This document shows, in pieces, positions 1-64,000 of a stretch of DNA of 64,000 nucleotides. The stretch lies in NCBI GenBank assembly GCA_018061035.1, contig JAGOUX010000001.1, positions 76,249 through 140,248 on the forward strand, in the 5' to 3' direction. The position numbers and the translations under genes are program-made. Under the pieces are notes generated by a model. The model searched no databases. It worked only from the letters and a program-made list of their open reading frames with translations, and was not told the origin of the DNA. The stretch is from Minisyncoccota bacterium (lineage in GTDB: Bacteria; Patescibacteriota; Minisyncoccia; Phycocordibacterales; UBA9973). Numbering within the stretch: position 1 is the first letter of the stretch; the number at the start of each line of letters is the position of its first letter.

Positions 1-141
1 TTTTTTCAATTTCACCATCAAACTTCTCATTTGAGTTTTGGAATCTTTGGTTAAGATATTCCTCCACTTCTCTCTTGATTTTCTCATTACTAGAGTTTTT
101 ACCAATAATTTTATCAATGTGTGGTGGTAAGTTGTTTTCCA
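1..141 (-). CDS. hypothetical protein, 5' portion only (gene runs off the window start)
   Basis: Reverse-strand ATG at 141 opens MENNLPPHIDKIIGKNSSNEKIKREVEEYLNQRF... which stays open to position 1. No family recognised. Confidence 0.3.
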
Positions 142-199
142 TAACTAAAGTATATCAAATTTTTGATTTTTTCTGCAAAAATGCTATATTTTTCCTATT

Positions 200-271
200 G
201 GCCCTATCGTCTAACGGCTAGGACGGATCCTTCTCAAGGATCAAATCAGAGTTCGATTCTCTGTAGGGTCA
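200..271 (+). tRNA. tRNA-Glu (anticodon CTC)
   Basis: Cloverleaf parsed by eye. Acceptor GGCCCTA/TAGGGTC, D-stem GTCT/GGAC, anticodon stem GATCC/GGATC with loop TTCTCAA, and T-loop GTTCGATTC. Confidence 0.8.
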
Positions 272-558
272 CAAATTGCGAAAAGCAGATAAACTGCTTT
301 ATCTGTGGGCAATTTGTGAAGGCACAAGCATAATCCGCCAGCTGGCGGATAGCCGAGCCGGGGTCGGCAAGTACTTACGTAGAATTTAAGCAAAGCGAAA
401 AATTATACTTAGTAACTTGTGACCACATGAACGCAGAATGCGAAGCATACTAAATACGACTGCAAGCAAATTATTAGAACTTTGCAATTTCTAAACAAGG
501 ACATTATTTTCAAGAATACATCCTTGTATTATTCCATCATAGTTATATACTTTAACAT

Positions 559-1140
559 ATGCCTATTGTACTCATAACGCTTAGTCTAATAATTACAACA
601 TCTTTTTTAGCAAAAAACGCAAAGAAGGAAAATACAAAATTAGGATATTTTCTTGTGCTAGTGAGTGGAATTATAATTTTTTTATTTGAACCACTAATTC
701 AAATTTTTCTACTTGAAATTAGTAGTCCGTCCTCTTCTTTGATTTCTCTTTTTGGCTTATATTTTATTGTGCTCGCAATAGTACAATTAATTAAATTAAT
801 GAAGAATGAGAATAGAAGTTTAATAAAATTTAGCAATAAAAACATTTTAACAATCATAGTTTCTGTTTTTCTTTTTATAGCTTTATTTGACGGCTTACCT
901 TATGGATATTTTACTTTTTTAAGATTTGCTGTTTGTGCTGTTGGACTTTATATTGCATATCAAATATATCAAATCAATAAAGAATCATTATGGGTCTGGT
1001 TTTTTGGCTCTATTGTTGTTTTATTTAACCCGATTATAGTTATTCACCTAGAAAGAGAACAATGGTGGGTTATTGATTTGATTGTTGGAATATTTTTTGT
1101 AATATCTCTGTTTTTATTAAAGGCAAATAAAAATAATTAA
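559..1140 (+). CDS. polytopic membrane protein, hypothetical
   Basis: 193-aa ORF that is strongly hydrophobic with several predicted TM helices. No motif recognised. Confidence 0.5.
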   Translation: MPIVLITLSLIITTSFLAKNAKKENTKLGYFLVLVSGIIIFLFEPLIQIFLLEISSPSSSLISLFGLYFIVLAIVQLIKLMKNENRSLIKFSNKNILTIIVSVFLFIALFDGLPYGYFTFLRFAVCAVGLYIAYQIYQINKESLWVWFFGSIVVLFNPIIVIHLEREQWWVIDLIVGIFFVISLFLLKANKNN

Positions 1141-1143
1141 TTT

Positions 1144-1461
1144 GTGACACGAGAACAATATAAGCAAAAATTTAAAACATGTGTTCATGATTGGACACTT
1201 CACATGGATGCTGACAGTGGTGACAGGAAGAGTAATTCCATTTTTATGTGTGAAAACTGCAAAACCATAGTTACAATGCTAGAAAGAAACTCTTTAGATT
1301 CTTTAAAGCTGAAGGAAAAAGCGATGAAAGACAGCTTGCTGTCTCAACAAGATTCTCAAAAGATTCAAGAGAAAAGTATTCGAATTTCTGCATGGACTGC
1401 CGCACTGACAATAGTAGTTGCTGTTATCGTATTTCTTTTTGGAGATGGGATTTTGAAATAA
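1144..1461 (+). CDS. hypothetical small protein (Cys/His cluster, C-terminal TM helix)
   Basis: GTG start 4 nt after the upstream stop. Contains C-x-H...C-x-x-C and a hydrophobic C-terminus. Confidence 0.4.
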   Translation: MTREQYKQKFKTCVHDWTLHMDADSGDRKSNSIFMCENCKTIVTMLERNSLDSLKLKEKAMKDSLLSQQDSQKIQEKSIRISAWTAALTIVVAVIVFLFGDGILK

Positions 1462-1507
1462 TTTACACTGGAAGAAAAGTTTCACGTCAACTATTTATAG
1501 TAGATTA

Positions 1508-2056
1508 TTAGTTAATAACTGTAGTGATCTTATTTGCAATCGGGTCATATGTTCTATGCATAGACTTAACCTGCATTTTAGATATTTTTAAAATATAAGT
1601 TAGAAAATCTTTTATATCTAAAGAATATAGACAGTCTTCTTTTTGCCAGTCAGAGGTTACAAAAATACGCCTTATACATCCATTTCTACTTGAAAGAACC
1701 TGAAGGACGTGAGCGTGTATGAATTGATTTAATAGATTTACAAGTGATAAATTAGTTTTGATTGATTTATCAAAATCATACAATTTTTCATAATCAAAAC
1801 TCAGACTTTGAATTCTACTATTTCTCTTGTATTTAACACATTTCAATTCTAGGTTTTTAGCAGAATCGGGTAATCTTTGTGACTCGAGTAATTTCCTGAT
1901 TGAAAAAGCCATTAAAAATAGCTTTATTTCAATTTTGGAAAAATGTTCGTCAAACTTATATCCATCAAGGTCCCAAATTTTAACATCTACCTTTTTTTGT
2001 ATATAAGATATATCTCGTTTGAGGTCCTTTTTCCAGTAATAGGATTCAAATGCCAT
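1508..2056 (-). CDS. hypothetical protein
   Basis: 182-aa ORF with no recognisable domain. Confidence 0.4.
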   Translation of the reverse strand: MAFESYYWKKDLKRDISYIQKKVDVKIWDLDGYKFDEHFSKIEIKLFLMAFSIRKLLESQRLPDSAKNLELKCVKYKRNSRIQSLSFDYEKLYDFDKSIKTNLSLVNLLNQFIHAHVLQVLSSRNGCIRRIFVTSDWQKEDCLYSLDIKDFLTYILKISKMQVKSMHRTYDPIANKITTVIN

Positions 2057-2176
2057 ACAGAAAGATTATAGCAGACTCCTATGCTGATTCCAGAAAGTCC
2101 TTATCTAATTGAAAACTGAGTTCTAATTCCATATAATTAATGGAATGGACTACAAAACCATAATCAGCATTATTTG

Positions 2177-2611
2177 ATGTTATAATCTGCCTATGTTAAT
2201 TAATCTAATTCTAAATCTTGCACTCGGGGTACTCGTAGGCTTCATTCTTGAATTCGTTTACCGGTCTCAACAAGCCAAGAAAATTGTTTGGCCGGAATTT
2301 ATAAATATATTTATGTATGGAATAGTAGGAGTATGCCTAGTCTTACTATATTATTCTCATCTGAATTTATGGCTCGAACTAATTCTTCTCCTAATCATAC
2401 CTAGCTTAATTGAATTCCTAACTGGATACATATATTTAAAGTTTAAAGGAATTTATCTATGGGATTATTCACAAGAATTTTTAAACTTTAGGTCCATCAT
2501 TTGTATGAAATTTTCTTTAGCATGGTTTGTTCTTGCTGCGTTATACTACTATTTTATTTTTCCAAAAATATTTCTCTCATAGACACGTAAACAATTCCCT
2601 CCTTCCAATTA
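2177..2611 (+). repeat. 435-bp direct repeat, copy 1 (contains a 129-aa membrane-protein gene)
   Basis: Identical to 4639-5073 at an offset of 2462 bp. Match limits were found by flank comparison. Confidence 0.85.
2193..2582 (+). CDS. small membrane protein (4 predicted TM), copy 1
   Basis: 129-aa hydrophobic ORF that is identical to the ORF at 4655-5044. Confidence 0.5.
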   Translation: MLINLILNLALGVLVGFILEFVYRSQQAKKIVWPEFINIFMYGIVGVCLVLLYYSHLNLWLELILLLIIPSLIEFLTGYIYLKFKGIYLWDYSQEFLNFRSIICMKFSLAWFVLAALYYYFIFPKIFLS

Positions 2612-2753
2612 CTCCTCAAAATATAAAAGCCTCGTGAGAAGTTTCCTTTTCACGAGGCCATGAACCTCGTGAGGTTCATACTTGCGATAGCAAGATTTGA
2701 TGTGATGGTGCTTGGCTCGGCGGAGAGAATATCCTCCGCCGAGCGCGAGCAAG

Positions 2754-3188
2754 TTATTCCTCGTCCATCAGGACTTTGAGACGCTGATGAGAGAGCTTCT
2801 CGAGCTCGCTCCCTAGTTCGGCTACAGTATAAATCGTAAGCCAGTCATCGACGTCGAGCACGTCGTCGTAAGGACGAATCTTCTCCAAGAACGCGGCGCT
2901 TTGCTCGTGGTTGAAGAAAATTTTGCTTTCGGCAATGTCCATGAGATTCTGGACCGATGTTGCCTGGGCGATATCCGACATCAGGATCTCGTCCTCTTTC
3001 CGCCCGAGAACATCAGATTCCTTCGTCTCGGGAGGCTGGCTGAACTGCGCGCCTTGCGGAGGAGCACCACCTTGTTGCATGTTGGAGGCAAATTCGTCCC
3101 GCAGGATCTTCCTGATTCCAACAATTCCCAGCAGGACGGCGATGGTGATAAGAATCGACGTCACGTCAAAACTGATTCCCATTAGCAT
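2754..3188 (-). CDS. hypothetical membrane-anchored protein in a GC-rich patch
   Basis: 144-aa ORF with an N-terminal TM helix followed by an acidic soluble domain. Local GC is well above the window background. A stack of hairpins lies downstream at 2630-2745. Confidence 0.4.
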   Translation of the reverse strand: MLMGISFDVTSILITIAVLLGIVGIRKILRDEFASNMQQGGAPPQGAQFSQPPETKESDVLGRKEDEILMSDIAQATSVQNLMDIAESKIFFNHEQSAAFLEKIRPYDDVLDVDDWLTIYTVAELGSELEKLSHQRLKVLMDEE

Positions 3189-3353
3189 TACTCCTTTGGA
3201 AGGGCCGGCATGCCGGCTGACTGGTGAAAATTACTAAAACTATATAATATAATTGCTAAATGTCAATGCATAGTTTTGAATAAAAGTTCCGTGTAGTGTT
3301 TTCTAAATTCTACATTGCTACGTTTTTTTGGTTTAATGTTATGATTAATAATC

Positions 3354-4016
3354 ATGAAACTAAATTTCACCTACAACAAAGACAAGGATATATGGTGCCT
3401 TCTAAATAAAGACAAGAGTTCTAATAATTCTCAGGCTTCCACCGAGCAGTACCAGCAGCTTATAAATAAATATGGAGAAAATCCAACAGCAGAAAACACG
3501 GCAATTTTTGTTGATGAGTATATTACTGAGAATAATATTGACATCGAGAAGTATATAAAGAATTTTCAAAAGGATTGGGAAAATATCTCTACTGTTTTTC
3601 AAAAAAATGCCGAAGCAATTTTCAATGTTTCACTTCCGACTGATGTAATTGTTTACCTTACAATAAACAGTCGTTGTCCTTACAGCATACAAGACAAGTT
3701 CTTTTATGTATCTCTGCAATCATCACAAGCAACAAAGACTATAATGCACGAGCTCTGGCATTTCTACACATGGTACGGACTTGGAATATACCAAGAGGAA
3801 AAGCTCGGCAAACAAAAATATAATGATATAAAAGAAGCACTGACTGTTTTGTTAAATGTCGAGTGTAAAGATTTATTTCCTGAGGGTGTTATAGATATTG
3901 GTTATCCCCAACACCAGGAAACACGACAACTAATTCTGAATTACTGGGAGAAAAATAAAGATATTAAAAGACTTTGGGAATATTTAGTGAGCTCCCCCAC
4001 CGAACCTACTTTTTAG
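3354..4016 (+). CDS. hypothetical protein with an HExxH motif (possible metallopeptidase-like)
   Basis: 220-aa ORF containing TIMHELWHFYTWYG (HExxH). No further family assignment is possible. Confidence 0.45.
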   Translation: MKLNFTYNKDKDIWCLLNKDKSSNNSQASTEQYQQLINKYGENPTAENTAIFVDEYITENNIDIEKYIKNFQKDWENISTVFQKNAEAIFNVSLPTDVIVYLTINSRCPYSIQDKFFYVSLQSSQATKTIMHELWHFYTWYGLGIYQEEKLGKQKYNDIKEALTVLLNVECKDLFPEGVIDIGYPQHQETRQLILNYWEKNKDIKRLWEYLVSSPTEPTF

Positions 4017-4548
4017 CCGTACAGAAAAACTCTCGCACACACCAGACCTTTCCACCCACTGGCTGGCTTATAGATTCACTAACAAAAGAATTCGGCATTT
4101 TATGTCCACCGTATTTTAAATCAAAAGAATCCATCATTTGTTGAACTTTTCCTGACTGCTTTAATTCTGCTTCGACGTTATTATGAGCTATTTGAGCATT
4201 AGCTCCAGACAACAGTGTTCCGCGTCTATCGAAATAATAATCTGCATCTCTCTCCTCACATTTAACAAAATTGCAATTCCAAATAAATTTAAATTTTTGA
4301 TCAGAAACCTCGATTCTTACAGAAGGGTTTTCGATCCTAGAAGGATATTGTTGTTTCAGGATATTCCCTACTCTATTAGCAAATTCATTTCCACTTTTAT
4401 GTGCTTCTGCTCCGTCTCCGGACTCATATATATATTCTGATTTATTTTGAAAGGATTCGGAAGCGCTGGCGTCCAAAGAAGATACTATCGCTGTTCCAGC
4501 TATTGCCTTACCTACTTGTTTTATAAAATCTCTACGTGACTCGTCCAT
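4006..4548 (-). CDS. secreted hypothetical protein with a twin-arginine (Tat)-type signal
   Basis: N-terminus MDESRRDFIKQVGKAIAGTAIVSS matches the S-R-R-x-F-[LI]-K Tat consensus followed by a hydrophobic h-region. Confidence 0.5.
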   Translation of the reverse strand: MDESRRDFIKQVGKAIAGTAIVSSLDASASESFQNKSEYIYESGDGAEAHKSGNEFANRVGNILKQQYPSRIENPSVRIEVSDQKFKFIWNCNFVKCEERDADYYFDRRGTLLSGANAQIAHNNVEAELKQSGKVQQMMDSFDLKYGGHKMPNSFVSESISQPVGGKVWCVREFFCTAKK

Positions 4549-4638
4549 ATTTCTATATTACCATAGTTTCAAATACCAATAAATCTGAATAAATATTTAA
4601 TAGATATTCCTTTCCACGTGATTTTCTATACAATTATA

Positions 4639-5073
4639 ATGTTATAATCTGCCTATGTTAATTAATCTAATTCTAAATCTTGCACTCGGGGTACTCGTAG
4701 GCTTCATTCTTGAATTCGTTTACCGGTCTCAACAAGCCAAGAAAATTGTTTGGCCGGAATTTATAAATATATTTATGTATGGAATAGTAGGAGTATGCCT
4801 AGTCTTACTATATTATTCTCATCTGAATTTATGGCTCGAACTAATTCTTCTCCTAATCATACCTAGCTTAATTGAATTCCTAACTGGATACATATATTTA
4901 AAGTTTAAAGGAATTTATCTATGGGATTATTCACAAGAATTTTTAAACTTTAGGTCCATCATTTGTATGAAATTTTCTTTAGCATGGTTTGTTCTTGCTG
5001 CGTTATACTACTATTTTATTTTTCCAAAAATATTTCTCTCATAGACACGTAAACAATTCCCTCCTTCCAATTA
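4639..5073 (+). repeat. 435-bp direct repeat, copy 2
   Basis: Identical to 2177-2611. Confidence 0.85.
4655..5044 (+). CDS. small membrane protein, copy 2 (identical to 2193-2582)
   Basis: Identical 129-aa translation. Confidence 0.5.
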   Translation: MLINLILNLALGVLVGFILEFVYRSQQAKKIVWPEFINIFMYGIVGVCLVLLYYSHLNLWLELILLLIIPSLIEFLTGYIYLKFKGIYLWDYSQEFLNFRSIICMKFSLAWFVLAALYYYFIFPKIFLS

Positions 5074-5099
5074 TTCCCCCAAAAAGCTAAAATAAACAC

Positions 5100-5657
5100 A
5101 TGGAACTCACAGAACTAGTTTTAACTCTAAAAATCCCGGCAACCATAGTCCACGTGGTCGCAGTCGTATTTGGTATGGGTAGCGCACTCGTGTCTGATCT
5201 GCTTTTCTCATTCTTCAGCAAAGACAAGCATTTGAACAAGACCGAGATGTCTACCCTCTCTATCCTCGCCACTGCTGTCTTTTATAGTTTAATACTCATC
5301 AGCCTGTCTGGATTAATAATTTTTCTTTCTGATATTGAAAAGTATTCTCATTCTGCAAAATTCCTAGCAAAAATAAGCATTCTCGCAATACTGATAATAA
5401 ATGGTTATGTGCTTAATAAATATGTCTGGCCTCACCTGCTTAATAAAAATTTCTTCACACTCAAGAAAGAACGCAATATCCGCAAGCTCGCCTTCGGATC
5501 CGGAGCAATATCTGTGATCTCTTGGCTCTCTGTCTGCGCTCTCGGAGTATTGGATAGTCTAAATATGCCGTATGTGGCAATCGTTTCCCTATATGCTTCC
5601 ATAATTGTATTGGGAACAATCGTGGCATTAGTTATTGAAAGAAAAGAATTCAACTAG
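5100..5657 (+). CDS. membrane protein, hypothetical
   Basis: 185-aa ORF with multiple hydrophobic segments. Confidence 0.5.
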   Translation: MELTELVLTLKIPATIVHVVAVVFGMGSALVSDLLFSFFSKDKHLNKTEMSTLSILATAVFYSLILISLSGLIIFLSDIEKYSHSAKFLAKISILAILIINGYVLNKYVWPHLLNKNFFTLKKERNIRKLAFGSGAISVISWLSVCALGVLDSLNMPYVAIVSLYASIIVLGTIVALVIERKEFN

Positions 5658-5730
5658 CAACGCCTCGAGAACCGAGACGGCTTCGAGGCGTAAAATAAAA
5701 CTATTATATTAAAAGAACTATTCGCCTGAA

Positions 5731-5765
5731 CCCGCCGGTAGACATTCACGGCGGGTTGTTCTTGC
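5731..5765 (+). terminator. GC hairpin CCCGCCG-N11-CGGCGGG followed by a T-rich tract
   Basis: Inverted repeat read directly. It lies between the 5100-5657 gene and a GC-rich patch. Confidence 0.4.
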
Positions 5766-5766
5766 G

Positions 5767-6141
5767 CTATCCCCGCTTTATTTCATTGGTCAACATGATT
5801 GCCCGCGGACCATGAATCCTGCGAATCCCATCGAACGATCTCGAGGGAGGCACGACCATGCGTTCCCTCGACAGCACCTGGCTGATGTACACCACATCGT
5901 TCGGATTCGGATCACTAAAGATCCTCAGGATAGTCTCACCCTCCTTCAGGATGAGGTACGGGGGCCTTTCCACCAGGAACTCATCTGCCCGCGCGATCTC
6001 CGTCAGGAACTTCTGATTCTCCGGCAGACTGACCGGAGTGATCTTCGAGGGGAGGAAGCCGTATTTCATCATGAGGGACACCAGCAACTTCATGCTGAGT
6101 GAGTTGACCTCCACGGTCGTGATCATTTCCAAAACAAACAT
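5767..6141 (-). CDS. hypothetical protein (GC-rich patch)
   Basis: 124-aa ORF. Several overlapping ORFs exist in this GC-rich patch, so frame choice is uncertain. Confidence 0.3.
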   Translation of the reverse strand: MFVLEMITTVEVNSLSMKLLVSLMMKYGFLPSKITPVSLPENQKFLTEIARADEFLVERPPYLILKEGETILRIFSDPNPNDVVYISQVLSRERMVVPPSRSFDGIRRIHGPRAIMLTNEIKRG

Positions 6142-6202
6142 CTGACATCCTCTCTGTGATTTGCATTCCCCGCCGGCGTGAGTGCCGGCGGGGTCTTACT
6201 CA

Positions 6203-6514
6203 CTACTTGGGAACGGCAGCCTTGACCTGATCGACGATCGTGCTCGACTCCACGCCCTCGTGAACGGCCATGTTGCCACTCTCGGCGTGGATAATGTACA
6301 AAACGGGGTACCGTGGACGGGCCGCTCCGTAATGAAAGAAGCCCTTTTGAACCGCCTTCTGCTCGAAATAGTGAGCAAAAGGATCACCGGCAGTGAGAGG
6401 CGACGTATTGTAGCCAGCCGCCTGAAGTGCGTTCCGACATTTCGCGTACTCCGAGGCATTTCCCGACGAACCGCCGACAAGTTCTACTTGTAGCACAGGA
6501 ACCTCCACACGCAT
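6203..6514 (-). CDS. hypothetical protein (GC-rich patch)
   Basis: 103-aa ORF that overlaps two alternative ORFs on other frames. Chosen because it is co-directional with 5767-6141 and its composition looks protein-like. Confidence 0.25.
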   Translation of the reverse strand: MRVEVPVLQVELVGGSSGNASEYAKCRNALQAAGYNTSPLTAGDPFAHYFEQKAVQKGFFHYGAARPRYPVLYIIHAESGNMAVHEGVESSTIVDQVKAAVPK

Positions 6515-6605
6515 ACAATATAATTCCAGAATGAAAGTGTCAATATACTACAATTTGCAGTTCGCAAATAGATTATGAGATAATAAAATCAAAGAGAGGT
6601 GCACC

Positions 6606-6914
6606 ATGACAAATGAGCGGCTCGAAAAGCTTGGAGTTGTCGCCTTTGCAACAGGTATTGTGGTAGCGATAGATGGTATCGACGTTCCTCCATTTATCGT
6701 CTTCACTCTCACTTGCGGCGGCGCGGCAATCCTCGTGTTTTTGCACGACGCCTTCAAGTGGGCACTCGGCTCCGCGATTTTTATCGCTGCGGCCGTCTGT
6801 GCCTCGTCATGCACTAGCGACAAGTACATCCTGGCTGGTTGCTTTGCGATCTTCATGCTTGGCGTGAACTTCGCGCGACTTCTGGTCGGCGAAATGAAAA
6901 AGGAAATTGTTTGA
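6606..6914 (+). CDS. small membrane protein (GC-rich patch)
   Basis: 102-aa hydrophobic ORF. It is followed by a perfect 14+14 palindrome, TGGCCGGCGTCGTATACGACGCCGGCCA, at about 6923-6950. Confidence 0.35.
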   Translation: MTNERLEKLGVVAFATGIVVAIDGIDVPPFIVFTLTCGGAAILVFLHDAFKWALGSAIFIAAAVCASSCTSDKYILAGCFAIFMLGVNFARLLVGEMKKEIV

Positions 6915-7012
6915 TCAGTGGCCGGCGTCGTATACGACGCCGGCCATATTTATTTTAAATAAATCTAAGTTGATGCTATAATGGCACTATTATAATTAGT
7001 AAATATAAAAAT

Positions 7013-7387
7013 ATGAAAACAAAAGCACTTATTATAGGAATCATAATCATCGCCATCATCGGTTTTGCAGTAAATAAGCGTTCCGATAATGCACCGACAG
7101 TAGTAACTCCTGCGACCAACGATACAACAGGAATTCAAAAGGCTGAAACAGATTCATACACCATGGCCGAAGTAGCTACTCATAATACTCAGGCAGATTG
7201 TTGGACAACTATTAGTGGTAGTGTTTACAACGTAACTTCATGGATATCTGAGCACCCAGGAGGAGCAAAAGCTATCATCGGATTGTGTGGCATCGACGGC
7301 ACAGCAGGATTCACCGGACAGCACGGAGGACAGCCACGACCAGCAACAGAGCTTGCAGGATTCAAAATCGGAGCTCTCGCAAACTAG
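7013..7387 (+). CDS. cytochrome b5-like heme-binding domain protein with an N-terminal membrane anchor
   Basis: A-H-N-x(5)-C-W-x(4)-G-x-V-Y-N-V-T-x-W-x-x-E-H-P-G-G matches the cytochrome b5 family signature (HPGG). The N-terminus is a TM helix. Confidence 0.6.
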   Translation: MKTKALIIGIIIIAIIGFAVNKRSDNAPTVVTPATNDTTGIQKAETDSYTMAEVATHNTQADCWTTISGSVYNVTSWISEHPGGAKAIIGLCGIDGTAGFTGQHGGQPRPATELAGFKIGALAN

Positions 7388-7394
7388 ATATAAA

Positions 7395-8687
7395 TTATTT
7401 TTTCTCCAACCACTCAGGCTCTTGGCGCACCAAGAGCCTGTTTTGGTTTTTCTTGTCTTTTAGTATTGCTGATACGACTCTCTCCATGCGTACTCCTTGA
7501 GACCCTTTGACCAAAACCAAATCATTTTTTTCTAGTAATTTCTCTGCAAATGCTCCTGCTTCTGTAGAATTTGTAAAATCAAATATACTACCTTCGCTCA
7601 TGCCCGCCTCTATTGCACCCACTTTTATATCGCAAGCCCTAGGACCAACTACTACCAATATATCTGCATTCTCTTTTGCCACCTTTCCTACATTCTTATG
7701 GGCTTCGACTGTGTGTTTTCCGAGCTCAAGCATGTCGCCCAAAATCGCTATTTTCCTGCCACCATTAACTTCGCGAAGTGTGCGAAGTGCGCTTTCACAA
7801 GCAAATGGAGAAGAATTGTAAGTATCATCAATAATAAATGTATCATTGATTCCTGACAACAAACGCATACGACCTGCTGGTACATCATATGCTTTAAGGT
7901 GTTCGATAGCATGAAGAACATTGAATTTCAAACCTACAGATAATGTGATAGCAGCCAAAGATGCATATAAATGATTTCTTCCAAAAACTCCTTCGATAGC
8001 CACAGGCATACTGACCCCACTTTCATCAACACGGAAAATTATACCCTCGGGAATTCCATCGATGCCGTAATATATATTATCTTGCGAGGCCACTACATCT
8101 GCCTCAGGATTAAATCCATAAGTGATAGTGCGACATTTAGTTTTTTCCTTCATCCCTAATACGGCTTCATCGTCAGCATTGAGCACCAATAGTCCATCTT
8201 TTTTTAAGGTTTTAATGAGCTCACTTTTTTCTTCAATCAAATGTTTGCGAGAAGAAAAGAATTCTATATGTGCAGGTGTTTCTCCGATGGCAGTAATAAT
8301 TACTGCATCTGTCTTTAGCCATGATGCGGTTTTTTTCATGTCACCCGGCTTACCTACGCCCACCTCAAGGACTAGCCATTTGGGATATTTATGAGGTGCA
8401 ATGATCAACCACAAACCTAATAGGAAATTTTCGAACCAAACAAAAGGATTATTCCAACCATTTGGTAATCCGAGAATAGTTAACGGTAAACCAATTTCAC
8501 TATTGTAGCTCTTTTGACTTTTGCGCACATGGGTCATGCCTGAGAGTGCGGCATAAACCGCATCCTTTGTAGAAGTCTTACCTAGGCTACCAGTGATAGC
8601 TATAACCTTCGGCTTGTACTTCCAAAGCACAGCTCGAGACTCCATCTGAAGTACGTATGAAATTGATGTTTTTACAAATGCTCTCAT
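7395..8687 (-). CDS. murF: UDP-N-acetylmuramoyl-tripeptide--D-alanyl-D-alanine ligase
   Basis: Mur ligase P-loop GSLGKTSTKD and a DDTYNSSP motif. It sits downstream of ftsI in the dcw order. Confidence 0.85.
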   Translation of the reverse strand: MRAFVKTSISYVLQMESRAVLWKYKPKVIAITGSLGKTSTKDAVYAALSGMTHVRKSQKSYNSEIGLPLTILGLPNGWNNPFVWFENFLLGLWLIIAPHKYPKWLVLEVGVGKPGDMKKTASWLKTDAVIITAIGETPAHIEFFSSRKHLIEEKSELIKTLKKDGLLVLNADDEAVLGMKEKTKCRTITYGFNPEADVVASQDNIYYGIDGIPEGIIFRVDESGVSMPVAIEGVFGRNHLYASLAAITLSVGLKFNVLHAIEHLKAYDVPAGRMRLLSGINDTFIIDDTYNSSPFACESALRTLREVNGGRKIAILGDMLELGKHTVEAHKNVGKVAKENADILVVVGPRACDIKVGAIEAGMSEGSIFDFTNSTEAGAFAEKLLEKNDLVLVKGSQGVRMERVVSAILKDKKNQNRLLVRQEPEWLEKK

Positions 8688-8719
8688 GAATTGATTTATA
8701 CAAGTAATTAATAACAGTT

Positions 8720-10432
8720 CTATCTATCCGGCGGAACTTCGTAATAGTTTAGCAAAAACTTTGTTATATCCAAAAAAGGATCAGACCAAGTAGTAGCCGC
8801 ATACTGAGAACCCTTGGGATTTACTGCGTACAAAAAGACTATAAATTTCGGCTCATAAGCTGGGAAATATCCAAAAAATGAATGTGTGTGCCTATCTTCA
8901 TAGTAGCCTCCACCTCCATCCTTTGCAACCTGGGCTGTACCTGTTTTTACGGCAACACTATAATGATCGAGCTTGCCAAGGCCTCCTTTGATAGACTTGT
9001 CCATTACTGTTACAAGCATAGAAGTGATTTCTTCTGCCGTGGCCTTGCTGATCTTGCTCTGTGTTGTCGGATATTCCATCTTTTTAGATGTCCCATCATC
9101 GTATTTTATTTCTTTCACAAGATGTGGCACGACTAATGTACCTCCATTTCCAAGTGCTGCAAGTGCTCGAGTAATCTCGATCGGAGTAAGAGCGATACCT
9201 TGACCGAATGCAGCGTTGGCGTACTCAAGCTCTCTCGGGCTTTGAAGGTTGGAAACAAGACCACTAGTCTCATTTGGCAGGTCTATACCAGTTTTTTCTT
9301 TGATGCCAAAAGACAATAGATAATCTCGAAATCTTTCTTTGCCCAATTTTTGCTCTACAAAAACCATACCAGTGTTGAGTGACTGATTGAGCACATCCTG
9401 CATACTAGTGCCGGGGCCACGTCCTTGCTTGTCGAAATTAAATATTTCTTTTTTCTCAACTATTACAGAACCTTTGTCATTATAAGTCGTAGATGGTGTC
9501 ACCACTTTAGCATCAAGCGCGGCTGCCATTACAAGTGGCTTGACCACAGATCCAAATTCAAGCACATTTTCGACTATTGGATTAGAAAAAGTTGTTGCAC
9601 TTTTAACTTTAGAAAAATTATTAATATCGAAATCCGGCTTTACCGAAATCGCATAGATTGATCCATCGGTAGGATTCATAATTATGCCTCCGATAGAATC
9701 GGTCGAATACTTTGCTTTAACTGTGTTTAAAGTTTTCTCAAATTGACTCTGGACTGTGGGTTCGATAGTGCTCACCAAATTGCCTCCCTTCACTTGGTCG
9801 TCAAAAAATGTATCGCTAATATTAGAAAAAACTTCCGCGAAAAAGTTTACATAAGGATTATTCTTATCTCTAGCTAAAACTGTTTCATATTGTCGCTCTA
9901 GGCCATATCTCCCGCCCAGTTCATTGCCTTTATAGCCCACGAAGCCGACACTATGTGCTGCCATATTATCACCCGGATAAAATCGCCATTTCTCTTTGAA
10001 CAAAGAAATTCCCGATATTGCCAAAGCAGTAATCTTATCAGCTTCTTCTTTTGAAAGATGATGAGTGATTTCTTCATATGTATCACTTTTCTTATTCGCA
10101 CGTGCAAGAAAATCATTCTTATCAATTTCAATTATCTGAGAAAGTTTATTATAGGTTCCTTCAGCATCTGCCATCTTGCTTGGATCTATAGCCATTTTAA
10201 ATCCCGAGGTTTGAGTAGCAGCCGACACAAGAGTATTGTCCTTGGTACTGAAATATATAGTACCCCTTTCAAAGATATTTGATGATGGGGTGGCATATTG
10301 CCTGTCTGCCAACTCAGCGTAATAATTTTTATTAACTACTTGCACCAAAAAAAGCTTGCCACCAAGCAAGAGAGTAAATAGCACGATACCAAGAAAAAGA
10401 ATTTTAGTCCTAACCAAAAAACTAGATTTCAT
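8720..10432 (-). CDS. ftsI: peptidoglycan D,D-transpeptidase (class B PBP, FtsI-like)
   Basis: N-terminal TM helix with SVVKP (SxxK) and KTGTAQ (KTG) motifs. It has the dcw cluster position. Confidence 0.85.
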   Translation of the reverse strand: MKSSFLVRTKILFLGIVLFTLLLGGKLFLVQVVNKNYYAELADRQYATPSSNIFERGTIYFSTKDNTLVSAATQTSGFKMAIDPSKMADAEGTYNKLSQIIEIDKNDFLARANKKSDTYEEITHHLSKEEADKITALAISGISLFKEKWRFYPGDNMAAHSVGFVGYKGNELGGRYGLERQYETVLARDKNNPYVNFFAEVFSNISDTFFDDQVKGGNLVSTIEPTVQSQFEKTLNTVKAKYSTDSIGGIIMNPTDGSIYAISVKPDFDINNFSKVKSATTFSNPIVENVLEFGSVVKPLVMAAALDAKVVTPSTTYNDKGSVIVEKKEIFNFDKQGRGPGTSMQDVLNQSLNTGMVFVEQKLGKERFRDYLLSFGIKEKTGIDLPNETSGLVSNLQSPRELEYANAAFGQGIALTPIEITRALAALGNGGTLVVPHLVKEIKYDDGTSKKMEYPTTQSKISKATAEEITSMLVTVMDKSIKGGLGKLDHYSVAVKTGTAQVAKDGGGGYYEDRHTHSFFGYFPAYEPKFIVFLYAVNPKGSQYAATTWSDPFLDITKFLLNYYEVPPDR

Positions 10433-10784
10433 TGTTTGCCAATGTAGTAGGTAATGTGTTGCTTCCTAGAGCTTTGCGTGTAGCAAATTTAACAGTTGTT
10501 TCTCTGTATCCCAATGAATGTGAAAGTTCTAAATCAATTTTATTTGAAAGTGACAAATATGTAAGCTCTAAGTCTCCTACCTGATTAGACAAATTGCGAG
10601 CCTGAGATTCCAAGCTCTTTCTCTCTACGATATTAAAAACCATATTCCCCAGAAATATAACGTATAAAAAGCCAAGCGCCAAAGATGCAAACAGCATAGA
10701 TCTGAGTATGCGAATAGCCATATCATTATTGATCATATTCACATTGCCTGCGTACATTTTTAGTTTTATTGTTGCTTGTTTCAT
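10422..10784 (-). CDS. ftsL: cell division protein FtsL-like
   Basis: 120-aa single-TM coiled-coil protein positioned between rsmH and ftsI. Confidence 0.5.
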   Translation of the reverse strand: MKQATIKLKMYAGNVNMINNDMAIRILRSMLFASLALGFLYVIFLGNMVFNIVERKSLESQARNLSNQVGDLELTYLSLSNKIDLELSHSLGYRETTVKFATRKALGSNTLPTTLANNEI

Positions 10785-11785
10785 TAAATTTTTTCTATTA
10801 TTCTTAACTTTGCACTTCTTGAACGTGGGTTATCTCTAATTTCTTCGGGGCTTGCAGTAATAGGCTTTTTGCTAATCACTTTGCATTTCCCTTCGATTTT
10901 CAGCTCATTGAAGAATTTTTTGGTGATGCGGTCTTCCAGACTATGGAAACTAATCACCGACATTCTTCCCCCTTCTCGTATTGCCTCAAATCCTTTTCTC
11001 AAACCCATCTCTAATGCTCCCAATTCATCGTTGACTGCTATTCTGATGGCTTGGAAGGTTCTAGTGGCAAAATGAAGCCTACCTCTTCGATACAAACTCG
11101 GCACTGCATCACTTATGATCTTGACCAGTTCAAAGGTGGTCTTGATCTCTCTTTGCTCTCTAGCGTCTACTATCGCTTTCGCGATTCTTCTACTAAATCT
11201 CTCCTCTCCGTATCCGTAAATGATATTTGCGAGGTTTTCCTCACTCCAACCATTCACGACATCACCGGCGGTAAGATCTTCTCTAGAAGGATTTTCTTTC
11301 ATGGTCATATGAAGAGGCTCGTCTCTCATAAATGAAAATCCTCGTAGAGAATTGTCTAACTGATCTGAACTCAATCCTAGGTCAAAAATTATCCCATCAA
11401 CTTTTTGTATTCCTTCATTCTCCAAAGCTTTGTCTAAGTCTCGGAAGTTTATATTCACAAATGAAATCTGTGATTTATAATTCTTAAACTTATGCTCGGC
11501 TCTCTCAAATGCTCCTTTGTCTTGATCAAGAGCAATAATTTTTGCTTTTGGAAATTTTGAGAATACCAATTCCGAATGTCCTCCACCACCAAAGGTAGCG
11601 TCAAGGACGACCGGACTCTGGCCACTCAAATTCAAACCGTATATTGTTTCTTGTAAAAGAACTGTCTTGTGAATGGTCTGTATTTTGTCCTGCATCTTAC
11701 AAACTTCCGTCAGAACCAAGCTTTTCTGCCAAGGCTTCAGCTTGCTTCTCGACGACTTCCCTATGTTCCGACCATGCTTTCTCAT
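10784..11785 (-). CDS. rsmH: 16S rRNA (cytosine1402-N4)-methyltransferase
   Basis: A.FGGGGHS SAM-binding motif with an MraW family-like layout, adjacent to mraZ. Confidence 0.9.
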   Translation of the reverse strand: MRKHGRNIGKSSRSKLKPWQKSLVLTEVCKMQDKIQTIHKTVLLQETIYGLNLSGQSPVVLDATFGGGGHSELVFSKFPKAKIIALDQDKGAFERAEHKFKNYKSQISFVNINFRDLDKALENEGIQKVDGIIFDLGLSSDQLDNSLRGFSFMRDEPLHMTMKENPSREDLTAGDVVNGWSEENLANIIYGYGEERFSRRIAKAIVDAREQREIKTTFELVKIISDAVPSLYRRGRLHFATRTFQAIRIAVNDELGALEMGLRKGFEAIREGGRMSVISFHSLEDRITKKFFNELKIEGKCKVISKKPITASPEEIRDNPRSRSAKLRIIEKI

Positions 11786-12143
11786 TCCATATTTCCACGC
11801 GGTCCTTTACACCGACTATGGCTGCAGAATTTTTGAGTCCTATCCTCTCCTTGAGGAATTCGGGTATCAGTATTCTACCTATAGAATCAAGCTCTACCTC
11901 TGCCGCACGTCCAAACATGTACCTATTGAAGCTTCTCTGGTCAGCTTTCAAGAATGAAAGATCTGCGTCAGAAGATGAAAGCTTGTTGCTCACCTTCTCC
12001 CACTCTTTCACTGTGAAAACGAACAGACACGCCCCAAGTCCAGGAGTGATAATAATTTTCTTGCCGAGTTCCTTTCGGAATTTTGCCGGCATAGAAATTC
12101 TGCTTTTTTCATCTATGGTGTGTATGTATTCTCCGATTAACAT
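11697..12143 (-). CDS. mraZ: transcriptional regulator MraZ
   Basis: 148-aa protein with a duplicated MraZ-type fold sequence (DEKSRISMP... / ...GRILIPEFL). It is the first gene of the dcw cluster. Confidence 0.85.
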   Translation of the reverse strand: MLIGEYIHTIDEKSRISMPAKFRKELGKKIIITPGLGACLFVFTVKEWEKVSNKLSSSDADLSFLKADQRSFNRYMFGRAAEVELDSIGRILIPEFLKERIGLKNSAAIVGVKDRVEIWNEKAWSEHREVVEKQAEALAEKLGSDGSL

Positions 12144-12200
12144 ATGTGATTTTGCGAATCACATCGCGTAAGTCCCATAGACGCGATGCAAATTATTATT

Positions 12201-12218
12201 TCCCACTTCTTCCCACTT
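12201..12218 (-). promoter_or_regulatory. MraZ-type operator: two TCCCACTT direct repeats at 10-bp periodicity (GTGGG on the mraZ strand)
   Basis: tcccacttcttcccactt lies 60-75 bp upstream of the mraZ start. A third degenerate copy (tccact) is at about 12233. Confidence 0.5.
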
Positions 12219-12660
12219 GATATACATTATATTCCACTATAAGAAATAACACCAAGAAAAAATGTGGATAAGTAAGCAAAAAAGCCTTGACGTAGCCGGG
12301 GTTTTGTATCGGGATATGAATTATGCAAAATTTCCTAAGTATCTAGCCAATGCACCCTGCATTCTTGGGCTAAACTGTGTTTATTGATAATTTGACATAC
12401 ATAATATTTATAAACATAATTAGCGTGTTCAGCCATTATCGGCTGACATAAGGAGACACATGGAAAAGAAAAACGATTTGTGGCCGCTCGGCCTCATCGT
12501 GGCCGCTCAGTTCGTGACACTTGCGGTGGTATTCTTCCCACCGCTCCGTATGGGCATGTTCTAACGCCGACGCTCGCCGCCTTGGTTGCTCCGGTGACCA
12601 AGGCGGCGAGCAAGCAAATTGCTCTTTACATTTTTATCGGCGTGTTCACACCGCCATATC

Positions 12661-12690
12661 AAAAGCCCCGAATCATTACGATCGGGGCTT
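12661..12690 (-). terminator. rho-independent terminator downstream of lysS
   Basis: Hairpin GCCCCGA-N10-TCGGGGC followed on the minus strand by TTTTGATAT. Confidence 0.6.
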
Positions 12691-12709
12691 CAGACGTTTT
12701 AGTTCAATT

Positions 12710-14176
12710 TTATTCTTCCTGCTTCCCTTCGTCCTTCGGCTTCATAAGTGGAAATGTTTGAAGCTCGCGAAGTGGTTTGTCGACAAGTATCGCAAACATT
12801 CTTTCTCCGAATCCGAAACCGCATGTAGGTGGCATGCCGTGTTCAAGCATCTCTACGAATTCAAAATCCGCCATCATCGCTTCGGTATCACCTTTATCAA
12901 TAAGTTTCTGTTGGGTGTCGAATCTTTGTTTCTGGTCTATTGGGTCGTTGAGTTCAGAATATCCATTACCCACTTCGCTTCCTGCAAATATAGGCTGGAA
13001 ACGCTGAACTGTTTTCTCGTCAGGATTACTCTTGGCAAGCGGTGCAACCAATGTTGGATGATTTACAAGAAACGCCGGACCTGCAATATTCTTACGGCAG
13101 AATTTCCACAATGTGTCCATAAGTCTTTCTTTGTTGTCGCCATCGTAGACTACGCCAAGCTCCTTCAATTTCTTTTCCATCTCGGCTTCATCTGCTGTAT
13201 GTATATCTACACCAGTTTGTTTTAAAATTTCCTCCGCATAATCAATCTTTGGCCATTCGTTGGCCAAGTCAAACGTATAACCCTTAGAAGTAAACTGCGT
13301 GGTACCGAAAACTTTTTGAGCTATGTCTATATACATCTCCCGCACCAAAGCCATGCCATCATTGTAATTCGCAAAAGCCCAGTAGAATTCCATGTTTGTA
13401 AATTCTTGTGCATGCTCGGGTGAAGTGCCTTCATTTCTGTAAGCTCGTCCAATCTCAAATGTCTTTGGAAATCCCGCGGCCATTAATCTTTTCTGCCAGA
13501 GCTCTCCAATTGATATGCGCAGGTATACATCAAGATCATAATCATTATGATGGGTCTTAAATGGTGTCGCTTCCGCCCCGCCAGTCGTGGTTTCCAGAGT
13601 CGGAGTTTCCACTTCTAGAAAACCTTTGCTCTTCATAAATTCTCTGGTTGCATCCCAAAACTTTGATTTTTTAATTATCAAATCCCGAAGTTCCGGATTC
13701 ATTAGAAGATCCAAATATCTTTTTCGAAATCGCTCTTCTACATCCTGAAGTCCATGCCATTTCTCAGGCAATGGTCGCAAGGACTTGGATAGCATTCTCC
13801 ACTCGGTAGCTTCAACTGTTTTCTCGCCCCTTTGTGTGATAAAAAATTTTCCGTAAATTTCCACGAAGTCTCCGATGTCTACTGTTTCCTGCCAGAATGT
13901 GAGTTTGTCTTCGCCCAAGACATCCTTTTTGAGTAGACCCTGAAATGCTCCTGTACCGTCATTGAGTGTAATGAATACAATAGCACCCTGTCCGCGAATG
14001 GACATTACTCGGCCAGAGATCCATTTACTTTGACCCTCAATATCAGAAAAAGTATCTATGGCATCCTGAAGGGATATTTCTCTTTTAGAGACAGCTGGAT
14101 ACGGGTCCATACCTTTTGATTTCAAAAGGTCTAATTTTTGTATTCGAAGTCCTCTGATCTCGTCGAGTGAAGACAT
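12710..14176 (-). CDS. lysS: lysine--tRNA ligase (class II)
   Basis: Class II aaRS motifs including FEIGRAYRNEG, an OB-fold N-terminus, and length 488 aa. Confidence 0.9.
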   Translation of the reverse strand: MSSLDEIRGLRIQKLDLLKSKGMDPYPAVSKREISLQDAIDTFSDIEGQSKWISGRVMSIRGQGAIVFITLNDGTGAFQGLLKKDVLGEDKLTFWQETVDIGDFVEIYGKFFITQRGEKTVEATEWRMLSKSLRPLPEKWHGLQDVEERFRKRYLDLLMNPELRDLIIKKSKFWDATREFMKSKGFLEVETPTLETTTGGAEATPFKTHHNDYDLDVYLRISIGELWQKRLMAAGFPKTFEIGRAYRNEGTSPEHAQEFTNMEFYWAFANYNDGMALVREMYIDIAQKVFGTTQFTSKGYTFDLANEWPKIDYAEEILKQTGVDIHTADEAEMEKKLKELGVVYDGDNKERLMDTLWKFCRKNIAGPAFLVNHPTLVAPLAKSNPDEKTVQRFQPIFAGSEVGNGYSELNDPIDQKQRFDTQQKLIDKGDTEAMMADFEFVEMLEHGMPPTCGFGFGERMFAILVDKPLRELQTFPLMKPKDEGKQEE

Positions 14177-14187
14177 TTATTTATAGA

Positions 14188-14658
14188 TTATGAAACGCTA
14201 ATTATTTTATAATTGACCACACTTCCGCTCGGAGTTTTGAAGTGGACATCTTCGCCCTTTTTTTTGCCGAACAATGCTTCTCCAAAAGGAGAACGATTGG
14301 AAATTTTTCCTTTGGCCATATCTGCCTCCTCACTTCCTACTATAACATAATTTTTTGTTTCAGTTGTGCCAACCTTTTGCACTGAGACTTGAGACCCAAT
14401 CTCGACGACATCACCTCCTGCTGGCTTGATGACTTGTGAATTTTTCAAAATTTGGTCAATTTTTGCTATGCGCTCTTCGAGCTTTCCTTGATCCTCGCGT
14501 GCTTGGTGATACTCGGCATTTTCAGACAAGTCTCCCAATGATTTGGCATATTCAAGAGCAGCAATGATTTCCTTTCTTTTTGGCCCAGAAAGGTCTTTTA
14601 ATTCTTGCTCAAGTAAATCTCTTTTTTCTTCTGTAATATAATCGCCTGATTGATTCAT
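14188..14658 (-). CDS. greA: transcription elongation factor GreA
   Basis: Coiled-coil N-terminus with acidic tip ...GDLSENAEY..., a C-terminal FKBP-like domain, and length 156 aa. Confidence 0.9.
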   Translation of the reverse strand: MNQSGDYITEEKRDLLEQELKDLSGPKRKEIIAALEYAKSLGDLSENAEYHQAREDQGKLEERIAKIDQILKNSQVIKPAGGDVVEIGSQVSVQKVGTTETKNYVIVGSEEADMAKGKISNRSPFGEALFGKKKGEDVHFKTPSGSVVNYKIISVS

Positions 14659-14818
14659 CCCGTTTAGAAATTTTAAAGTTTATAATTAAACGACTAAATC
14701 CCGTATGTAGAATTTATAACGGGATTCATATAGTAGAATCTTAGCTTTTTTTGACCAAAAGTCAATTTATCAATACATAGTTGCTAAAAATAAATTTTAT
14801 GGTAACCTTATAGAACAT

Positions 14819-15049
14819 ATGGCAAAAACAGTAATTGAGGTCAACAAAAACCAGAACGAGAACAACGCGAGCATATTGCGACGTTTTTCACGCCGAATAC
14901 AGGAATCTGGAATAATCTACAAAGTTAAAGGTGCTCGATACAACGAAAGAAAGGAGTCGAAACTTAAAGTTAAGAAATCTGCATTGAAAAGAATGGGACG
15001 CCGAAAGGAAATCGAGATACTAAAGAAGCTCGGCAAGCCAATCAAATAA
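14819..15049 (+). CDS. rpsU: 30S ribosomal protein S21
   Basis: ILRRFSRRIQESG...ARYNERKESKLKVKKSALKR matches the S21 pattern ALRRFKR...G...R.EFYEKP...RK...A.KR. Strongly basic. Confidence 0.65.
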   Translation: MAKTVIEVNKNQNENNASILRRFSRRIQESGIIYKVKGARYNERKESKLKVKKSALKRMGRRKEIEILKKLGKPIK

Positions 15050-15050
15050 G

Positions 15051-15548
15051 ATGCTAGAGAACGTAAGTATGTTTGATCTCACAAACACAACCAAAGGTAA
15101 GCTTCCCCGCTTACCTTTTCTCGTTATTAAAGACGATATCCTAGGAGCGGATTACGACTTATCTATCGCATTTGTCAGTGGTAAAAAATCTCACGAGATA
15201 AACCTAGCCCACCGTGGCAAGGACAAAATGACAAATGTACTTTCATTTACTCTTAATAAAAAAAAGGGTGAGATCATTCTGTGTCCCAGCCTTATAAAAA
15301 AAGAATCTCTCGATCCTGAGAAAAATTTTGGTAAAAATTTTCCAAATTTACTTTTATTTTTAGTTATCCACGGAATGCTACATTTGAAAGGTATGGAACA
15401 TAGTAGTAGAATGGAAAGAGCAGAAAAGATATTTTTTGAAAAATATCAAAATAAGCATAATGAGAAACATTTCAATCGGAATCGACATGGGCACGACAAC
15501 CACCCGAGTAGTGGTGGGAGAATTCATCAAAGGAGAAAAAAATCCTAA
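15051..15548 (+). CDS. ybeY: rRNA maturation endoribonuclease YbeY
   Basis: H-box HGMLHLKGMEH (HxxxHxxxxxH zinc site). The listed ORF extends about 90 nt into ftsA. Confidence 0.75.
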   Translation: MLENVSMFDLTNTTKGKLPRLPFLVIKDDILGADYDLSIAFVSGKKSHEINLAHRGKDKMTNVLSFTLNKKKGEIILCPSLIKKESLDPEKNFGKNFPNLLLFLVIHGMLHLKGMEHSSRMERAEKIFFEKYQNKHNEKHFNRNRHGHDNHPSSGGRIHQRRKKS

Positions 15549-16620
15549 GATAATTGGTATTGGCGAAGCCGAGACTAGAGGCATGCGCCATGGTTATGTG
15601 GTTCAATACACCGATGCAGTCGTATCTCTAAAACAAGCTATTGCTCAAGCTGAAAAAACTTCTGGTATCAAAATCAAAAGAGCCTTTGTATCAGCGGGTG
15701 GTATTAGTCTCCGAGGCAATATGAGCGCAGGCTCAGCTATAGTCTCAAAGGCTGATGGCGAAGTAACAGGCTTAGATATTCGCAAAGCTCTCGAAGACGC
15801 AGAACAAAATCTTAGCTTGCAAAACAAGAAAGTTATCGATGTATCCCCTATTTCATATAAATTAGACGGCCAAGAGGTCCTAGGGCGCCTAGAGGGCATG
15901 CGAGGTAACAAATTGGAAGCCAAAGCACTTTTGACTACTTATTCTGTGCAACACCTCGAAGACTTACTCGAAGTCCTTGCTGGCGCCGGAGTAGAAGCTA
16001 TAGATGTGATACCGGGACCGATAGCAGATAGTTATGTAGCACTATCTGACCGACAGAAAATAGTAGGCTCAGCTCTAGTAAATATTGGATCCGAAAGCGT
16101 GACTCTCGCTGTATTTGAAAATGGTCTACTTATGTCTATGCATGCATTTTCGATTGGTGGTGGCGACATTACCAATGACATAGCACTCGGATTAAAAATA
16201 CCATTAGAAAAAGCAGAGAGCTTCAAACTAGGAATACTCGAAGAAGAATATTCCAAGCGTAAGCTAGATGAAATAATCGAAGCTAGACTTGGAGATATTT
16301 TTGAACTTATAGAAAATCATTTGAAAAAAATTAAACGCGCAGAATTGTTACCTGCAGGAATAGTTTTCGTTGGTGGCGGAGCAAATATCACTGGCTTAGC
16401 AGAATTTTCCAAGGACACTCTTCATTTGCCATCTGCAATTGGCTCAAGTGAACTTTTTGGCAACACAAAAACCAAATTGCGAGACCCTTCATGGTTTACT
16501 GCTATTGGTCTTTTACTCTCAGGAAAGGAAACTTCTGGATACTCAGAAGGTTCGTTCTTGAACGTATTTCGAGATATAAAAAACTCAGTAAAATCAAGCC
16601 TAAAACAGCTTATGCCTTAG
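15460..16620 (+). CDS. ftsA: cell division protein FtsA
   Basis: Actin-fold phosphate-1 motif IGIDMGTT, the FtsA family layout, and a position upstream of ftsZ. The start was taken at the MRNISIGID methionine. Confidence 0.8.
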   Translation: MRNISIGIDMGTTTTRVVVGEFIKGEKNPKIIGIGEAETRGMRHGYVVQYTDAVVSLKQAIAQAEKTSGIKIKRAFVSAGGISLRGNMSAGSAIVSKADGEVTGLDIRKALEDAEQNLSLQNKKVIDVSPISYKLDGQEVLGRLEGMRGNKLEAKALLTTYSVQHLEDLLEVLAGAGVEAIDVIPGPIADSYVALSDRQKIVGSALVNIGSESVTLAVFENGLLMSMHAFSIGGGDITNDIALGLKIPLEKAESFKLGILEEEYSKRKLDEIIEARLGDIFELIENHLKKIKRAELLPAGIVFVGGGANITGLAEFSKDTLHLPSAIGSSELFGNTKTKLRDPSWFTAIGLLLSGKETSGYSEGSFLNVFRDIKNSVKSSLKQLMP

Positions 16621-16761
16621 GGCTTCTCTTGCCTTTTTGGGTAGAATTGTCCTAAAAAGCAAAAATTTTGCTTTTTTTTGTGCACCGCGGTAGTATGGTT
16701 TTATAACAGTTTCCGCCAAAAGCGGATCAGCCAATGGCTGAAATTAGCAATAAAAAAAATT

Positions 16762-17964
16762 ATGCCAAAAGTAAATCAGGAAATAGAGACCTTCGCGCGT
16801 ATCGTAGTCATAGGTGTCGGAGGATCCGGAAAGAATGCCATCAACCACATGATCAACTCAAAGGTCAAAGGGGTTTCTTTTATTTGCATGAATACTGATA
16901 CTCAGGATCTTCATCACTCACTAGCTGAAAAGAAGATTCATATTGGAAAAAATTTAACTAAAGGACTCGGCGCTGGAATGAATCCAGATATCGGACGAAA
17001 AGCTGCAGAAGAAACAAAATCTGAAATCCAAGACGTGATCAAGGGAGCAGACATGATTTTCATCGCTTGCGGAATGGGTGGTGGTACTGGCACAGGTGCT
17101 GCACCTATCGTGGCACGAGCAGCTCGCGAACAAGGTATTCTTACTATTGGTGTCACCACTAAGCCATTCTTCTTCGAAGGTCAGCACAGAATGAAAATAG
17201 CTGAGAAAGGCATCGAAGACCTTTCCAAGGAAGTAGACGCAATCATTACTATCCCAAACGACAAGCTCCTACAATTGGCTGATAAAAATACTAATTTCAA
17301 GGACGCTTTTGCACAGTGCGACGATGTTCTTCGTCAGGCTGTGGAAGGTATTTCTGACCTGATAACTACTCCTGGTGTTATAAACGTTGACTTTGCAGAC
17401 ATTCGAGCGATTATGGCTGACGCAGGATCTGCCCTTATGGGTATTGGTCTCGCATCAGGTGAAAAGCGTGCAGAGAAGGCTGCACTTCAGGCTATCAATT
17501 CCCCACTTCTAGAAGTTTCTATCAACGGCGCTAAGGGTGTACTCTTCGCTATCTCTGGTGGCGACGACGTAACTATTCACGAAATTCAGGACGCTGCGAA
17601 GATTATCACTGAATCTATCGACAAGGATGCGAAGGTTATCTTCGGTACTATCCGAGACGAGAAGCTCAAGAAAGGTGAACTCAAGGTCACTGTTATTGCT
17701 ACAAGCTTTGCCGCAGAAATGCCTCGCAAGAATCTATTCTCAGGACAGCAAGCCGCTGCATCTACAAATCCAATACTCAAAGAAGAAAATGCTCCAATAA
17801 TAAAGAAAGAAATCCACAATAGTATTCAAAATGGCACCATGACTACAGGAAACGAATTCCTAAAAAAGATTGAAAAGAAACCAGAAGTTGAGGAAATAAT
17901 CATCGAAGACGATGGTGATGATTGGAGCGCTGTTCCAGCATTTTTGAGAAGAAATAAAAAATAA
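16762..17964 (+). CDS. ftsZ: cell division GTPase FtsZ
   Basis: Tubulin signature GGGTGTG and an N-terminal IGVGGSG motif. The start was taken at MPKVNQEIE rather than the upstream in-frame ATG. Confidence 0.9.
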   Translation: MPKVNQEIETFARIVVIGVGGSGKNAINHMINSKVKGVSFICMNTDTQDLHHSLAEKKIHIGKNLTKGLGAGMNPDIGRKAAEETKSEIQDVIKGADMIFIACGMGGGTGTGAAPIVARAAREQGILTIGVTTKPFFFEGQHRMKIAEKGIEDLSKEVDAIITIPNDKLLQLADKNTNFKDAFAQCDDVLRQAVEGISDLITTPGVINVDFADIRAIMADAGSALMGIGLASGEKRAEKAALQAINSPLLEVSINGAKGVLFAISGGDDVTIHEIQDAAKIITESIDKDAKVIFGTIRDEKLKKGELKVTVIATSFAAEMPRKNLFSGQQAAASTNPILKEENAPIIKKEIHNSIQNGTMTTGNEFLKKIEKKPEVEEIIIEDDGDDWSAVPAFLRRNKK

Positions 17965-17978
17965 GATATAATAGTCAT

Positions 17979-18905
17979 ATGACTTACGATTTAATTATTA
18001 TCGGTGGCGGACCGGCTGGTGTTGCTGCCTCTGTGTATGCTGCCCGCAAAAAACTAAAAACATTATTTATCACTTCAGAGTGGGGCGGACAATCCATAGT
18101 ATCAGAAAAAATTTATAACTGGATCGGAACTCCGGCTATTTCGGGCAATGAACTTGCCGAGAATTTTAAAAATCATGCTCTAGCCAATGCAGGCACTGAT
18201 TTGGAAATCAAAGAAGGTCACAAAGTTACAAATGTTTCAAAAAAAGATGAAGGATTTCTTGTTAAAACCGAAATCAATGAAGAATTCGAAACCAAAACTA
18301 TATTGGTAGCGAGTGGAAGTGGACGAAGAAAATTAGAGGCCAAAGGTGCCGATAGATTAGAACACAAGGGTCTCACCTATTGTGCTTCGTGCGACGGCCC
18401 CCTATTTGCAGACCAAGACGTGGTAGTCATAGGTGGAGGTAATGCCGGATTCGAATCCGCGGCCCAACTTGTAGCATACTGCAAATCAGTAACTATATTA
18501 AATCGAAGTGAAGTTTTTCGAGCCGACGAAGTCACAGTGGAAAAAGTTCTTCGTAATCCGAAAGTTACAGCAATCAAAAATGCTCAAACCCTAGAAGTAA
18601 CCGGCGATAAATTTGTAGATGGCATAATATACAAAGATGTAACTACAGGTGAAGAAAAGAAATTATCAGTTGCGGGTATATTCGTAGAGATAGGGCAAAT
18701 TCCAAATACAGATTATATAAAAGAAGTAGTGCCACTCGATGAATTAGGACGAGTAAAAATAAACTTTGCCAATCAAAAAACCGAAACACCTGGAATATGG
18801 GCCGCTGGAGACTGCACCAATGTCCTCTATCACCAGAACAATATCGCAGCCGGAGACGCCGTGCGTGCACTCGAAGATATCTATCTAGCTATTCACGCAA
18901 AATAA
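17979..18905 (+). CDS. trxB: thioredoxin-disulfide reductase
   Basis: FAD motif GGGPAG, redox-active CASCDG, and a second nucleotide-binding GGGNAG motif. Confidence 0.85.
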   Translation: MTYDLIIIGGGPAGVAASVYAARKKLKTLFITSEWGGQSIVSEKIYNWIGTPAISGNELAENFKNHALANAGTDLEIKEGHKVTNVSKKDEGFLVKTEINEEFETKTILVASGSGRRKLEAKGADRLEHKGLTYCASCDGPLFADQDVVVIGGGNAGFESAAQLVAYCKSVTILNRSEVFRADEVTVEKVLRNPKVTAIKNAQTLEVTGDKFVDGIIYKDVTTGEEKKLSVAGIFVEIGQIPNTDYIKEVVPLDELGRVKINFANQKTETPGIWAAGDCTNVLYHQNNIAAGDAVRALEDIYLAIHAK

Positions 18906-19340
18906 TTAAGCTGCAAAATCCAAATCAGTTTGGGAACTCGGCAAATGCTTGTCGATCTTATTATCTCTTTGTTTGTTCATAAGTTTTGAGTACATATATC
19001 TTAGGAGCTTTAAAGATGCCTCTGTCTCAGGCATATTTTTAAATTTTGCAAGATCTCTAACTACCTTGGCAATTTCTGGCGGAAAAACCCTTTTACTTTC
19101 AAATCTCTCGAACAATTCCATCATCTCATCAGTAAGGTGTTCTACATGAATTCTTTTAATTTCTGTATTATTAGAATCTCCTGCCAATATTTCCACTTTT
19201 GTGCGGAAGATTTTCATCTTATTTTGTAACTCCTTTTCGTTGTGCCGAGCAAAAGAATCTACTTCTTGCATATTGAAATATTCGTCAAATTTATTTTTCG
19301 GATCTGGCTTGTGGTCAAAATTTAGATTTCCCTCTTGCAT
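18906..19340 (-). CDS. hypothetical protein
   Basis: 144-aa ORF with no motif recognised. Confidence 0.4.
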   Translation of the reverse strand: MQEGNLNFDHKPDPKNKFDEYFNMQEVDSFARHNEKELQNKMKIFRTKVEILAGDSNNTEIKRIHVEHLTDEMMELFERFESKRVFPPEIAKVVRDLAKFKNMPETEASLKLLRYMYSKLMNKQRDNKIDKHLPSSQTDLDFAA

Positions 19341-19499
19341 CTAAATATTATACCACTTATTGCGGAGATGGTGAGAATTTCACTACTCGGCTAAAGCCTG
19401 CGTTTTGGAACCTTGAGGTTCCAACGCTGTCGCTGCCTCCACCACGGGGAAACTCCTGTTTCCCCGACCCCTTTCCCCGTTCAAACTCACGTCTTCCTG

Positions 19500-19585
19500 C
19501 GGAGATGGTGAGATTTGAACTCACGATACCTTTTGAGTATGCCGGTTTTCGAAACCGGTGCATTCAACCACTCTGCCACATCTCC
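19500..19585 (-). tRNA. tRNA-Ser (anticodon CGA), class II with long variable arm
   Basis: Acceptor GGAGATG/CATCTCC, anticodon stem CCGGT/ACCGG with loop TTCGAAA, a long variable arm, and T-loop GTTCAAATC. Confidence 0.75.
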
Positions 19586-19596
19586 AAGATTTTAAT

Positions 19597-19616
19597 TGTG
19601 ACCTTACCGGGAATCG
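19597..19616 (-). repeat. 20-nt duplicate of the 3' end of tRNA-Glu(TTC) (att-like fragment)
   Basis: tgtgaccttaccgggaatcg is identical to 19766-19785 (tRNA-Glu 3' end plus 2 nt). Confidence 0.6.
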
Positions 19617-19767
19617 CGAGTACGCTTTCGGTCACAAGTATTTTTCTGCTGAAAAATCTCGCGACCCCGCCTCGACACCGTCGTGTCTCCGGCTTTCGAT
19701 TCTCTCCGCAAGGAGATCACTGGCGATACAAAAACCACCAGATAAAATCTGATGTTTTTTGATCGTG

Positions 19768-19839
19768 TGACCTTACCGGGAATCGAACCCGGATTACAGC
19801 CTTGAAAAGGCCGTGTCCTAACCGTTAGACGATAAGGCC
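19768..19839 (-). tRNA. tRNA-Glu (anticodon TTC)
   Basis: Acceptor GGCCTTA/TAAGGTC, anticodon stem CGGCC/GGCTG with loop TTTTCAA, and T-arm CCGGGTTCGATTCCCGG. Confidence 0.8.
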
Positions 19840-19875
19840 AAACACTATTTTGATTCTCACTCAACTTAGTTTCTA

Positions 19876-19928
19876 CCCTTTTGAAAAGGCCGTGTCCGCT
19901 CCATTTAACTTGGTTAGACGATAAGGCC
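19876..19928 (-). pseudogene. tRNA-Glu 5'-half pseudo-copy (acceptor to anticodon loop, with an expanded D-loop and no 3' half)
   Basis: GGCCTTATCGTCTAAC...GGACACGGCCTTTTCAA is shared with the intact tRNA-Glu. The D-loop carries an insertion of about 10 nt, and the 3' side of the anticodon stem is absent. Confidence 0.5.
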
Positions 19929-20025
19929 AGCGATGAAACTAAGCAAAAATATAATAACATTTATATGGAAAATTGCAAAAATTGACCCTAAACTTTAATG
20001 ATGTTAATCTTTTAGCGGAGGCAAA

Positions 20026-20244
20026 ATGGTGACACAAAGTTGTGTGAGAGAATTTTTGCGTGCAATATCTGGCGCAACAAGACCGGTCACTGATCAGACC
20101 ATGGTCACTGATCTTGGTCTGTTCCATACGACCATCGCGAAGGTTGAGATTCGTTACCGTAGAATTTTGACCATGCCCGACGAGAGCGCGGCAACCGTGC
20201 GGGACATCATTCACCAGATCGCTGGCCAAGATGACACCTTCTAG
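20026..20244 (+). CDS. hypothetical small protein (GC-rich islet)
   Basis: GGAGG is 5 nt upstream of the ATG. Composition is GC-rich. First gene of a two-gene unit. Confidence 0.4.
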   Translation: MVTQSCVREFLRAISGATRPVTDQTMVTDLGLFHTTIAKVEIRYRRILTMPDESAATVRDIIHQIAGQDDTF

Positions 20245-20253
20245 GAGAAGAAC

Positions 20254-20523
20254 ATGACTGAAGCTAATTCTTCTATTTGGTGGAGCGTGTTTTCTTTCAT
20301 CCGCTTCCACACAAACATCGAGATCGGTGAAGGCACACTGTTGTCAGACATCAAGCGTTATCCAGCAGGGCTCGTCATGTTGTGCGAGCATCACTACGGA
20401 ATCGAGCTCAACATCGACAAACCAATGTCGGAGATCACAGTGGGAAGGCTCATTCGCGCGATCTTGCAAGCTCAAGTGAGCAAAGCAAGAGAAAGGGCAA
20501 GCCAGGCTGCCTCAGAAGCCTGA
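20254..20523 (+). CDS. hypothetical small protein (GC-rich islet)
   Basis: AGGAGA RBS, 9 nt after the upstream stop. A terminator hairpin follows at 20552-20592. Confidence 0.4.
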   Translation: MTEANSSIWWSVFSFIRFHTNIEIGEGTLLSDIKRYPAGLVMLCEHHYGIELNIDKPMSEITVGRLIRAILQAQVSKARERASQAASEA

Positions 20524-20551
20524 TAGTTCTTCGGTGTATTTGCGACCAGTG

Positions 20552-20592
20552 GGCCGGATGTCTCAGACACTCCGGCCATTACTTTTTATTTT
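20552..20592 (+). terminator. rho-independent terminator (GGCCGGA-N12-TCCGGCC then a T-run)
   Basis: Read directly from the sequence. Confidence 0.6.
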
Positions 20593-20742
20593 TATATTCA
20601 AAATGAGTGTATTTAAACGAAAGCACCCCACAAAAGCTGGGCGCCTTGCGGGGTGTTGATGAAAACTATTTTATTTAAAAAAAAGAACATTTCTATTTGC
20701 CCTCCCCGCTCCGACTTTCGCCGGAGCGGGTCGCTGACATTC

Positions 20743-21129
20743 TCAGTGCAGCGTGATCTTGGGTGGTGCCTTTGGCTCCATGCCAAGGTACATCTTGCCA
20801 ATCATCATCAGGAACTCTGGCGCCGGAAGGCATGCGGCCAGAAGAACCGTCTCGTCATCGCACAGAAATACCGCAGGAACACCCTCAGTCGCTCGGTTCC
20901 CGTAACGATTGGCCGCTGTTGCCTCTTCATGCAGTTCACCAAAGTGAACTGCACAAATGTCGCTGAACTCGATGTGGTTCACCAACAACCACTCGCGAAT
21001 CTGTTCACAGCGTGGATCGTGCGGATTCGGACCGAAGTACACCCGAATATTTGGATTGACCAATTCAGTCACAATACCTCCACGAAAGAAAGCTGCCTCG
21101 GTACCATGATGGTGCGAGGCAGAGATCAA
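20743..21129 (-). CDS. thioredoxin-fold (glutaredoxin-like) protein, start uncertain (no ATG; TTG/GTG)
   Basis: beta-alpha-beta order ...IRVYFGPNPHDPRCEQIREWLL...TEGVPAVFL.DDETVL resembles the glutaredoxin layout with a single Cys. GC-rich. Confidence 0.35.
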   Translation of the reverse strand: MISASHHHGTEAAFFRGGIVTELVNPNIRVYFGPNPHDPRCEQIREWLLVNHIEFSDICAVHFGELHEEATAANRYGNRATEGVPAVFLCDDETVLLAACLPAPEFLMMIGKMYLGMEPKAPPKITLH

Positions 21130-21222
21130 AACCGATATTACACTAGAAGAAAGGACAAACGAGATGTACTCCCCGTCCTCGCTCCGACTGGTATTCGGAG
21201 CGAGGAATCGGTCAGGTGGCGC

Positions 21223-21414
21223 CTATTCGCGATCGCCGCCGCAGTTCTTGCAAATGAGCACTCCGCCGAGACGGAGAAGCGGCTCACCGCAGGTCTCGCA
21301 ACTCAACTCCACAACCTGCGAAGGACGCCGGGCGATGATCTTCTGGACCATTGCGCGGGCCGCCGCAGTCTTCGACGGGTCGAACACGAGCCCGAGTTCA
21401 GCACATGTTTGCAT
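21223..21414 (-). CDS. small zinc-ribbon protein
   Basis: AAGGAG RBS 7 nt before the ATG. Two CxxC pairs (CETCG...CKNCG). Confidence 0.5.
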   Translation of the reverse strand: MQTCAELGLVFDPSKTAAARAMVQKIIARRPSQVVELSCETCGEPLLRLGGVLICKNCGGDRE

Positions 21415-21508
21415 GGTACATCTCCTTAATCAACATAATACCCCTATTTATCAAATCTGTCAATAATATTTAATTGAAAAAGAAGAGGCATAATGCTACT
21501 CTGTCTCT

Positions 21509-22255
21509 ATGGATAATGTCCAAATAATCATATTGGCCGCGGGTAAAGGCACACGAATGAACTCCGAGGAGCCCAAGGCTCTTGCTTTGCTCAAGGGCAA
21601 GCCTTTTTTAAAGCACATACTAGAAACCCTCGAAACTCTCAACCTCGCTCTCCCGCCAGTCATTGTTGTCGGTCACAAAAAGGAGCGAATATTCGAGGTT
21701 GTCGGACCAGACTACACATATGCAAACCAGCATGAACAACTCGGCACAGGGCATGCAGTAATGTCCGCCAAAGAAAGCCTTCATGATGATCACAAAATAA
21801 TATTAGTGATCTCAACCGACCAACCTCTCATCTCAAAAGAAACAATTTTGAACATTATCGAAAAGCACAAAGCACATGGCTCTACTATCACCATGGCCAC
21901 AGCCACACTCCCCGACTTCGAGGATTGGCGCGCGGGACTGGTGAAGTTCGGCAGAATATTGCGAGATAAAAATGGCGACCTTGAAAGCATCGTGGAATTC
22001 AAAGATGCAACCGATGAGCAAAAAAATATTACCGAAGTTAATCCCGCACTGTATGCTTTTGACGCGAAGTGGCTTTGGGAAAATATTGGTAAGCTCGGCA
22101 AACAAAATGCTCAAGGCGAATACTATCTTACTGATCTGATCCACCTGGCATTCGAGCAACACAAGAATATTGAAACTGTGCCACTTTCAAACACCAACGA
22201 AGTAATCCAGCCGAATTCGCAAGAAGAGCTTGAATTATTGGAGAAATTTGCGTAA
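21509..22255 (+). CDS. sugar-phosphate nucleotidyltransferase (GlmU N-terminal-like domain only)
   Basis: LAAGKGTRM nucleotidyltransferase signature. At 248 aa it lacks the acetyltransferase hexapeptide domain. Confidence 0.7.
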
Positions 22256-22266
22256 AGTACATTAAT

Positions 22267-22339
22267 GCGCGGTTAGCTCAGTTGGTAGAGCGACCCCTTG
22301 ACGTGGGGTAGGCCACAGGTTCGAATCCTGTATCGCGCA
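22267..22339 (+). tRNA. tRNA-Val (anticodon GAC)
   Basis: Acceptor GCGCGGT/ATCGCGC, D-arm GCTCAGTTGGTAGAGC, anticodon stem ACCCC/GGGGT with loop TTGACGT, and T-arm ACAGGTTCGAATCCTGT. Confidence 0.85.
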
Positions 22340-22346
22340 CAGCTTT

Positions 22347-23408
22347 ATGAAAATCTTATCAATCGAAACATCCTGCGACGACACAGGGATCAGCATACTA
22401 GAAGCAAAAGGAGCAATCAAAAATGCTTCGTTTAAAGTACTGGCAAATTATCTTTCTTCTCAGACCTTGATACATGCCCCATATGGAGGCGTTTTCCCCG
22501 CCCTCGCAAAACGAGAGCATATCAAAAACCTGCCACTACTTTTGAACAAAGCTCTTACAAAAACAAAATTAGATAAAAAAATAAAACCAGTAGACCTCAT
22601 AGTTGTAACTTCTGGTCCGGGACTCGAGCCAGCATTGTGGACCGGAATTGTTTTCGCCAAAGAGCTTGCCACAAAATGGAAAGTTCCTCTCCTTCCGGTC
22701 AACCACATGCAAGGACACATACTTTCTGTTTTCGGCAAAAATAAAGGAACATTTAAACTGGGTAAGGTAGCTGACCCAGTCATATCTCTGCTCGTCTCGG
22801 GTGGACACACTGAACTAGTCCTAACTAAAAACTGGACCAAGAACAAGATCCTCGGGCAAACACTTGATGATGCAGCCGGTGAAGCATTTGATAAAGTTGC
22901 GCGAATGATGGGCCTACCATACCCCGGCGGACCAGAAATTTCTAGGCTAGCAAGTTCTGTCCGCAAATCCCGTGAAGGACAGTCCTTCACGTTCCCTCGC
23001 CCTATGATGTATACGAAGAATTTTGATTTCTCTTTTTCTGGACTCAAAACATCTGTTTTATATTTCATACAAAAACTCCCAACACTTACCGAGGAAATGA
23101 AGAAAAAGATTTCTCTCGAGTTCGAAAATGCAGTGGTGGAAACTTTAGTATATAAAACCAAAAAAGCCGTCGAAAAGTACGACGCCAAGACACTCATAGT
23201 CGGTGGTGGAGTATCGGCAAACAAATATCTTAAGAGTGAAATTAAAAAAGCACTCAAAGGAATAACAATACTATTCCCAGAGCGTGGTCTTTCTATGGAT
23301 AATGCAGTTATGATAGGTACCGCTGGCTACATAGAATACTTGAAAAAGGAAGGAAAAGTTGGAAATGGAAAAAACATAAAAGCTGATGGTAATCTCAAAT
23401 TAAGCTAG
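22347..23408 (+). CDS. tsaD: tRNA N6-adenosine threonylcarbamoyltransferase
   Basis: HMQGHI metal-binding motif and the Kae1/TsaD family layout, 353 aa. Confidence 0.85.
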   Translation: MKILSIETSCDDTGISILEAKGAIKNASFKVLANYLSSQTLIHAPYGGVFPALAKREHIKNLPLLLNKALTKTKLDKKIKPVDLIVVTSGPGLEPALWTGIVFAKELATKWKVPLLPVNHMQGHILSVFGKNKGTFKLGKVADPVISLLVSGGHTELVLTKNWTKNKILGQTLDDAAGEAFDKVARMMGLPYPGGPEISRLASSVRKSREGQSFTFPRPMMYTKNFDFSFSGLKTSVLYFIQKLPTLTEEMKKKISLEFENAVVETLVYKTKKAVEKYDAKTLIVGGGVSANKYLKSEIKKALKGITILFPERGLSMDNAVMIGTAGYIEYLKKEGKVGNGKNIKADGNLKLS

Positions 23409-23440
23409 AAAAACCATATTTTGTGTGATACTATGGTTGA

Positions 23441-25597
23441 ATGAACGAAAAACTGCTCAAGCCCTACGACCCGAAAAATACAGAAAATCGCATATATAAA
23501 CTTTGGGAAGAAAGTGGTTTTTTTAATCCTGACAATGTGCCAGGAGAAAAGAAAGAGAGCTTCACCATAATCATGCCGCCAGTAAATGCCAATGGTTCTC
23601 TACATGCAGGACATGGCCTAGTGATGACCATCGAGGACATTATGGTTCGATATAAAAGAATGCAGGGATACAAAACTCTCTGGCTCCCCGGTCTAGACCA
23701 TGCAGGATTCGAAACCCAAGTGGTGTATGAGAAGAAACTTGAAAAAGAGGATCGTACACGATTCGGAATGGATCCGAAAGTTCTTTATAAAGAAATTCTG
23801 GACTTCACTCTAGCCAACTCAACTCACATAAAATCCCAGATAAGAAAAATGGGAGCTTCTTGTGACTGGTCTCGAGAAAAATTCACTCTCGATGACAGCA
23901 TAGTTAAAACAGTCTACCAAACATTCAAAAGAATGAGCGAGGATGACCTAATTTACCGAGGCAGTAGAATAGTAAGCTGGTGTTCCAAACATCAGACTTC
24001 CTTTTCTGATCTCGAGATCAAAGACGAAGAAAGAGTGGATAGTTTTTATTATTTGAAATACGGTCCATTCACTATCGCCACCGCCCGACCCGAAACGAAG
24101 TTTGGTGATAAGTATGTAGTTATGCATCCAGACGATACGAGATACGCAGAATATACCAACGGTCAAAAAATAAATCTCGAATGGATTAATGGCCCGATTG
24201 AAGCAACAATAATAAAGGATACAGCTGTTGATATGGAGTTTGGTACTGGAGTTATGACGATAACCCCATGGCATGACAATGCTGACTTTGAAATTGCAGA
24301 ACGACATGGTTTAGACAAGGAACAAGTTATCGACGAGAACGGCAAGCTCCTCCCTATAGCGGGAGAATTCGCTGGTCAACACATCAAGAAAGCTCGTCCT
24401 CTCATTATCGAGAAGCTTCAGACAAAAGGACTAGTTGAAAAAGTAGACGAGAATTATAAACACGTTGTTAGAACCTGCTATAAGTGTGGAACTGTGATCG
24501 AACCACAAATTAAAAGTCAGTGGTTCGTAAAAATGAAGCCCCTCGCAGAAAAAGCTCTAGCTAAAATTCAAAATGGAGAGATCACCTACCTTCCTGAACA
24601 CTACAAAAAGATCACCACATATTGGCTAGAAAATATAATGGACTGGAATATTTCCCGACAAATTGTCTGGGGTATCCCAATACCTGCAAAGATATGTACA
24701 GTATGCAAACACGGTATGGTAGACCTCGAGAATAAGGTTACTGCATGTGAGAAATGTGCTGGTGCCGTAGTACAAGACAATGATACATTTGATACATGGT
24801 TCTCTTCTAGTCAGTGGCCGTATGTATCACTCGGATATCCGGATTCACCAGATTTCAAAACTTTTTATCCAACTAATGTAATGGAGACAGGTGGAGATAT
24901 TATCTTTTTTTGGGTAGCTCGAATGATTATGTTGGGTCTTTATGTCACAGGTGAAGTTCCCTTCAAAACAGTTTATCTTCACGGTATGGTACTAGATGCC
25001 AAAAGCCAGAAGATGAGTAAGAGTAAAGGCAATGTTATCGATCCATTGACCCTTACAGATCAGTTTGGAACTGATGCATTTCGAATGGGTATGATCGTGG
25101 GAAATACTCCTGGTACTTCCCTAGCTCTTTCTCCTGATAAGATTCGTGGGTATAAGAATTTTGCCAACAAAATCTGGAATGCGACACGATTCGTACTCGA
25201 CAACACAAAAGATTTCGATATGACTTCTCTCCCAAAATATGACGAAGAGGATGCAAAGTCAGATGATGAACTCAAAACTCTCATAGCAGAAATCACAAAA
25301 GAAATGGACGAATACAAATTCTACATCGTTGCTGAGAAACTTTACCATTATTTCTGGCATACATTTGCTGATGTCATCATCGAAAGATCTAAGAAAAAAA
25401 TCATCGAAGGCGAACAGACTGGCGCAAATACAGACTCCGCTAAAGCTCTTTTATACTCTCAGCTTACAACCCTACTCAGAGCACTTCATCCATTTATACC
25501 GTTTGTAACCGAAGAAATATGGTCCATGCTTCCAGATAGCAAAAACCTGCTTATGATAGAAAATTGGCCTTTTTCTCAAACACAGGGTAAACTATAG
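23441..25597 (+). CDS. valS: valine--tRNA ligase
   Basis: Class I motifs PPVNANGSLHAGHG (HIGH) and KMSKS. The editing-domain region and an immediately upstream tRNA-Val are consistent. At 718 aa it is shorter than typical ValS. Confidence 0.8.
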   Translation: MNEKLLKPYDPKNTENRIYKLWEESGFFNPDNVPGEKKESFTIIMPPVNANGSLHAGHGLVMTIEDIMVRYKRMQGYKTLWLPGLDHAGFETQVVYEKKLEKEDRTRFGMDPKVLYKEILDFTLANSTHIKSQIRKMGASCDWSREKFTLDDSIVKTVYQTFKRMSEDDLIYRGSRIVSWCSKHQTSFSDLEIKDEERVDSFYYLKYGPFTIATARPETKFGDKYVVMHPDDTRYAEYTNGQKINLEWINGPIEATIIKDTAVDMEFGTGVMTITPWHDNADFEIAERHGLDKEQVIDENGKLLPIAGEFAGQHIKKARPLIIEKLQTKGLVEKVDENYKHVVRTCYKCGTVIEPQIKSQWFVKMKPLAEKALAKIQNGEITYLPEHYKKITTYWLENIMDWNISRQIVWGIPIPAKICTVCKHGMVDLENKVTACEKCAGAVVQDNDTFDTWFSSSQWPYVSLGYPDSPDFKTFYPTNVMETGGDIIFFWVARMIMLGLYVTGEVPFKTVYLHGMVLDAKSQKMSKSKGNVIDPLTLTDQFGTDAFRMGMIVGNTPGTSLALSPDKIRGYKNFANKIWNATRFVLDNTKDFDMTSLPKYDEEDAKSDDELKTLIAEITKEMDEYKFYIVAEKLYHYFWHTFADVIIERSKKKIIEGEQTGANTDSAKALLYSQLTTLLRALHPFIPFVTEEIWSMLPDSKNLLMIENWPFSQTQGKL

Positions 25598-25600
25598 CAA

Positions 25601-26287
25601 ATGCTATCCGGCAATCCAAAAATCATCGGTTTAGCGATCTTGGGAGGGATCACTCCTTCCTTGCTCTGGTTGTGGTTTTGGCTCAAAGAAGACAAGAAGA
25701 ATCCCGAGCCTCGGGGACTGCTGACTCTTGTATTCGTAATGGGAATGCTGGCAGTGATATTGGTCATACCTATTCAAAGATTTCTACAATCATTCACCCC
25801 TGGTGAAACCTGGGACTTTATACTATTAGCTGCGGCCGAAGAAATAATTAAATATGCTGCGGTGGTGGTATTTCTCTTCAGTAATGATTCTACCGATGAG
25901 CCTATCGATTGGCCGATCTACTTAATCACTGCAGCACTTGGTTTTGCAGCACTTGAAAATACGCTATATCTCATGAAGCCAATATCTCTTGGTCAAACCA
26001 CAGTTGGATTGCTGACAGGACAGCTTAGATTCCTTGGATCGACATTATTGCACACTGTATCAAGCGGAATTGTGGGTATTGCCTTGGGCTTTTCAATCCA
26101 TATGCACCGAGCCAAACAAAATTTGTATTTATTATTCGGACTTATCATTGCTATTACCTTGCATAGCGCATTTAATTTTTTTATAATTAAGAATAACGGA
26201 AGTGATTTCTTAAAAGTCTTTGCTTTCTTGTGGGTCGTCACGATAATGGTAATGCTCGTATTTGAAAAATTAAGAAGAATGGTTTAA
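25601..26287 (+). CDS. polytopic membrane protein, possibly PrsW-family intramembrane protease
   Basis: 228 aa with about 6 TM helices. The AAEEIIKY (EExxK) motif and a conserved His in TM are weak evidence. Confidence 0.35.
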   Translation: MLSGNPKIIGLAILGGITPSLLWLWFWLKEDKKNPEPRGLLTLVFVMGMLAVILVIPIQRFLQSFTPGETWDFILLAAAEEIIKYAAVVVFLFSNDSTDEPIDWPIYLITAALGFAALENTLYLMKPISLGQTTVGLLTGQLRFLGSTLLHTVSSGIVGIALGFSIHMHRAKQNLYLLFGLIIAITLHSAFNFFIIKNNGSDFLKVFAFLWVVTIMVMLVFEKLRRMV

Positions 26288-26352
26288 TAATTCTGCCCGA
26301 AAGGCGGACCAGTCCAAAGAGACTGAAATTAATATAATAAATTTAAAATATT

Positions 26353-26838
26353 ATGAGCGAAAATAAAAAAAGAAGTTTTTTTGATCGACTAACAGGAGCA
26401 AATCAAATAGAAGAGGAAGAAGAGAGACCTGATACTAGAAAAAACGCCCTAAAAGGTATAAAGGACGATAAGACTGGAGAGAAAAACTGGATGGAAGAAG
26501 AAAACGATGAAGCTGAATTAACAGTAGATGTATACCAGACCGCCAATGACATCGTGATTCAGACTATGGTCGCTGGTGTAAAGCCAGATGATCTAGATTT
26601 AACCATTGCTAGAGATATGATCACTATTCGTGGCAAACGCGAAGAGCATAGAAATATCGACGAAGAAAATTATTTTACCAAAGAACTCTACTGGGGTAAA
26701 TTTTCTCGAACTATTTCCCTACCACAAGAGGTAGAACCAGAAGAAGTCGAAGCCACCGAGAAACACGGTCTACTCACAATAAAAATCCAAAAAGTAGACA
26801 AAGAAAAGAAAAACTCTATTCGAGTAAAATCTATCTAA
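26353..26838 (+). CDS. Hsp20/alpha-crystallin family small heat-shock protein
   Basis: Central alpha-crystallin domain (DVYQT...DLDLTIARDMITIRGKREE...G.F.R.I.LP) with a disordered acidic N-terminus. Confidence 0.8.
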   Translation: MSENKKRSFFDRLTGANQIEEEEERPDTRKNALKGIKDDKTGEKNWMEEENDEAELTVDVYQTANDIVIQTMVAGVKPDDLDLTIARDMITIRGKREEHRNIDEENYFTKELYWGKFSRTISLPQEVEPEEVEATEKHGLLTIKIQKVDKEKKNSIRVKSI

Positions 26839-26909
26839 AGCCTTACTCTATTATGTAACATAATGCCCGACCTAGGCATTATACTTGTGTGATCACGTTA
26901 TAAATAAAT

Positions 26910-27398
26910 ATGAACCCGGACAAAGTTGCACTCGAGAAGCTGTGGGACGAAAATACTCCCAAATTGTATGGCTATCTCATAAATACCTTGAAGGATCGTT
27001 CGCTGGCGGATGATATCCTGCAAGGCACATGGGTCAAGGCGATCGAGGCCTTGCCTCAATATACTAATCGCGGAAACTTCTCTGCTTGGTTATTTAGTAT
27101 TGCCAAAAATGAGATGAGAATGCATTGGCGCAAAGGAGGGCGTGAAGTAGAGTACACCCCAGAAGTTCATGACGAAATAAAACATGATGAATATCATGAA
27201 GATAAAATATTTGTTAGCCAGATTCTTGAAAATTTACCCGCTGACGATCAAGAGACAATCAGACTACGGTATATTGCCGACTTATCTTTTGGAGAAATTG
27301 CCAAAATACTTGGCATAAATCAAATAAATATTCGTGTCCGAATGCATCGCATATTAAAAAATGTTAGAGCGAGTATTAACATACAAAATCATGAATAA
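26910..27398 (+). CDS. RNA polymerase sigma-70 factor, ECF subfamily
   Basis: Region 2 (WVKAIEAL...AWLFSIAKN) and region 4 HTH (LSFGEIAKILGINQINIRVRMHR). Confidence 0.8.
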   Translation: MNPDKVALEKLWDENTPKLYGYLINTLKDRSLADDILQGTWVKAIEALPQYTNRGNFSAWLFSIAKNEMRMHWRKGGREVEYTPEVHDEIKHDEYHEDKIFVSQILENLPADDQETIRLRYIADLSFGEIAKILGINQINIRVRMHRILKNVRASINIQNHE

Positions 27399-28260
27399 AA
27401 TGGACATGCATAAAATTTTAAAGACTTGGGGTAAAAATAATCAAGAATTACCCAAATCACACGAAACTCTCAAGAGAGATATCTTTTCTAAGGTTAATTT
27501 TTCACCTATTTCTTTTCGAGAAAAATCTCCTACTCCATGGCTATCACTAGGATTCGCCGTGCTCGCAATCGTAATCACAATCAATCACACAATACGGCCG
27601 GCTGGCACCATGACCAATATTTCCCTTCCCGTTGCTCCGACATCCTTGCTCATGAATAATACAAATCCGGAAATGTCTGCGACAAATGAAGTCGGAGATG
27701 CCACATTATTTTCCACCACAACTATGCCTGGATTCGATCGAAAAGTAAGTCCACCTATTTCTGATGCTCGAGAATTTCTACAAACCTTCTACAATGCTGA
27801 TATAAGTGCCACAAATGTAATTACCATCATACCGAAGGTAGAAATGGCTATAAGAGGCTCAGGTGGCCGTATAGACACCATCAAAAGTGGAGACCAGACT
27901 GGATATATAGCTTTTGCACTACCTGAACGTAAGTTTAAGCAATTCAAAAATGAAGTTAGAAATATCGCCGGTAATAAATTCATCTTAGAAAACATAAGTT
28001 CAGAAAATATGTTGGCTCAAAAAATATCTATTGAAGAGCGACAAGAACAAAGTGAAGTCTACCTGCACGTAGACGAAGAAGCTCTATCATTTGCAAAGAG
28101 TATTGCCACTGTAAATGGCAGTATATCCTTCCATAAGATTAACTTTTGGGAAATGTGTGACCTATATATTCCAGGCCCACTACTAGCATGGATAATGGCA
28201 ATAGCTTCTTTGGTCTCATATATCAAACGCAAAGAAATCCTAGAATCACTTCAGGATTAA
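27391..28260 (+). CDS. putative membrane anti-sigma factor
   Basis: Its start overlaps the sigma gene stop by 8 nt. It has a short cytoplasmic N-terminus, one TM helix and an extracytoplasmic domain. Function is inferred from context only. Confidence 0.4.
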   Translation: MNKMDMHKILKTWGKNNQELPKSHETLKRDIFSKVNFSPISFREKSPTPWLSLGFAVLAIVITINHTIRPAGTMTNISLPVAPTSLLMNNTNPEMSATNEVGDATLFSTTTMPGFDRKVSPPISDAREFLQTFYNADISATNVITIIPKVEMAIRGSGGRIDTIKSGDQTGYIAFALPERKFKQFKNEVRNIAGNKFILENISSENMLAQKISIEERQEQSEVYLHVDEEALSFAKSIATVNGSISFHKINFWEMCDLYIPGPLLAWIMAIASLVSYIKRKEILESLQD

Positions 28261-28281
28261 AACATACTGAGTTATTATTTG

Positions 28282-28354
28282 TGCCGAGGACCAGAGTTGA
28301 ACTGGTGACATCTCCCTCTTCAGGGGAGCGCTCTACCAACTGAGCTACCTCGGC
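28282..28354 (-). tRNA. tRNA-Phe (anticodon GAA)
   Basis: Acceptor GCCGAGG/CCTCGGC, D-arm AGCTCAGTTGGTAGAGC, anticodon stem CTCCC/GGGAG with loop CTGAAGA. Confidence 0.85.
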
Positions 28355-28422
28355 ATATTCTACTTATTGTAACTTAATTTGCGTATACCTACCAAAACAG
28401 CTACCTCGGCATATTCTACTTA

Positions 28423-28680
28423 CTACTTGTTAAAACTTTTGAAAAATTCTCCTATGCTGTCGAGGTTACTTTTAGCACCACCGTACGCATTTGCTATCTG
28501 GTCTACATATGGCTGTATGAAGTACCACGCTCCAATAGCAGAACCAATTATGAATACCCAATAAATAATGCTCATTATTCTTCTTGTTCTCATTGAACTA
28601 TGAAGAGATTTGAGCATTCTGTTGTTTTCTACTGTGAGACTGTGAGTCTCTTCTAACAACTTTTTTGTTTCAGGATCCAC
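28423..28680 (-). CDS. small membrane protein, hypothetical
   Basis: 85-aa ORF with one TM helix. Confidence 0.35.
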   Translation of the reverse strand: MDPETKKLLEETHSLTVENNRMLKSLHSSMRTRRIMSIIYWVFIIGSAIGAWYFIQPYVDQIANAYGGAKSNLDSIGEFFKSFNK

Positions 28681-28753
28681 GAGAATACTTTAGCATAAAT
28701 AGTAAAAAACGCCAATTCCAAATAGATCTTTTGTGTGCTAGATTATAAGCAAC

Positions 28754-28825
28754 GTCCTCGTAGTTAAATGGATATAACGACTCCGTCCTAAGGAGTAATT
28801 GTAGGTTCGATTCCCGCCGAGGACA
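28754..28825 (+). tRNA. tRNA-Arg (anticodon CCT)
   Basis: Acceptor GTCCTCG/CGAGGAC, D-stem GTTA/TAAC, anticodon stem ACTCC/GGAGT with loop GTCCTAA, and T-loop TTCGATT. Confidence 0.8.
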
Positions 28826-28829
28826 CAAA

Positions 28830-29063
28830 TTAAAGCCCGAGTAATTCTACTATCTTTGGCTTATTAAAGCCGATAATCATATCATTATCGATTATTATTA
28901 CAGGCACACCCATCTGACCACTTTTATCGATCAATTCAGCTCTTAGATTAGCATCAGAAGCTACATCATGATCAGTAAAGGCAATATTATTTTCCTTAAA
29001 AAAGTCTTTGGCCATGTGGCAAAAATGACAAGATGGGGTTGAGTAAATAGTTACGTTTTTCAT
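28830..29063 (-). CDS. glutaredoxin-like protein
   Basis: 77 aa with a CHFC active site after beta1, a GVPVIIID motif and a thioredoxin fold. Confidence 0.75.
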   Translation of the reverse strand: MKNVTIYSTPSCHFCHMAKDFFKENNIAFTDHDVASDANLRAELIDKSGQMGVPVIIIDNDMIIGFNKPKIVELLGL

Positions 29064-29189
29064 ATATTTAAATAATTAGCTGATAGGCATCCATTATAAC
29101 ATGGGTCAAAAATGATGCAAAAGTTATAAAACGCTGCCAAGCATCTCGGCCCAGCAGCGTTCAATGATTTTGTTTTTTCTTGTCTCGCC

Positions 29190-29789
29190 TTATTTGATAG
29201 ACGTCGGTGGCTTGGGTTGGATGTCAATATTCATCTGGTCGGGTGCAGTCCCATCCAGAACCCGATACACCTGTGCCTTGGCGTCGTAGCCCGTGTGGTA
29301 ATGCAGAGAGCGCCAGGCAATATCGCCTGGCTGAGCGAGTGAACACTTGAGCGCCCTATCGTCTCCGATGAAGGTGTAATCCCACCGCTCGCCCGTTTGA
29401 GGGTTAACTGCCAAGATCATGCAAGCCGCCCTCTCGCTTGCAATTTGCTTGGTGTCTGTAGAGCCGACAAGCGCGCCGAATGCCGTGCTTGTGAGAACAC
29501 CAATCGGTGTCCCATTCAAGAGGACCGCAACGCCGCCGCCCACGGCCGCCCCAGTACCTGCGTTCGACTTGACGGTCGAAATCACCGTGCGGTTTTGACG
29601 AACCGACTCGACAAGCCATGGTGTCCACTTCCAGACCCCAAGGATGTCTTTCTGCTCCCAAGGCGCGGGGAGCTGGACTTTGGCTTCCGTCGACACAGTT
29701 TGAACCGCCCTGCCCTTCTGGGCAAAAACCGGCGGCATAGCACAACATAGAGCAATTACAACTACGAAGAACAACCTAGCTCGGTTCAT
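29190..29789 (-). CDS. secreted hypothetical protein (GC-rich islet)
   Basis: Sec signal MNRARLFFVVVIALCCAMPPVFAQ. GC content is far above background. Confidence 0.5.
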   Translation of the reverse strand: MNRARLFFVVVIALCCAMPPVFAQKGRAVQTVSTEAKVQLPAPWEQKDILGVWKWTPWLVESVRQNRTVISTVKSNAGTGAAVGGGVAVLLNGTPIGVLTSTAFGALVGSTDTKQIASERAACMILAVNPQTGERWDYTFIGDDRALKCSLAQPGDIAWRSLHYHTGYDAKAQVYRVLDGTAPDQMNIDIQPKPPTSIK

Positions 29790-29849
29790 TTGTTTCTCCC
29801 TCCTTTCATTTTTATACCATAATAAGTTAAAAAATCAAGTTTATGATTG

Positions 29850-29920
29850 TGCGGGGTGCGGGGATCGAACCCGCGTCTCAGCCTTGGGAAGGCCGCATCA
29901 TACCACTAAAATAATCCCGC
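29850..29920 (-). tRNA. tRNA-Gly (anticodon CCC) with an atypical D-arm
   Basis: Acceptor GCGGGAT/ACCCCGC (one A.C mismatch), anticodon stem CGGCC/GGCTG with loop TTCCCAA, and a perfect T-arm GCGGGTTCGATCCCCGC. The D-stem pairs poorly. Confidence 0.55.
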
Positions 29921-29934
29921 TGTTTTTTAAATAT

Positions 29935-30306
29935 TTATTTAAACCAATTTCTAAAGAATGAAAAGAAGCCATTATCTTCTTTTTGAGCTGGAATTTCAGA
30001 CTTCTCATCGACAACAATTATCAATTTCTCCCCTTCTTTGGCTAAGCCGAATTTCTCTCGAATACTTGCTTCTTTGCCTTTATCTGTATCGAGGGCAACT
30101 ATATCGAGACTTAATTTTTCTTTTGTTCTAGCTAGCTCTCTGACCTTATCTTCTGCAATATTTTTATTCTTACGAGTATTTTCCATTTTACCGAGCAATC
30201 CCACAACACCCCAAGCAAAAAACAACAGCAACAAGCCAAATAAAAACAAAAAAGGCCATGATAGGAAAATTTGGCTTGCACCTCTTTTTTCTTGAAAATT
30301 CCGCAT
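29935..30306 (-). CDS. single-TM coiled-coil protein (FtsB/DivIC-like?)
   Basis: 123 aa with an N-terminal TM helix followed by a charged coiled-coil segment. The family call is weak. Confidence 0.35.
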   Translation of the reverse strand: MRNFQEKRGASQIFLSWPFLFLFGLLLLFFAWGVVGLLGKMENTRKNKNIAEDKVRELARTKEKLSLDIVALDTDKGKEASIREKFGLAKEGEKLIIVVDEKSEIPAQKEDNGFFSFFRNWFK

Positions 30307-30452
30307 CTCGTTAGAAGCAGATCGCGATCAGGTCGCGTTGCTTAATTATAATATTGCTAATTTCCTTTATATTTGACTTCATTTTTTATTTGTATTTATA
30401 TTGCGATCGCGGCTTCTAACGAGACGCATACTATGATAGTATCATAGTATGC
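30307..30452. promoter_or_regulatory. regulatory region: 19-bp inverted-repeat arms around an AT-rich loop carrying a TTGACT-N17-TATTTAT promoter-like pair, followed by a perfect 27-nt palindrome
   Basis: Arm ctcgttagaagcagatcgcgatc (30307-30329) pairs with gatcgcggcttctaacgag (30404-30422). The palindrome gcatactatgatagtatcatagtatgc is at 30426-30452. Confidence 0.35.
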
Positions 30453-30576
30453 TTTTTAATAAAAAACATCAGAAAAAGATTCAAGTAATTTGGGCAGTTG
30501 TGGGAGCTATCGTTATGATCAGCACCATTCTCCTTTACTCTCCTCTAGGAACAAGATAGCTTGTTTGATTAACTTA

Positions 30577-32385
30577 TTACTGCTCAGCACCTCCTGAGCG
30601 CATCATCTTCAGAAATACATCCTGGGGTATATTTACCCGTCCGCGTTCTTTCATTTTCTTCTTGCCTTTTTTCTGCTTTTCTCTTAATTTCATCTTACGA
30701 GTTATGTCACCTCCATACATGTGTTGAGTGACATCTTTTTTCATACCAGAGATCGTGCGAGACGATATTATTCTTCCAAGTGCTTTGCCCTGGATCTTCA
30801 TAGTGAACATTTGTCTTGGTAAAATAGTGTGAAGCTTTTCTACGGCTTTTTCAGCTTCTTCTTCTACCCTCTTCTTAGACACCACACGAGAGAATGCCGG
30901 AACCACTTCATCTGCGACTAGTATATCCATACGAGTTACATTTGCTTCCCTGAGCTCGTTGAGTTCATAAGAAATAGAAGCGTAGCCAGATGAAACGCTC
31001 TTTAAATCATCAAAGAAATTACGCATGAGCTCCCGAAGAGGCATTTTCACTGACACTGAAGATCGGTTATCACCGAAATTATCCGTCTCTCCAACTTCTC
31101 CTTCGTGATCGAAAAGTAACTGCATGATACCTCCGAGATAAGGAGATGGGGTGATTATCTTCACTGAAACCCATGGCTCATGCACTGATTCAATACTGCT
31201 GTCATCCGGAAAGAAATATGGGGAATATATTTTTTCTCTTTTGCCATGAATATCCACTACTTCATAAGTAATAGACGGTGTAGTGATTACCAATTCAAGA
31301 TCGAATTCTCTTTTTAGTCTTTCGGTAATAATCTCCAGGTGGAGCATACCCAAGAATCCACAACGAAAACCACGACCAAGAGATCCACTTGATTCTTCTT
31401 CATATGAAAATGCCGAGTCGGAAAGCTTAAGCTTACCGAGTGCTGCCTTCAATTCTGTAAAATCATCCGCATCTTCAGGAAACACCGATGCCCAAACTAC
31501 TGGCAAAGCTTTCATGTATCCAGAGAGTGGTGGCAAAGGATTCTTAGACATAGTGATGGTATCTCCAACCGATGCAATACCTGGCTTTTTAATTCCAGTA
31601 ACTATATATCCAGTATCACCGGAAGACAAAATATCACGCGGAGTTTCCTCGGGAGAAAATGTGCCTATCTCAAGTGACGAAAATTTTTCTTCAGAGATCG
31701 AGAACATTAGATTATCTCCTTTTCTCACCTGACCATCCAAAATTCGCACGAACACTATCACACCTTTATGGTTTGAATATTTAAAATCAAACACAAGCGC
31801 TCGAAGAACATTCTCGCCTGCATAAGTTTCTGTCGGTGCAGGGACTCGCTTGATAACCTCGCTCAAGAGATTCTCTACGCCCTCGCCTGTACGACCAGAA
31901 ACTAGAAGTATCTCACTTTCATCACAACCAAGTAGTTGCATTACTTCATCCTTGACCTCATCCACTCGAGAAAGCGGTGAGTCTATTTTGGATAACACAG
32001 GTATTATTTTCAATCCTCCATCTCTAGCCATAGCCAGAGTTGTAAGAGTCTGAGCTTGAACTCCCTGAGTCGAATCCACAAGCAATATGGAGCCTTCTAC
32101 GGCCTTTAGAGCTCGGGAAACCTCATAGGAGAAGTCTATGTGCCCAGGAGTATCAATGAGGTTTAAAACGTATTTTTCGCCGTTTAAAGAGTATTCCATT
32201 CGCACCGGTTGCATCTTGATAGTGATACCTCTCTCCCGCTCCAGCTCCATAGAATCAAGCACTTGATCCCGCATTTTACGAGTCTCGATAGTGTGAGTGA
32301 TTTCAAGCATTCTATCAGCCAAGGTACTTTTACCATGGTCGATATGAGCTATGATGCTGAAGTTTCTAATGTTATTTAATCTCAT
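30577..32385 (-). CDS. lepA: elongation factor 4 (LepA)
   Basis: GTPase motifs AHIDHGKST, DTPGH and NKID. The C-terminus is LepA-specific. 602 aa. Confidence 0.9.
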   Translation of the reverse strand: MRLNNIRNFSIIAHIDHGKSTLADRMLEITHTIETRKMRDQVLDSMELERERGITIKMQPVRMEYSLNGEKYVLNLIDTPGHIDFSYEVSRALKAVEGSILLVDSTQGVQAQTLTTLAMARDGGLKIIPVLSKIDSPLSRVDEVKDEVMQLLGCDESEILLVSGRTGEGVENLLSEVIKRVPAPTETYAGENVLRALVFDFKYSNHKGVIVFVRILDGQVRKGDNLMFSISEEKFSSLEIGTFSPEETPRDILSSGDTGYIVTGIKKPGIASVGDTITMSKNPLPPLSGYMKALPVVWASVFPEDADDFTELKAALGKLKLSDSAFSYEEESSGSLGRGFRCGFLGMLHLEIITERLKREFDLELVITTPSITYEVVDIHGKREKIYSPYFFPDDSSIESVHEPWVSVKIITPSPYLGGIMQLLFDHEGEVGETDNFGDNRSSVSVKMPLRELMRNFFDDLKSVSSGYASISYELNELREANVTRMDILVADEVVPAFSRVVSKKRVEEEAEKAVEKLHTILPRQMFTMKIQGKALGRIISSRTISGMKKDVTQHMYGGDITRKMKLREKQKKGKKKMKERGRVNIPQDVFLKMMRSGGAEQ

Positions 32386-32460
32386 CCCAGTACTAAATTT
32401 TAATTAATAATTCTCATCTTTATGCCCCGTAATCAAAAATTTAGTACGGGACAAGTATTT

Positions 32461-34224
32461 TTATTCTTCTAAAAATCCTCCTGTCTGATGATTCCACAGA
32501 TCTGCATATACACCACCTCTTGCTAAGAGCTCTTGGTGTGTACCATCTTCTACTATCTTACCAGCATCGAGCACTATTATCCTATCTAATTTTTGAATTG
32601 TTGAAAGTCTGTGTGCTATGACGATAGTGGTTTTTCCTTTCATTAGTTTTTCAAAAGCATCCTGAATATACGACTCGCTGATGCTGTCGAGGCTACTAGT
32701 TGCTTCGTCTAGTATCAATATAGGTGAATCCTTGAGCATAGCTCGAGCAATGGCTACTCGCTGTCGCTCTCCTCCTGAGAGCTTTACACCCCGCTCGCCC
32801 ACCAGTGTATCGTAGCCCTTAGGAAGCTTAGAAATGAATTCATGTGCATGCGCTTTTTTCGCAACTTCAATTATTTCTTCTTCAGTAGTATTGGGTTTGC
32901 TGTAAGAAATATTTTCCTTAATATTTCGGTGAAAAAGTATTGAGTCTTGAGGAACATATGCGATAGCCGAACGTAGGTCGTTTTGAGTAATGTCTTGAAT
33001 ATTCTGTCCATCGATGGCGATACTTCCCTTTGAAATCTCAGTAAATCTAAGCAGTAATTTTGTTATGGTAGATTTACCTGCTCCAGAGTGTCCAACCAAA
33101 CCAACTTTTTCTCCCGGCTTAATTTCTAAATTAAAATTCTCGAGCACATCAACTCCACCTGGATAACTAAACGAAATATTGTTAAATAAGATATGACCCT
33201 TATGAATTTTCATCTCTTCTGATTTATCTGAATCTTTAATGTCTATCGGAGTATCAAATATATCAACCACTTCCTGCATTTCAGTTAAAGATTTTACAGC
33301 TCGCGCAAGAGATCTGCCTAAAGTCCATAATATTCCAAACAAACTTATCATGTATGTTTCTATCATGATAAAGGTTCCCACACTTATTTTGCCCAAATAC
33401 CAAAATCTAAGACTCAAAAATAAGATAGTGAGCTGAAGAGAAAACATCATTATGGCCTTTGCAATATTTTGAAGATTGTCCAAATACCACGCTCTTCGAC
33501 GTTTTAGCTCCTCATCATTGGTTACAAGCTTAAAACTTTCTTCCTCCGATTTATCAGCACTGAATATCTTGATGTTTAAAATATTCATAACCGCATCTGA
33601 AAGCTTTCCTGTCACGATTGAGTCTGCCTCTGCCTCTATAGAATCATAAGCAATTTTCTTTTTGATAAAAAATATTGTTACCAATAGGTAGACTATCGCC
33701 CAGCCAAGAAATACCCACGCAATTGTTGGCGCATTTATAAATAAAACAACCACAACTCCGACCAATGAAATAAGCGAAAACCATATCTGAAAACTAACAA
33801 TATCGAAAAAAGTTTCGAACGACTTTCTGAATCTCTTCGCTTTTGCAACGATACTGCCAGAAAAATTGTTTGAGAAAAAATGATACGAGTGACGGAGAAT
33901 ACGAGAGAATGTGAAATCGTACATTTCCTTCATTGTTTTACTCTGAAAATATGCGTTCGCATAATCTCCCATTCGAAAACCGATATTGTAAATAATTGTC
34001 GTTATAAATATAACGACAAGGACATGAATCGCTTGGGAGTATACTAGATCTTTTGCCGCACCAGAAGAAAGAAGGTCGATGATTCTTCGAAACAATAGCG
34101 GCTGCACGATATCATTAAATACCACACCGATCAAATATCCCAAAAATACAAGACAAAAAGCCAGTCGCTGTTTGCGTATCTGGGGCCATAAATAATACCA
34201 AATTCGTCGAAAGTTAACTTCCAT
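32461..34224 (-). CDS. ABC transporter, fused permease/ATP-binding (MsbA-like exporter)
   Basis: 6-TM N-terminal half, Walker A GHSGAGKST, signature LSGGERQR and Walker B ILILDEATS. Confidence 0.85.
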   Translation of the reverse strand: MEVNFRRIWYYLWPQIRKQRLAFCLVFLGYLIGVVFNDIVQPLLFRRIIDLLSSGAAKDLVYSQAIHVLVVIFITTIIYNIGFRMGDYANAYFQSKTMKEMYDFTFSRILRHSYHFFSNNFSGSIVAKAKRFRKSFETFFDIVSFQIWFSLISLVGVVVVLFINAPTIAWVFLGWAIVYLLVTIFFIKKKIAYDSIEAEADSIVTGKLSDAVMNILNIKIFSADKSEEESFKLVTNDEELKRRRAWYLDNLQNIAKAIMMFSLQLTILFLSLRFWYLGKISVGTFIMIETYMISLFGILWTLGRSLARAVKSLTEMQEVVDIFDTPIDIKDSDKSEEMKIHKGHILFNNISFSYPGGVDVLENFNLEIKPGEKVGLVGHSGAGKSTITKLLLRFTEISKGSIAIDGQNIQDITQNDLRSAIAYVPQDSILFHRNIKENISYSKPNTTEEEIIEVAKKAHAHEFISKLPKGYDTLVGERGVKLSGGERQRVAIARAMLKDSPILILDEATSSLDSISESYIQDAFEKLMKGKTTIVIAHRLSTIQKLDRIIVLDAGKIVEDGTHQELLARGGVYADLWNHQTGGFLEE

Positions 34225-34272
34225 AATATTTATTGCATTCTAGCAGAAAAACCCTATATTTCAAAGACGAAA

Positions 34273-35952
34273 CTAGAGCCCTTCTTCGGGTGAAGTGACG
34301 ACTTTGGCTTTCCAGAACTTAGTCTTGAATGTTTGAATAAGCTCGTTCATCTCTTCGCTCTTCAGCATATAGAGCGTAAATATTGCAGCAATTATGCCAA
34401 ATAGTCCTGACAGGAAGCCTTGCAGGAAGACTCCCCAAAATGTCACCGTACCAAAAATAGGTGAAAGGATATTTAAGCTGATATAAGCAACCAAGCCGAG
34501 CATAAATGATGCTCCGAGGCTTTGGAAAAATGTTTTTGTGATAAATGACTCTTCTGGCATAAAATCTCTTTTTACAAATATCCAATGCAGGATAAAATTA
34601 ACTATTGTTCCTACAGAATACGCAAGTGGAAGCATGAGAACTTCAGTTCCCGGTATGTCACTAACCTTTAGCAGTGATTCTATGAAATATCTAAATACTA
34701 AAACATTTTGGAATAAGTGGGTAAACACAAAAGACAAAACAATTATTAGTATCGAGCAAATCAAATTTACAATAAGCGGGCGTTTGGTGTCTCCGGTCGC
34801 ATAATATGAACGGGAAATAAGTGTAATCATGCCTTGAGCAAGTATTGAAAGAGAAAATACTGCCAAGCAAGCCGCCACCAATCGAGTATCGTCCCAAGAA
34901 AATGATCCTGATCCGAGTATTACCCGCACTATCTGCGCACGCACGACGATAAACAGAAATATAACAGGCAGAGACCAAAATACGATCGCCCGCGCTGCCG
35001 CTTTGAGATGCACTCTGAACTCATCCATCTTCCCTGCTGAGATAGCTTTCGCGAGGGTTGGAAATGCCGCCACTGCATACGATATACCGATAATATTTAG
35101 TGGCACAGATTGAAGATTGAATGAGAAATTAAATACCGATATTGATCCTGGTTTAAGAAATGAAGCTAGAGCAATAATACATATCAGAGAAATATTATTA
35201 AATGCCAATCCTAGAGTTCTAGGCAATGAAGTTTTTGCGACTTTGGCCATATCACCAAAGTTGATGCTAAAGGAAAACTTGGGAGTGAAGCCCGATGAAT
35301 GAGAAGATATTGCCTGCACTACAAAATGCATAAAAGCACCAAATGCTACCCCTATTCCCAGGCCATATATTCCAAACATTGGATATAAAAACATTACCCC
35401 GACAATGATACCGAGATTGTAAAATATCGGCGATAATGAATAGATGAAGAATTTTCGAAACAATTGAGTCACTGTACCGAATAGATTAGACAATCCCATA
35501 AGTATTGGCGAGAGCAACATGATACGTGAGAGCATCACCACCTTTTCTTGGTACACAGGATCGAATCCGGGAGCTATGTAATGTACGACATATGGCATCA
35601 AAAAAAATGCGATCACTGATACGAATATCATAAGCATCAAAAATACCGTGAATACATCATTCAGGTATTTTTGTGCTTCTTTGGTAACCTTGTCTCCGTC
35701 CATCCTCGCAACTAAAAACGGGATAATCACAGTTATCGAGGCCAATGAAGCAATACAAATAAATATCAAATCAGGCACTCGAAACGCTGCATAGTAGGAA
35801 TCCAAGGATTGCGAAGGACCTATAAAGTGCGCAATTGCGCGATCACGAAATAAAGCCAGTATTTGTGAAAGCAGAGTAAAAGAGCCTAGCAACAACGCAG
35901 CCTGGTTGACGCTACGGTATTCTTTGCTGAAAATTCGGAAGATCTTCTCCAT
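34273..35952 (-). CDS. murJ: lipid II flippase MurJ (MviN family)
   Basis: 559 aa with about 14 TM helices and an MviN-type N-terminal region (AALLLGSFTLLSQILALFRDR). Confidence 0.75.
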   Translation of the reverse strand: MEKIFRIFSKEYRSVNQAALLLGSFTLLSQILALFRDRAIAHFIGPSQSLDSYYAAFRVPDLIFICIASLASITVIIPFLVARMDGDKVTKEAQKYLNDVFTVFLMLMIFVSVIAFFLMPYVVHYIAPGFDPVYQEKVVMLSRIMLLSPILMGLSNLFGTVTQLFRKFFIYSLSPIFYNLGIIVGVMFLYPMFGIYGLGIGVAFGAFMHFVVQAISSHSSGFTPKFSFSINFGDMAKVAKTSLPRTLGLAFNNISLICIIALASFLKPGSISVFNFSFNLQSVPLNIIGISYAVAAFPTLAKAISAGKMDEFRVHLKAAARAIVFWSLPVIFLFIVVRAQIVRVILGSGSFSWDDTRLVAACLAVFSLSILAQGMITLISRSYYATGDTKRPLIVNLICSILIIVLSFVFTHLFQNVLVFRYFIESLLKVSDIPGTEVLMLPLAYSVGTIVNFILHWIFVKRDFMPEESFITKTFFQSLGASFMLGLVAYISLNILSPIFGTVTFWGVFLQGFLSGLFGIIAAIFTLYMLKSEEMNELIQTFKTKFWKAKVVTSPEEGL

Positions 35953-36092
35953 CCCGTTAGAGATAGGAAATGCAATGCATTTCCATATTTATATTAATTC
36001 TAATGAGTGACCTTTCCATAAACCTATTATTACATATAGGCTTAGAATAATAAACTGAGTAATCTCTAATGGGATCCATTCTTATTCAATTA

Positions 36093-38234
36093 CTAATTGT
36101 TAGACTTTTCTTCTTTTACAGTTTCAGGAATTACAGGTGGAGTAGAGTTATTCTTTAAAGCATTCACATAATTTATCAAATCAGTATTCTGTGGATACAA
36201 GGCTAGTGCTTGTTCTGCATAAGCTATAGCTGTCTTTAGATCTCCCTGATTCTTGGCAATCTGAGCAAGGGTAATTATCGCATCTAAGAAGTTTGGCTTG
36301 AGAGCGAGAGCCTTAAGGGTGAGTTCTTTGGCCTCAGAAACTTTGTCAGCATTGAGGGCCACATTGGCTAGTGCTAATTGAATACCTGGATTAAGTGGAT
36401 TTAGTGTTGCAGCTTTGGTGTATGAATCTACTGCACCCTCGTAGGCATCTTTTATTCCTAATACAGCCGCGGTTCCGTACACATTTCCTAGTGATTGAAA
36501 GTTGAGATGATTCATATTATTGAACCTTGTTGCTGCTTGTGCACCATTAACTGCTTCTTGAAATGCAGTTTGAAATTGCGCCTTCTCAGCTTCAGTGAGA
36601 TCATTTCCCTTTTGAGACAATAGACTAATCTTACTTAAATACACCTGAGAATATGTTCTGAGGTACAAATCATTTACATACAATGACAATGTCTTAGCAA
36701 TAGATGCTTCTGCTTGTGCAACTCGTGGACTTGGATTTTCGGTCGAAGTCTGAAATGCTTGTAAGGTTTTAGCATAATAAGGCACTGAGGCAAAGCGTTC
36801 GATGAACTTAAATGTTGCTGCAGCTGAGGCCACAAGGACCACAACAAGAAACAGAATGAAGAAGAAACTTTTTCTATGATCATCTAAGAATTGTATTGTG
36901 ACATGGCCGTGAGATTTCTGGTGTGCAGAGAGACCGATAAATACTCCAGTAAAAGCAAAGGCCAATAAGAAACTCGCAGTTCCGACTGAGTAGAAAAAAG
37001 ATGAAATAAACAAATATAATGCTAGGACAAAAAATGCCACCATTTCTTTATTTACTCCTTTGTCTAGGTTCGAAAATACTGATCTAACACCAATAGTTAT
37101 GAATAGAGCGAAAAACACTAGCCAAGAAAGAATTCCCAAGTAGCCATTTGTCGCCAGAAGACTAGGAATCAAACCCGAGCCATGATCAAAGGATACGTCC
37201 CAAAAATCGCTTGTATTTACTTTCGCTGGCTTGTACATTGACCAGATATCTGCAAATCTATTTGGACCTATTCCCAAAACAGGGTTGTGAGCAAGTGATT
37301 GCTTTGCTACAGACATGGTAGCCAAGAAATTAGGACTAGGGTCGATGTTGGCAAGACCAAGTTTTTGTGGAATCATTCCTCCAATAAATTGACCTGACAT
37401 AAAGAACAAAAGAGATATCATCACGATAGCAAAAGAAAATGCTGGGAACTGTGGTTTTGCTCCTTCATTTTCCTTACGAGAAAAAAATGACACTTTGTAA
37501 ACAAATATAATGAGAGAGAATATACCGAGCATCTCCCAGGCAAAAGTAAAATTCACCGCAGCAACCAATGTCATCGATAATGCGATCAAGGCTCCAAAGA
37601 AAAATTTACTTTTTTTAGTTACCGAAAAGAATTCAATAATTATAAGCGACAATAGAGCTGAGAATCCTGCAAATATTCCAAATGCATTCCATGATCCAAA
37701 CATGTTGTCTGTCTTTGCACCCATCACTCCAAGTGAGAGTAAAGTTGGCATAAAGAATCTCATAATTTGAAATAACATAACTACTGCACCAGAAATCAGT
37801 GTTCCAAACAAAACCATATTAGCATTACGCGCATCCCTTAGAACGACAGAACATGCACACATAAACAAAATTGCAGTAAAAATAAACCAGAAGCTACCAA
37901 TATCAAACATTGTTCCAAAAAATGATACATTAGGTGCCGAAGAGAAGAATGCCGAGAGAAGTACTACCAACACCACTCCAAAACCCGAGAACAACAGCCA
38001 AGATTTAGGAAGAGTTATCTTTCCATCAGAGAAACGTGCGAGTGCCCAGAAAATCACTGAGACTGACAAACCCACTACAAATAAAAGGGCCTTCGAAGTT
38101 TCAATCGGTATCTGAGTAAAAGGCAAGAAAAAAACTGGCAAAAGCACTATGACCAAGAACAAGGATAAGAAAGAAATTCTATCTAAAATATTTGACCACA
38201 TATGATTTAAGGAAATCATGCAGAGCAACGACAA
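36093..38234 (-). CDS. O-antigen ligase-like polytopic membrane protein with C-terminal TPR repeats
   Basis: About 12 TM helices plus a large periplasmic loop, and C-terminal TPR units (AYEGAVDSYTKAATLNP..., ...ALALKPNFLDAI...). Confidence 0.5.
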   Translation of the reverse strand: MSLLCMISLNHMWSNILDRISFLSLFLVIVLLPVFFLPFTQIPIETSKALLFVVGLSVSVIFWALARFSDGKITLPKSWLLFSGFGVVLVVLLSAFFSSAPNVSFFGTMFDIGSFWFIFTAILFMCACSVVLRDARNANMVLFGTLISGAVVMLFQIMRFFMPTLLSLGVMGAKTDNMFGSWNAFGIFAGFSALLSLIIIEFFSVTKKSKFFFGALIALSMTLVAAVNFTFAWEMLGIFSLIIFVYKVSFFSRKENEGAKPQFPAFSFAIVMISLLFFMSGQFIGGMIPQKLGLANIDPSPNFLATMSVAKQSLAHNPVLGIGPNRFADIWSMYKPAKVNTSDFWDVSFDHGSGLIPSLLATNGYLGILSWLVFFALFITIGVRSVFSNLDKGVNKEMVAFFVLALYLFISSFFYSVGTASFLLAFAFTGVFIGLSAHQKSHGHVTIQFLDDHRKSFFFILFLVVVLVASAAATFKFIERFASVPYYAKTLQAFQTSTENPSPRVAQAEASIAKTLSLYVNDLYLRTYSQVYLSKISLLSQKGNDLTEAEKAQFQTAFQEAVNGAQAATRFNNMNHLNFQSLGNVYGTAAVLGIKDAYEGAVDSYTKAATLNPLNPGIQLALANVALNADKVSEAKELTLKALALKPNFLDAIITLAQIAKNQGDLKTAIAYAEQALALYPQNTDLINYVNALKNNSTPPVIPETVKEEKSNN

Positions 38235-38320
38235 TTACAGCTCGGCACTAATAAATTCTAATAAAGACGACTATTAACTTAATAATTATATCTAGTATAC
38301 CAACAAAAAACAAACTAAGC

Positions 38321-40894
38321 TTAAATTACAATGTTGATAAGTCTATTCTTTACGTAAATTATTTTTTTAGGAACTGATCCTCCGAGATATTTAATCACAT
38401 TTTCATTGGCGAGCGCTGACTCCTTGATAATATCTTCTCCGTCATCGGCAGAGACAAGTATATCTGCTCTCACTTTTCCATTGACCTGAATCATAATCTT
38501 CATTTCCTGATCTACAATCTTCTTTGGATCAAATTTTGGCCAAGATTCATTGACTAAGAGTGATTTATTGCCCATCAGACTCCAAAGCTCCTCGGTAATA
38601 TGAGGTGCAAAAGGAGCGAGTATTTTCAAAAATATTTCGAAATCCTTTTGTGCTATCTCTTCTTGTTTTTCCATTTCGTTTAATAAGATCATCATAGTAG
38701 AAATAGAAGTATTGAAAGAAAAAGTCTCGATATCTTCCCCTACTTTTTTAATAGCTTTGTGAAGAATTTTCTCAACAGAAATTGCTGATGTTTTTCTTAT
38801 CTTTTGTTCTAAAATCTTTTGGCCGAGCTTCCAGACTCTCTCGACAAAACGTCGAGAACCTACGATATTGTCAGTACTCCATGGCAATGATGCAGCAAAT
38901 GGGCCCATAAACATCTCGTACACTCGAAGGGTGTCCGCACCATGAATTCGAATAACTTCATCGGGATTGACCACATTGCCCCAACGCTTGCTCATCTTGC
39001 GGTTATCAGTTCCCAGGATCATTCCTAGATTGCGGAGCGTCTGAAATGGTTCTTCGGTCACCACCAAGCCATAATCTTTCAAAAATTTGTGCCAAAAACG
39101 AGCATAAAGAAGATGCCCGGTAGCGTGCTCAGCACCGCCCACATACATATCTACATTTTTCCAATATTTAATTGCGCTCTTGTCTGCGAAGGCTTTCTTG
39201 TTCTTCGGATCCATATAACGGAGGAAATACCATGAAGATCCTGCCCAACCCGGCATTGTATTTGTCTCATATCCCTTCTTTGTCCACGCAGATACGCTCG
39301 CTAGTGGAGATTCTCCTGTGCCAGTAGGCTGGTATGTTTTTACTGGTGGAAGCCGAAGTGGTAGACTTTTCTCTGGCAATTCATGAATCATGCCAGCTTT
39401 ATCATATGATAGAGGTATCGGCTCGCCCCAATATCTCTGGCGAGCAAATATCGCATCACGCATCTTGTAACTCACCTTGCGAACTGCATATCCTTTACGA
39501 ACTACATAGTCCGCGATCTCTTCCCGCACATCTTTTATTTCTCTACCAGCAAATTCTTTCGGTTCGGTAAGTACGCCATCTAAAATAGGATTTTCAAAAT
39601 TTCTCTGTTCGCCATTTTTGGGAACAATAACTTCTTTTAATTTTATTCCATACTTGTTCGCAAAGACAAAATCTCTTTCATCGTGCGCAGAGCATTTCAC
39701 AATACCTGTACCGTAATCTTTAAGTGCAAAACTCGCTACCCATATCGGCAAGTCGCCATTGCCAAGCGGGTCAACAGCATATCTTCCGGTGAAAATTCCT
39801 TCAACCTCTTTGTATTCTCCTTCTTTGGCTGCATCTCTTTTAGCAGTAATTTCCTTCGCTTTTCTAAGGACCTCATCTTTTTGCTTACTTCCTTCTAGGA
39901 GTTTTGGCAAAAATGGATGGTCGGGAGCAATGACAAAAAATGTATCTGCATAACACGCTTCAAAATGCGCAGAAAATGTTTGGATAGTTAGATCTGTGTC
40001 TTTAACTTTAGCAGAAAATATTAATCCTTCAGATTTACCGATCCAATTTTTCTGAATCTCCTTTATGTGGGTAGACCAGTCCAGACCCTCAAGCCCTGAA
40101 AGAAGTCTGTCTGCATATGCAGTAATTCGCATGAACCATTGACGCATTTCCTTTTTCTCAACTGGGTAGCCTCCACGTTCAGACACAGGACCATCTTTAC
40201 CATCCACCACTTCATCATTTGCAAGTACTGTACCAAGCTTGGGACACCAATTCACCTGCGCATAGCCTTCGTATGCTAAACGGTATTTCATCAGTACATC
40301 CTGTTTTTCTTTTGGATTTTTTATTTTCCACTCCGCACTGCTAAATATCTCGGTATTCTGACTCGAGACTGCATGGACATCCTTATTACCTGACTTGGCA
40401 AAAATCTTCTCCAATTTCTCGATCGGCTCAGCTTTATTCGTATCTGTGTTGTACCAAGAATTATAAATCTTGAGAAATATCCATTGTGTCCATTTATAAA
40501 ATTCAGGATCTGTAGTATTCACTCTCCTATCCCAATCATACGAAAGACCGATTATAGAAAGTTGTTTCTCGAAGGTCTTAACATTTTTCTCAACAGCCTG
40601 ACGCGGATTGATATTGTGCTCTATTGCGTACTGTTCTGCCGGCAAACCAAAAGCATCATAACCCATCGGGTGAAGCACATTGAAGCCCTGCATTCGCTTC
40701 AACCTCGCATATATATCAGAACCGATATATCCCTTCGGATGTCCAACATGAAGACCCACTCCAGATGGATATGGGAACATGTCTAGCACATAGTGCTTTT
40801 TCTTTTTTGAATTATTAAGAGTTTTGTAGGCCTTTTTCTTATCCCAGACAGTCTGCCATTTCTTTTCAATTTTTTTGTGGTCGTAAGCTTTCAC
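38321..40894 (-). CDS. leuS: leucine--tRNA ligase
   Basis: PYPSGVGLHVGH (HIGH region) and KMSKRWGN (KMSKS). 857 aa. Confidence 0.9.
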   Translation of the reverse strand: MKAYDHKKIEKKWQTVWDKKKAYKTLNNSKKKKHYVLDMFPYPSGVGLHVGHPKGYIGSDIYARLKRMQGFNVLHPMGYDAFGLPAEQYAIEHNINPRQAVEKNVKTFEKQLSIIGLSYDWDRRVNTTDPEFYKWTQWIFLKIYNSWYNTDTNKAEPIEKLEKIFAKSGNKDVHAVSSQNTEIFSSAEWKIKNPKEKQDVLMKYRLAYEGYAQVNWCPKLGTVLANDEVVDGKDGPVSERGGYPVEKKEMRQWFMRITAYADRLLSGLEGLDWSTHIKEIQKNWIGKSEGLIFSAKVKDTDLTIQTFSAHFEACYADTFFVIAPDHPFLPKLLEGSKQKDEVLRKAKEITAKRDAAKEGEYKEVEGIFTGRYAVDPLGNGDLPIWVASFALKDYGTGIVKCSAHDERDFVFANKYGIKLKEVIVPKNGEQRNFENPILDGVLTEPKEFAGREIKDVREEIADYVVRKGYAVRKVSYKMRDAIFARQRYWGEPIPLSYDKAGMIHELPEKSLPLRLPPVKTYQPTGTGESPLASVSAWTKKGYETNTMPGWAGSSWYFLRYMDPKNKKAFADKSAIKYWKNVDMYVGGAEHATGHLLYARFWHKFLKDYGLVVTEEPFQTLRNLGMILGTDNRKMSKRWGNVVNPDEVIRIHGADTLRVYEMFMGPFAASLPWSTDNIVGSRRFVERVWKLGQKILEQKIRKTSAISVEKILHKAIKKVGEDIETFSFNTSISTMMILLNEMEKQEEIAQKDFEIFLKILAPFAPHITEELWSLMGNKSLLVNESWPKFDPKKIVDQEMKIMIQVNGKVRADILVSADDGEDIIKESALANENVIKYLGGSVPKKIIYVKNRLINIVI

Positions 40895-40902
40895 GTGTAT
40901 TG

Positions 40903-41439
40903 CTAGTTATCTTTAAATCTTTTCATAGCCACCCAAATCAGAATACCTAAGACAATCGCAAGAATAATTACTTTTATCAAATTATCAGCAGAAGACCAGT
41001 ATCTCATAGAAGCGATGATAAATGACAATACACCAGCGAGTGACATAGCGATACTGATGACTGTATTACCAGTTAGAAATGAACCAATAGCCACACACAA
41101 AGCACCCAGTATTACGAGAGTAATAAATACATTTCTATCATATACCTTCTGTGCCGCCATGAATTCTTGTTGTTTGGTAAAATTAGGATCACAGTAGCCT
41201 TTAACTACCTCCTTTGTGCCTTCTATTTTTTGAGGAACAGTATTTTCATTCCACTGACCACCGATATTCAAACAAGCTTCTTTGGTGGTGACCGGCTCCA
41301 CTACTTGCGATTGGGGAAAGTAATTATTGTAGTCAGGTGACTTATAAACTAAAGATAATGCGTAATTAAAAAACAAATTAAGGACAATAACAATACCTAT
41401 AATGAGAGACCACTTTAGGACTTTTGATTGTGTTTGCAT
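40903..41439 (-). CDS. membrane protein, hypothetical
   Basis: 178 aa with N-terminal and C-terminal TM helices. Confidence 0.4.
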   Translation of the reverse strand: MQTQSKVLKWSLIIGIVIVLNLFFNYALSLVYKSPDYNNYFPQSQVVEPVTTKEACLNIGGQWNENTVPQKIEGTKEVVKGYCDPNFTKQQEFMAAQKVYDRNVFITLVILGALCVAIGSFLTGNTVISIAMSLAGVLSFIIASMRYWSSADNLIKVIILAIVLGILIWVAMKRFKDN

Positions 41440-41483
41440 TCTTCTATCATACTACAAAGTAGCTTATATTTCTAGCCTAAAAA

Positions 41484-42383
41484 TTAAGCACTCCAAATAG
41501 CAGTATTCGCGAGTGGAATGGTTCTTTTATTGGATGTCTCGAGCACGCACATTTCTCCTGCTTGTACTTCCCCCTTTTTATCCTTCATTGTTTCAGAAAG
41601 AGCATAGCCTAGAGACAGCGACGAAGACTCTATTGCGTATGAAGTAAGGATGACGAAAAGTGGTTTATTGCTGAGTACTCTCTTTACAGCTGTTAGAAGT
41701 TTCGGTAGACTCTCTTCTATTTTCCATACCTCGCCTTTTGGTCCGCGTCCAAATTTTGGCGGATCCATAATAACAGCATCGTATGTATTCCCACGCTTGG
41801 CTTCCCGCTCTAGGAATTTCAAAACATCGTCTTCGATGATGCGCATTGGTGATTCTACTAGACCAGTATTTAAATTTTGATTTTCTTTAGCAAGCTTGAG
41901 CGACTGCGATGATGCATCAAGATGAGTGACATCTGCTCCTGCACGAAGCGCAAAAAGACTCGCGACACCGGTATATCCGAACAAGTTCAAGAACTTAGGT
42001 TTTTGTAAAGGACTGTCCTTTACAAAACTACCTATTTTTTGTTCGATAAAATCCCAATGAGTGGCTTGCTCAGGGAAAAAGCTCAAGTGGCGAAATGGTG
42101 TTGGTGATGCATGGAATTTAATACCTTTGTATTCCATTTCCCAACGTTCTGCAAATTTACGCTCCATCTTCCACCCTGGCTTTGCACCAGTCTTCGCAGA
42201 CCAGAATTTACCATCTATATCTGTCCATTCTTTTTTGCTTAATGTCTTGGGCCAGACTGCATCCTCATATGGACGCACAAAGTTATGCCGTCCGAAACGC
42301 TCAAGCTTCTCGCCTTCTCCTGTATCTAGGAGCTCGTAATCAGTCCAGTCTTCGGTATAAAAAATTTTAATTTTGTGGTCCAT
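41484..42383 (-). CDS. class I SAM-dependent rRNA methyltransferase (RlmI/RlmK-like)
   Basis: FLNLFGYTGVASLFAL (motif I), the DPPKFGRG motif, and an N-terminal EEHD-like domain. Confidence 0.65.
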   Translation of the reverse strand: MDHKIKIFYTEDWTDYELLDTGEGEKLERFGRHNFVRPYEDAVWPKTLSKKEWTDIDGKFWSAKTGAKPGWKMERKFAERWEMEYKGIKFHASPTPFRHLSFFPEQATHWDFIEQKIGSFVKDSPLQKPKFLNLFGYTGVASLFALRAGADVTHLDASSQSLKLAKENQNLNTGLVESPMRIIEDDVLKFLEREAKRGNTYDAVIMDPPKFGRGPKGEVWKIEESLPKLLTAVKRVLSNKPLFVILTSYAIESSSLSLGYALSETMKDKKGEVQAGEMCVLETSNKRTIPLANTAIWSA

Positions 42384-43375
42384 TATATCTTAAACTCTAT
42401 CACATCCCCATCTTTTACAATATATTCCTTGCCTTCAGTGCGGACCAACCCCTTAGACCGTGCGGCAGCATATGAACCTGAATCAAGAAGATCTTTCCAG
42501 AAGACTACTTCCGCACGGATAAACTTATCTTTAAAGTCTGTATGAATTGCAGTTCCAGCTATCGGCGCAGTGGAACCTACCTTTATAGTCCAAGCACGAG
42601 TCTCGTCTTCACCAGTAGTGAGGAATGTTTCCAGCCCGAGAAGTTTGTAACTGCCAGTGATCAGGTCATCAAAACCTTTTTCAAAAACTGAATCAATATG
42701 AACAAATGGTCCAGGTACGGCAAACTCCACATTCTGGTTTGCTTCAGAAGTATTGAGCACATAGAGCATTGGCTTGAGGGTTAGGAGGTTGAGGGACTTG
42801 ATTCTAAACTTTTCATCATCATTAAGCTCCACATCTGTAGCCATTCTGCCTTCTTCGAGAACTTTTTCAATTTTCTTTAAAATAGCTTCTTCCGCTATTG
42901 CATCCTTGCTTCCCTTTTTCAAATCACCAGCCAAAGTTTTAATTCTTTTTGAAACTATTTCCATATCAGAGAGTACAAGCTCGAGGTTGATCACACCAAT
43001 ATCAGAAAGCGGGTCAATCTTGTTCGCAACGTGAATCACTGATGGATCTTCAAACACTCTCACCACATGAGCGATAGCATCAACCTCTCGAATATTTGAG
43101 AGAAATTTATTTCCAAGTCCTTCACCCTTAGAAGCACCAGCCACAAGACCCGCAATGTCTACGAATTCAATGACAGCTGGAATTGTCTTAGCAGATTTAG
43201 AAAATCCTGAGAGCTTCTGCACTCGCTCATCCGGCACTGGCACAATGCCTACTGATGGATCAATGGTGCAGAATGGATAGTTTTCTGCCGGAACGCTTTT
43301 CTTTGTAAGCGCGTTAAAAAGCGTGGACTTCCCCACATTCGGCAATCCGACAATACCGATAGCTAGTGCAGACAT
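42383..43375 (-). CDS. ychF: ribosome-binding ATPase YchF (Obg-family GTPase)
   Basis: G1 GIVGLPNVGKSTLFNALT and a C-terminal TGS domain. 330 aa. Confidence 0.85.
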   Translation of the reverse strand: MSALAIGIVGLPNVGKSTLFNALTKKSVPAENYPFCTIDPSVGIVPVPDERVQKLSGFSKSAKTIPAVIEFVDIAGLVAGASKGEGLGNKFLSNIREVDAIAHVVRVFEDPSVIHVANKIDPLSDIGVINLELVLSDMEIVSKRIKTLAGDLKKGSKDAIAEEAILKKIEKVLEEGRMATDVELNDDEKFRIKSLNLLTLKPMLYVLNTSEANQNVEFAVPGPFVHIDSVFEKGFDDLITGSYKLLGLETFLTTGEDETRAWTIKVGSTAPIAGTAIHTDFKDKFIRAEVVFWKDLLDSGSYAAARSKGLVRTEGKEYIVKDGDVIEFKI

Positions 43376-44969
43376 TGATATTTGATATTATTGGAACGAA
43401 TCCATAAACTTGTAATTTCTCTCTGGTACCGACCGCTTTATCTATAATACCTCTTACTATCTCCTTTTTTTCATCAAAACTCAAGTTTTTGAGTTCTTCT
43501 GGTGCATTTTGAGCAAAAGCTTCTATGTCACCCAACTTGGGAACCACACCCCCTTCTTTTTTACGATCCTCCGTTATTTCACTTATTTGGACATTAAGAA
43601 AAGAAATCTTGTCTCTAATTGGTATTGTATATTCTTTAAACTGATCTAAAGTAATAGCCCCAGCGCCATAAGCTTTAGCGTATCGATCTTCCTGGTTTTT
43701 TAATTTGGAGATCTCTCTTTCTGTTTCTTGGATGTTTATTGTCGGCCCTAGAATTGTCTGATTCTTAAGGTTGAGCCACACTTCAGCTTGTTCCAATAGT
43801 CGTTCCGGTGAACTTATAAGCTGAATTATCTCCTGCCAAACCATTTTATCAACTATACGTGCATTCAAACCTTTTTCATTACAAAGAGAAGGTAAAGGAA
43901 ATGAATTAACTCTACCAGAACAACGATAATATAAATGCTTACCTTTTTGAGGACCTTCCCCAGCTCGTCTTTGCCCGCAAACACACCATATCTGACCAGC
44001 TAGCAGATACTCGTTTTTGGTGTTTCTTCTTGAAAGAATGAAGCTTGATTTCAACTTCTGCCCAACTCTATTAAATACATCCTCGTCAATAATTTTTGGT
44101 ACAGGAATCTTTATCCATTCGCTTTCAGGTTTCATTTTTCTACTCGTTTTCTTGATCTTTTTGTAAGTCTCTTGCTTTAGTGGTTTTTGTGGTACCACAG
44201 CATACGAAGCTCCATAATGAGCTTCACCGATATAAGTTCTATTTCGCAAGAGAGTGCTCAATGTGCTCGTACTCCAAACACCTCGTTCGCTTTTTCGTGG
44301 TTTTATTTCTAATTCTTGAAGTTTTCGTACTAGTGCTCTTAAGGTCAAACCCTCATCATCTACCCATGAAAAAAGCTTCTTAACGGTCTCTGCTTCCTCT
44401 TCATTGACTTCGTAGTGACCTTGAGCAAAATCCGAATCTCCTCTTTTACCCTTTTTGATTAGAAGCGTATAACCATAAGGGGCTTGGCTACTGACTACAT
44501 GTCCTTCCTTAGCTTTCCGTACTTTACCCAATCTAAATCTCTCTTTGATTTTCATTCTTTCATACTCAGTAAAAACTCCTCTCATTTTATACATGATGAT
44601 ATCTTCGTCAGTTTTTGCTTGAGGGATTGTCACAAAGAGGACATCTATTTCTAACTCTTTGAGTTCTTCCATCACCACCTCTTGCCACGAACCACGCCTG
44701 GCAAGCCTATCTGGATCATACATTAAAACAGCTTCCCAGCTTTTTTTCTTCGCGTCCATACGAAGCTGATCAAGACCTGGCCTCGCTAGACTGTCACCAC
44801 TCCATCCATTATCTTCATATTCTTGCACAATAGTATAACCATTTTTTTGGGCAAATTCTTTGATAGCTAAGTTTTGAGTTTCAATAGTTCCCTCGTTTTC
44901 TTGATTCGAAGTAGACACCCGCTTATATGTAGCAACTAGCTTATTTACTTTTTTTATTTCTTCAATCAT
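43314..44969 (-). CDS. large serine recombinase (integrase)
   Basis: N-terminal resolvase catalytic domain (YKRVSTSNQ...), recombinase domain, zinc-ribbon Cys cluster (CVCGQ...YYRCSGR) and coiled coil. The final 20 codons read into the ychF start region. Confidence 0.85.
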   Translation of the reverse strand: MIEEIKKVNKLVATYKRVSTSNQENEGTIETQNLAIKEFAQKNGYTIVQEYEDNGWSGDSLARPGLDQLRMDAKKKSWEAVLMYDPDRLARRGSWQEVVMEELKELEIDVLFVTIPQAKTDEDIIMYKMRGVFTEYERMKIKERFRLGKVRKAKEGHVVSSQAPYGYTLLIKKGKRGDSDFAQGHYEVNEEEAETVKKLFSWVDDEGLTLRALVRKLQELEIKPRKSERGVWSTSTLSTLLRNRTYIGEAHYGASYAVVPQKPLKQETYKKIKKTSRKMKPESEWIKIPVPKIIDEDVFNRVGQKLKSSFILSRRNTKNEYLLAGQIWCVCGQRRAGEGPQKGKHLYYRCSGRVNSFPLPSLCNEKGLNARIVDKMVWQEIIQLISSPERLLEQAEVWLNLKNQTILGPTINIQETEREISKLKNQEDRYAKAYGAGAITLDQFKEYTIPIRDKISFLNVQISEITEDRKKEGGVVPKLGDIEAFAQNAPEELKNLSFDEKKEIVRGIIDKAVGTREKLQVYGFVPIISNINVCTSYRYCRIAECGEVHAF

Positions 44970-45184
44970 TTTTTGTTTTTACTTCTTTCCAAAAACTTTT
45001 TAATTTCAGATTTTGGTATCCGCAAAAGAGACGTCTTGCCTTCACCTAGCTTGTAACTTTTTAAAATACCGCTCTCAATCCAGCGATCAACCGTTCTTTC
45101 GTGAACCCTAAAGTATTTTGCTACTTCATTCCTTGTGAGAAATTCCATAAATATATTATGCTCAAAATTGTCTATTATTGTCAA
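44966..45184 (-). CDS. excisionase-family HTH DNA-binding protein
   Basis: LTRNEVAKYFRVHERTVDRWIESG is a MerR/excisionase-type HTH. It overlaps the recombinase start by 4 nt. Confidence 0.65.
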   Translation of the reverse strand: MTIIDNFEHNIFMEFLTRNEVAKYFRVHERTVDRWIESGILKSYKLGEGKTSLLRIPKSEIKKFLERSKNKK

Positions 45185-45399
45185 TTCAACTTATCCACAC
45201 TGTACATCTTTTTATATACCTTACTAAAGATAATATCGTAAACTTTGGCCAATCTTCTTTGTGTATCTTCCTCTGAAGCAGACTCAGAAACAAAATACGA
45301 AATCTTGGGGATTAAAACCTTTTTGGGCTTCCGTTTTCGTACCTCTTCCTTTGTTTCGACTTCAAATGACATATAAATTTTACTTTTTTGATAGCCCAA
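45181..45399 (-). CDS. hypothetical small protein
   Basis: 72-aa ORF whose stop overlaps the next gene's start. Confidence 0.3.
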   Translation of the reverse strand: MGYQKSKIYMSFEVETKEEVRKRKPKKVLIPKISYFVSESASEEDTQRRLAKVYDIIFSKVYKKMYSVDKLN

Positions 45400-45874
45400 A
45401 ATCCTGCTCTTCTCTCAACTGTTTTAGAGCCTTAATCATTTCTTTTTTGAGTTTTTCTTGAGTGAGATTATTTTCTCTGATTTCATCAGTGATTTTAACC
45501 TTGGAGAGATTTCTTATTCTTCTTCTAGATTCAGGGCCCCACGAATCATTAAAGGATTCTATCTCATCCCATTCTTGAAATTTTTGTTGACTGTTAAAAA
45601 TATTCCTCTCAATTTCACGGAATCTTCTCAATTTCCATCCCGAAAAAATATATGTTTTTAAAAATTCTTCTTCGATTTTCGATTGAGCACCCATCTTTTC
45701 ACGTATTTTAAGGACATAATCAGTAAAAATCCTCTTATTCTCCCCTTTTATGAGTACCTGTCGGCCCAAAACAACAGGATCTAACCCGTCTTCTAGTTCC
45801 TTAATTATTCTTTGTACTTTCTTAAAAGAGTTTATTCGCTGCTTATTCAATTTTATTTCTTTAATATTTTTCAT
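45380..45874 (-). CDS. hypothetical protein
   Basis: 164 aa, basic, with no motif. Confidence 0.35.
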   Translation of the reverse strand: MKNIKEIKLNKQRINSFKKVQRIIKELEDGLDPVVLGRQVLIKGENKRIFTDYVLKIREKMGAQSKIEEEFLKTYIFSGWKLRRFREIERNIFNSQQKFQEWDEIESFNDSWGPESRRRIRNLSKVKITDEIRENNLTQEKLKKEMIKALKQLREEQDFGLSKK

Positions 45875-45885
45875 ATTTTAAAACC

Positions 45886-48228
45886 CTAAAAAGGTATATC
45901 TTCCACATTAAGAAAAGACTTTTTTGGTAACTCCGGAGGCAGTTCATCAATTCCGTCTTGATCTTTTTCTACTACCGAACTTAAACCATGAAAAAGGTCA
46001 ACATCTTGCAGCGATGAAGCGATGGGAGCGATGTTTTCCTTAATCTTACGGATGGTTATCTTCCTATGTTGTCCACCTTCTCTTTCAACATAAATTCCTA
46101 CTTCTTCTAAGGTAGTTTTTAATGCCATGATATTACGACTAAAAACTTGAGGTGTATCTGGTATTTTTGTACGCCAGTCATCAATATATTTTAAACGTAA
46201 AATGGCAAGAAGTTCGGTAGCACTACCACTCCACTCTTCTTTATCAGCCATAAATTCCACAATGAAGGATGCTTCAAGGTTGTCATTAATAACTTCATCA
46301 CTCTGAAGATTTATATTCTGTGTATATGCACGCAAAAACTCTGCTCTGCTGTGACCCAATGCTTCAGCAATAGCACAACCCCATAATGTAAAATCAGCCA
46401 TGCGTGGAAGATTAGTCTCTTTTACTGTAGGGCGTATTTCCATAGCTTTAGATAACACAGTGAAGATAGAACCAAGCAATGACGGCAATTCAGCAGTGAA
46501 GTTATCTAGCATATCCTTCTCTTCCTTGCGCTTACCCTTTGGAATTCTCGCAAGGTCCACCAGGACACTACGCTCTAGTAGGTCTGGCTTGAGTGAAGGT
46601 AGATTAATGCCATTAAGTGATATACACCTCTTAAAGTTGTAGATAATATCGCTATCATCGCTGTATAGCTCCCGTTTAGAAAAGCCACTGCCTGTAACGG
46701 CTCTACACAATATGTCAGATAGTTCAGACGGTATTATGGTGATATTGTCGAAAACTAAAAACCAGTGGTGTGCTAATTGCTGTATCAATTCTTTCTGATC
46801 CTTCGGAAAATCACTACCATCAATCTTTGAGGGGTCAATTATCTTTTTGAGTATTTTAGATACAGTTGATTTTGCCGAACCTTGGGGACCATGAAAATAT
46901 ATCATTGGGTGTGGAAATCCAGGGATGAAACAACAAATTAACCATACTGCGAGCAATAATTTGTGGTCCTCGCGCTCAATGTTTATATAACTAAATAGAT
47001 TAAAAATATCACCACCTAACACAGGAGTCACTTGAGGTTGCTGATGGTTATACGTTCGAAAAAGAATAGGTGGATTCTTTTCTATGGTCCACCCAGTAGC
47101 AGATATTTTTACGCTTTGCCATTCACTATCGCTTAAAAAATAAAATATAGAATCACCTTTCTGGTTCACCCTATTTTCTAGTTCATATTGATTTCCTTCA
47201 TATGCCGCATGACCCTCAACTGTGTTTAGAGCAGTACTAATAGCATCATTGTTTGGCGTTTTAGAATACTTTTTCCAGTATTCTCTTCCAAGCCACATTT
47301 TTGTTTTCTTACTTCTGCACACATAGTATTCTTTATGATTATCAACAGGAAATTGTATGTATGGTTCATCTAGTTCACTACAAAAAAGTAGTATATCAGG
47401 GGATTCTAAAACTAGACTTACAATTTTATCGGCCTGACTTGTTGCTTTTTCCTTTCTCTCTTCTTCTTTATTTATATGATATTTTTTTATACTTTCCCAA
47501 ACCCCTCTTAATTCCTTTTCTGACATAGGCGGAATATTTTCACTATTCCAAACTTTAAAGTTTTTCCAGCCTACGCTTTCCCATAATTCCACAGGAGCAG
47601 AAAACAGCAACCTTCCTGCCATAGAAGCGGCAGTGTCATTTCTTAAGCCTTTGGGAGCGCCGTCTTTGAATGACAACCATTTTTTGTCGTTATTGCCTTG
47701 AGTCCTAATTTGAACAACCCATTCTGGCAGTTCAGAAAAATCAGAATCATCTGGCGAGATGAGCCACTCATACTCCCCTTTAGTACTTACGGACGGTGGT
47801 GCTACTACATAACCCCCATCCCCTCTTATATCTGTTAATTCTCGAACCCTTGTCCCATTTGAGACCTTCTCACTTGGGTGTTTGTAATAAAAATGCATAC
47901 CTCCCCCTCCAGTTTTAGCCGCCACTGTTGGCAGATACCCAGAACTATTGCCGTCTTTTTCAACATCTACAACAACGACCCCTGAAATCTTTCCAGTTAC
48001 GATAGCGATGCCTGCGTTTGGCCATACCGTCCACCAATTATTTATTTCTTCTTGTGTAGGAAATCTACTTTGAAATTCTGCCCAACTTATAAATGGTTTT
48101 TTATCAGCTTGAACAGGTATTATACTGAAACCTTTTCTAAGATAATGTAATGCCCAATCTAGATTTGTTTTTTTATTCTCTGGTGACATAAATATACAAA
48201 GCCGATGACATGTAACGCCTAGTAACAC
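45886..48228 (-). CDS. replicase: bifunctional DNA primase/polymerase (Prim-Pol) N-terminal domain fused to a P-loop SF3-like helicase/primase C-terminal domain
   Basis: Prim-Pol motifs VVVVDVEKDG and GGGMHFYYKH, then Walker A GPQGSAKST and Walker B LVFDNI. The listed start is GTG; an in-frame ATG lies 13 codons downstream (MSPENKK). Confidence 0.8.
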   Translation of the reverse strand: MLLGVTCHRLCIFMSPENKKTNLDWALHYLRKGFSIIPVQADKKPFISWAEFQSRFPTQEEINNWWTVWPNAGIAIVTGKISGVVVVDVEKDGNSSGYLPTVAAKTGGGGMHFYYKHPSEKVSNGTRVRELTDIRGDGGYVVAPPSVSTKGEYEWLISPDDSDFSELPEWVVQIRTQGNNDKKWLSFKDGAPKGLRNDTAASMAGRLLFSAPVELWESVGWKNFKVWNSENIPPMSEKELRGVWESIKKYHINKEEERKEKATSQADKIVSLVLESPDILLFCSELDEPYIQFPVDNHKEYYVCRSKKTKMWLGREYWKKYSKTPNNDAISTALNTVEGHAAYEGNQYELENRVNQKGDSIFYFLSDSEWQSVKISATGWTIEKNPPILFRTYNHQQPQVTPVLGGDIFNLFSYINIEREDHKLLLAVWLICCFIPGFPHPMIYFHGPQGSAKSTVSKILKKIIDPSKIDGSDFPKDQKELIQQLAHHWFLVFDNITIIPSELSDILCRAVTGSGFSKRELYSDDSDIIYNFKRCISLNGINLPSLKPDLLERSVLVDLARIPKGKRKEEKDMLDNFTAELPSLLGSIFTVLSKAMEIRPTVKETNLPRMADFTLWGCAIAEALGHSRAEFLRAYTQNINLQSDEVINDNLEASFIVEFMADKEEWSGSATELLAILRLKYIDDWRTKIPDTPQVFSRNIMALKTTLEEVGIYVEREGGQHRKITIRKIKENIAPIASSLQDVDLFHGLSSVVEKDQDGIDELPPELPKKSFLNVEDIPF

Positions 48229-48256
48229 ATCATCGGCTTTGTATACTAGGCGTTAC
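48196..48256. promoter_or_regulatory. two interleaved perfect 13-bp inverted repeats (A-B-A'-B') at the replicase 5' end
   Basis: A is acaaagccgatga (48196-48208), B is gtaacgcctagta (48212-48224), A' is tcatcggctttgt (48230-42) and B' is tactaggcgttac (48244-56). Confidence 0.4.
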
Positions 48257-48326
48257 CATATTAAAAACACCGAACTTATATATTCAGTGTAGTCATTTGA
48301 ATTATTATGTATAAAGTATTAAGGAG

Positions 48327-48971
48327 TTACTTATCCCTGATTTTTTTACCGAAGACTTTAGGTCGTTCTTTCTTTGGAATACCTAGCATATTGCATACAT
48401 CCGTCACAATGGTTCTCACGTTGGTTTCATCAATTTTTTGTTTGAAAGTTTTAAAAATATTATCTTGGATATTTTGCAAAGTGGAGCCACTTTTCGCCAT
48501 TTTAAAAATTGACAGATCTCTTTCCGAGTACAACTTCTTTCTATTCCTTTTGATTATTTGAGGCTTGAAATACTCTCCCATCAACTTAAATGCCAACTCA
48601 AAATCTTGGAGTCGCGTATTAGGTCCCACTTTTAAAAAATAATAATCAATAGTCTTTTTCTTTTCAGGAATTTGTATTACTAAACCATCTTTATCAAAAC
48701 AATGGTTTACATTTCTCAGCCCTTTATTTTGAATGAAATCAATCACTTCTTCTTGGTAACTTTTTTCTACATGTAGCCTTTTAAACAACTTTGTTATTTC
48801 AAGCTGTTTTTTCTTAGGAGAGGTTATTTTCATTATCTCCTCCGCTTCAGATAAAAATGATTCGTCATCAAAAATAGACTTGGATTTTAAATCGTAGGAC
48901 TTCTTAGGGGTTACATATTCTAGGCGCATACATTGAAAATGATACATTTTTTTGTCATAATAACAATACAA
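48327..48971 (-). CDS. hypothetical protein (element-encoded)
   Basis: 214 aa, basic. Confidence 0.4.
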   Translation of the reverse strand: MYCYYDKKMYHFQCMRLEYVTPKKSYDLKSKSIFDDESFLSEAEEIMKITSPKKKQLEITKLFKRLHVEKSYQEEVIDFIQNKGLRNVNHCFDKDGLVIQIPEKKKTIDYYFLKVGPNTRLQDFELAFKLMGEYFKPQIIKRNRKKLYSERDLSIFKMAKSGSTLQNIQDNIFKTFKQKIDETNVRTIVTDVCNMLGIPKKERPKVFGKKIRDK

Positions 48972-48989
48972 CTAAATAAATGACCTAAC

Positions 48990-49160
48990 CCTTAGGTATC
49001 CCTTAAGGTATGGCCGCAAGACCCATGGAAAGTACTGAACCCTACGTTCAGCGCTCTTCCATGGGCCGTATCTGGAAACGGATACGGGGTCGCAAGACCC
49101 AGCTGGCGTGGGGTTCTGTGCGTTCTCACGCTAGCTATTATTAGCTAGCTTTTATTTTTT
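48990..49160 (+). ncRNA. candidate structured RNA (GC-rich, multi-hairpin) ending in a strong intrinsic terminator
   Basis: Hairpins include CCCATGGAA...TTCCATGGG, CTGAAC/GTTCAG, GTATC/GATAC and GGGTC-GCAA-GACCC (GNRA loop). The terminator is GCTAGCT-attatt-AGCTAGC followed by TTTTATTTTTT. GC content is far above background. Confidence 0.3.
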
Positions 49161-49331
49161 ATGGTAACACTTTATTTGTGGGAAAAAGTAGTTTTAGGAG
49201 TAGTAGCTCTAGTATCGTTTGTTGCCGGAGTACAAACAGGTGGAATTATTGACGGTGTAATGGCGATGGCTATTAATACTCTTATTGCCTTTGTTCTATT
49301 TAAGGTTGGCAATAGAACTTTTAGGAGAAAA
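49161..49331 (+). CDS. small hydrophobic peptide (56 aa, 2 TM)
   Basis: ATG immediately after the terminator T-run. Sequence MVTLYLWEKVVLGVVALVSFVAG... Confidence 0.3.
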
Positions 49332-49338
49332 AAGTAAC

Positions 49339-49518
49339 ATGGAAGAAGATAATTGGAAACACACTCTGATTGGGTTGTTCATATTTATTGCAATCTGTCT
49401 TTTGGCTGGTTGGCTAAGTGAAAGGTTCCATGAACCTAAAGATTTGTGGGAATGTAATGGTGCTAATTCTCATCTTGATGACAACTTGCCGAAGTGTCCA
49501 TCTTGGATGTTTAAATAG
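49339..49518 (+). CDS. small hydrophobic peptide (59 aa, 1 TM)
   Basis: AGGAG RBS. Sequence MEEDNWKHTLIGLFIFIAICLLAGWL... The listed ORF has an in-frame upstream extension from 49285. Confidence 0.35.
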   Translation: MEEDNWKHTLIGLFIFIAICLLAGWLSERFHEPKDLWECNGANSHLDDNLPKCPSWMFK

Positions 49519-52500
49519 TTACAGCTCCCAATATTTACTTGGATTCCTCTCCCGTAATATATTTATTATCTTTTTAGCATCTTTGTTGGTTTTTGATAGT
49601 TCTTTAATAGTAGATACTAAATGGTCCGACTCATGAAGTTCTATTCCTTTAGGAAAGGAGAAGAATATTTTTGCAGCCTGCATGAAGTTATCTTTGCCTA
49701 CTTTTTCGTACAATAATTCCATAATATTGGTATGATACAGAGAAGGATACCAATAAACTTCTGATCTATTCCCTTTTTTTAGTTCTTTTTCGTAAAATTT
49801 CTTTTCAATCTTTAAACATTTAACTAACAAGTTAAACCATTTACTACTATGCTTATCTACACTCCTGAATTTATGCTCAATAGTCTGGTAAATCAAATTG
49901 AAAATGTTATGTGCATAAACGTCTGAAAGTAAGTCAAAGTATTCAATCGTCAAATTAATACATTTATCTATGTTATCTTCAGGTGAAACTTCACGCATCG
50001 TGTGTTCAGCCATTGAAGCAAATCGAAAACAACTATCCGGATTTTCTTTTTGTAATTTTTTTATAGTTTTAATTAAAATCGCCTTGAATTTTCTTTGATC
50101 GTATTTTTCTGGGCCTAAATCGTCATACAACCCTGGGGCACTAAATCTCCATTTTTTATATGTATTTTTCCTAAACTCAGCATAATATAAGAACAAGGCC
50201 GCAGACTCTTCCGTAACGTCTATTGGTAATTTAGTGAGAGCATTAACTAATCGAAGGGCTTCTGTCTCATTAAGCGAGCGTATACGATCAAAAACATGCA
50301 ATACACTCTTTGTCATAGCTTTTTGGACATTTAAGGGCCACAGAATCAACCTATCTAATAAATCGAATGCTATGTTTTCAATATCTTTTGATATTTGTAG
50401 AGCTTTCTTTTTATCGTTATTAAGAAATAAGGTATCACGATCACTCGGTAAAACTGTTAGGCGCACAGAGGCAAGCTGAGCAAGAGCATAGGATCCCATA
50501 TGTATTGCATAATAGTTTTTATCTTGCACTAATCTTTCGGTCAGATTAATTATCTTTCCTAAAAATTCTCTCCCTTCTAGCACAGAGCAGTTCATTAAAA
50601 CCCATCCACACCAACCCCTGACAGATGTAATACTGTGAGGTTCTTTTCCTCCCTCTATTCTCTTATGTTCATTATGTTCGTTATTTTTTTCTTGAGGATC
50701 TTGGCCAGGCATGTATGGATCAGGATCTTCCATAAAAATTTCAACAACTCTTAATGCCTCTTTTATTTTTTTATATTTAGCTAGCCTGTCAGCAAATTGT
50801 AAAATCGCAGACCTATGGCCTCCGATAGGAAATCTAATATATATTTTCTCTATATTGTTATCTAACTCGTTCAAAGCAGGATTTACAATATTCTCATATA
50901 TTTGCATAGTTGTTTCTTCACTATCTTTTGTGTTTTCATTTATATTGAGAAGACCATGAGTGTAGATAGCTTGTTGGTCTGGGCTAAGTACTTTTTTGCT
51001 TTCAAGTAGTCTAAAAATATCCAAACCCTGTGAGAAATCTTTCAATAAAATGTCATGCAAAAGACGAGCAAGTTCAAAAGCACTAAAGTGATCGCTCTTT
51101 TCTGACTCTCGATATTCACTTGTTATAACTAACTTGAATAAATAGATAGCAAAATCAATATCATTTTCTAGGAAGTTTCTAATTGTCGAAGTAGTATCCA
51201 TATCTGACATGAAACGATTATAATACTTAGGATTTTTGAACCATTTTTTTAATTCTTCGCGAGCTTTCTCATGACCTTTTTTTGCTAACTCACTTACAAC
51301 TTTTTCTACAAATGGATTAACTGGCACATTATATTTTTCCGTAGTTAATCTGATTAAATTCCACTTCTTAGAATCTGAAATGGTCGAACCCATTGTTGCC
51401 TGATAAATTAAATCGGATTTATGAGGAATACCTTTTCTCGACATAACAAACTCCCTCAGTATCTTAAATGCTTCTCCTGATATTTTTAGGTCTTCACTAG
51501 AATAACGCTGAAAAACAATTTCATATACAGATCTATTTAAGAAATCTGGTCTGTTTTTTGAAACTTTACTGGTTTGGTTAATGCAATAACTTTTAATAAA
51601 CTTCCAGCCCTTAGTTTTATCTTTATTGTAATATTGTAAAATACATGGAGCGAGAATAAATCCAATAAAATGCCTGTCTTCGATGTGATAATTACTTCCC
51701 CAGAAAGCTGTACCCCCACCCATGTGCTCCCAACCCTTAAATTCAAGCTTCTTACCAATCTTTTTGTAGTAGCGATCAAACTGACCAATAATTACTTTCA
51801 ACAAAACAGGAAATCTATGAGGAAAATCTTCATTTAGCCATTCTTTTAGAATATCGTAGACTTCTTTTGGGGCGTAATGATTAAACTGGCCATCGTCACG
51901 TGTGATGTTGAAAGAAGAAGTAAGTAACTTAAATATTTTCTGTTTTAATTCAAAATCTCCTTGTTTAAATATTTGGCCAATAAGCTTACAAACTTCTGCC
52001 TTCTCCCATTCCAAGTGGCTGTCATTATTACTCTTTAAGTAGAAAAATTCATCTTTATTGTAGCTAATAAGATCTTGTGTGATATTAAAAGCAATATTTA
52101 AATAATTTTCCCCATCTTTATTTTCGATAATTTTCTTCAAAATTTTAATAACTGACGTACTAAAGAAATCTGAAGAACTATAATACCCCCTAATAGTTCT
52201 AGAATGACTTTTAATATAGCTAAGTGCGTATTCTTTATTTTTTATCGTTGTTAAATTATTTTCAAAAACATTAAAAATACCAAAGGAAAATGGGTGCACC
52301 TTGTTTAACTTCCACAAACTACTCCATTTCCTCAAATCTAAGTCCTGACGATTCTTTAGACGGTCCATAGCAAATGACATAAGATCCCATCTGGCCGAAA
52401 AGGCAGACAGAGAACCAGTACCCCATTTAATACCCTTATGTCCATTTATATTTTTTTCTAAAAGAAAAAATTGTTTCTTCTTTTTATTTTGATTATTGAA

Positions 52501-53127
52501 ATAATCGCTTCTTTCCTCAACTCTAGTCCTTAAAGCAATTACATCTTGATTAAAATCAACACGAGAGTAAGTGGAGCCTGTAGTTGATTTTTTGAAAATG
52601 TTATTTTTAAAAATACTGTCAGTAAATTCCTTTACATCTTCTTCAGGAAGCCAAAATTTAATAGCATCAGCAACTAAAGAATAATTTAATTCCTCGTCAA
52701 TTTTTTCTGATAGTTTCCAAAATTTAACTTTAGATAAAAGTTCAATACATTCATCACTATAACCTTTTCTCTTAAAAAAACTTTTAATATCTTCAAAATA
52801 TTTAATATTTTTAACTTTAGATTCTAAATCAGTACTAAGCTTTTTGCAAACTATCAAGATTTCATCCTGAACTCCAATTGATTTTTTCTTTTCTATGTTC
52901 TCTAAAATTTCTTTAAGTTGAGCATAGTCTAAATTAACTCCTTTATATTTTGATTCACAGACTATTTTTTTATCTTCTGCAAAAACAAGATCGAAATCCT
53001 CAGATTTACTTGATTCTAAATGAATATATGAAAATCTATGATCACGCAAAAACTGCAAGAATAAAGACATAGCTGCCCAATTCTGTACGTATATTCCTAT
53101 TTGTGTATTTTGTCCGGCTTTAGTCAT
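49519..53127 (-). CDS. 1202-aa protein: N-terminal PD-(D/E)xK-like nuclease domain plus a long alpha-helical repeat region, no NTPase motifs
   Basis: The N-terminus has a G-I-Y-V-Q...EDFDLVF...CESK signature that aligns with the N-terminus of the upstream 268-aa protein. I found no Walker A. It is translationally coupled, lying 4 nt after the upstream gene. Confidence 0.75.
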   Translation of the reverse strand: MTKAGQNTQIGIYVQNWAAMSLFLQFLRDHRFSYIHLESSKSEDFDLVFAEDKKIVCESKYKGVNLDYAQLKEILENIEKKKSIGVQDEILIVCKKLSTDLESKVKNIKYFEDIKSFFKRKGYSDECIELLSKVKFWKLSEKIDEELNYSLVADAIKFWLPEEDVKEFTDSIFKNNIFKKSTTGSTYSRVDFNQDVIALRTRVEERSDYFNNQNKKKKQFFLLEKNINGHKGIKWGTGSLSAFSARWDLMSFAMDRLKNRQDLDLRKWSSLWKLNKVHPFSFGIFNVFENNLTTIKNKEYALSYIKSHSRTIRGYYSSSDFFSTSVIKILKKIIENKDGENYLNIAFNITQDLISYNKDEFFYLKSNNDSHLEWEKAEVCKLIGQIFKQGDFELKQKIFKLLTSSFNITRDDGQFNHYAPKEVYDILKEWLNEDFPHRFPVLLKVIIGQFDRYYKKIGKKLEFKGWEHMGGGTAFWGSNYHIEDRHFIGFILAPCILQYYNKDKTKGWKFIKSYCINQTSKVSKNRPDFLNRSVYEIVFQRYSSEDLKISGEAFKILREFVMSRKGIPHKSDLIYQATMGSTISDSKKWNLIRLTTEKYNVPVNPFVEKVVSELAKKGHEKAREELKKWFKNPKYYNRFMSDMDTTSTIRNFLENDIDFAIYLFKLVITSEYRESEKSDHFSAFELARLLHDILLKDFSQGLDIFRLLESKKVLSPDQQAIYTHGLLNINENTKDSEETTMQIYENIVNPALNELDNNIEKIYIRFPIGGHRSAILQFADRLAKYKKIKEALRVVEIFMEDPDPYMPGQDPQEKNNEHNEHKRIEGGKEPHSITSVRGWCGWVLMNCSVLEGREFLGKIINLTERLVQDKNYYAIHMGSYALAQLASVRLTVLPSDRDTLFLNNDKKKALQISKDIENIAFDLLDRLILWPLNVQKAMTKSVLHVFDRIRSLNETEALRLVNALTKLPIDVTEESAALFLYYAEFRKNTYKKWRFSAPGLYDDLGPEKYDQRKFKAILIKTIKKLQKENPDSCFRFASMAEHTMREVSPEDNIDKCINLTIEYFDLLSDVYAHNIFNLIYQTIEHKFRSVDKHSSKWFNLLVKCLKIEKKFYEKELKKGNRSEVYWYPSLYHTNIMELLYEKVGKDNFMQAAKIFFSFPKGIELHESDHLVSTIKELSKTNKDAKKIINILRERNPSKYWEL

Positions 53128-53131
53128 ATAT

Positions 53132-53938
53132 TTATGATTTTATGGCTTCTCCTTCTTTATTCTTATCTTTTTTAATCTTAATTGGATTCGCCCTCATTCT
53201 ATCATCAATAATTTTATTGATAACATCCAAAGGTAACCTTACCTCAGTTGAGTGAAGACCTTCTTTAAGTAAATTTGATCCACGAAAACTTACAAGAAAA
53301 TCATTTATGAGATCTTTAATATTCCCCACAGAATAGATTCTTTCCAAGGAGTTCCCTTTACAGGAAATTTTATCTATCTCATCCCTGAGTCTGGCTATAA
53401 AACTTCTTACCGCCTCAGTATGTATGTCAGAACCTGGCCCTAGTGCCTTTTTAAGTATCTCAGTCGCCGCCAAAAGAACTAGTCCGTCAATTTGTCTGTG
53501 GTCATAAGCTAAATAATCAATTTCAATCCGATTTTTATCTATTCCTTTTAATGATGCTTCTATAAATCTTTTAGTTGCAGTGCTATATTTAATACCCCTA
53601 TCGTCTCCTCTAATATTTAAAAATAAATAGGCAAGAGATTTTGAAGGGTTTTTTGTAAAGATAAATTTAAAAGAGCTGTCCTTTTTGCTTGATTGTGTCG
53701 CCTTGCTAAAATAATACAATAGAATATTATTAGTTTCCTTGGCAGTTAAGCCCACTAAGCTTGATTTAACTTGATACCCAGCAAAGCTCGACTTACTCCA
53801 AATTTCAAAGTCCATTTTATCCTGCTCACAAAATACTTGTTCAAATTCTGCGTTATTACCTAAATTTTCTAAGGCAAAATAAACAGAACATAAATCTTGA
53901 TACCTGAAACCAGTTTTTGCTGATGGTCCTCCGCTCAT
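53132..53938 (-). CDS. 268-aa protein with an N-terminal PD-(D/E)xK-like (DUF4297/Cap4-nuclease-like) domain
   Basis: GFRYQDLCSVYFAL ... MDFEIW ... YQVK, i.e. D...(Q/E)xK spacing. It is paralogous to the N-terminus of the 1202-aa protein. Confidence 0.7.
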   Translation of the reverse strand: MSGGPSAKTGFRYQDLCSVYFALENLGNNAEFEQVFCEQDKMDFEIWSKSSFAGYQVKSSLVGLTAKETNNILLYYFSKATQSSKKDSSFKFIFTKNPSKSLAYLFLNIRGDDRGIKYSTATKRFIEASLKGIDKNRIEIDYLAYDHRQIDGLVLLAATEILKKALGPGSDIHTEAVRSFIARLRDEIDKISCKGNSLERIYSVGNIKDLINDFLVSFRGSNLLKEGLHSTEVRLPLDVINKIIDDRMRANPIKIKKDKNKEGEAIKS

Positions 53939-53959
53939 AATAATTAATACATTCTAGCA

Positions 53960-53999
53960 TTTAAATTAAAAATTGCTTGCTTTTAGGTGAGGTAAGCAA
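53960..53999 (-). terminator. terminator-like hairpin separating the upstream operon from the nuclease-pair operon
   Basis: On the minus strand, TTGCTTAC-N12-GCAAGCAA is followed by TTTTTAATTT. Confidence 0.45.
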
Positions 54000-54063
54000 T
54001 GGATATCCGCTCCATGCACATGACAGGTACTTTTCTGGTTTATAGTACGTGTAGGATCAGATC

Positions 54064-54462
54064 TTAGTGATAATTTATATATTGACCATACAGAGAATCC
54101 GCAATCATTTCCTTTAAAGTATCGAATTTCCGCACCCCTTCCTCTAAACTCTTAATCTTTTGCCAAACCTCATTCTCTGCCCCAACATTTATATCTAACT
54201 TATTTATATCATCCTCAAAAACAACATAAATCGTATAAGCATTTACTGCATCGTGCCAAGCATTACCTTTCACACTCGTCCGCAAAATGTCTACGAAAGG
54301 AAGTATCTCTGCTTCTGGCACAACAACCAAAAACTTATCCTTCTCATCTACCTCAAACGCTATGCCTTTTATCTTTGAAACTTCAGCTTTAAGTGAATCA
54401 AAGTCCTTAGACCAGACTCGTTTAATGTAACATACGAAAGAGTTATTGATTATATTTTCCAT
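54064..54462 (-). CDS. hypothetical protein
   Basis: 132 aa. It is the last gene of the ABC-F operon, 13 nt after the DUF1905 gene. Confidence 0.45.
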   Translation of the reverse strand: MENIINNSFVCYIKRVWSKDFDSLKAEVSKIKGIAFEVDEKDKFLVVVPEAEILPFVDILRTSVKGNAWHDAVNAYTIYVVFEDDINKLDINVGAENEVWQKIKSLEEGVRKFDTLKEMIADSLYGQYINYH

Positions 54463-54475
54463 ATATTCCAGTATA

Positions 54476-54790
54476 CTAAACTAAGATCTTTATACTAAAC
54501 TTAATTAAATCACCTTTATAAACACCTTCCTTTTTGCGAATAGTAGCTTTAAGCGGAACAAGATAACTGTCCGTTCGAGAATCAAGGAATATTGAAGTTT
54601 GCCAGATGCTTTTACCAATAGTCACTGACACAGGCAGCGAACGCCAGCCGCGAGACAGTGCACCGAAGTCTTTTTTAATCTGGGTAGTTTCTTTTTGTGG
54701 AATACTTACGAAATGCCAAGGAGCATTAGTGTCATAACCCCAAAGCCAGACTTCACCATTTAATTTTAAGTTATTGTTCTTCTTTGGCAT
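54476..54790 (-). CDS. DUF1905 domain protein
   Basis: W.WGYD...WHFVSIP.E.T..IKK......GWRSLPVSVTIGKSIWQTSIF......YLVPLKATIRKKEGVYKGD matches the DUF1905 consensus as I recall it. Confidence 0.6.
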   Translation of the reverse strand: MPKKNNNLKLNGEVWLWGYDTNAPWHFVSIPQKETTQIKKDFGALSRGWRSLPVSVTIGKSIWQTSIFLDSRTDSYLVPLKATIRKKEGVYKGDLIKFSIKILV

Positions 54791-54794
54791 AACT

Positions 54795-55202
54795 CTATTT
54801 ATTTCTTAAATATTCTTCTATTAAAACAACATCTTGTGCAGTTTTTGGTTTTTTGTCTCCTTCTTTAAGCCATTGTTTTTTAACGATAAGTAGAAACTCA
54901 AGTGAGTTATATCGTACCCCGTCTATAACAGTAGTCTTATCAAGTACTTGTTCAAGATTGAAAGATTCGCCGAGTGGTTTCCAGTTTGGACCTATTTCAA
55001 AAACTCCGTCAGTAAGCACGTCTTCTTTTTCGCCTCTTTTAAAGCGAAGATTTTTAGACAATTCTGTAAACTTTTTTTCCGTAACAACAACGTCAATATC
55101 AGCACTTTTACGAATGCCTAGGACTTCTAAAATACCCGAACCAATGACGATAGAATTATCGGTATCAAGTCCAATTTCTTTTAATTTATCTTTAAGATTC
55201 AT
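54795..55202 (-). CDS. minimal nucleotidyltransferase (Lnu/LinA-like or MNT-like fold)
   Basis: IVIGSGILEVLGIRKSADIDVVV matches the hG[GS]-x9-DhD NTase motif. It resembles the LnuA segment WLDGGWGVDVLTGKQQREHRDIDID. Confidence 0.5.
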   Translation of the reverse strand: MNLKDKLKEIGLDTDNSIVIGSGILEVLGIRKSADIDVVVTEKKFTELSKNLRFKRGEKEDVLTDGVFEIGPNWKPLGESFNLEQVLDKTTVIDGVRYNSLEFLLIVKKQWLKEGDKKPKTAQDVVLIEEYLRNK

Positions 55203-55266
55203 GTTTTGTAGTATACCAGCTTATAATACTTTTTTCCTAGATAGCACTTGAAATACTTTGGGCTTT

Positions 55267-56628
55267 TTAAAAGTCATTAAGACGTTCTTTTAGCCAGCCA
55301 TTTTCAGGGTAAATAAATTTATCTACCTCAATTTTACTAGTAAAGTATCTATCGTGCGAGACTACAAGAATCGCACCTTGGTATTCCATAAGTGCGTTTT
55401 CAATTACCTCCCTCGACTGTATATCTAAGTGATTTGTCGGTTCATCCAAAACCAATAGCTCGTGCTTCTGATTTGTCAGTTTTGCAAATATAAGACGAAC
55501 TCGTTCACCATGACTAAGTGATGATACTTTTTTAAACACAGCTTGATCCGAAAAAAGAAAAGCTCCGAGAACTTGTCGTGGATCTTTTGAAGTTATTAAA
55601 CTAGAAGTACTCAAGAATTCTTCCAGTACGGTCTTGTTAACATCGAGCTGTTCGTGCTCTTGTGCAAAATATCCAATAGACACATTAGTCCCGATTTTTA
55701 TTTCACCGCTATCTGGTTTTAAATCACCTGTGATTATTTTAAGTAATGTAGTTTTACCTGAACCATTATTTCCCGACAACAGTATTTTCTCTTTTCCTCT
55801 AATCTCAAAAGAAACATTCTTAAGTACAGGTTTTTGGTTAAAACTTTTTACAAGGTTATCACATCGCAAAACAAGTTTTGTATTTGCTACTTCGCCAAGA
55901 ATATTCACTCCTTTGATTTTCTTAAAGCTTTCTGGTTTTTTAATCTCCTTGTTGTGAATTTCTCTTTCTAGATATTTTTCTTTGGCACGAATCATCTTTC
56001 CCTTGCTAGCACTAGAGTAAATTGAGGCTTCCTGTTTTTTGAGAACTAGCCAATTTTCGAGTCGTTTCTTTTCTCTCTGTTGTAATCTATATGAGTTTTC
56101 TTGTCTTTCAGTACTTCTCTTTTTCTCAGTTATGTAATTGGTATATCCACCCAGATATTCATTAAAAGAATTGTTGACGGGATCAATTTCCAATATTTTG
56201 TTTACAGTATTATCAAGCAACCGCCTGTCATGGGAAATGACCAGCACACAGCCCCTAAAGTTCTTTATGACGTCCTCAAGCCACAGAATTGCGTCTAGAT
56301 CCAAGTGATTGGTCGGCTCATCTAAAAGAAGCACTGTTGGTTTTTCTTTCAAGATGGTTTCTAAAGCTAGACGAGTTTTCTGCCCACCACTTAACTTTGA
56401 GTCATTAAATACTATTTGCTGAGGAAGATAACCTATGCGTTCATTCTCTATTTTGATTAAGCCATTATCGATTTCGACTTCACCGACGATTGCTTTAAGT
56501 AAAGTAGATTTACCTGCACCATTTGGTCCTACTAGCCCGATACGATCACCTCTATGCAACACAAAAGAAACCTTTTCAAAAAGATTCTCACCTGCAATAC
56601 TTACGCTTACGTTTTTTATGATTATCAT
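55267..56628 (-). CDS. ABC-F family ATPase (two tandem NBDs, no TMD), compact at 453 aa
   Basis: NBD1 has GPNGAGKST, LSGGQK, LLLDEPTNHLD and SHDR. An inter-domain linker of about 75 aa follows. NBD2 has GNNGSGKTT, LSHGER, LVLDEPTNHLD and SHDR. Confidence 0.8.
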   Translation of the reverse strand: MIIIKNVSVSIAGENLFEKVSFVLHRGDRIGLVGPNGAGKSTLLKAIVGEVEIDNGLIKIENERIGYLPQQIVFNDSKLSGGQKTRLALETILKEKPTVLLLDEPTNHLDLDAILWLEDVIKNFRGCVLVISHDRRLLDNTVNKILEIDPVNNSFNEYLGGYTNYITEKKRSTERQENSYRLQQREKKRLENWLVLKKQEASIYSSASKGKMIRAKEKYLEREIHNKEIKKPESFKKIKGVNILGEVANTKLVLRCDNLVKSFNQKPVLKNVSFEIRGKEKILLSGNNGSGKTTLLKIITGDLKPDSGEIKIGTNVSIGYFAQEHEQLDVNKTVLEEFLSTSSLITSKDPRQVLGAFLFSDQAVFKKVSSLSHGERVRLIFAKLTNQKHELLVLDEPTNHLDIQSREVIENALMEYQGAILVVSHDRYFTSKIEVDKFIYPENGWLKERLNDF

Positions 56629-56629
56629 G

Positions 56630-56690
56630 TTTAGTAGAAAAAAGACCCAATAGAAATTCTGTTGGGTCTTTTTTCTTTATATATTTAGTA
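56630..56690. terminator. bidirectional terminator hairpin (AGACCCAA-N12-TTGGGTCT flanked by A/T runs)
   Basis: Read directly from the sequence. It lies between the HIT operon end and the ABC-F start. Confidence 0.5.
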
Positions 56691-56844
56691 ATTAATTAGT
56701 GTTTAAAAAGAAAAGTTCCCGCGTCGAAAAAGCCCACGGATGTGAAGCCCTCAAAGTTTTTGAACAAGAATAATTCTTTTCGTTTCATGTGTTGTAATAA
56801 TAACATATCAGAAAACATATACAACTTCAACTTTCCAAACAATT

Positions 56845-57204
56845 CTATAAACCCTGCTTAATCCACATATCTAAACCATCATTTGGAAAACGAGGCACAA
56901 CATGAAAATGTAAGTGATTTACAGATTGTTGAGCGTCTTTGCCAGAAGCATTAAGTATGTTTACACCAGTTGCTCCGGTTTCATTAAGTAAGTGGCAACT
57001 TAATTCTTTAGTCACAGAAATAACCTCTCTTAAAACTGAATCATCCACATCAAAAATGTTTTCAAAGTGATTCCTTGGTATTACGAGAGTATGGCCTTTT
57101 GATACTTGATCGAGAGGAAGGATTGCTAAAACTAAGTCATTTTCAAATGTAATTTGAGCTGGAGCTTCTTTTTTTATTATGTTACAAAAAATACAATTGC
57201 TCAT
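56845..57204 (-). CDS. HIT (histidine triad) family protein
   Basis: HLHFHVVPR histidine-triad motif. 119 aa. Confidence 0.8.
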   Translation of the reverse strand: MSNCIFCNIIKKEAPAQITFENDLVLAILPLDQVSKGHTLVIPRNHFENIFDVDDSVLREVISVTKELSCHLLNETGATGVNILNASGKDAQQSVNHLHFHVVPRFPNDGLDMWIKQGL

Positions 57205-57208
57205 GGAT

Positions 57209-58108
57209 TTATTTTAAAATTCTACTAATCTTCTCAATTGAATGTACTACAAAATCAACATTCTGCCAATCCTCCTTGTTATCAAAAGCCCACTTAATAC
57301 TATCTACCAATCGAAGCATCACTAAAGTTTCAACGTCGTGCGCTATGGCAGTATATTCCTCAGAAGTAATTCCATACCCTTGCATAAATGCCTCCTCGTA
57401 TTCTTTTTTCCATTCCCAAGTAAAGACGTCGGATAATTCTAAGTGTGGAGCTCGGTGTGCCATAGCGGTCCCCCAATCAATAACATAGATAGTTCCATCA
57501 GGGTGAACAATTGTGTTTTTCGGTGCTAAATTGCTATGACATAAAACCGGATTAAAATTCCACGACTTAAGCTCCGTGAGCCTTGTCTTGAGTCTTTCAA
57601 TTTGAGATGAAGATAGTATATTTTCTTTCTGAAAAAAGTCATCGTCAAATAAGTAATTTAGGGACCAATCCATCGTTCCGATCCAGTCGTTACCGAAATC
57701 ATTCTGCTCTGGAAATTTGAGATCACTGCCATATCCTTTTACCTGAATTTGATTAATAATATTTGCGTATTTGCCTAACGTAAACCAAATTCTGCTGTGT
57801 TCCTCTTTTAGCTCGGATCCATCTATCCCTTCAAGGTATGTTTGAAAAGAATATGCATAGCTTTCATAGACACCCAACGCAACACATTGTGCGGTTGGAA
57901 CTCCCACCGCAGCTGCTTTTTCCATACACCATTTTTCTTTTACATATGTTTTTAAGTTCGTGTTTTTACTCAAACGCAGTATATATATTAAGTCCTCGAA
58001 AGTCACTTTAAAAACTAGATTTGCATGACCTTTATCAACAATTGGAAAGATATCGACTGGTGTTTTATGAAAAACATTTTTACAAATTTGTGTGACTGAT
58101 TCGTTCAT
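57209..58108 (-). CDS. aminoglycoside/choline-kinase-like phosphotransferase fold protein (atypical catalytic loop)
   Basis: APH/ChoK-like layout with IDWG (DFG-equivalent). The catalytic-loop position reads HSNLAPKN where HGDxxxxN is expected. Confidence 0.55.
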   Translation of the reverse strand: MNESVTQICKNVFHKTPVDIFPIVDKGHANLVFKVTFEDLIYILRLSKNTNLKTYVKEKWCMEKAAAVGVPTAQCVALGVYESYAYSFQTYLEGIDGSELKEEHSRIWFTLGKYANIINQIQVKGYGSDLKFPEQNDFGNDWIGTMDWSLNYLFDDDFFQKENILSSSQIERLKTRLTELKSWNFNPVLCHSNLAPKNTIVHPDGTIYVIDWGTAMAHRAPHLELSDVFTWEWKKEYEEAFMQGYGITSEEYTAIAHDVETLVMLRLVDSIKWAFDNKEDWQNVDFVVHSIEKISRILK

Positions 58109-58141
58109 AATAGTTATTGTTTAAGCTTAAATACATAAAAA

Positions 58142-58768
58142 TCATAGGAAAACTTCTTCTCCATCCCCAATAAAACGGTATGTGCCATCTTCTACTAGAA
58201 TCCCTTGCCCATCTTTCAATATTCGTAATGGGTATTTTAAAGTCTTCGCCCTTTCTTTAATCTCTGCCTCAGCTTTGTCCTTATAGTGAGCCTTAAGAAT
58301 AAATGGCACATAGTTAAGAGCAGTAAAATCAGTTATACCGAACCTGTCTACTGTCTCATCATTCCAATCCGACACTTCGATTGTTGGACACATCAAGTAT
58401 GCCCCTGCACTTACTCCAATATACACTATGCCTTCCTCCAGTAATTCTTTTACCACTTCACCAAAACCAGTTTCTCGTACTATTTTAAGTAAATAAAAGG
58501 TATTACCTCCTTCTACATATACTATGTTTTTATCACTAAAAAAGTTTTTCAACTCTTCCTTATTTTTTCCTTCAATATCTATATCTTCTAAAAAGTAGCC
58601 ATCTTCTCTTAAAGTTTTTTTGACGTTTTCAAAAAAATCTTGATGAGTTCGAACCCTTTTCGTCGCAGTAATAACGTAACCAATTTTTATTTGGTCTTTA
58701 GGAATACCCGCTAGGTCAAAACCGTATTTCAATAAAAAACTTAAATCTGATGCGAGGATTAATTTCAT
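58142..58768 (-). CDS. peptidase S51 (dipeptidase E/cyanophycinase-like) family protein
   Basis: VEGGNTFYLL and GVSAGA nucleophile-elbow motifs. 208 aa. Confidence 0.6.
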   Translation of the reverse strand: MKLILASDLSFLLKYGFDLAGIPKDQIKIGYVITATKRVRTHQDFFENVKKTLREDGYFLEDIDIEGKNKEELKNFFSDKNIVYVEGGNTFYLLKIVRETGFGEVVKELLEEGIVYIGVSAGAYLMCPTIEVSDWNDETVDRFGITDFTALNYVPFILKAHYKDKAEAEIKERAKTLKYPLRILKDGQGILVEDGTYRFIGDGEEVFL

Positions 58769-58772
58769 AAAT

Positions 58773-59318
58773 TTATTTAAATTTTTCTAACTCTTCAGCC
58801 CATTTTTTATAATTCTCTCGTGCAAGTCCTTTACGTTCTTCTGAACTTATCCTATCAAACATCCAATCAAGCTTTGCTTTTACTTTAGTGTATCCCTCAA
58901 CTAGGACTTTCTTATTTACAAACATTTCAACATTTGTTTCAAAGAAGCTTACAGAATCTGCATCCATAAGTGCATTCTGTTCAGAGTCACCACCAACTTC
59001 GTGCTTGGACACTAAGTAATGAACCTTTTCAACTATATCCTTAGAAGCATTATTTTCTTGTAAAAATTCAGAAATAATCTTTGATCCTTTTTCTTGGTGG
59101 TACTGCAAGAACTTTTCATCCAAATAATCATCTGGAACTATAGTTTCTTCGTCTCGAAAGGCTCTTTCAATGTCATGGGCATACGCAGCTATCTTGTGAG
59201 CTTCTGTCACATTCGGCTCAAACTTTCCAATCCAAAATACTGTGCGTTCAAAATGAGGTTTTTGTTTTCCTTGAAATGCTTGGTTTACATATTCGATTGT
59301 TTTTTTGTATAAATTCAT
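58773..59318 (-). CDS. HD-domain-like hydrolase, hypothetical
   Basis: H...AYAHDIER (an HD motif). 181 aa. Confidence 0.4.
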   Translation of the reverse strand: MNLYKKTIEYVNQAFQGKQKPHFERTVFWIGKFEPNVTEAHKIAAYAHDIERAFRDEETIVPDDYLDEKFLQYHQEKGSKIISEFLQENNASKDIVEKVHYLVSKHEVGGDSEQNALMDADSVSFFETNVEMFVNKKVLVEGYTKVKAKLDWMFDRISSEERKGLARENYKKWAEELEKFK

Positions 59319-59322
59319 AGAG

Positions 59323-59901
59323 CTATTTTAATTCAAAACTGTTTAATAATTTTTTACACGTACCATGCTTCCCTAAATGGAAAAGTCCAACAGATATGGG
59401 TTTGAAAGTAATAGGAAATTCTAATTGCGTATCTGTTACCCCTTTACCAAGTGTTATATGTGGATGATAATTTTCGTACGCACTGTTTATCTTAAAATTA
59501 TTGACCCAATCAATGATAGAGCTTGATTCTGACAGTTCAAAGAAATTTTCTTTGGTTACAACACCTGCACTGTGCTTGGTAATCAAGTCAAAAACAGCAT
59601 TATGTAGAGTCTGAAGTTCCTCACTGACATAAAGGTTAAAATGACAGTATTTACCGGAACCTAAAGAAGTTAATGTAACTTCAGGCATATTGGACTTTTC
59701 AAGTAGCGAGCCTAATTCACTTTTAAAGCTATCAATACTTTCAACAAGCAGACTTCCCATACCTAAAGTGATGTGAGGATAGTAGCCGTTTTCAAAAGAG
59801 ACATAGTCCTCTATCTCTAAACTTCTATTTAATTCTTTACAGATATTGCTTATGTTTTCAGGAAGTAACAATACAATATCGATGGCTATTTTTTCTTGCA
59901 T
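59323..59901 (-). CDS. 2H phosphoesterase superfamily protein (LigT-like)
   Basis: Two H-x-T-x motifs (YPHITLG, HPHITLG) with the spacing characteristic of 2',3'-cyclic phosphodiesterase/LigT. Confidence 0.7.
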   Translation of the reverse strand: MQEKIAIDIVLLLPENISNICKELNRSLEIEDYVSFENGYYPHITLGMGSLLVESIDSFKSELGSLLEKSNMPEVTLTSLGSGKYCHFNLYVSEELQTLHNAVFDLITKHSAGVVTKENFFELSESSSIIDWVNNFKINSAYENYHPHITLGKGVTDTQLEFPITFKPISVGLFHLGKHGTCKKLLNSFELK

Positions 59902-59903
59902 AA

Positions 59904-60287
59904 TTAATTCATTGCTGGCTTATAAACCTCAATCTGATTGCCGTCAGGATCAGACAAGAAGAAATACTGTCCTCCGCTCGCACCTACTCTAAATTGTCCG
60001 CAATTAATTCCTTTTTCTATGAAACTATTTCGGAGAGCTTCTGGATCATTATGAGTAAAAGCAATATGTCGTATACCAGTGAAAGACAGTTCTTCTTTAG
60101 CTCCTTCATTTAAAACATCAAACTGCCAAAGTTCAATAATTATATTCTCTCCTTCAAGCATTACTCCTGTTCCACCCATGTCGTCCCTACGGAATCTAAC
60201 TTTTTCTTTAAAACCAAAATACTCCTCGTAAAAAGGTATCGATACTGTTAAATCCTTTATTGTGATTGCGACGTGGTGGAGTTTCAT
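59904..60287 (-). CDS. VOC (glyoxalase/bleomycin-resistance) family protein
   Basis: MKLHHVAITIKDL...FY..FGF N-terminal beta-alpha-beta-beta-beta module. 127 aa. Confidence 0.7.
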   Translation of the reverse strand: MKLHHVAITIKDLTVSIPFYEEYFGFKEKVRFRRDDMGGTGVMLEGENIIIELWQFDVLNEGAKEELSFTGIRHIAFTHNDPEALRNSFIEKGINCGQFRVGASGGQYFFLSDPDGNQIEVYKPAMN

Positions 60288-60805
60288 AAATTTTTCATTA
60301 CTTCCTCTAACAAAACTTTATTCTCTTGGCACCATACTGACTTTTCAAATTCATTAAACGGAAGCCAGACTCTACCGTGAGCGTCTTCGTTGCCATTGAA
60401 TTCTTCTTCGCTTTCAACATCGCATAAATAATAAAGCATATAACCCGTTGGGTATGGGTAACGTGACGGATTCTCGGGTTTCGTCACATGCGTAGTTATT
60501 TTTATATATCCCACCAATTTAGGATTTTTAACATGGACACCTGTTTCTTCATACGTTTCCCTGACTGCAGTTACTTCTGGATTCTCACCTTCATCTATGT
60601 GTCCACCTGGAATATCCAGCCTTCTTTCTGGACGTTCTCCTTCTCTCAGTTCTGTCTGTAAAAATTTATTGTCTTTGAAGACGAAAGTATAAGAAGCAGT
60701 ACAAAGTGCTAATTCTGGAAGTTCATCAGATAAATAAACTTCCACAGTATTGTTATGTCCATCGATCCAGTATAAATTTTTTACTGTATGTATTAGTTTT
60801 TTCAT
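60284..60805 (-). CDS. NUDIX hydrolase
   Basis: Nudix box GGHIDEGENPEVTAVRETYEETGV. Confidence 0.7.
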   Translation of the reverse strand: MKKLIHTVKNLYWIDGHNNTVEVYLSDELPELALCTASYTFVFKDNKFLQTELREGERPERRLDIPGGHIDEGENPEVTAVRETYEETGVHVKNPKLVGYIKITTHVTKPENPSRYPYPTGYMLYYLCDVESEEEFNGNEDAHGRVWLPFNEFEKSVWCQENKVLLEEVMKNL

Positions 60806-60809
60806 GATT

Positions 60810-61712
60810 TTACATTAACGCAGTTACTTCTTCTAGGCTCGGCATAGACGGCCCAGCTCCTGCTTTTGTCACAGAAAGAGATGCAGCGATATTGGCAAAC
60901 TTCAGACTCTCAGAAAAGGACTTATCTTGAGCTAGAGCTGCTGCGACAGCTCCAACAAAGCAATCTCCTGCACCTGTAGTATCTACCGCTTTTACTTTTC
61001 TGCCTTCAATTGTGATTATTTCGCCATTCTCAAAAGCTACAACTCCTTTCTCTCCAAGAGTTACAACGATCTTTATCTTATTGTTTTCTATTTTTGCCAC
61101 TGCCTCTAAGAGAGATTCTTCCTTGTCAGTATCTATAGTCATTCCTGATAGGAAACTTAATTCCGTTTCGTTAAGAATCAAAACATCTATCAAGTTGAAA
61201 AGGTCGTCAGGGATAACTTTTGCAGGAGCAGGATTGAAGACATTGATTGTTCCAACTTCTCTGCCTTCTTTAAAGAATGCGATAATCGTTTCTGTTGGAA
61301 TCTCAAATTGAGAAACAAGAACATCGCCTTCTTTAATCGTTACATTTTCAATATCTTTTCTCTTTAGTTCAAAATTTGCTCCAGGAACAACCACAATTGT
61401 ATTATCTGCAGTTTCTTCAGCGATAGTGATAAGAGCTATGCCAGTGGATGTTTCTTCTTTAGAAACTTGAGTATTGATATTCTGTTCTTTCAAGAAATTA
61501 GTGAGCTTTTCGCCAAAAGCATCGTTGCCCACTTTACCCAGCAAAACAGTTGTTGCTCCAAGCTTTGCAGCTGCTACGGCTTGATTTGCTCCTTTACCAC
61601 CTGGAAAATATTTAAGATCGGTGCCAAAAACTGTCTCGCCCGCATCAGGATGGCGTTTAGTGGTGACAACAATATCCATATTTATGCTTCCCGCAACGAT
61701 TACTCTACTCAT
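60810..61712 (-). CDS. ribokinase (PfkB family)
   Basis: GGKGANQAVAAAKLG and the DTTGAGDCFVGA anion-hole motif. 300 aa. Confidence 0.8.
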   Translation of the reverse strand: MSRVIVAGSINMDIVVTTKRHPDAGETVFGTDLKYFPGGKGANQAVAAAKLGATTVLLGKVGNDAFGEKLTNFLKEQNINTQVSKEETSTGIALITIAEETADNTIVVVPGANFELKRKDIENVTIKEGDVLVSQFEIPTETIIAFFKEGREVGTINVFNPAPAKVIPDDLFNLIDVLILNETELSFLSGMTIDTDKEESLLEAVAKIENNKIKIVVTLGEKGVVAFENGEIITIEGRKVKAVDTTGAGDCFVGAVAAALAQDKSFSESLKFANIAASLSVTKAGAGPSMPSLEEVTALM

Positions 61713-62344
61713 AAAGGAAAAGTTTCAGTATTAATACTTTCAGCCACCGCCAATCTGATAAACTGCTCTCTGGTCTCAAGAATCTTTTCATAATGCATTG
61801 GGATAACATTACCCACCTTTTTAAATTGTTTTACGAAATCCAAAGCTTCTTGCGGACCAAAGGTGTAGAAAGTTCCAACGGGGATAAGGGCAATATCTAC
61901 TTCTAATTTTGATACGTCAATTCCTGAGGAATAAAACATGTCTCCAGCAAAATAAACTTTCTTTCCATCAACTTCTATAAGAAAACCGAAGTTCTCCTTC
62001 AAGGGCGAAGATACGTTAGGTCCATGATCAACGTTAAATATCTGTACTTTTATATCTCCAATATTTATTATTTCTCCGTCTTTGATTTGGACTACTTCAA
62101 AGGGCAAAGTTTCTTCTCCAAGAGTTTCTATACATTCCGCATTGAGATAAAGTTTTTTCGGTGAAAGTTTTTTAATTTGGTCCAGTGAGAAATGATCTCC
62201 GTGAATATGAGAAACAAGCATTGCATCACAAGCAACCCCATCTAATTTTTCCATAGGAGTTTTGTTTGCAATATCTAGAGCCAATCGAAAACCATTCTCT
62301 GTTTCAAAAATAAATCCAGATTGTTCAAATTTTGTGAGTTTCAT
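61709..62344 (-). CDS. MBL-fold metallo-hydrolase
   Basis: HIHGDH (HxHxDH) motif. 211 aa. Confidence 0.7.
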   Translation of the reverse strand: MKLTKFEQSGFIFETENGFRLALDIANKTPMEKLDGVACDAMLVSHIHGDHFSLDQIKKLSPKKLYLNAECIETLGEETLPFEVVQIKDGEIINIGDIKVQIFNVDHGPNVSSPLKENFGFLIEVDGKKVYFAGDMFYSSGIDVSKLEVDIALIPVGTFYTFGPQEALDFVKQFKKVGNVIPMHYEKILETREQFIRLAVAESINTETFPL

Positions 62345-62406
62345 ATATTTTTATTATACACAAAAGTAATCAGGGTTCAAAAGGCTTGAGACCTGTAAAC
62401 TCATAC

Positions 62407-63087
62407 TTAAATGTTCTCTCTAACCAAATAAATCAAATCATTCTCAACTACTTTCTTAATCACAAAATCAAATCTGTGAAAATCTAAACATAAATCAATG
62501 TCAGATTGTGGCACGCCAGCTTCATTTAACAAGAAGGCAGCTACAGAAGTTGTTGCTAATTTTTCCTTAATATCTAATTCATTAACTTCTTTACCTTCCA
62601 AAACATCTCGTATGTAGTAAGCAAGTAGGATATCTTCATTATCAGCTTCGGGATGTGGAGCGGTTGATACAAGGGATATGTTTTGAATATTATTCTTTTT
62701 TATGTATTTAATAATGCTATCTGCAACTACAAAACTTCCTGTTAAAACCACTTCCGCATTAATAGCATTGATTAAACCCTTTGTGCCGTTCATAGTACTA
62801 TGAACGATTGTTTTTCCGCGGAAGTCGACATCCAATACTTCTGTAGGGCCATTTCCGAAATCAAAACCTTCAGGTTTTACCCCTTTCCTTTCACCTACCA
62901 AAACATACTCCGGATTTTCTTTCTTTAATTTATGAGCTTCTTCCAAATCCAATACTGGAATGATCTTTTCTGCACCATTTGCAAATATATATGCTTCAGT
63001 GGTGAAAGCTCTATACACGTCAATAATGACAGCTAGACCTATGGCTTTGTGAGCATCTTCTAAGGATCTGATAATTTGGATTTGCAT
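62407..63087 (-). CDS. 2-phosphosulfolactate phosphatase (ComB) family protein
   Basis: The N-terminal AVIIDVYRAFTTEAYIFANGA resembles the ComB family VIDVLRA[ST]T pattern. 226 aa. Confidence 0.5.
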   Translation of the reverse strand: MQIQIIRSLEDAHKAIGLAVIIDVYRAFTTEAYIFANGAEKIIPVLDLEEAHKLKKENPEYVLVGERKGVKPEGFDFGNGPTEVLDVDFRGKTIVHSTMNGTKGLINAINAEVVLTGSFVVADSIIKYIKKNNIQNISLVSTAPHPEADNEDILLAYYIRDVLEGKEVNELDIKEKLATTSVAAFLLNEAGVPQSDIDLCLDFHRFDFVIKKVVENDLIYLVRENI

Positions 63088-63094
63088 ATATTAA

Positions 63095-63625
63095 TTACGC
63101 CAAATGACTAAAGAAAGTTCTGATAATAAAATGGAAAGGATCACCAAAAGATGTGGGACTTTCCTTTAACTTACTTTTTAATTCTTCCTCAGTTAAATAT
63201 TCCCAACTATCAGCTTCATGATTGAGTACTGGTTTGAGGTTAGAATGTATTTTATATACTGCAAAGAGATGATTCTCTTGTCTCCCGAGAACATGACGAT
63301 TAAATACTTTCTTTCCTACAAGTTCGTACTTAAAATCTCCAGTTAATCCAATTTCTTCTTCGGATTCTCGTTTCAGGGCATCGACTTCGGTTTCTCCTGA
63401 AGAAACGTGACCACCCACAGGGGAAACATATTGTCCTGCGTCTTGTCTGTCATTAGATTGCTTAACGAGCAGCCATCGCCCTTCTGAATCAATCACTTCG
63501 CTGATAACGGTCGTGTGTAGCAGTCCTTGTTGATGAGCTTCGGACTTAGTGACCACTTTGAGAATACTTCCTTCTTCATCAATAACATCAACCAATTCTT
63601 CTTGTGCGGTGTTAGAGGTTTCCAT
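63095..63625 (-). CDS. NUDIX hydrolase
   Basis: Nudix box GGHVSSGETEVDALKRESEEEIGL. Confidence 0.7.
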   Translation of the reverse strand: METSNTAQEELVDVIDEEGSILKVVTKSEAHQQGLLHTTVISEVIDSEGRWLLVKQSNDRQDAGQYVSPVGGHVSSGETEVDALKRESEEEIGLTGDFKYELVGKKVFNRHVLGRQENHLFAVYKIHSNLKPVLNHEADSWEYLTEEELKSKLKESPTSFGDPFHFIIRTFFSHLA

Positions 63626-63632
63626 GGTTTGA

Positions 63633-64000
63633 TTATAGCATTTCTAAAATTTCACTCATCTTTGAAACAATTTTATATGGTTTTCCTTTTTCAAGAGTTT
63701 CTCTAGGATGAAACCCAAAATCGACTGCGATGGTTGTAACCTTAACTTCGTTAGCTTCCAAAATATCGCCCAAGGTATCTGTAATGAAAAGGCAGTCTTC
63801 TGGGATAAGGTTGTGAGTTTTAAATATAGAGTTAAATTTATCTATTTTTGATCTATAAGATTCTAAGCCTAGTATTTCTTTAAAAATGTTTCCAACACCG
63901 TTACTCTCTAAGTAATCAGTAATATTTTTCTTTCCGCCAGAGGTAATAATAAATAAATCATGTGTCTTGCCTAGTTCAAGTAACACACTTTTGATTTCAG
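63633..64000 (-). CDS. HAD-like hydrolase, C-terminal part (reading frame stays open to the window end)
   Basis: ITDTLGDI (HAD motif IV-like). The frame upstream of the listed Met has no stop before position 64000. Confidence 0.4.
   Translation of the reverse strand, partial: EIKSVLLELGKTHDLFIITSGGKKNITDYLESNGVGNIFKEILGLESYRSKIDKFNSIFKTHNLIPEDCLFITDTLGDILEANEVKVTTIAVDFGFHPRETLEKGKPYKIVSKMSEILEML

Follow-up and report, generated by a model that had tools for sequence, protein, structure and literature searches.

A LOOT-Family RNA as a Putative Attenuating Leader of Two Small Membrane-Protein Genes in an Integrative Island of a Minisyncoccota Bacterium

Introduction

Terminator/antiterminator platforms are used by the trp-type attenuators and by the leaders of riboswitches and T-box systems. 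The c4 RNA of phages P1 and P7 (the C4 family of Rfam) and the CI RNA of phage P4 are phage immunity RNAs, each acting on complementary sites that recur within its own operon.

The LOOT RNA motif was published by Weinberg et al. in 2017 (PMC5737381), where it was filed as an sRNA, and it was later shown as a "metagenomic-based RNA" in the paper on Rfam 14 (PMC7779021). LOOT belongs to the orphan structured RNAs of the 2017 Breaker/Weinberg survey and is already a catalogued family with no assigned function, and no host range is stated for it in the literature that was searched. In this report, we describe a LOOT RNA from a Minisyncoccota bacterium, found in a stretch of 64,000 nucleotides that is referred to here, at its full length, as the window. 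A preliminary description of the locus had recorded a structured RNA with a terminator and two small hydrophobic peptides behind it, and had likened the arrangement to a type I toxin-antitoxin module, a regulatory RNA, or an element-encoded ribozyme or sRNA. It had missed the membership of a known family and the role of the terminator in an alternative pairing.

Results

The Rfam/Infernal search that the preliminary description had recommended was conducted with cmscan and returned the LOOT family, RF03000, at positions 48982-49100 of the forward strand only. The alignment covers model positions 1-121 of 121 with a score of 78.4 bits (gathering score 46.4) and E = 4.6e-13 on the whole window. 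Positions 48982-49100 are a full-length LOOT-family RNA, and the expectation of a structured RNA on a mobile element was confirmed. All of the RNA, promoter, and peptide features given below lie on the forward strand. A permissive Rfam scan of 48700-49600 at E <= 1 gave LOOT as the sole match and no ribozyme family.

The GC-rich, folded character that had been noted for this stretch in its AT-rich setting was reproduced. The GC fraction is 0.56-0.57 in 49000-49149 versus 0.27-0.39 in the flanks, and segment 48972-49162 folds with -80.3 kcal/mol (z = -6.6 versus dinucleotide shuffles). The reverse strand of the same segment folds as stably (z = -6.9), so folding energy alone cannot assign the strand of the structured RNA. 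When the core (48982-49100) was folded in isolation, P1, P3, P4, and P5 were recovered at -53.3 kcal/mol; this is the same tetraloop-bearing series as in RF03000, and the core showed no differences from it. The P1 hairpin (48982-49015) contains an internal loop formed by CCUAAC (48984-48989) and UAUGG (49009-49013). In both the Rfam consensus structure and the core fold, the long P3 hairpin (49022-49065) is made up of a lower helix, P3a (49022-49032 with 49054-49065), and an apical hairpin, P3b (CUGAAC at 49035-49040 with GUUCAG at 49046-49051). P4 (49067-49086) is a hairpin of 8 bp with a GAAA loop at 49075-49078. P5 (49087-49100), placed by the Rfam alignment, is the GGGUC-GCAA-GACCC hairpin that had been recognized earlier.

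In the consensus alignment, the window carries the conserved nucleotides of LOOT, namely, CCUAA and YAUGG in P1, the linker, and the GAAA of P4, which is in upper case in the Rfam consensus. A minor departure is found in the linker, where CGCAAGA replaces the A-rich AAAAA of the consensus. Both reported copies of gcaagaccc were located (49016-49024 and 49092-49100), and the full repeat is 11 nt long (cgcaagaccca). It was rejected as a family-wide feature of LOOT; it represents an AAGACC-type linker and the GCAA hairpin of P5 in the subfamily of the window.

The internal loop of P1 is, judged by its sequence, an 11-nt GAAA-tetraloop receptor. The standard receptor is CCUAAG_UAUGG (PMC11381326; see also PMC2615604), and the window matches it at 10 of 11 positions, with the mismatch at position 6. 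As in that receptor, CCUAAN/YAUGG is enclosed between C-G pairs in P1, and the loop of P4 is GAAA. The difference is that positions 6/7 of LOOT are mostly A/C or C/U rather than G/U and covary: the combinations among 160 LOOTs were A/C (107), C/U (43), C/C (7), A/U (2), and G/U (1). One family member (L103) bears the canonical receptor sequence. Docking of the P4 loop, GAAA, in the P1 receptor is probable and would brace the domain. A leader peptide initiating at the AUG of the receptor was rejected as a candidate, for neither the length nor the stop of this reading frame is conserved, and it ends within 10 codons in 47 of 160 loci.

More than 250 LOOT loci were compared, and the subset differs from count to count. 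The first DNA pattern that was used to find them was too loose (120 matches, mostly due to chance); a folding filter was applied, followed by a tighter pattern. Rfam re-confirmed 16 homologous loci with scores of 58.6-93.8 bits. In this comparison, LOOT is overwhelmingly an RNA of CPR/Patescibacteria and of CPR phages. The covariation in homologues that had been proposed as a check was observed as compensatory changes in P1, in P4, and in the helix between the P3 apex and the 3' tail (see below). Among 42 diverse homologues, 93-96% pairing was found in P1 and P4, both of which show compensatory changes, and in alignment A2 such changes were found at 8 of the 9 pairs of P4, with 95.5% of the cells paired. 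In a family-wide MAFFT alignment, which was not fitted to structure and in which the subfamilies differ in register, P3b is paired in 52% of the cells in the register of the window. This value speaks neither for nor against P3b as such, and the support for a closed apex is less even across the family than that for the apex-tail helix.

Among ORFs of 80 aa or more, the first one downstream runs in the same direction as LOOT in 99 of 116 loci (85%), and its start codon is found at a median of 52 nt past the U-run. A transmembrane segment is predicted in 84 of 119 downstream ORFs versus a background of 33%. The encoded proteins are unrelated across the family. Most are membrane proteins, the median length is 153 aa, and many have large extracytoplasmic domains. 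In the subfamily of the window the ATG directly follows the U-run in nearly all members. In approximately 15% of the loci the 5' strand of P3a is repeated at the initiation region of the downstream gene, and the 3' strand of P3a is thus complementary to that region; this repeat is absent in the window. No conserved partner protein was found beside LOOT; a large serine recombinase alone recurs, as the immediate divergent neighbor in 15 of 128 loci. Where 4.5 kb or more of upstream sequence was available, it is encoded upstream of LOOT in 22 of 51 loci, versus downstream in 6 of 49. In phage contigs, LOOT is positioned between the recombinase and terminase genes and is therefore inside the element.

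The LOOT locus of the window is part of an integrative island of approximately 12 kb whose cargo includes a large serine recombinase, a PrimPol, and a HamA/LmuA-like nuclease. The island is flanked by the housekeeping genes for LepA, MurJ, LeuRS, and YchF and for HIT and PfkB. The recombinase is encoded at the island edge, adjoining ychF, at a distance of 4 kb from LOOT, which is internal. The host assignment is mirrored in the annotation of the pep1 protein (see below), which is listed for a Candidatus Pacebacteria (CPR) MAG of the lineage Minisyncoccota. The 214-aa neighboring protein of the window has a single homologue among the compared loci (in L236), and no viral relatives were found for it. 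In Megablast and blastn searches with the locus, the phage and plasmid collections yielded nothing usable.

A promoter-like site was located at 48933-48961 by a consensus scan. It consists of a -35 element, TTGAAA (48933-48938), a 17-nt spacer with a TG, and a -10 element, CATAAT (48956-48961); the assignment is a consensus match alone, with 10 of 12 positions plus the TG. TATAAT-like boxes are enriched family-wide at 26-35 nt upstream of CCUAA (CCTAA in the DNA). Of 157 loci, 106 have the hexamer ACAATT or ACAACT at a distance of 11-25 nt before CCTAA, versus 1-2 in a control window, and the copy in the window is ACAACT at 48968-48973. From its spacing to the -10 box, this ACAAYT motif is presumed to mark the transcription start, and hence the 5' end of the RNA. 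DNA similarity with the closest relatives begins at 48947-48966 and is restricted to the unit of promoter, RNA, and terminator (48947/48966-49165). The preliminary description had also allowed that the region could simply be the 3' UTR of a neighbor of the gene at 48327-48971. That scenario does not hold: the RNA is divergent from this gene, has its own promoter-like site, and belongs to a discrete unit that is conserved as such.

The Rfam model ends with P5, and the sequence that follows was found to contain the remaining parts of what resembles an expression platform. The P3 apex (49033-49052) is designated segment 1. Segment 2 is the 3' tail, AGCUGGCGUGGGGUUCUGUGC (49101-49121), which can pair with either the P3 apex or the anti-tail. 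The anti-tail, UCUCACGCUAGCU (49124-49136), is segment 3, and its 3' half doubles as the 5' arm of an intrinsic terminator (49130-49160) whose 3' arm is segment 4. A terminator scan gave a stem of 8 pairs (49130-49137 with 49142-49149) followed by the U-run TTTTATTTTTT (49150-49160). The terminator of the preliminary description, GCTAGCT(A)-loop-(T)AGCTAGC at 49130-49149, is present as claimed; its run of 11 T residues is in fact T4-A-T6. The three helices 1:2, 2:3, and 3:4 are mutually exclusive, all of them are present in the window, and 3:4 is the hairpin with the U-run. In topology, 1:2 is a pseudoknot with P3a.

The duplex of tail and P3 apex comprises 18 bp (-26.5 kcal/mol) and that of tail and anti-tail 13 bp (-22.1 kcal/mol). 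The apex-tail helix is selected by RNAalifold from an unbiased MAFFT alignment. Its 11 pairs are formed in 90-94% of the cells, 10 of them show compensatory changes, the duplex energies are -22.0 kcal/mol for cognate versus -12.2 kcal/mol for non-cognate combinations, and it covaries on par with the accepted helices of LOOT. Within the 22 sequences of the window subfamily, the 18 pairs of 1:2 are 98-99.7% paired, the 13 pairs of 2:3 are 95.3% paired, and the stem of 3:4 is 97% paired. The subfamily is approximately 75-80% identical, and the support for 2:3 and 3:4 is consequently mostly conservation and one-sided changes, with one fully compensatory pair in 2:3 and none in 3:4. Triple covariation of apex, tail, and anti-tail was found in two loci (L225 and L285). 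The terminated and antiterminated conformers were calculated at -78.9 and -76.7 kcal/mol, and the two folds are predicted to be nearly isoenergetic by nearest-neighbor energies, which ignore pseudoknots and tertiary contacts.

Two short ORFs encoding hydrophobic peptides follow the U-run, as had been described. The first, pep1 (49161-49337), encodes 58 aa rather than the 56 aa given earlier; its ATG directly follows the U-run, and the product has two predicted transmembrane segments and a basic C-terminus. The second, pep2 (49339-49518), encodes the expected 59 aa, has one predicted transmembrane segment, and is preceded by the noted AGGAG (49323-49327), 11 nt before the ATG. Transmembrane segments were predicted from Kyte-Doolittle windows. 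The head-on convergence with the gene for a 1202-aa protein was verified, the stop of pep2 at 49518 abutting the stop of the convergent ORF (49519-53127). The pep1 product is 100% identical to the NCBI hypothetical protein KBD55_00740 [Candidatus Pacebacteria bacterium], and it is 75% identical to a further homologue (P0002) and 54.5% identical (E = 1.7e-17) to a homologue in locus L265. The ORF after the latter is 46.5% identical to pep2 over 43 aa (E = 7e-7). All four instances of the pep1 family (window, L265, L366, and L367) are found directly behind a LOOT, and these LOOTs are of different subfamilies. By these matches, pep1 and pep2 are real genes that are conserved downstream of LOOT in other contigs. 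No promoter was found by the consensus scan between the RNA and pep1. A -10-like TATTAT is present in the terminator loop (49135-49140), and an internal promoter for pep1 is thus possible. The position of pep1 and pep2 in the accessory or defense slot of the element makes prophage-type membrane cargo, for example, exclusion or holin-like proteins, our leading guess for their products.

Discussion

We propose that LOOT is a cis-acting attenuating leader of the pep1-pep2 operon, and we assign to this reading, which presumes switching in vivo, a probability of roughly 0.55. Transcription from the promoter-like site approximately 20 nt upstream would yield an RNA in which P1, P3, P4, and P5 form a compact domain, and docking of the invariant GAAA loop of P4 in the 11-nt receptor of P1 would probably stabilize this domain. 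The expression platform after P5 would then draw on the P3 apex, the tail, the anti-tail, and the terminator 3' arm. Invasion of the P3 apex by the tail (1:2) would leave the anti-tail free, the terminator (3:4) would form, and transcription would end at the U-run with the release of an RNA of approximately 180 nt. If the apex remains closed in the LOOT fold, the tail would pair with the anti-tail (2:3), no terminator would form, and RNA polymerase would read into pep1 and then pep2.

The likeness to known attenuators lies in the four consecutive segments with exclusive 1:2, 2:3, and 3:4 pairings, in the hairpin and U-run just before an ORF, and in the near-equal energies of the folds. Unlike those systems, LOOT lacks a leader peptide, a recognized domain for binding a ligand or tRNA, and a known effector, and its segment 1 is supplied by a hairpin apex that is itself part of a tertiary-structured domain. 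For the sensing event, we found no conserved leader peptide, no conserved neighboring partner protein, and no obvious ligand pocket. The functional heterogeneity of the downstream genes, which a metabolite riboswitch would not usually show, counts against the leader. So does the possibility that the pseudoknot and U-run merely form a stable 3' end for a free-standing RNA.

The strongest alternative is that LOOT is such a free-standing, trans-acting sRNA, transcribed from its own promoter and ending at the pseudoknot and U-run or at a canonical terminator, which targets RNA or protein or self-assembles; the downstream gene would be a mere neighbor, whose expression would come from leakage or from a promoter of its own. 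LOOT carries the Rfam type "Gene; sRNA", and the promoter-like site, the strong terminator, the restriction of DNA conservation to this unit, and the diversity of the downstream gene families are all as expected for an RNA gene. The compact, tetraloop-rich structure with its receptor is also that of stable RNAs, and the apex-tail helix, which is the best-conserved feature, could be a static pseudoknot. Against this alternative stand the 85% co-orientation at short, regular spacing, the ATG that abuts the U-run in the window subfamily, the maintenance of both alternative partners of the tail, and the lower P3 strand that is duplicated at the downstream initiation region in some loci. No trans target was found, the neighboring mRNAs of the window being complementary to LOOT no more than shuffles are. 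Relative to RF03000, our analysis adds, outside of the 121-nt model, the covarying tail/apex helix, the anti-tail/terminator platform, the upstream ACAAYT, the distribution on CPR mobile elements, and the co-oriented membrane-protein genes, and on these grounds we prefer a role in cis to the sRNA label. The regulatory-RNA or sRNA layout of the preliminary description stands as far as a structured-RNA gene is concerned, and we regard the free-standing sRNA as a distinctly less probable form of it than the leader.

A more speculative reading, which we put forward tentatively, is that LOOT is a new class of signal-responsive riboregulator specific to the mobile elements of CPR/Patescibacteria. 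A sensor braced by the tetraloop and receptor would read an input and select between pseudoknotted termination and read-through into membrane cargo of the superinfection-exclusion or holin-like kind. Ions, small molecules, temperature, and factors from the host or a phage are candidate inputs. In this reading, the abundant terminated product could also act in trans or self-assemble via GAAA and receptor.

The c4 and CI RNAs resemble LOOT in that they too are small structured RNAs encoded where a temperate element carries its lysogeny or accessory genes, and the repeat of the P3a strand mirrors the a1/a'/a2 logic. They differ in that there is no similarity of sequence or structure, the complementary strand of LOOT is locked in a helix rather than exposed in a loop, the window lacks the repeat, and the downstream genes of LOOT are not antirepressors.

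The type I toxin-antitoxin proposal, in which pep1 and/or pep2 would be membrane toxins and the RNA either an antitoxin or an inhibitory 5' structure of the toxin mRNA, was not upheld, and we consider it improbable. The two peptides resemble toxins or holins in size and hydrophobicity (58 aa with two transmembrane segments and a basic C-terminus, and 59 aa with one), they are found behind a highly structured leader with a terminator, and they belong to a mobile or defense island. LOOT is, however, sense to and upstream of these genes rather than antisense, and no significant complementarity was detected. The interaction energy of LOOT with the pep1-pep2 mRNA (-79.6) is at the level of the shuffle mean (-79.4), the two initiation regions are equaled by 47 of 200 and 20 of 200 shuffles, and the sole antisense promoter-like site does not rise above chance (6 sites found versus 7.2 expected). 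The downstream proteins of the family are, moreover, heterogeneous and mostly longer, and no toxin family match was obtained with PADLOC, Pfam, or NCBIfam.

It is very unlikely that LOOT is related to recombination, either as a guide or cofactor RNA of the large serine recombinase or as its attachment site. The recurrent upstream or divergent recombinase gene and the short direct repeats of a LOOT segment downstream would fit such a role, but a recombinase is missing from the vicinity of more than half of the loci, the recombinase of the window is at the edge of the island, and LOOT is internal to the phage elements as well. In addition, the inclusion of G-U pairs in the covariation indicates that one strand is under selection as RNA, and the repeated segment is in a helix rather than a loop. 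Less likely still is the self-cleaving or other element-encoded ribozyme that had been suggested: a compact RNA with a tetraloop-receptor pair recalls many ribozymes, but Rfam returned LOOT alone, nearly all of the conserved nucleotides of LOOT are explained by the receptor, the tetraloops, and the junction purines, and no conserved internal loop resembling a catalytic core was found.

The published LOOT model ends before the covarying 3' helix and the attenuator-like platform. With these included, an "unknown sRNA" becomes a hypothesis that can be tested by mutation, that of a cis-acting switch that would gate accessory membrane proteins. Gene regulation in the CPR is almost unexplored, and a widespread RNA switch carried by mobile elements would, if true, be among the first regulatory devices described for these bacteria. 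Such a switch would also provide a handle on the expression of CPR prophages in the lysogenic state.

Results

A covariance search of the whole window against Rfam, as the preliminary description had proposed for this locus, matched positions 48982-49100 on the forward strand to the full-length RF03000 LOOT RNA with a score of 78.4 bits (E = 4.6e-13); the gathering score of the family is 46.4 bits. The RNA is certainly a member of the LOOT family. LOOT originates from the survey of Weinberg et al. 2017 (PMC5737381), where it is named in the supplement only. It was shown as a "metagenomic-based" RNA in the Rfam 14 paper (PMC7779021) and features in covariation work with CaCoFold (PMC7657543) and in Rfam 15 (PMC11701678). 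Our literature search found no paper assigning a function or a host range to LOOT. The name is said to stand for "lots of tetraloops", and the RNA was reportedly proposed to be an sRNA. As one more representative of a catalogued family, the locus by itself is not novel; the family, however, is an orphan.

Most of what had been noticed by eye at the locus was confirmed. The GC content is 0.56-0.57 at 49000-49149 versus 0.27-0.39 in the flanks, and the segment 48972-49162 folds with -80.3 kcal/mol (z = -6.6 relative to dinucleotide shuffles). The reverse strand folds equally well (z = -6.9), and thus the folding energy alone cannot tell the strand. The GNRA hairpin GGGTC-GCAA-GACCC is found at 49087-49100, the motif gcaagaccc at 49016-49024 and 49092-49100, and the terminator stem at 49130-49149, followed by TTTTATTTTTT. 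Both small forward-strand ORFs are present, pep1 at 49161-49337 and pep2 (59 aa, preceded by AGGAG at 49323-49327) at 49339-49518, and the length of pep1 was corrected from 56 to 58 aa. As described, pep2 converges on the 1202-aa ORF, ending one base ahead of its stop.

Pep1 is 100% identical to an NCBI protein of a Candidatus Pacebacteria MAG, a group placed by the NCBI taxonomy within Minisyncoccota, that is, Patescibacteria/CPR. An island between approximately 43.3 and 55.2 kb of the window is enclosed by housekeeping genes for LepA, an ABC exporter, MurJ, LeuRS, and YchF on the left and for HIT, kinase, Nudix, and PfkB proteins on the right. Its reverse-strand run at 43314-48971 encodes a large serine recombinase (43314-44969), a 780-aa PrimPol with a PriCT domain (45886-48228), two 72-aa ORFs, a protein of 164 aa, and one of 214 aa whose gene is divergent from the LOOT RNA. 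The LOOT RNA, pep1, and pep2 come next, followed by the 1202-aa ORF and a 268-aa nuclease-domain protein. Since it is enclosed by island genes, the LOOT RNA is internal to a small integrative element.

At its 3' end, the recombinase gene runs into the annotated start of the host ychF; this would be the left end of the ~12-kb element. The 268-aa protein, from the reverse-strand pair at 49519-53938, has a Cap4-type nuclease domain (PF14130) and PADLOC matches to HamA and LmuA; the 1202-aa ORF follows it in the same operon and had no match in Pfam, PHROG, PADLOC, or NCBIfam. The pair may constitute an unclassified two-gene defence system of the Hachiman or Lamassu type. A "ribosomal protection-like ABC-F" protein (55267-56628, reverse strand; 422 bits versus an NCBIfam cut-off of 380) is encoded at or just beyond the right edge of the island. 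Seven single tRNA genes (Glu-CTC, Ser-CGA, Glu-TTC, Val-GAC, Phe-GAA, Arg-CCT, and Gly-CCC) are scattered over both strands at 200-29920, amid housekeeping genes.

At the blastn level, nothing similar to the locus was found in phage or plasmid collections. Relatives were retrieved with a degenerate pattern derived from the Rfam consensus and tightened after a noisy first pass. The tightened pattern matched 8 contigs of IMG/VR and at least 120 of GTDB species representatives, and a pattern specific to the tail of the window's RNA added at least 120 metagenome contigs. These patterns fix CCTAA, GYATGG, and GAAA, so the invariance of these motifs in the retrieved set is partly by construction, and their conservation was judged from the Rfam consensus. 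Sixteen instances in 15 loci, and two more, were confirmed by Rfam at 47.6-93.8 bits. CPR lineages account for 71 of the 80 GTDB matches listed, including Saccharibacteria, Parcubacteria/Paceibacterota, Microgenomates-type phyla, Doudna-, Uhr-, Kaiser-, Nomura-, Falkow-, and Peregrinibacteria, and others. Five loci come from MAGs labelled Gammaproteobacteria, Bdellovibrionales, Alphaproteobacteria, or Thiotrichales (L138, L193, L173, L187, and L188). The full LOOT architecture of L138 points to a mis-binned contig from a CPR bacterium or a phage; L188 has neither tail nor U-run and may have matched by chance.

LOOT can be multicopy, with two copies on one 5-kb contig and, in another assembly, copies on two contigs. 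Those of locus L125 (3618-3738, forward, and 4295-4412, reverse) face each other ~600 nt apart, and L150 and L159 are copies on two contigs of assembly CAZXKC01. Where enough sequence was available, 22 of 51 loci have a large serine recombinase on the upstream side of LOOT versus 6 of 49 on the downstream side. Other repeated neighbours are terminase, ParB-methylase, and small HTH proteins; no further protein family recurs around these loci. On several contigs LOOT lies between recombinase and terminase and therefore inside a phage genome. LOOT therefore occupies the accessory position in temperate phages and integrative islands of CPR bacteria. Among genome contigs, L225 carries the LOOT most closely related to that of the window; the adjoining ORFs (4732-5970 and 6632-7330) look by eye like a putative Shedu-type (DUF4263-like) nuclease and a DUF3800 protein, which suggests a defence-island setting.

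The structure extends beyond the Rfam model. The internal loop of hairpin P1, CCUAAN/YAUGG, corresponds to the standard 11-nt GAAA-tetraloop receptor, CCUAAG_UAUGG (PMC11381326), and the loop of P4 is GAAA. Receptor positions 6/7 covary among 160 LOOTs (A/C 107, C/U 43, C/C 7, A/U 2, and G/U 1), and we infer a tetraloop-receptor contact that would brace P1 against P4. The 121-nt model stops at P5, and every homologue has a tail 3' of it, outside the model, with the consensus GCUGGCGGCGGG then CUUUUUGU. This tail and the apex of P3 are complementary. When 42 diverse sequences are aligned with plain MAFFT, RNAalifold picks the long-range apex-tail helix unprompted; 11 pairs are 90-94% paired, 10 of them with compensatory changes, equal to the support of P1 and P4. 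Sliding the partner by 1-3 columns lowers the pairing to 33-48%. The median duplex energy is -22.0 kcal/mol for cognate versus -12.2 kcal/mol for non-cognate pairs, and the cognate pair ranks in the top 5% at 79 of 125 loci. The helix of the window's RNA comprises 18 bp with an energy of -26.5 kcal/mol. It is topologically a pseudoknot because it crosses the lower helix P3a, and it overlaps the apical hairpin P3b of the Rfam structure. The window's P3b register is retained in only 52% of cells of this alignment, which is not structure-fitted and in which subfamilies differ in register.

Upstream of P1 (CCTAA), and outside the Rfam model, ACAAYT occurs at a distance of 11-25 nt in 106 of 157 loci, with TATAAT-like boxes ~10 nt further upstream. 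The window has ACAACT at 48968-48973, CATAAT at 48956-48961, and TTGAAA 17 nt upstream of the latter. This arrangement probably marks the transcription start. ACAAYT may function as an initiator or promoter element in CPR bacteria or in their phages; alternatively, it may be the 5' strand of a pairing with the UUGU conserved in the 3' U-stretch.

The DNA shared with the closest relatives is limited to 48947/48966-49165 (77-81% identity), a promoter-RNA-terminator unit, and the flanks differ. The gene order is nevertheless constant: in 99 of 116 loci, LOOT and the first ORF downstream of it with 80 aa or more have the same orientation. The start codon follows the U-run at a median of 52 nt. A crude Kyte-Doolittle criterion predicts one or more TM segments in 84 of 119 downstream ORFs, compared with 33% among all ORFs of these loci. 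The downstream products fall into diverse families: single-pass "KKWW-TM", zinc-ribbon-TM, and nuclease-like proteins and methyltransferases. Comparison of sequences shows that pep1 and pep2 are real genes. Locus L265 has the order LOOT, pep1 homologue (54.5% identity, E = 1.7e-17), pep2 homologue (46.5%, E = 7e-7), and convergent gene. The only other database homologue of pep1, P0002 (75% identity), lies directly behind a LOOT of a different subfamily. A consensus scan found no promoter between the LOOT RNA and pep1; a -10-like TATTAT falls within the terminator loop.

Discussion

In the subfamily of the window (n = 22: the window, L225, and 20 metagenome contigs), the tail GCUGGCGUGGGG is followed by a degenerate U-stretch, an anti-tail (C)CACGCUAGCU, the hairpin GCUAGCU-AUUAUC-AGCUAGC, and a U-run; the ATG of the following ORF comes immediately after it. 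The tail and anti-tail of the window form 13 bp (-22.1 kcal/mol), and the 3' half of the anti-tail is the 5' arm of the terminator. Pairing in the subfamily is 98-99.7% for apex:tail, 97% for the terminator, and 95.3% for tail:anti-tail; the latter two rest mostly on conservation and one-sided changes because divergence within the subfamily is only moderate. L225 and L285 have U instead of G at one tail position, with C to A in the apex partner and U/C to A in the anti-tail partner. In L298, an apex change is matched in both the P3b 3' strand and the tail. With a model that ignores pseudoknots and tertiary contacts, the MFE fold of the window contains apex:tail and the terminator (-78.9 kcal/mol), and the alternative with intact Rfam P3 and tail:anti-tail (-76.7 kcal/mol) excludes the terminator. 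As predicted from these folds, the layout is that of a terminator/antiterminator leader.

The most likely reading, to which we assign a probability of roughly 0.55, is that LOOT serves as a cis-acting, attenuating leader for pep1-pep2. The RNA released by termination possibly builds up as a stable species. The main rival is the catalogued view of a free-standing sRNA, for which the pseudoknot and terminator merely set the 3' end; we hold this to be less likely. The type I toxin-antitoxin module that the preliminary description had suggested was not supported: there is no antisense partner at the locus, complementarity is not above that of shuffles, and the downstream genes are heterogeneous. 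The ribozyme reading is unsupported, as a permissive Rfam scan of the locus gave no RNA family besides LOOT. Readings of LOOT as a leader peptide or a recombinase guide were likewise unsupported.

At ~19 of 127 loci (L126, L120, L127, L149, L213, and ~14 others), the linker and 5' strand of lower P3 (13-18 nt) are repeated 3-12 nt before the downstream ATG, 140-176 nt past the LOOT start (at least 11/14 identities; two controls gave 2/127 and 1/127). The copy covaries with P3a between loci. Since the 5' strand of P3a is duplicated there, its 3' strand is complementary to the initiation region, reminiscent of the c4 RNA of phage P1 as generally understood. The repeat is absent from the window.

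Judging by the searchable literature, what is apparently new, and can be tested, is the distribution of LOOT in CPR bacteria and their mobile elements, its extended covarying structure, and its reading as an attenuator.

Follow-up and report, generated by a model that had tools for sequence, protein, structure and literature searches.

A predicted Cap4-type nuclease and a nuclease-solenoid protein encoded as a pair: a candidate NTPase-free defence module in Patescibacteria

What is the function of an operon that encodes two proteins with related nuclease-like N-termini, one of which continues into a very long helical region? Such an operon lies in the window, as we call the whole stretch of 64,000 nucleotides analysed here (Minisyncoccota bacterium, GenBank assembly GCA_018061035.1, contig JAGOUX010000001.1, positions 76,249 to 140,248). 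We consider it, with a probability of roughly 0.55, to be a module of two components that acts against phages or other mobile DNA and is carried as cargo by a small integrative element. That the pair constitutes an apparently undescribed, NTPase-free candidate defence module is credible; since PADLOC has no model that fits the large protein, the assignment to defence rests on guilt by association.

Both genes are on the minus strand, the small one (53132..53938, 268 amino acids) preceding the large one (49519..53127, 1202 amino acids), and the 4-nt spacer (53128..53131) reads TAA-ATAT-ATG from the small-gene stop to the large-gene start, confirming the ORFs and the gap given in an earlier note made from the sequence. 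Since the large gene lacks a canonical Shine-Dalgarno sequence 5-10 nt before its start, the two genes are probably translationally coupled. Across loci the gap between them ranges from -8 to +5 nt, and in 16 of 17 loci with an AlbA_2 partner no Shine-Dalgarno-like motif is present within 40 nt of the large-gene start. The terminator-like hairpin that was claimed upstream of the operon is present in the 125-nt intergenic region as a weak AU-rich hairpin with a 7-bp stem and a 15-nt loop (53972-54000, minus strand) and a T5 run (53967..54000 with the hairpin), but it goes unreported in a terminator scan and the intergenic fold is not significant (z = -0.5).

Are the two N-termini nucleases? The small protein passes the Pfam model PF14130 (Cap4_nuclease) with 33.9 bits against a gathering score of 26.2 (E 4.8e-8, residues 2-62), and its homologues P0105-P0110 carry precomputed PF14130 assignments. 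PADLOC reports weak matches to HamA (1.7e-6, confined to the first 60 residues) and to LmuA (1.6e-5, residues 3-192). Q14, E38, D43, Q56 and K58 are invariant in nine small homologues, D43 (53810-53812), Q56 (53771-53773) and K58 (53765-53767, all minus strand) being the putative catalytic residues, and the QxK variant of the active site is also found in AbpA. Judged by its sequence, the small protein is a stand-alone Cap4-family (Cap4/DUF4297-type) PD-(D/E)xK nuclease and a predicted endonuclease. The full large protein has no match in Pfam, PADLOC or NCBIfam, including the PF14130 HMM, so that sequence alone places just the small protein in the family. However, its N-terminal domain of about 210 residues (52498..53127, minus strand) has CBASS Cap4 as best structural match and displays the Cap4-type PD-(D/E)xK fold with a helical extension (about 200 residues); the close structural relatives are Cap4, AbpA, LmuA or Avs3, all of them defence effectors. 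Q15, E38, D44, E58 and K60 are invariant in sets of 54, 41 and 35 homologues, and D44 (52996-52998), E58 (52954-52956) and K60 (52948-52950, minus strand) form the predicted catalytic triad. The D...(E/Q)xK arrangement and the Cap4/DUF4297 assignment proposed earlier thus hold for both proteins, and the motif residues shared by the two N-termini are not due to chance. The residue-by-residue alignment of the N-termini stands only at the level of profiles: hhalign relates them with a probability of 88.6% (E 2.7e-6, 176 columns), whereas BLASTP finds nothing (E > 5), and the paralogy is remote. Taken together, the assignment of Cap4/DUF4297-type PD-(D/E)xK domains with conserved predicted catalytic residues to both proteins is supported.

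The remaining C-terminal region of the large protein, about 990 residues (49519..52497, minus strand) where about 1050 had been estimated, is modelled by AF2 as an all-alpha, HEAT/ARM-like solenoid. Walker A motifs occur in none of 54 family members, in agreement with the lack of Walker motifs stated before, the AF2 model contains no alpha/beta NTPase domain beyond residue 215, and Pfam, PADLOC and a motif scan all fail to show a helicase domain or helicase motifs in the large protein. Within the family the solenoid is the conserved core, presumed to act as sensor or scaffold.

How constant is the pair? On the contigs examined, every close homologue of the small protein adjoins a homologue of the large one, so the pair does co-occur elsewhere. 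Seen from the large protein, 77 of 84 distinct solenoid loci have a tightly coupled upstream gene, and these partners belong to at least six unrelated classes: Cap4-like proteins of about 300 residues (19 loci), Mrr-like proteins of about 195 residues (18), SLFN/AlbA_2 proteins (17; Pfam SLFN_AlbA_2), the Cap4 type of the window (9; Pfam Cap4_nuclease), PD-(D/E)xK-like proteins of about 365 residues (5) and CHAT-like proteins (3). Most classes are, by sequence, nucleases or nuclease-like, the latter term being applied to classes C, D and E from motifs and sub-threshold matches only (the motif GFxYQD...D...ExK in class C, a sub-threshold Mrr_cat match in four of six class D partners). SLFN/AlbA_2 proteins have been shown by experiment to be antiphage effectors, fused to varied sensors (PMC13056530). 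The partners are shuffled over the tree of the large proteins, and different classes stand beside large proteins that are 91% and 87% identical. DNA similarity between loci begins exactly at the start codon of the large gene, where synteny is lost. Such shuffling with a breakpoint at the start codon is the pattern of effector swapping typical of immune systems. Rosetta-stone evidence comes from three loci (L058-L060), where the reading frame of a class C or D partner runs on into the first 97 or so residues of the solenoid, the position at which the Cap4 domain sits in most family members. This fused domain is missing in about 18% of solenoid genes, and 15 of 15 solenoid genes without it retain an upstream partner. 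The dual paralogous nuclease described in the earlier note is therefore present here but does not define the family, in which the partner is of this Cap4 type at only nine of the 84 loci.

The neighbourhood agrees with the claim that the pair is borne on an integrative element; the element is putative, and no att-like repeats were found. A large serine recombinase (43314..44969; Pfam Resolvase, Recombinase and Zn_ribbon_recom) and a Prim-Pol/PriCT-1 primase-polymerase of 780 residues, the replication module of the element by its Pfam domains (45886..48228, both minus strand), are adjacent, and GC drops to 0.30-0.34 in the element region. A LOOT RNA (Rfam RF03000, 48982..49100, plus strand, 78.4 bits against a gathering score of 46.4) is placed between the 214-aa gene of the element and the 3' end of the large gene; it is also present at loci L006 and L013. 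Serine recombinases or integrases adjoin the pair in the window and at L001, L006-L009 and L053, serine recombinases specifically at L006-L009 and L053. N6_N4_Mtase, ResIII, Eco57I, HsdR, PLDc-helicase and Mrr_cat_2-helicase genes are neighbours at L001 and L005-L009. The pair has recombinases and R-M or helicase-nuclease genes at its flanks in most of about ten annotated contexts, bearing out a non-housekeeping setting; an exception is a well-resolved deltaproteobacterial locus (L003/L004) with regulatory and metabolic neighbours and no defence or mobility genes nearby.

Could the pair instead stabilise its element? In an addiction or toxin-antitoxin-like module the small nuclease would be the toxin and the large protein would neutralise or regulate it, so that a cell that lost the element would die, with no dedicated antiviral sensing involved. 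The recurrent tie to serine recombinases, often with the pair as sole cargo of a minimal island (window, L053, L007 and L009), the tight translational coupling and the variation of toxin-like nucleases beside a conserved large partner would all fit. However, a 1200-residue antitoxin with a catalytically intact nuclease of its own is unlike known toxin-antitoxin systems, R-M genes are frequent among the neighbours, and at six loci of the fused type, including L001 of Legionella, the large gene has no coupled upstream partner, which would be pointless if the gene served only as antitoxin, unless the fused nuclease took the role of the toxin. We consider this explanation unlikely. Toxin-antitoxin and abortive-infection roles can coexist.

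Similarly improbable is a restriction-like system in which the solenoid and the nucleases recognise a feature of DNA or RNA (a modification, an end or a structure, for example) by a Type IV/Mrr-like logic without NTPase and without a phage protein as trigger. The Mrr-like, Cap4-like and AlbA_2 domains of the partners bind nucleic acids, methyltransferases and Type I/III-like R genes are found near the pair, and the top HEAT matches of the solenoid are INTS4 and symplekin, which are scaffolds for RNA-cleavage nuclease modules. HEAT solenoids are, however, chiefly protein-binding scaffolds, Pfam detects no DNA-binding domain in this one, an N-terminal HTH being added in rare relatives, and the known Cap4-family effectors among the structural relatives depend for their control on a distinct sensor or motor and not on recognising DNA themselves. 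Finally, a DNA-processing factor of the element (a nuclease scaffold for replication or transfer) or a polymorphic toxin of CPR episymbionts against their hosts is very improbable: the PrimPol and recombinase genes beside the pair in the window, the resemblance of variable toxin-like cassettes with a conserved large protein to polymorphic toxin loci and the CPR enrichment speak for it, but most loci lack PrimPol, the pair also occurs in free-living Proteobacteria and archaea, none of the classified coupled neighbours is secretion-associated or immunity-like, and partner swapping while the core stays the same is unusual for a function in replication.

If the operon is a defence module, does it belong to a known system? 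None in PADLOC v2 or in the literature searched matches, as had been suspected. Lamassu also combines a large conserved core with diverse exchangeable effectors, but the present core is a HEAT-like solenoid (so modelled) without Walker motifs, SMC coiled coil or ATPase, it bears its own fused nuclease, and the effector is encoded by a separate, translationally coupled upstream gene; together with the absence of a PADLOC match to LmuB this excludes Lamassu. In DSR2, a SIR2 effector is reportedly joined to a sensor of HEAT-like repeats, to which the phage tail tube protein binds. DSR2 resembles the large protein in being one chain of about 1000-1200 residues with an N-terminal effector followed by long helical repeats and no NTPase, and by analogy it is a plausible model for ligand-triggered activation on a repeat scaffold. 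The effector of the large protein is, however, a Cap4 nuclease and not a SIR2 NADase, the DSR2-type C-terminal repeat domain was not found, and DSR2 has no obligatory second gene; DSR2-like membership is therefore rejected. With CBASS Cap4 the pair shares, beyond the structural match and the Pfam family, the D...ExK/QxK active site, but CBASS is rejected as Pfam and PADLOC find neither a SAVED/CARF domain nor a CD-NTase or further signalling gene within or beside the operon. Hachiman/AbpAB and HerA-DUF4297 are likewise two-gene operons with a Cap4-like nuclease, and the HerA-DUF4297 triad D41/E59/K61 corresponds to D44/E58/K60 of the large protein. In contrast to both, the pair has no helicase, HerA ATPase or any NTPase: the large protein is not a superfamily-2 helicase of the HamB/AbpB kind and the HamA match of the small protein is weak, and the operon encodes neither HerA nor another P-loop protein. 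Avs/STAND proteins are defined by a central STAND NTPase module, which the large protein lacks (no P-loop, no STAND match in Pfam or PADLOC, no NTPase domain in the AF2 model).

How might such a defence module work? The large protein would be the core, joining a solenoid sensor or scaffold to an N-terminal Cap4-type endonuclease with intact catalytic residues, and the small protein would be an exchangeable second effector that binds to the solenoid at its N-terminal end. At rest, the solenoid may keep the nucleases inactive. A ligand from the invader, probably a phage protein or possibly nucleic acid, would bind the solenoid and alter its conformation or oligomeric state, bringing the nuclease domains together. 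Cap4, LmuA and HerA-DUF4297 require their nuclease domains to be brought together for activity. The activated nucleases could then cut invader DNA, host DNA or both.

The family comprises about 426 clusters at 50% identity and is enriched in CPR bacteria. It also occurs in Gamma- and Deltaproteobacteria, Legionella, Armatimonadota, Actinomycetota, Margulisiibacteriota and three archaeal lineages; the spread is patchy and HGT-like, and the phage and plasmid collections contain no relatives. The genomes of CPR/Patescibacteria are tiny, and few defence systems can be recognised in them. We propose tentatively, at somewhat less than even odds, that the solenoid protein founds an undescribed class of NTPase-free prokaryotic immune receptors, which sense invaders, control both a fused and a cassette nuclease, exchange the cassette at the gene boundary and form a major family in CPR. 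If this is true, a CPR-centred family of this size, absent from PADLOC-DB v2, would be a substantial addition to CPR immunity and a rare case of control of Cap4-family nucleases without NTPase or second messenger. The exchange of effector cassettes, with breakpoints at the start codon, is unusually clean for a natural one and well suited to studying how a single scaffold controls nucleases of unrelated kinds, and the homologue on the complete chromosome of Legionella sainthelensi, a named and cultivable species, offers an experimental entry point.

Both open reading frames claimed in the earlier note were recovered exactly as proposed, on the reverse strand of the window: a gene for a small protein of 268 aa (53132..53938) followed by one for a large protein of 1202 aa (49519..53127), separated by a spacer of 4 nt (TAA-ATAT-ATG). 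Proteins matching both exactly belong to a MAG of Candidatus Pacebacteria (CPR), where they lie on a contig of 156 kb. The small protein scores above the threshold of the Pfam Cap4_nuclease model (33.9 bits versus 26.2) and matches the PADLOC models LmuA and HamA weakly, and the large protein has no match at all in Pfam, PADLOC or NCBIfam. BLASTP of the small against the large protein detects no N-terminal similarity, and a sequence-profile search of the PDB with the large N-terminus yielded nothing useful; the relationship is visible by profile and structure methods only. Using hhalign, residues 4-187 of the large protein align to residues 2-196 of the small one with a probability of 88.6% (E 2.7e-6), indicating that the N-terminal paralogy read from the sequence is real but remote. 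In a 54-sequence alignment of the large family G5, Q15, Q25, E38, D44, E58 and K60 are invariant, and at matching positions the small family has invariant Q14, D15, E38, D43, Q56 and K58. An AF2 model of residues 1-235 of the large protein (pLDDT 88.9, pTM 0.80) was matched by Foldseek to Cap4 of A. baumannii (E 6.6e-8, probability 1.0), HerA-DUF4297 (E 1.5e-5) and LmuA (E 5.6e-5). The catalytic triad of DUF4297 is D41/E59/K61 (bioRxiv 10.1101/2024.10.24.620088), the equivalent of which in the large protein is D44/E58/K60. The nuclease fold and motif originally proposed for both proteins are hence correct.

What is the remainder of the large protein? In the full-length AF2 model (pLDDT 88.0), everything beyond about residue 215 forms an all-alpha solenoid, and a Walker A motif is found in none of 54 family members, in agreement with the proposal of helical repeats devoid of Walker motifs. 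Neither DSR2 nor any other defence sensor is among the best 60 matches of this solenoid. A word-indexed search found 104 homologues of the large protein, nearly all full-length and with identities down to 28%, and an exhaustive profile search with the solenoid only retrieved 426 representatives at 50% identity, of which 213 have E <= 1e-30. The family is hosted mainly by CPR lineages, in addition to Gamma- and Deltaproteobacteria, Legionella sainthelensi, Armatimonadota, Actinomycetota, Margulisiibacteriota, and Heimdall-, Woese- and Euryarchaeota; the plasmid and phage collections searched contain no relatives. Among the large homologues, only that of L. sainthelensi (CP025491.2, 1370589-1390161; L001 among the loci fetched for the census, which are numbered L001-L135) was seen on the complete chromosome of a species both named and cultivable. 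It has no coupled partner, directly follows a tyrosine integrase and an Mrr_cat_2-ResIII-helicase gene, and lies near a Y1 transposase and an nSTAND3 fragment; this locus is a possible entry point for experiments.

The architecture of the large protein varies at its N-terminus. About 18% of the solenoid genes (~950-1040 aa) are devoid of the fused Cap4 domain, yet keep a coupled upstream partner (proteins P0125, P0127, P0149, P0153 and others; loci L052, L056, L057, L061, L064, L066, L080, L092, L093, L098, L100 and L114). Two rare relatives, P0186 and P0202, carry an N-terminal HTH_3 domain in place of Cap4, and P0161, P0168 and the protein of L125 have longer N-termini of an unassigned family. 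In L054 (6335-9977), downstream of the Cap4-type small gene P0108, the large homologue is split into five consecutive ORFs (224, 183, 508, 174 and 80 aa), representing either a pseudogene or an indel-rich assembly.

For the census of partners, 135 loci were fetched and the solenoid and upstream genes were classified with HMMs built from our own alignments. Sufficient upstream DNA was available for 84 distinct solenoid genes, of which 68 have the fused Cap4 domain, 15 have no nuclease domain and one (L125) has the long unassigned N-terminus. When a partner is defined as a same-strand upstream gene whose end lies no more than about 60 nt to either side of the solenoid gene start, 77 of the 84 are coupled, typically with a spacing of -8 to +5. 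Solenoids with fused Cap4 are preceded by SLFN_AlbA_2 (Pfam) in 17 cases, by class C (~300 aa, GFxYQD...D...YEVK motif) in 16, by class D (~195 aa, sub-threshold Mrr_cat in 4/6) in 11, by the Cap4 type of the window in nine, by class E (~365 aa, GYD...FECK motif) in five, by U1 (weak CHAT match) in two and by other genes (U2-U5, or a piece split off the N-terminus of the large gene itself) in two, leaving six without partner. Solenoids without nuclease domain are coupled to class D (seven), class C (three), U1 (one) or such other genes (four), never to SLFN_AlbA_2, the Cap4 type or class E, and none of them is partnerless. Since hhalign aligns class C to the Cap4-type families only weakly (E ~2e-3, probability 14-16%), it is termed Cap4-like by motif alone; PDB sequence-profile searches with classes D and E gave nothing useful. 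Close homologues of the small protein adjoin a large homologue in every contig examined, bearing out the expectation that the pair co-occurs outside this genome.

The partner classes are spread across the tree of the large protein. The large proteins of L013 and L014 are 91% identical and have class E and AlbA_2 partners, respectively, and those of L010 and L012, 87% identical, have Cap4-type and class C partners. DNA similarity between L013 and L014 starts precisely at the start codon of the large gene and resumes farther downstream, past a 211-aa gene found in L013 only. This gene (11660-12295) separates the large gene from a conserved ~368-aa zinc-ribbon-like gene, which in L031 and L049, too, is located downstream of the large gene. 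The idea that the pair is followed by a conserved third gene was rejected, as the downstream genes are heterogeneous; several encode nucleases (NERD, PDDEXK_1, a Cas4-like DUF2779 protein). In L058 (691-4546), L059 (1021-4612) and L060 (1232-4823) the N-terminal ~97 residues of the solenoid continue in-frame from a class C or D partner, which occupies the place of the Cap4 domain in the large protein of the window, a Rosetta-stone link between partner and solenoid. The remaining solenoid follows in another frame with an 8-nt overlap, at the same junction site in diverged sequences; either the fusion is natural and involves a frameshift or split, or the same assembly error has recurred.

Translational coupling of the pair is likely genuine, because the large gene usually lacks its own Shine-Dalgarno sequence; the motif is absent within 40 nt from 16 of 17 AlbA_2 loci, where ATGA overlaps occur. 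Otherwise unrelated partner classes (Cap4-type, C and D) share a C-terminal tail, [D/E]-G-x-x-[ILVF]-x(0-2), found at 53132-53160 in the window (C-terminus of the small protein) and at the same position in L007, L009, L010, L012, L019, L025, L053, L064 and L066. In DNA the tail reads GAAGG/GAGGG, 15-24 nt 5' of the large ATG, too distant for a canonical embedded Shine-Dalgarno sequence. The tail may dock onto the solenoid as a peptide or function as an RBS-like element with long spacing.

Serine recombinases or integrases adjoin the pair in the window and in L001, L006, L007, L008, L009 and L053, the last being a minimal island ([162 aa][Cap4 small][large][recombinase]) flanked by RuvX/NUDIX and PPDK, and restriction-modification or helicase-nuclease genes adjoin it in L001, L005-L009 and L054. 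A counter-example is L003/L004, with its regulatory and metabolic surroundings. In the window, the pair is followed on the same strand by a 214-aa ORF, a Prim-Pol/PriCT-1 protein (780 aa), a 164-aa ORF and a large serine recombinase, and then by YchF; upstream are small unannotated ORFs, a DUF1905 protein and an ABC-F ATPase. The GC content is 0.30-0.34 across 48-54 kb versus ~0.39 elsewhere. PADLOC found no known defence genes among the remaining genes of the element, and no convincing att-like direct repeats bound it; serine recombinases do not need long repeats. If read from the first start available to it, the recombinase ORF shares 62 nt (43314-43375) with the 5' end of ychF (42383-43375), and the element may have integrated at or adjoining the ychF start. 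A local GC peak (0.49 versus ~0.40) occurs at 20001-22000, with tRNA genes on one side at 19.5-19.8 kb and on the other at 22.3 kb. The terminator-like hairpin claimed upstream of the operon exists (53972-54000; 7-bp AU-rich stem, 15-nt loop, T5 run), but a terminator role is unsupported, as the terminator scan did not call it and the intergenic region folds no better than shuffles (z = -0.5). A full-length LOOT RNA (Rfam RF03000, 78.4 bits, gathering score 46.4) lies at 48982-49100 (+), in the 547-nt gap that directly adjoins the large gene at its 3' end and within the putative element, and carries two copies of the direct repeat GGCCGCAAGACCCA; LOOT is also present within a few kb of the pair in two of nine other loci scanned (L006, 10390-10506 (+); L013, 2234-2368 (-)).

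How might such a pair act? The reading with the most support is that of a two-component module against invaders, in which the HEAT-like solenoid would serve as sensor or scaffold, usually bearing a fused Cap4 DNase, and the upstream gene would provide an exchangeable second effector. Binding of a ligand to the solenoid could rearrange or oligomerize the nuclease domains, as happens in Cap4, LmuA and HerA-DUF4297. We infer the trigger, the interaction of the two proteins and the phenotype. Rival explanations are an addiction module of the element akin to toxin-antitoxin systems, a restriction-like system sensing nucleic acids directly, and a role in element processing or as inter-bacterial toxin.

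As a candidate anti-invader module, the pair resembles Lamassu in that a conserved core is served by interchangeable effectors, of the Cap4 type or other, and DSR2 and Avs in combining an effector with a repeat sensor. It differs from Lamassu by the absence of an SMC ATPase, from DSR2 by that of SIR2, from Avs by that of a STAND NTPase, from Hachiman/AbpAB by that of a helicase, from HerA-DUF4297 by that of HerA and from CBASS by that of SAVED/CD-NTase, and hence lacks the defining feature of every known system compared. PADLOC-DB v2 has no model for the solenoid, and literature of incomplete coverage, which does not prove novelty, contains no description of a nuclease-solenoid-cassette architecture, consistent with the original impression that the pair matches no named system. 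The pair may represent a receptor that combines nuclease and solenoid without an NTPase and is served by a cassette effector.

Follow-up and report, generated by a model that had tools for sequence, protein, structure and literature searches.

A candidate leader-peptide attenuator upstream of a conserved ABC-F gene in CPR bacteria

Expression of ARE-ABCF genes is typically limited by premature termination, and a ribosome that stalls on a uORF lifts this block (bioRxiv 10.1101/2022.12.05.519065). The leader of cplR is 212 nt long and terminates at the cplR start codon, and PLSA-type genes carry uORFs of 3–4 codons (MIN, MRI, and MAGN) (bioRxiv 10.1101/2022.12.05.519065). When analyzing a window of 64,000 nt (the whole stretch of DNA under study) from a Minisyncoccota bacterium, we found that the 216-nt gap upstream of its ABC-F gene shares the arrangement of vmlR (B. 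subtilis), cplR (C. difficile), lmo0919/vgaL (L. monocytogenes), vga(A), and msrD, namely a promoter (a candidate one here), a short uORF, and a terminator at the ABC-F start. Also like those attenuators, an alternative pairing overlaps the uORF and the leader measures about 210 nt (216 here, 212 in cplR), a likeness known here from sequence and predicted structure alone. Unlike the 3–4 codon uORFs of the PLSA type, the uORF of this locus comprises 30 codons with about 20 conserved N-terminal residues, and unlike the ARE-ABCF attenuator genes, the gene it precedes belongs to a CPR host and is widely conserved across CPR rather than accessory.

The protein itself was also compared with described systems. 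PoxtA and OptrA are among the closest characterized proteins, PoxtA being the best PDB match (E = 3.9e-77, about 38% identity), and their linkers (109 and 103 aa) resemble that of the CPR protein (113 aa). However, both keep the full NBD1 helical/arm region, their Walker A and signature being separated by about 125 aa compared with 45 here, both are plasmid- or IS-borne, unlike the CPR ABC-F, and the tree gives no support for a specific grouping. Like EttA, Uup, YbiT, and YheS, the CPR protein is chromosomal and vertically inherited and has twin canonical ATPase sites (32–35% identity), whereas it lacks the NBD1 arm/helical subdomain and its linker is about 10–14 aa longer; in the literature examined, no attenuator leader of such a kind is described for the genes of these four factors. 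The lsa(E)-lnu(B) pair has the same order of an ABC-F gene followed by a nucleotidyltransferase (NTase) gene on the same strand with a short gap, but neither protein of the present pair is of the Lsa or Lnu family, and the pair is unique to one genome.

The ABC-F gene is the first of four co-directional ORFs on the minus strand (54064–56628), with intergenic gaps of 64, 4, and 13 nt. The first-pass annotation had reported these genes and gaps, and the ORF coordinates all agree; it had also named them a "cargo operon", and while the genes and gaps are real, that name is an interpretation, not an observation. A 5.5-kb contig from the independent run SRR11088468, which ends at window position 54022, is identical to window positions 54022–59572, and thus this stretch is not an assembly artefact. 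The NCBI protein record of the ABC-F is labeled as a Candidatus Pacebacteria MAG (CPR). All genes upstream of the ABC-F gene are co-directional and include a HIT-APH gene string. An integrative element of the serine-recombinase/PrimPol type follows the fourth gene at a distance of about 100 nt; no att-type direct repeats were detected around it beyond chance k-mers. The three small genes are bordered by a defence-like pair, encoding a protein with a Cap4/HamA/LmuA-like nuclease domain and a 1202-aa protein. No terminator-like structure was found in the 64-nt gap after the ABC-F gene, and a hairpin downstream of the fourth gene was considered as a terminator and set aside as weak and not convincing.

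Architecture and distribution of the ABC-F protein

The ABC-F ATPase of 453 aa (55267–56628, minus strand) was characterized using Pfam, NCBIfam, a family alignment, motif spacing, and a NJ tree. Pfam detected the ABC_tran domain twice, and the ABC_tran_Xtn linker matched residues 153–233 with 25.0 bits, just under the cut-off of 25.9. Walker A is present at residues 34 and 286, and the signature motifs are LSGGQ at 79 and LSHGE at 371; both NBDs contain LDEPTNHLD, the Walker B/catalytic Glu motif, and the ATP sites are canonical in both. The sequence leaves no space for a TMD. Twin NBDs, a helical linker, and the lack of a TMD place this soluble protein in the ABC-F family, and its earlier description as a soluble ribosome-type ABC-F with two NBDs and no TMD is confirmed, with both ATPase sites intact.

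The helical (arm) subdomain of NBD1 is deleted, and no C-terminal extension is present. The NBD1 spacing between Walker A and signature is 45 aa, compared with 43 aa in Vga(A) and 124 aa in EttA. Given that the family alignment shows this deletion nested within the CPR clade, it is convergent with that of Vga(A). Over the same alignment span, the inter-domain linker comprises 113 residues, compared with 99–102 in EttA, Uup, YbiT, and YheS, 103 in OptrA, 109 in PoxtA, and 131–135 in VgaA, LsaE, MsrA, and MsrE, and is of intermediate length.

The protein scored 422 bits against the generic ribosomal protection-like model NF000355 (cut-off 380). This pass was rejected as evidence of ARE likeness, since EttA, Uup, YbiT, and YheS of E. 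coli all pass as well (380–432 bits), while true AREs reach 495–558 bits. None of the named ARE models of NCBIfam/AMRFinder matched at its cut-off: the scores were 323 bits for Vga (cut-off 725), 307 for Sal (725), 283 for Msr (680), 275 for OptrA (1450), 273 for CplR (780), 269 for the producer type TlrC/CarA/OleB/SrmB (800), and 197 for Lsa (750). The models of EttA, Uup, YbiT, and YheS gave 252–311 bits against cut-offs of 599–936, with 304–305 bits for the EttA models (cut-offs 599 and 807), so the protein is not assigned to EttA either. In the NJ tree, the CPR clade lies outside the Vga/Msr/Lsa clade (80% support for the latter), and the backbone among EttA, Uup, YbiT, YheS, OptrA, and PoxtA has 12–23% support, too low to place the CPR clade among them; bootstrap labels at the CPR node were unreliable after midpoint rooting and were left unused. 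As for the proposal that the protein might fall among housekeeping orthologues, it groups with neither EttA nor YbiT, although its conservation across CPR is wide.

The best 120 homologues listed share 48–78% identity with the protein and bear CPR names wherever named. Scans of genome and metagenome contigs yielded, among the matches listed, almost only non-CPR ABC-Fs with 30–43% identity. Nine distinct CPR loci were compared. Homologues occur in the core context grpE-dnaK-ABCF-dnaJ, beside rpsL/rpsG, near a murein ligase gene and polA, or near rplI/rpmA, and the region downstream of the ABC-F gene is different in every relative. The four-gene arrangement was found in none of the nine ABC-F loci and in none of three NTase loci. 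When all window proteins were searched against these loci by tblastn, the other three genes were never found beside the ABC-F gene; what the loci share is the ABC-F, NTase homologues, one MBL gene, and a weak match to the 1202-aa protein in the locus L010, and nothing else. The view of the ABC-F as mobile cargo is contradicted by this CPR-wide family and its core-gene contexts; judged by its sequence, the protein is a ribosome factor conserved across CPR bacteria.

The leader upstream of the ABC-F gene

The uORF and terminator in the 216-nt gap were previously unannotated. An extended -10-like element, TGTTATTAT (56797–56805, minus strand), is located 8 nt upstream of the uORF ATG, and TGnTAtaAT-like elements are found 7–13 nt upstream of the uORF ATG in homologous loci. 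We regard TGTTATTAT, which a consensus scan did not flag, as a possible promoter for the leader/ABC-F transcript, whose uORF may be leaderless.

The uORF (56696–56788, minus strand) has 30 codons plus a stop codon, encodes MKRKELFLFKNFEGFTSVGFFDAGTFLFKH, and is conserved in homologous loci: a uORF of equal length (93 nt) precedes the ABC-F homologues in L002, L005, L011, and L003, and that of L184 has 111 nt. Its two parts are conserved in different ways. Codons 2–21 are conserved at the peptide level with many synonymous changes (between L003 and L184, 1 codon is identical, 10 are synonymous, and 9 are non-synonymous), and the conserved core of the leader peptide is L-F-K/R-N-F-x-G. Codons 22–30 are conserved at the nucleotide level, with zero synonymous changes in the close group. 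Within this second part lies a candidate antiterminator strand (56707–56726, minus strand; leader nt 63–82, codons 22–28). In nascent-transcript folds of all six leader-bearing loci, the terminator 5′ arm has its alternative partner at leader nt ~53–82, and under most folding conditions the pairing is at leader nt 63–82. The antiterminator of the window appears in the MFE structure only if masking treats the 5′ part of the uORF as covered by a ribosome, and its duplex is no better than shuffled controls, 15% of which reach it. The window has a single copy of a 14-nt motif, TTTTTCGASNNGGG (0.02 expected), which among 195 fetched loci is confined to those bearing the leader; no occurrence of the leader motif was detected in the viral contigs scanned.

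The intrinsic-terminator hairpin (56636–56676, minus strand) has 19 bp; its GC core (GACCC/GGGUC) is extended by an A-tract/U-tract, it includes the run UUUUUUCU, and its 3′ end is 8 nt before the ABC-F ATG. The whole leader folds with z = -5.15, to which the terminator hairpin contributes -22.5 kcal/mol. An equivalent hairpin with compensatory changes is present in all six leaders, and stem position -2 is GC, TA, CG, or AT. The U-run lies partly within the extended stem, and the consensus scan put the hairpin on the plus strand. In a comparison of CPR and control loci, a home-made terminator detector failed to see the CPR hairpins, as their U-run pairs with an upstream A-tract; its figure for the controls (5/65) was discarded. 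Rfam gave no family at gathering score for the leader; the Thr_leader model, seen with permissive E-values, scored 25 bits against 55.

The combination of uORF, terminator, and antiterminator was found in six of the nine distinct loci, where the ABC-F is 59–73% identical, and is absent from three, including that of the closest homologue (L010, 78% identity). The leader follows unrelated genes: dnaK in L003 and, in L011, a gene that is divergent. The genes called nearest to the L184 leader are a 34-aa ORF, some 600 nt distant, and a Peptidase_M50 gene in divergent orientation, and this leader is preceded by a tRNA-like 3′ end. Since the gene upstream of the leader is divergent in L011 and another one in L184, the hairpin is not simply the terminator of an upstream gene. 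At the level of sequence and structure only, the leader fits the uORF attenuators of the ARE-ABCF class, and it probably switches the ABC-F gene on upon ribosome stalling.

The three downstream genes

The gene after the ABC-F encodes a minimal Pol-beta-superfamily nucleotidyltransferase of 135 aa, here called NT135 (54795–55202, minus strand), with a GSG-x11-DxD motif, E69 as the third carboxylate, and a C-terminal helical pair. S22, G23, D35, and D37 of the motif are invariant in 40 homologues. The NTase motif proposed in the first-pass annotation is present, but with the spacing GSG-x11-DID instead of x9, and the proposed resemblance to Lnu/ANT enzymes holds for the fold and not for sequence or profile matches. 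NT135 has the same three-dimensional fold as Lnu(A) and Lnu(C), while NCBIfam gave no Lnu match at E ≤ 1, tblastn against 72,556 plasmids (124 records of which have a Lnu(A)-like match) gave nothing at E ≤ 1, and hhalign against the Lnu(A/C) profile gave a probability of 3.5% over 31 C-terminal columns only. NT135 shares 12–19% identity with TM1012, Lnu(A), ANT(2″)-Ia, JHP933, and MenT, none of which it matches significantly by HMM or profile, and is shorter (135 aa compared with 156–195); its nearest neighbour is TM1012, an uncharacterized protein. The suggestion that NT135 is a MNT-type antitoxin was not borne out, as Pfam showed no adjacent HEPN partner. No conserved cognate antitoxin gene of the MenT/AbiEii kind was found beside NT135, its homologues in three other CPR genomes are solitary genes that lack any recurrent partner, and a scan of IMG/VR viral contigs found no relatives.

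The third gene (54476–54790, minus strand) encodes a 104-aa protein whose earlier assignment to DUF1905 was upheld by Pfam (PF08922, E = 1.2e-20; 73.8 bits, cut-off 24). It has no match among PDB sequences, and DUF1905 was not found beside ABC-F or NT135 homologues elsewhere. The fourth gene (54064–54462, minus strand) encodes a 132-aa protein of a very rare family: a word-indexed search returned only the self-match, and an exhaustive HMMER scan of 1.84 billion representatives returned 7 relatives. Two of these carry the domain as an N-terminal fusion, one with a MazF/PemK toxin and the other with an AadA-type NTase. Its single-sequence AlphaFold model (pLDDT 65) is too poor for a meaningful fold search, and a search with it gave no match.

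Alternative readings and a model for regulation of the ABC-F gene

The locus could be read as an element-borne, acquired cassette for lincosamide/streptogramin-A resistance, in which an ARE-type ABC-F would protect the ribosome and a Lnu-like NTase would inactivate the drug, as with lsa(E)-lnu(B). An E. faecium plasmid does carry a genuine lsa(E)-lnu(B) pair, 53 nt apart, and the ARE-style attenuator, the Vga(A)-like spacing in NBD1, and the integrative element nearby are in line with this reading. However, the ABC-F occurs across CPR in core contexts and is at most 38% identical to any plasmid ABC-F, the CPR clade lies outside Vga/Msr/Lsa with a convergent NBD1 deletion, the NF000355 score is in the E. 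coli housekeeping range rather than that of AREs, the Vga, Lsa, Msr, Sal, OptrA, and CplR models gave 197–323 bits against cut-offs of 680–1450, and the ABC-F/NTase pairing is absent from all relatives. We consider this reading largely refuted and extremely improbable. The resistance pairing put forward in the first-pass annotation fails with it, as there is no named ARE model at cut-off, no Lnu match, and no conserved four-gene order; of the ARE likeness of the ABC-F, the leader with uORF and terminator, typical of ARE genes, stands, while the ARE models were missed. Because E. coli housekeeping ABC-Fs pass the same cut-off, neither the PGAP name "ribosomal protection-like ABC-F" nor the position of an ABC-F gene beside a NTase gene counts as evidence for a resistance cassette. 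It also appears unlikely that the three genes after the ABC-F act together, independently of it, in defence or in the manner of a toxin-antitoxin system, with the NTase as a MenT/AbiEii-like effector on tRNA or other RNA and the 132-aa domain, perhaps with DUF1905, as its neutralising or sensing partner. The 4- and 13-nt gaps suggest translational coupling, a defence-like pair and an integrative element adjoin, and the 132-aa domain is fused elsewhere to a MazF/PemK toxin and an AadA-type NTase; but these fusions amount to two proteins, and the fused NTase is of another family (hhalign 0.6%). A toxin would not tolerate the partnerless state of the NT135 homologues in three other CPR genomes, none of the three proteins has a PADLOC match, and no relatives were found in IMG/VR viral contigs. 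An effector-first gene order is, moreover, atypical for MenAT and AbiE systems.

As for the leader, it is highly unlikely that it is non-regulatory, with the hairpin being the terminator of the HIT-APH string, the uORF a chance frame, and the ABC-F a constitutive housekeeping factor. A terminator is indeed expected after the co-directional upstream genes, a 30-codon open frame has by our own estimate a chance of about 10% in AT-rich DNA, and three CPR loci have no leader. Yet the same uORF and hairpin follow unrelated genes in L003, L011, and L184, synonymous substitutions dominate codons 2–21 between distant loci, and the hairpin ends so close to the ATG (8 nt) that there is no room for a separate promoter. 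Another version of leader control, which we hold to be rather doubtful, is that the leader encodes an intrinsic or drug-dependent arrest peptide and that the stall is relieved by the ABC-F under its control.

We consider it probable that the locus contains a chromosomal, stall-inducible CPR ABC-F gene with its own leader, that it is no resistance cassette, and that the neighbours are functionally unlinked. What was computed is the conservation of the uORF, the covariation in the hairpin, the alternative pairing, the spread of the ABC-F across its family, and the lack of conserved neighbours; the promoter, whether stalling turns the gene on or off, what causes the stall (an antibiotic or an intrinsic arrest), and the action of the ABC-F on the ribosome are inferred. 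In this model of a stall-inducible gene, transcription would start at the putative promoter just upstream of the 30-codon leader ORF. When the leader is translated to its stop codon, ribosomes would cover the antiterminator strand (codons 22–28), the hairpin and U-tract would form, and the transcript would end 8 nt before the ABC-F start, leaving the gene off. When a ribosome stalls on the conserved N-terminal part (..L-F-K/R-N-F-x-G..), the antiterminator would be free to pair with the terminator 5′ arm, permitting read-through, unmasking of the start region, and synthesis of the ABC-F. The protein would then act at the E site of stalled ribosomes, as modeled on other ABC-F proteins, with its linker acting on the P-site tRNA and the peptidyl-transferase centre. 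The NTase, DUF1905, and 132-aa genes are probably co-transcribed with the ABC-F gene in this strain and would be lineage-variable additions between it and the serine-recombinase/PrimPol element, not partners of the ABC-F.

The small NTase and the 132-aa domain represent uncharacterized families that may merit biochemistry. Should the leader indeed encode an arrest peptide, it would provide a homeostatic feedback matching the level of the ABC-F, possibly the sole one in CPR cells, to translational stress, which could include ribosome-targeting antibiotics from the hosts and neighbours of these episymbionts; no cis-regulatory stall sensor would have been described in CPR before it, and it would represent a new class of arrest peptide tied to ABC-F function. 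CPR bacteria (Patescibacteria) are uncultivated, their genomes are reduced and their ribosomes unusual, and knowledge of their gene regulation is scant. A leader-peptide attenuator before a CPR ABC-F gene offers a concrete, testable case of ribosome-mediated regulation in these bacteria, and it suggests that CPR cells sense and answer translation arrest, perhaps including that caused by environmental antibiotics.

The locus and its surroundings

The four genes that the first-pass annotation proposed as a cargo operon, possibly for lincosamide/streptogramin-A resistance, all lie on the minus strand at the coordinates assigned to them, with intergenic gaps of 64, 4 and 13 nt as described. ORF reading gave a 453-aa ABC-F (55267-56628), a 135-aa nucleotidyltransferase (NTase; 54795-55202) and a 132-aa hypothetical protein (54064-54462), while the third gene (54476-54790) was confirmed by Pfam as encoding a protein with the uncharacterised domain DUF1905 (E = 1.2e-20). 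No Pfam domains were found in the 135-aa and 132-aa proteins. At NCBI the proteins of the locus are labelled as coming from a 156-kb contig of a Candidatus Pacebacteria MAG, and positions 54022-59572 are covered by an identical 5.5-kb Logan contig (5551 bp) from an independent sequencing run. The Logan contig ends at 54022, 42 nt past the fourth gene and within the 125-nt gap before a defence-like gene pair, which would fit a junction at this point that varies between strains. Since no terminator-like structure was found 3′ of the ABC-F gene, the three small genes probably share its transcript in this strain.

To the left of the locus lie the housekeeping genes lepA, murJ, leuS and ychF, and an integrative element on the minus strand adjoins ychF (43314 to about 54020). 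Its right boundary is approximate because a search for att repeats around the element found none. Its minus-strand genes include a large serine recombinase at 43314-44969 (E = 5.5e-88 to the phrog_95 integrase), a PrimPol with PriCT-1 at 45886-48228 and, within the 44969-45380 gap, a small HTH/excisionase-like ORF; it also contains two hypothetical genes. The defence-like pair (49519-53938, minus strand) comprises a 268-aa protein that over its first 60 residues matches the N-termini of the Cap4 dsDNA endonuclease, HamA and LmuA, and after it a 1202-aa protein without any family match, which is weakly similar (24% over 250 aa) to the product of the gene adjoining the ABC-F in L010, a locus of a relative. 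Together the pair may form a two-gene defence system. A full-length LOOT RNA (RF03000, scoring 78.4 bits where the gathering score is 46.4) was located within the integrative element, on the plus strand at 48982-49100, intergenic between a 214-aa gene and the 1202-aa gene and opposite in strand to every neighbouring gene. LOOT is a motif found chiefly in metagenomes, and we know of no function assigned to it.

To the right, twelve small enzyme genes form an uninterrupted co-directional string on the minus strand (56845-63986), in the order HIT, APH-family kinase, peptidase S51, DUF4202, 2′-5′ RNA ligase-like (LigT-like), glyoxalase, NUDIX, PfkB kinase, MBL-fold, ComB phosphatase, NUDIX and HAD. 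Such one-strand strings are typical of genomes of the Candidate Phyla Radiation (CPR). The similarity of the APH-family kinase to APH(9)/APH(3′) is weak (E about 1e-4), and the MBL-fold gene is 64% identical to one near the ABC-F in the related locus L002.

The three small genes

The three small genes occupy a region that differs from one relative to another and adjoins the integrative element. The NTase motif noted earlier in the 135-aa protein is present and invariant in 40 homologues, with the spacing GSG-x11-DID rather than x9. The proposed resemblance to LnuA found no counterpart at the sequence level: neither NCBIfam nor PDB gave a match, tblastn against a plasmid collection in which 124 records hold a Lnu(A)-like match returned nothing, and hhalign against a Lnu(A/C) profile gave a probability of 3.5%. 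The Pfam matches all stayed below threshold and were to uncharacterised NTase families, DUF7277 among them. The 77 homologues (74-179 aa, most 127-149) carry no precomputed Pfam domains, and all named ones come from CPR MAGs; in three other genomes the gene stands by itself among unrelated neighbours. AlphaFold modelled the protein with confidence (pLDDT 94.4), and it represents a new small family that belongs to the TM1012/LnuA/ANT(2″)/MenT fold group. Since its four closest structural neighbours include the small-molecule O-nucleotidyltransferases LnuA and ANT(2″), our first guess, of low confidence, is a small-molecule substrate.

The 132-aa protein is close to an orphan, with seven relatives among 1.84 billion representatives in an exhaustive HMMER scan. 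Two of the seven carry the domain as an N-terminal fusion, one with a MazF/PemK toxin (264 aa) and the other with a nucleotidyltransferase of NTP_transf_2 + AadA_C type (362 aa), and these two fusion proteins hint that it may be a partner or regulator of toxin-like effectors.

A compact, lineage-conserved ABC-F

The ABC-F possesses the two nucleotide-binding domains that the annotation had described. Pfam finds two ABC_tran domains, and both ATP sites are canonical; the linker (residues 153-233) gave a near-threshold match to ABC_tran_Xtn, at 25.0 bits with the cut-off at 25.9. Over the same span the linker measures 113 residues, compared with 99-102 in housekeeping ABC-Fs, 109 in PoxtA and 131-135 in Vga, Lsa and Msr. 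The protein is short because it lacks a C-terminal extension and because the first nucleotide-binding domain (NBD1) has lost about 34 aa between its Q-loop and signature motif. The Walker A-to-signature distance in NBD1 is thus 45 aa; other CPR members have 79, Vga(A) has 43 and EttA 124. In an alignment of the CPR family the deletion occurs in several sub-lineages with differing boundaries. Since it falls inside the CPR clade, it is a case of convergence with Vga(A). Some aligned proteins with the deletion have a degenerate first signature (SSGQ, LSPGQ or FSPGQ, not LSGGQ), which, judged from sequence, suggests relaxed constraint on one ATP site.

Membership of a named antibiotic-resistance (ARE) family was not borne out: no named ARE model reached its cut-off, nor did any housekeeping ABC-F model. 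The best plasmid identities were all below 40% (OptrA 38%, PoxtA 38%, EttA 36%, Msr(E) 31%, Lsa(E) 27%). The sole model passed was NF000355, "ribosomal protection-like" (422 bits, cut-off 380), which also matches 19 of 20 CPR relatives at E <= 1e-113 and about the cut-off score. True AREs score 495-558 bits, and the E. coli housekeeping proteins EttA (380.2), Uup (416), YbiT (431) and YheS (432) all reach the cut-off; the model name therefore gives no functional information and was ruled out as a sign of resistance. In an NJ tree, 22 CPR sequences formed one clade outside the Vga/Msr/Lsa clade, which has 80% support; the tree did not resolve where the CPR clade sits among the remaining reference ABC-Fs. 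The lsa(E)-lnu(B)-type cassette, compared on an E. faecium plasmid, is a superficial look-alike of the locus.

The genomic context speaks against cargo. The best 120 homologues (48-78% identity) come from CPR in every named case, and homologues occur in core contexts: within grpE-dnaK-ABCF-dnaJ, beside rpsL/rpsG, near a mur ligase and polA, and near rplI/rpmA. Among the closest relatives (69-78% identity) the downstream flank differs each time, and when all window proteins were compared with the relatives' loci by tblastn, no NTase, DUF1905 or 132-aa homologue lay beside any ABC-F. The four-gene neighbourhood was thus seen in no relative examined, and the ABC-F is a lineage-conserved gene. Within 0-3 kb 3′ of the ABC-F, the related loci L002, L005/L006 and L011 carry serine recombinases or an HNH + AAA_15/21 ATPase pair; mobile or defence genes may insert repeatedly into this flank.

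The leader upstream of the ABC-F

The 216-nt gap upstream of the ABC-F holds four minus-strand elements: a candidate extended -10-like sequence, from sequence reading (TGTTATTAT, 56805-56797), a 30-codon uORF (MKRKELFLFKNFEGFTSVGFFDAGTFLFKH, then stop; 56788-56696), a spacer of about 20 nt between uORF and hairpin, and a 19-bp hairpin (56676-56636) that has a GC core and the run UUUUUUCU and stops 8 nt short of the ABC-F ATG. This arrangement recurs ahead of the ABC-F in L002, L005/L006, L011, L003/L004 and L184/L185 (ABC-Fs 59-73% identical to the query), where the upstream genes are unrelated or divergent; L010, L186 and L189 lack it. A 14-nt leader motif occurs once in the window (0.02 expected) and, among 195 loci fetched, only in leader-bearing ones. 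No Rfam family matched the leader. In L184, a tRNA-like 3′ end (GGTTCAATTCCCGGCAGCCCGACC, about 2690-2790) lies directly upstream of the leader.

The uORF is conserved in two ways. Codons 2-21 preserve the peptide with abundant synonymous change (between L003 and L184, 10 codons differ synonymously, 9 differ non-synonymously and 1 is identical), while codons 22-30 are conserved at the nucleotide level, with zero synonymous changes in the close group. The latter overlap the strand that pairs with the 5′ arm of the terminator hairpin in nascent-transcript folds; in each of the six loci this partner strand maps to about nt 53-82 of the leader, most conditions giving nt 63-82. The hairpin covaries, with stem position -2 being GC, TA, CG or AT, and this covariation adds to the two kinds of uORF conservation as a third line of support for the leader. 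The leader fold has z = -5.15.

In ARE-ABCF genes, premature termination is typically relieved when a ribosome stalls on a uORF, and the 212-nt leader of cplR terminates at the start codon (bioRxiv 10.1101/2022.12.05.519065). The architecture here is the same and the 216-nt gap is close in length, whereas the uORF is much longer than those of ARE-ABCF genes and conserved in sequence. The ABC-F and its leader are an autonomous conserved unit, and the protein is most likely, by prediction, a stall-inducible ribosome factor, which may serve in antibiotic protection or in the relief of intrinsic stalls.
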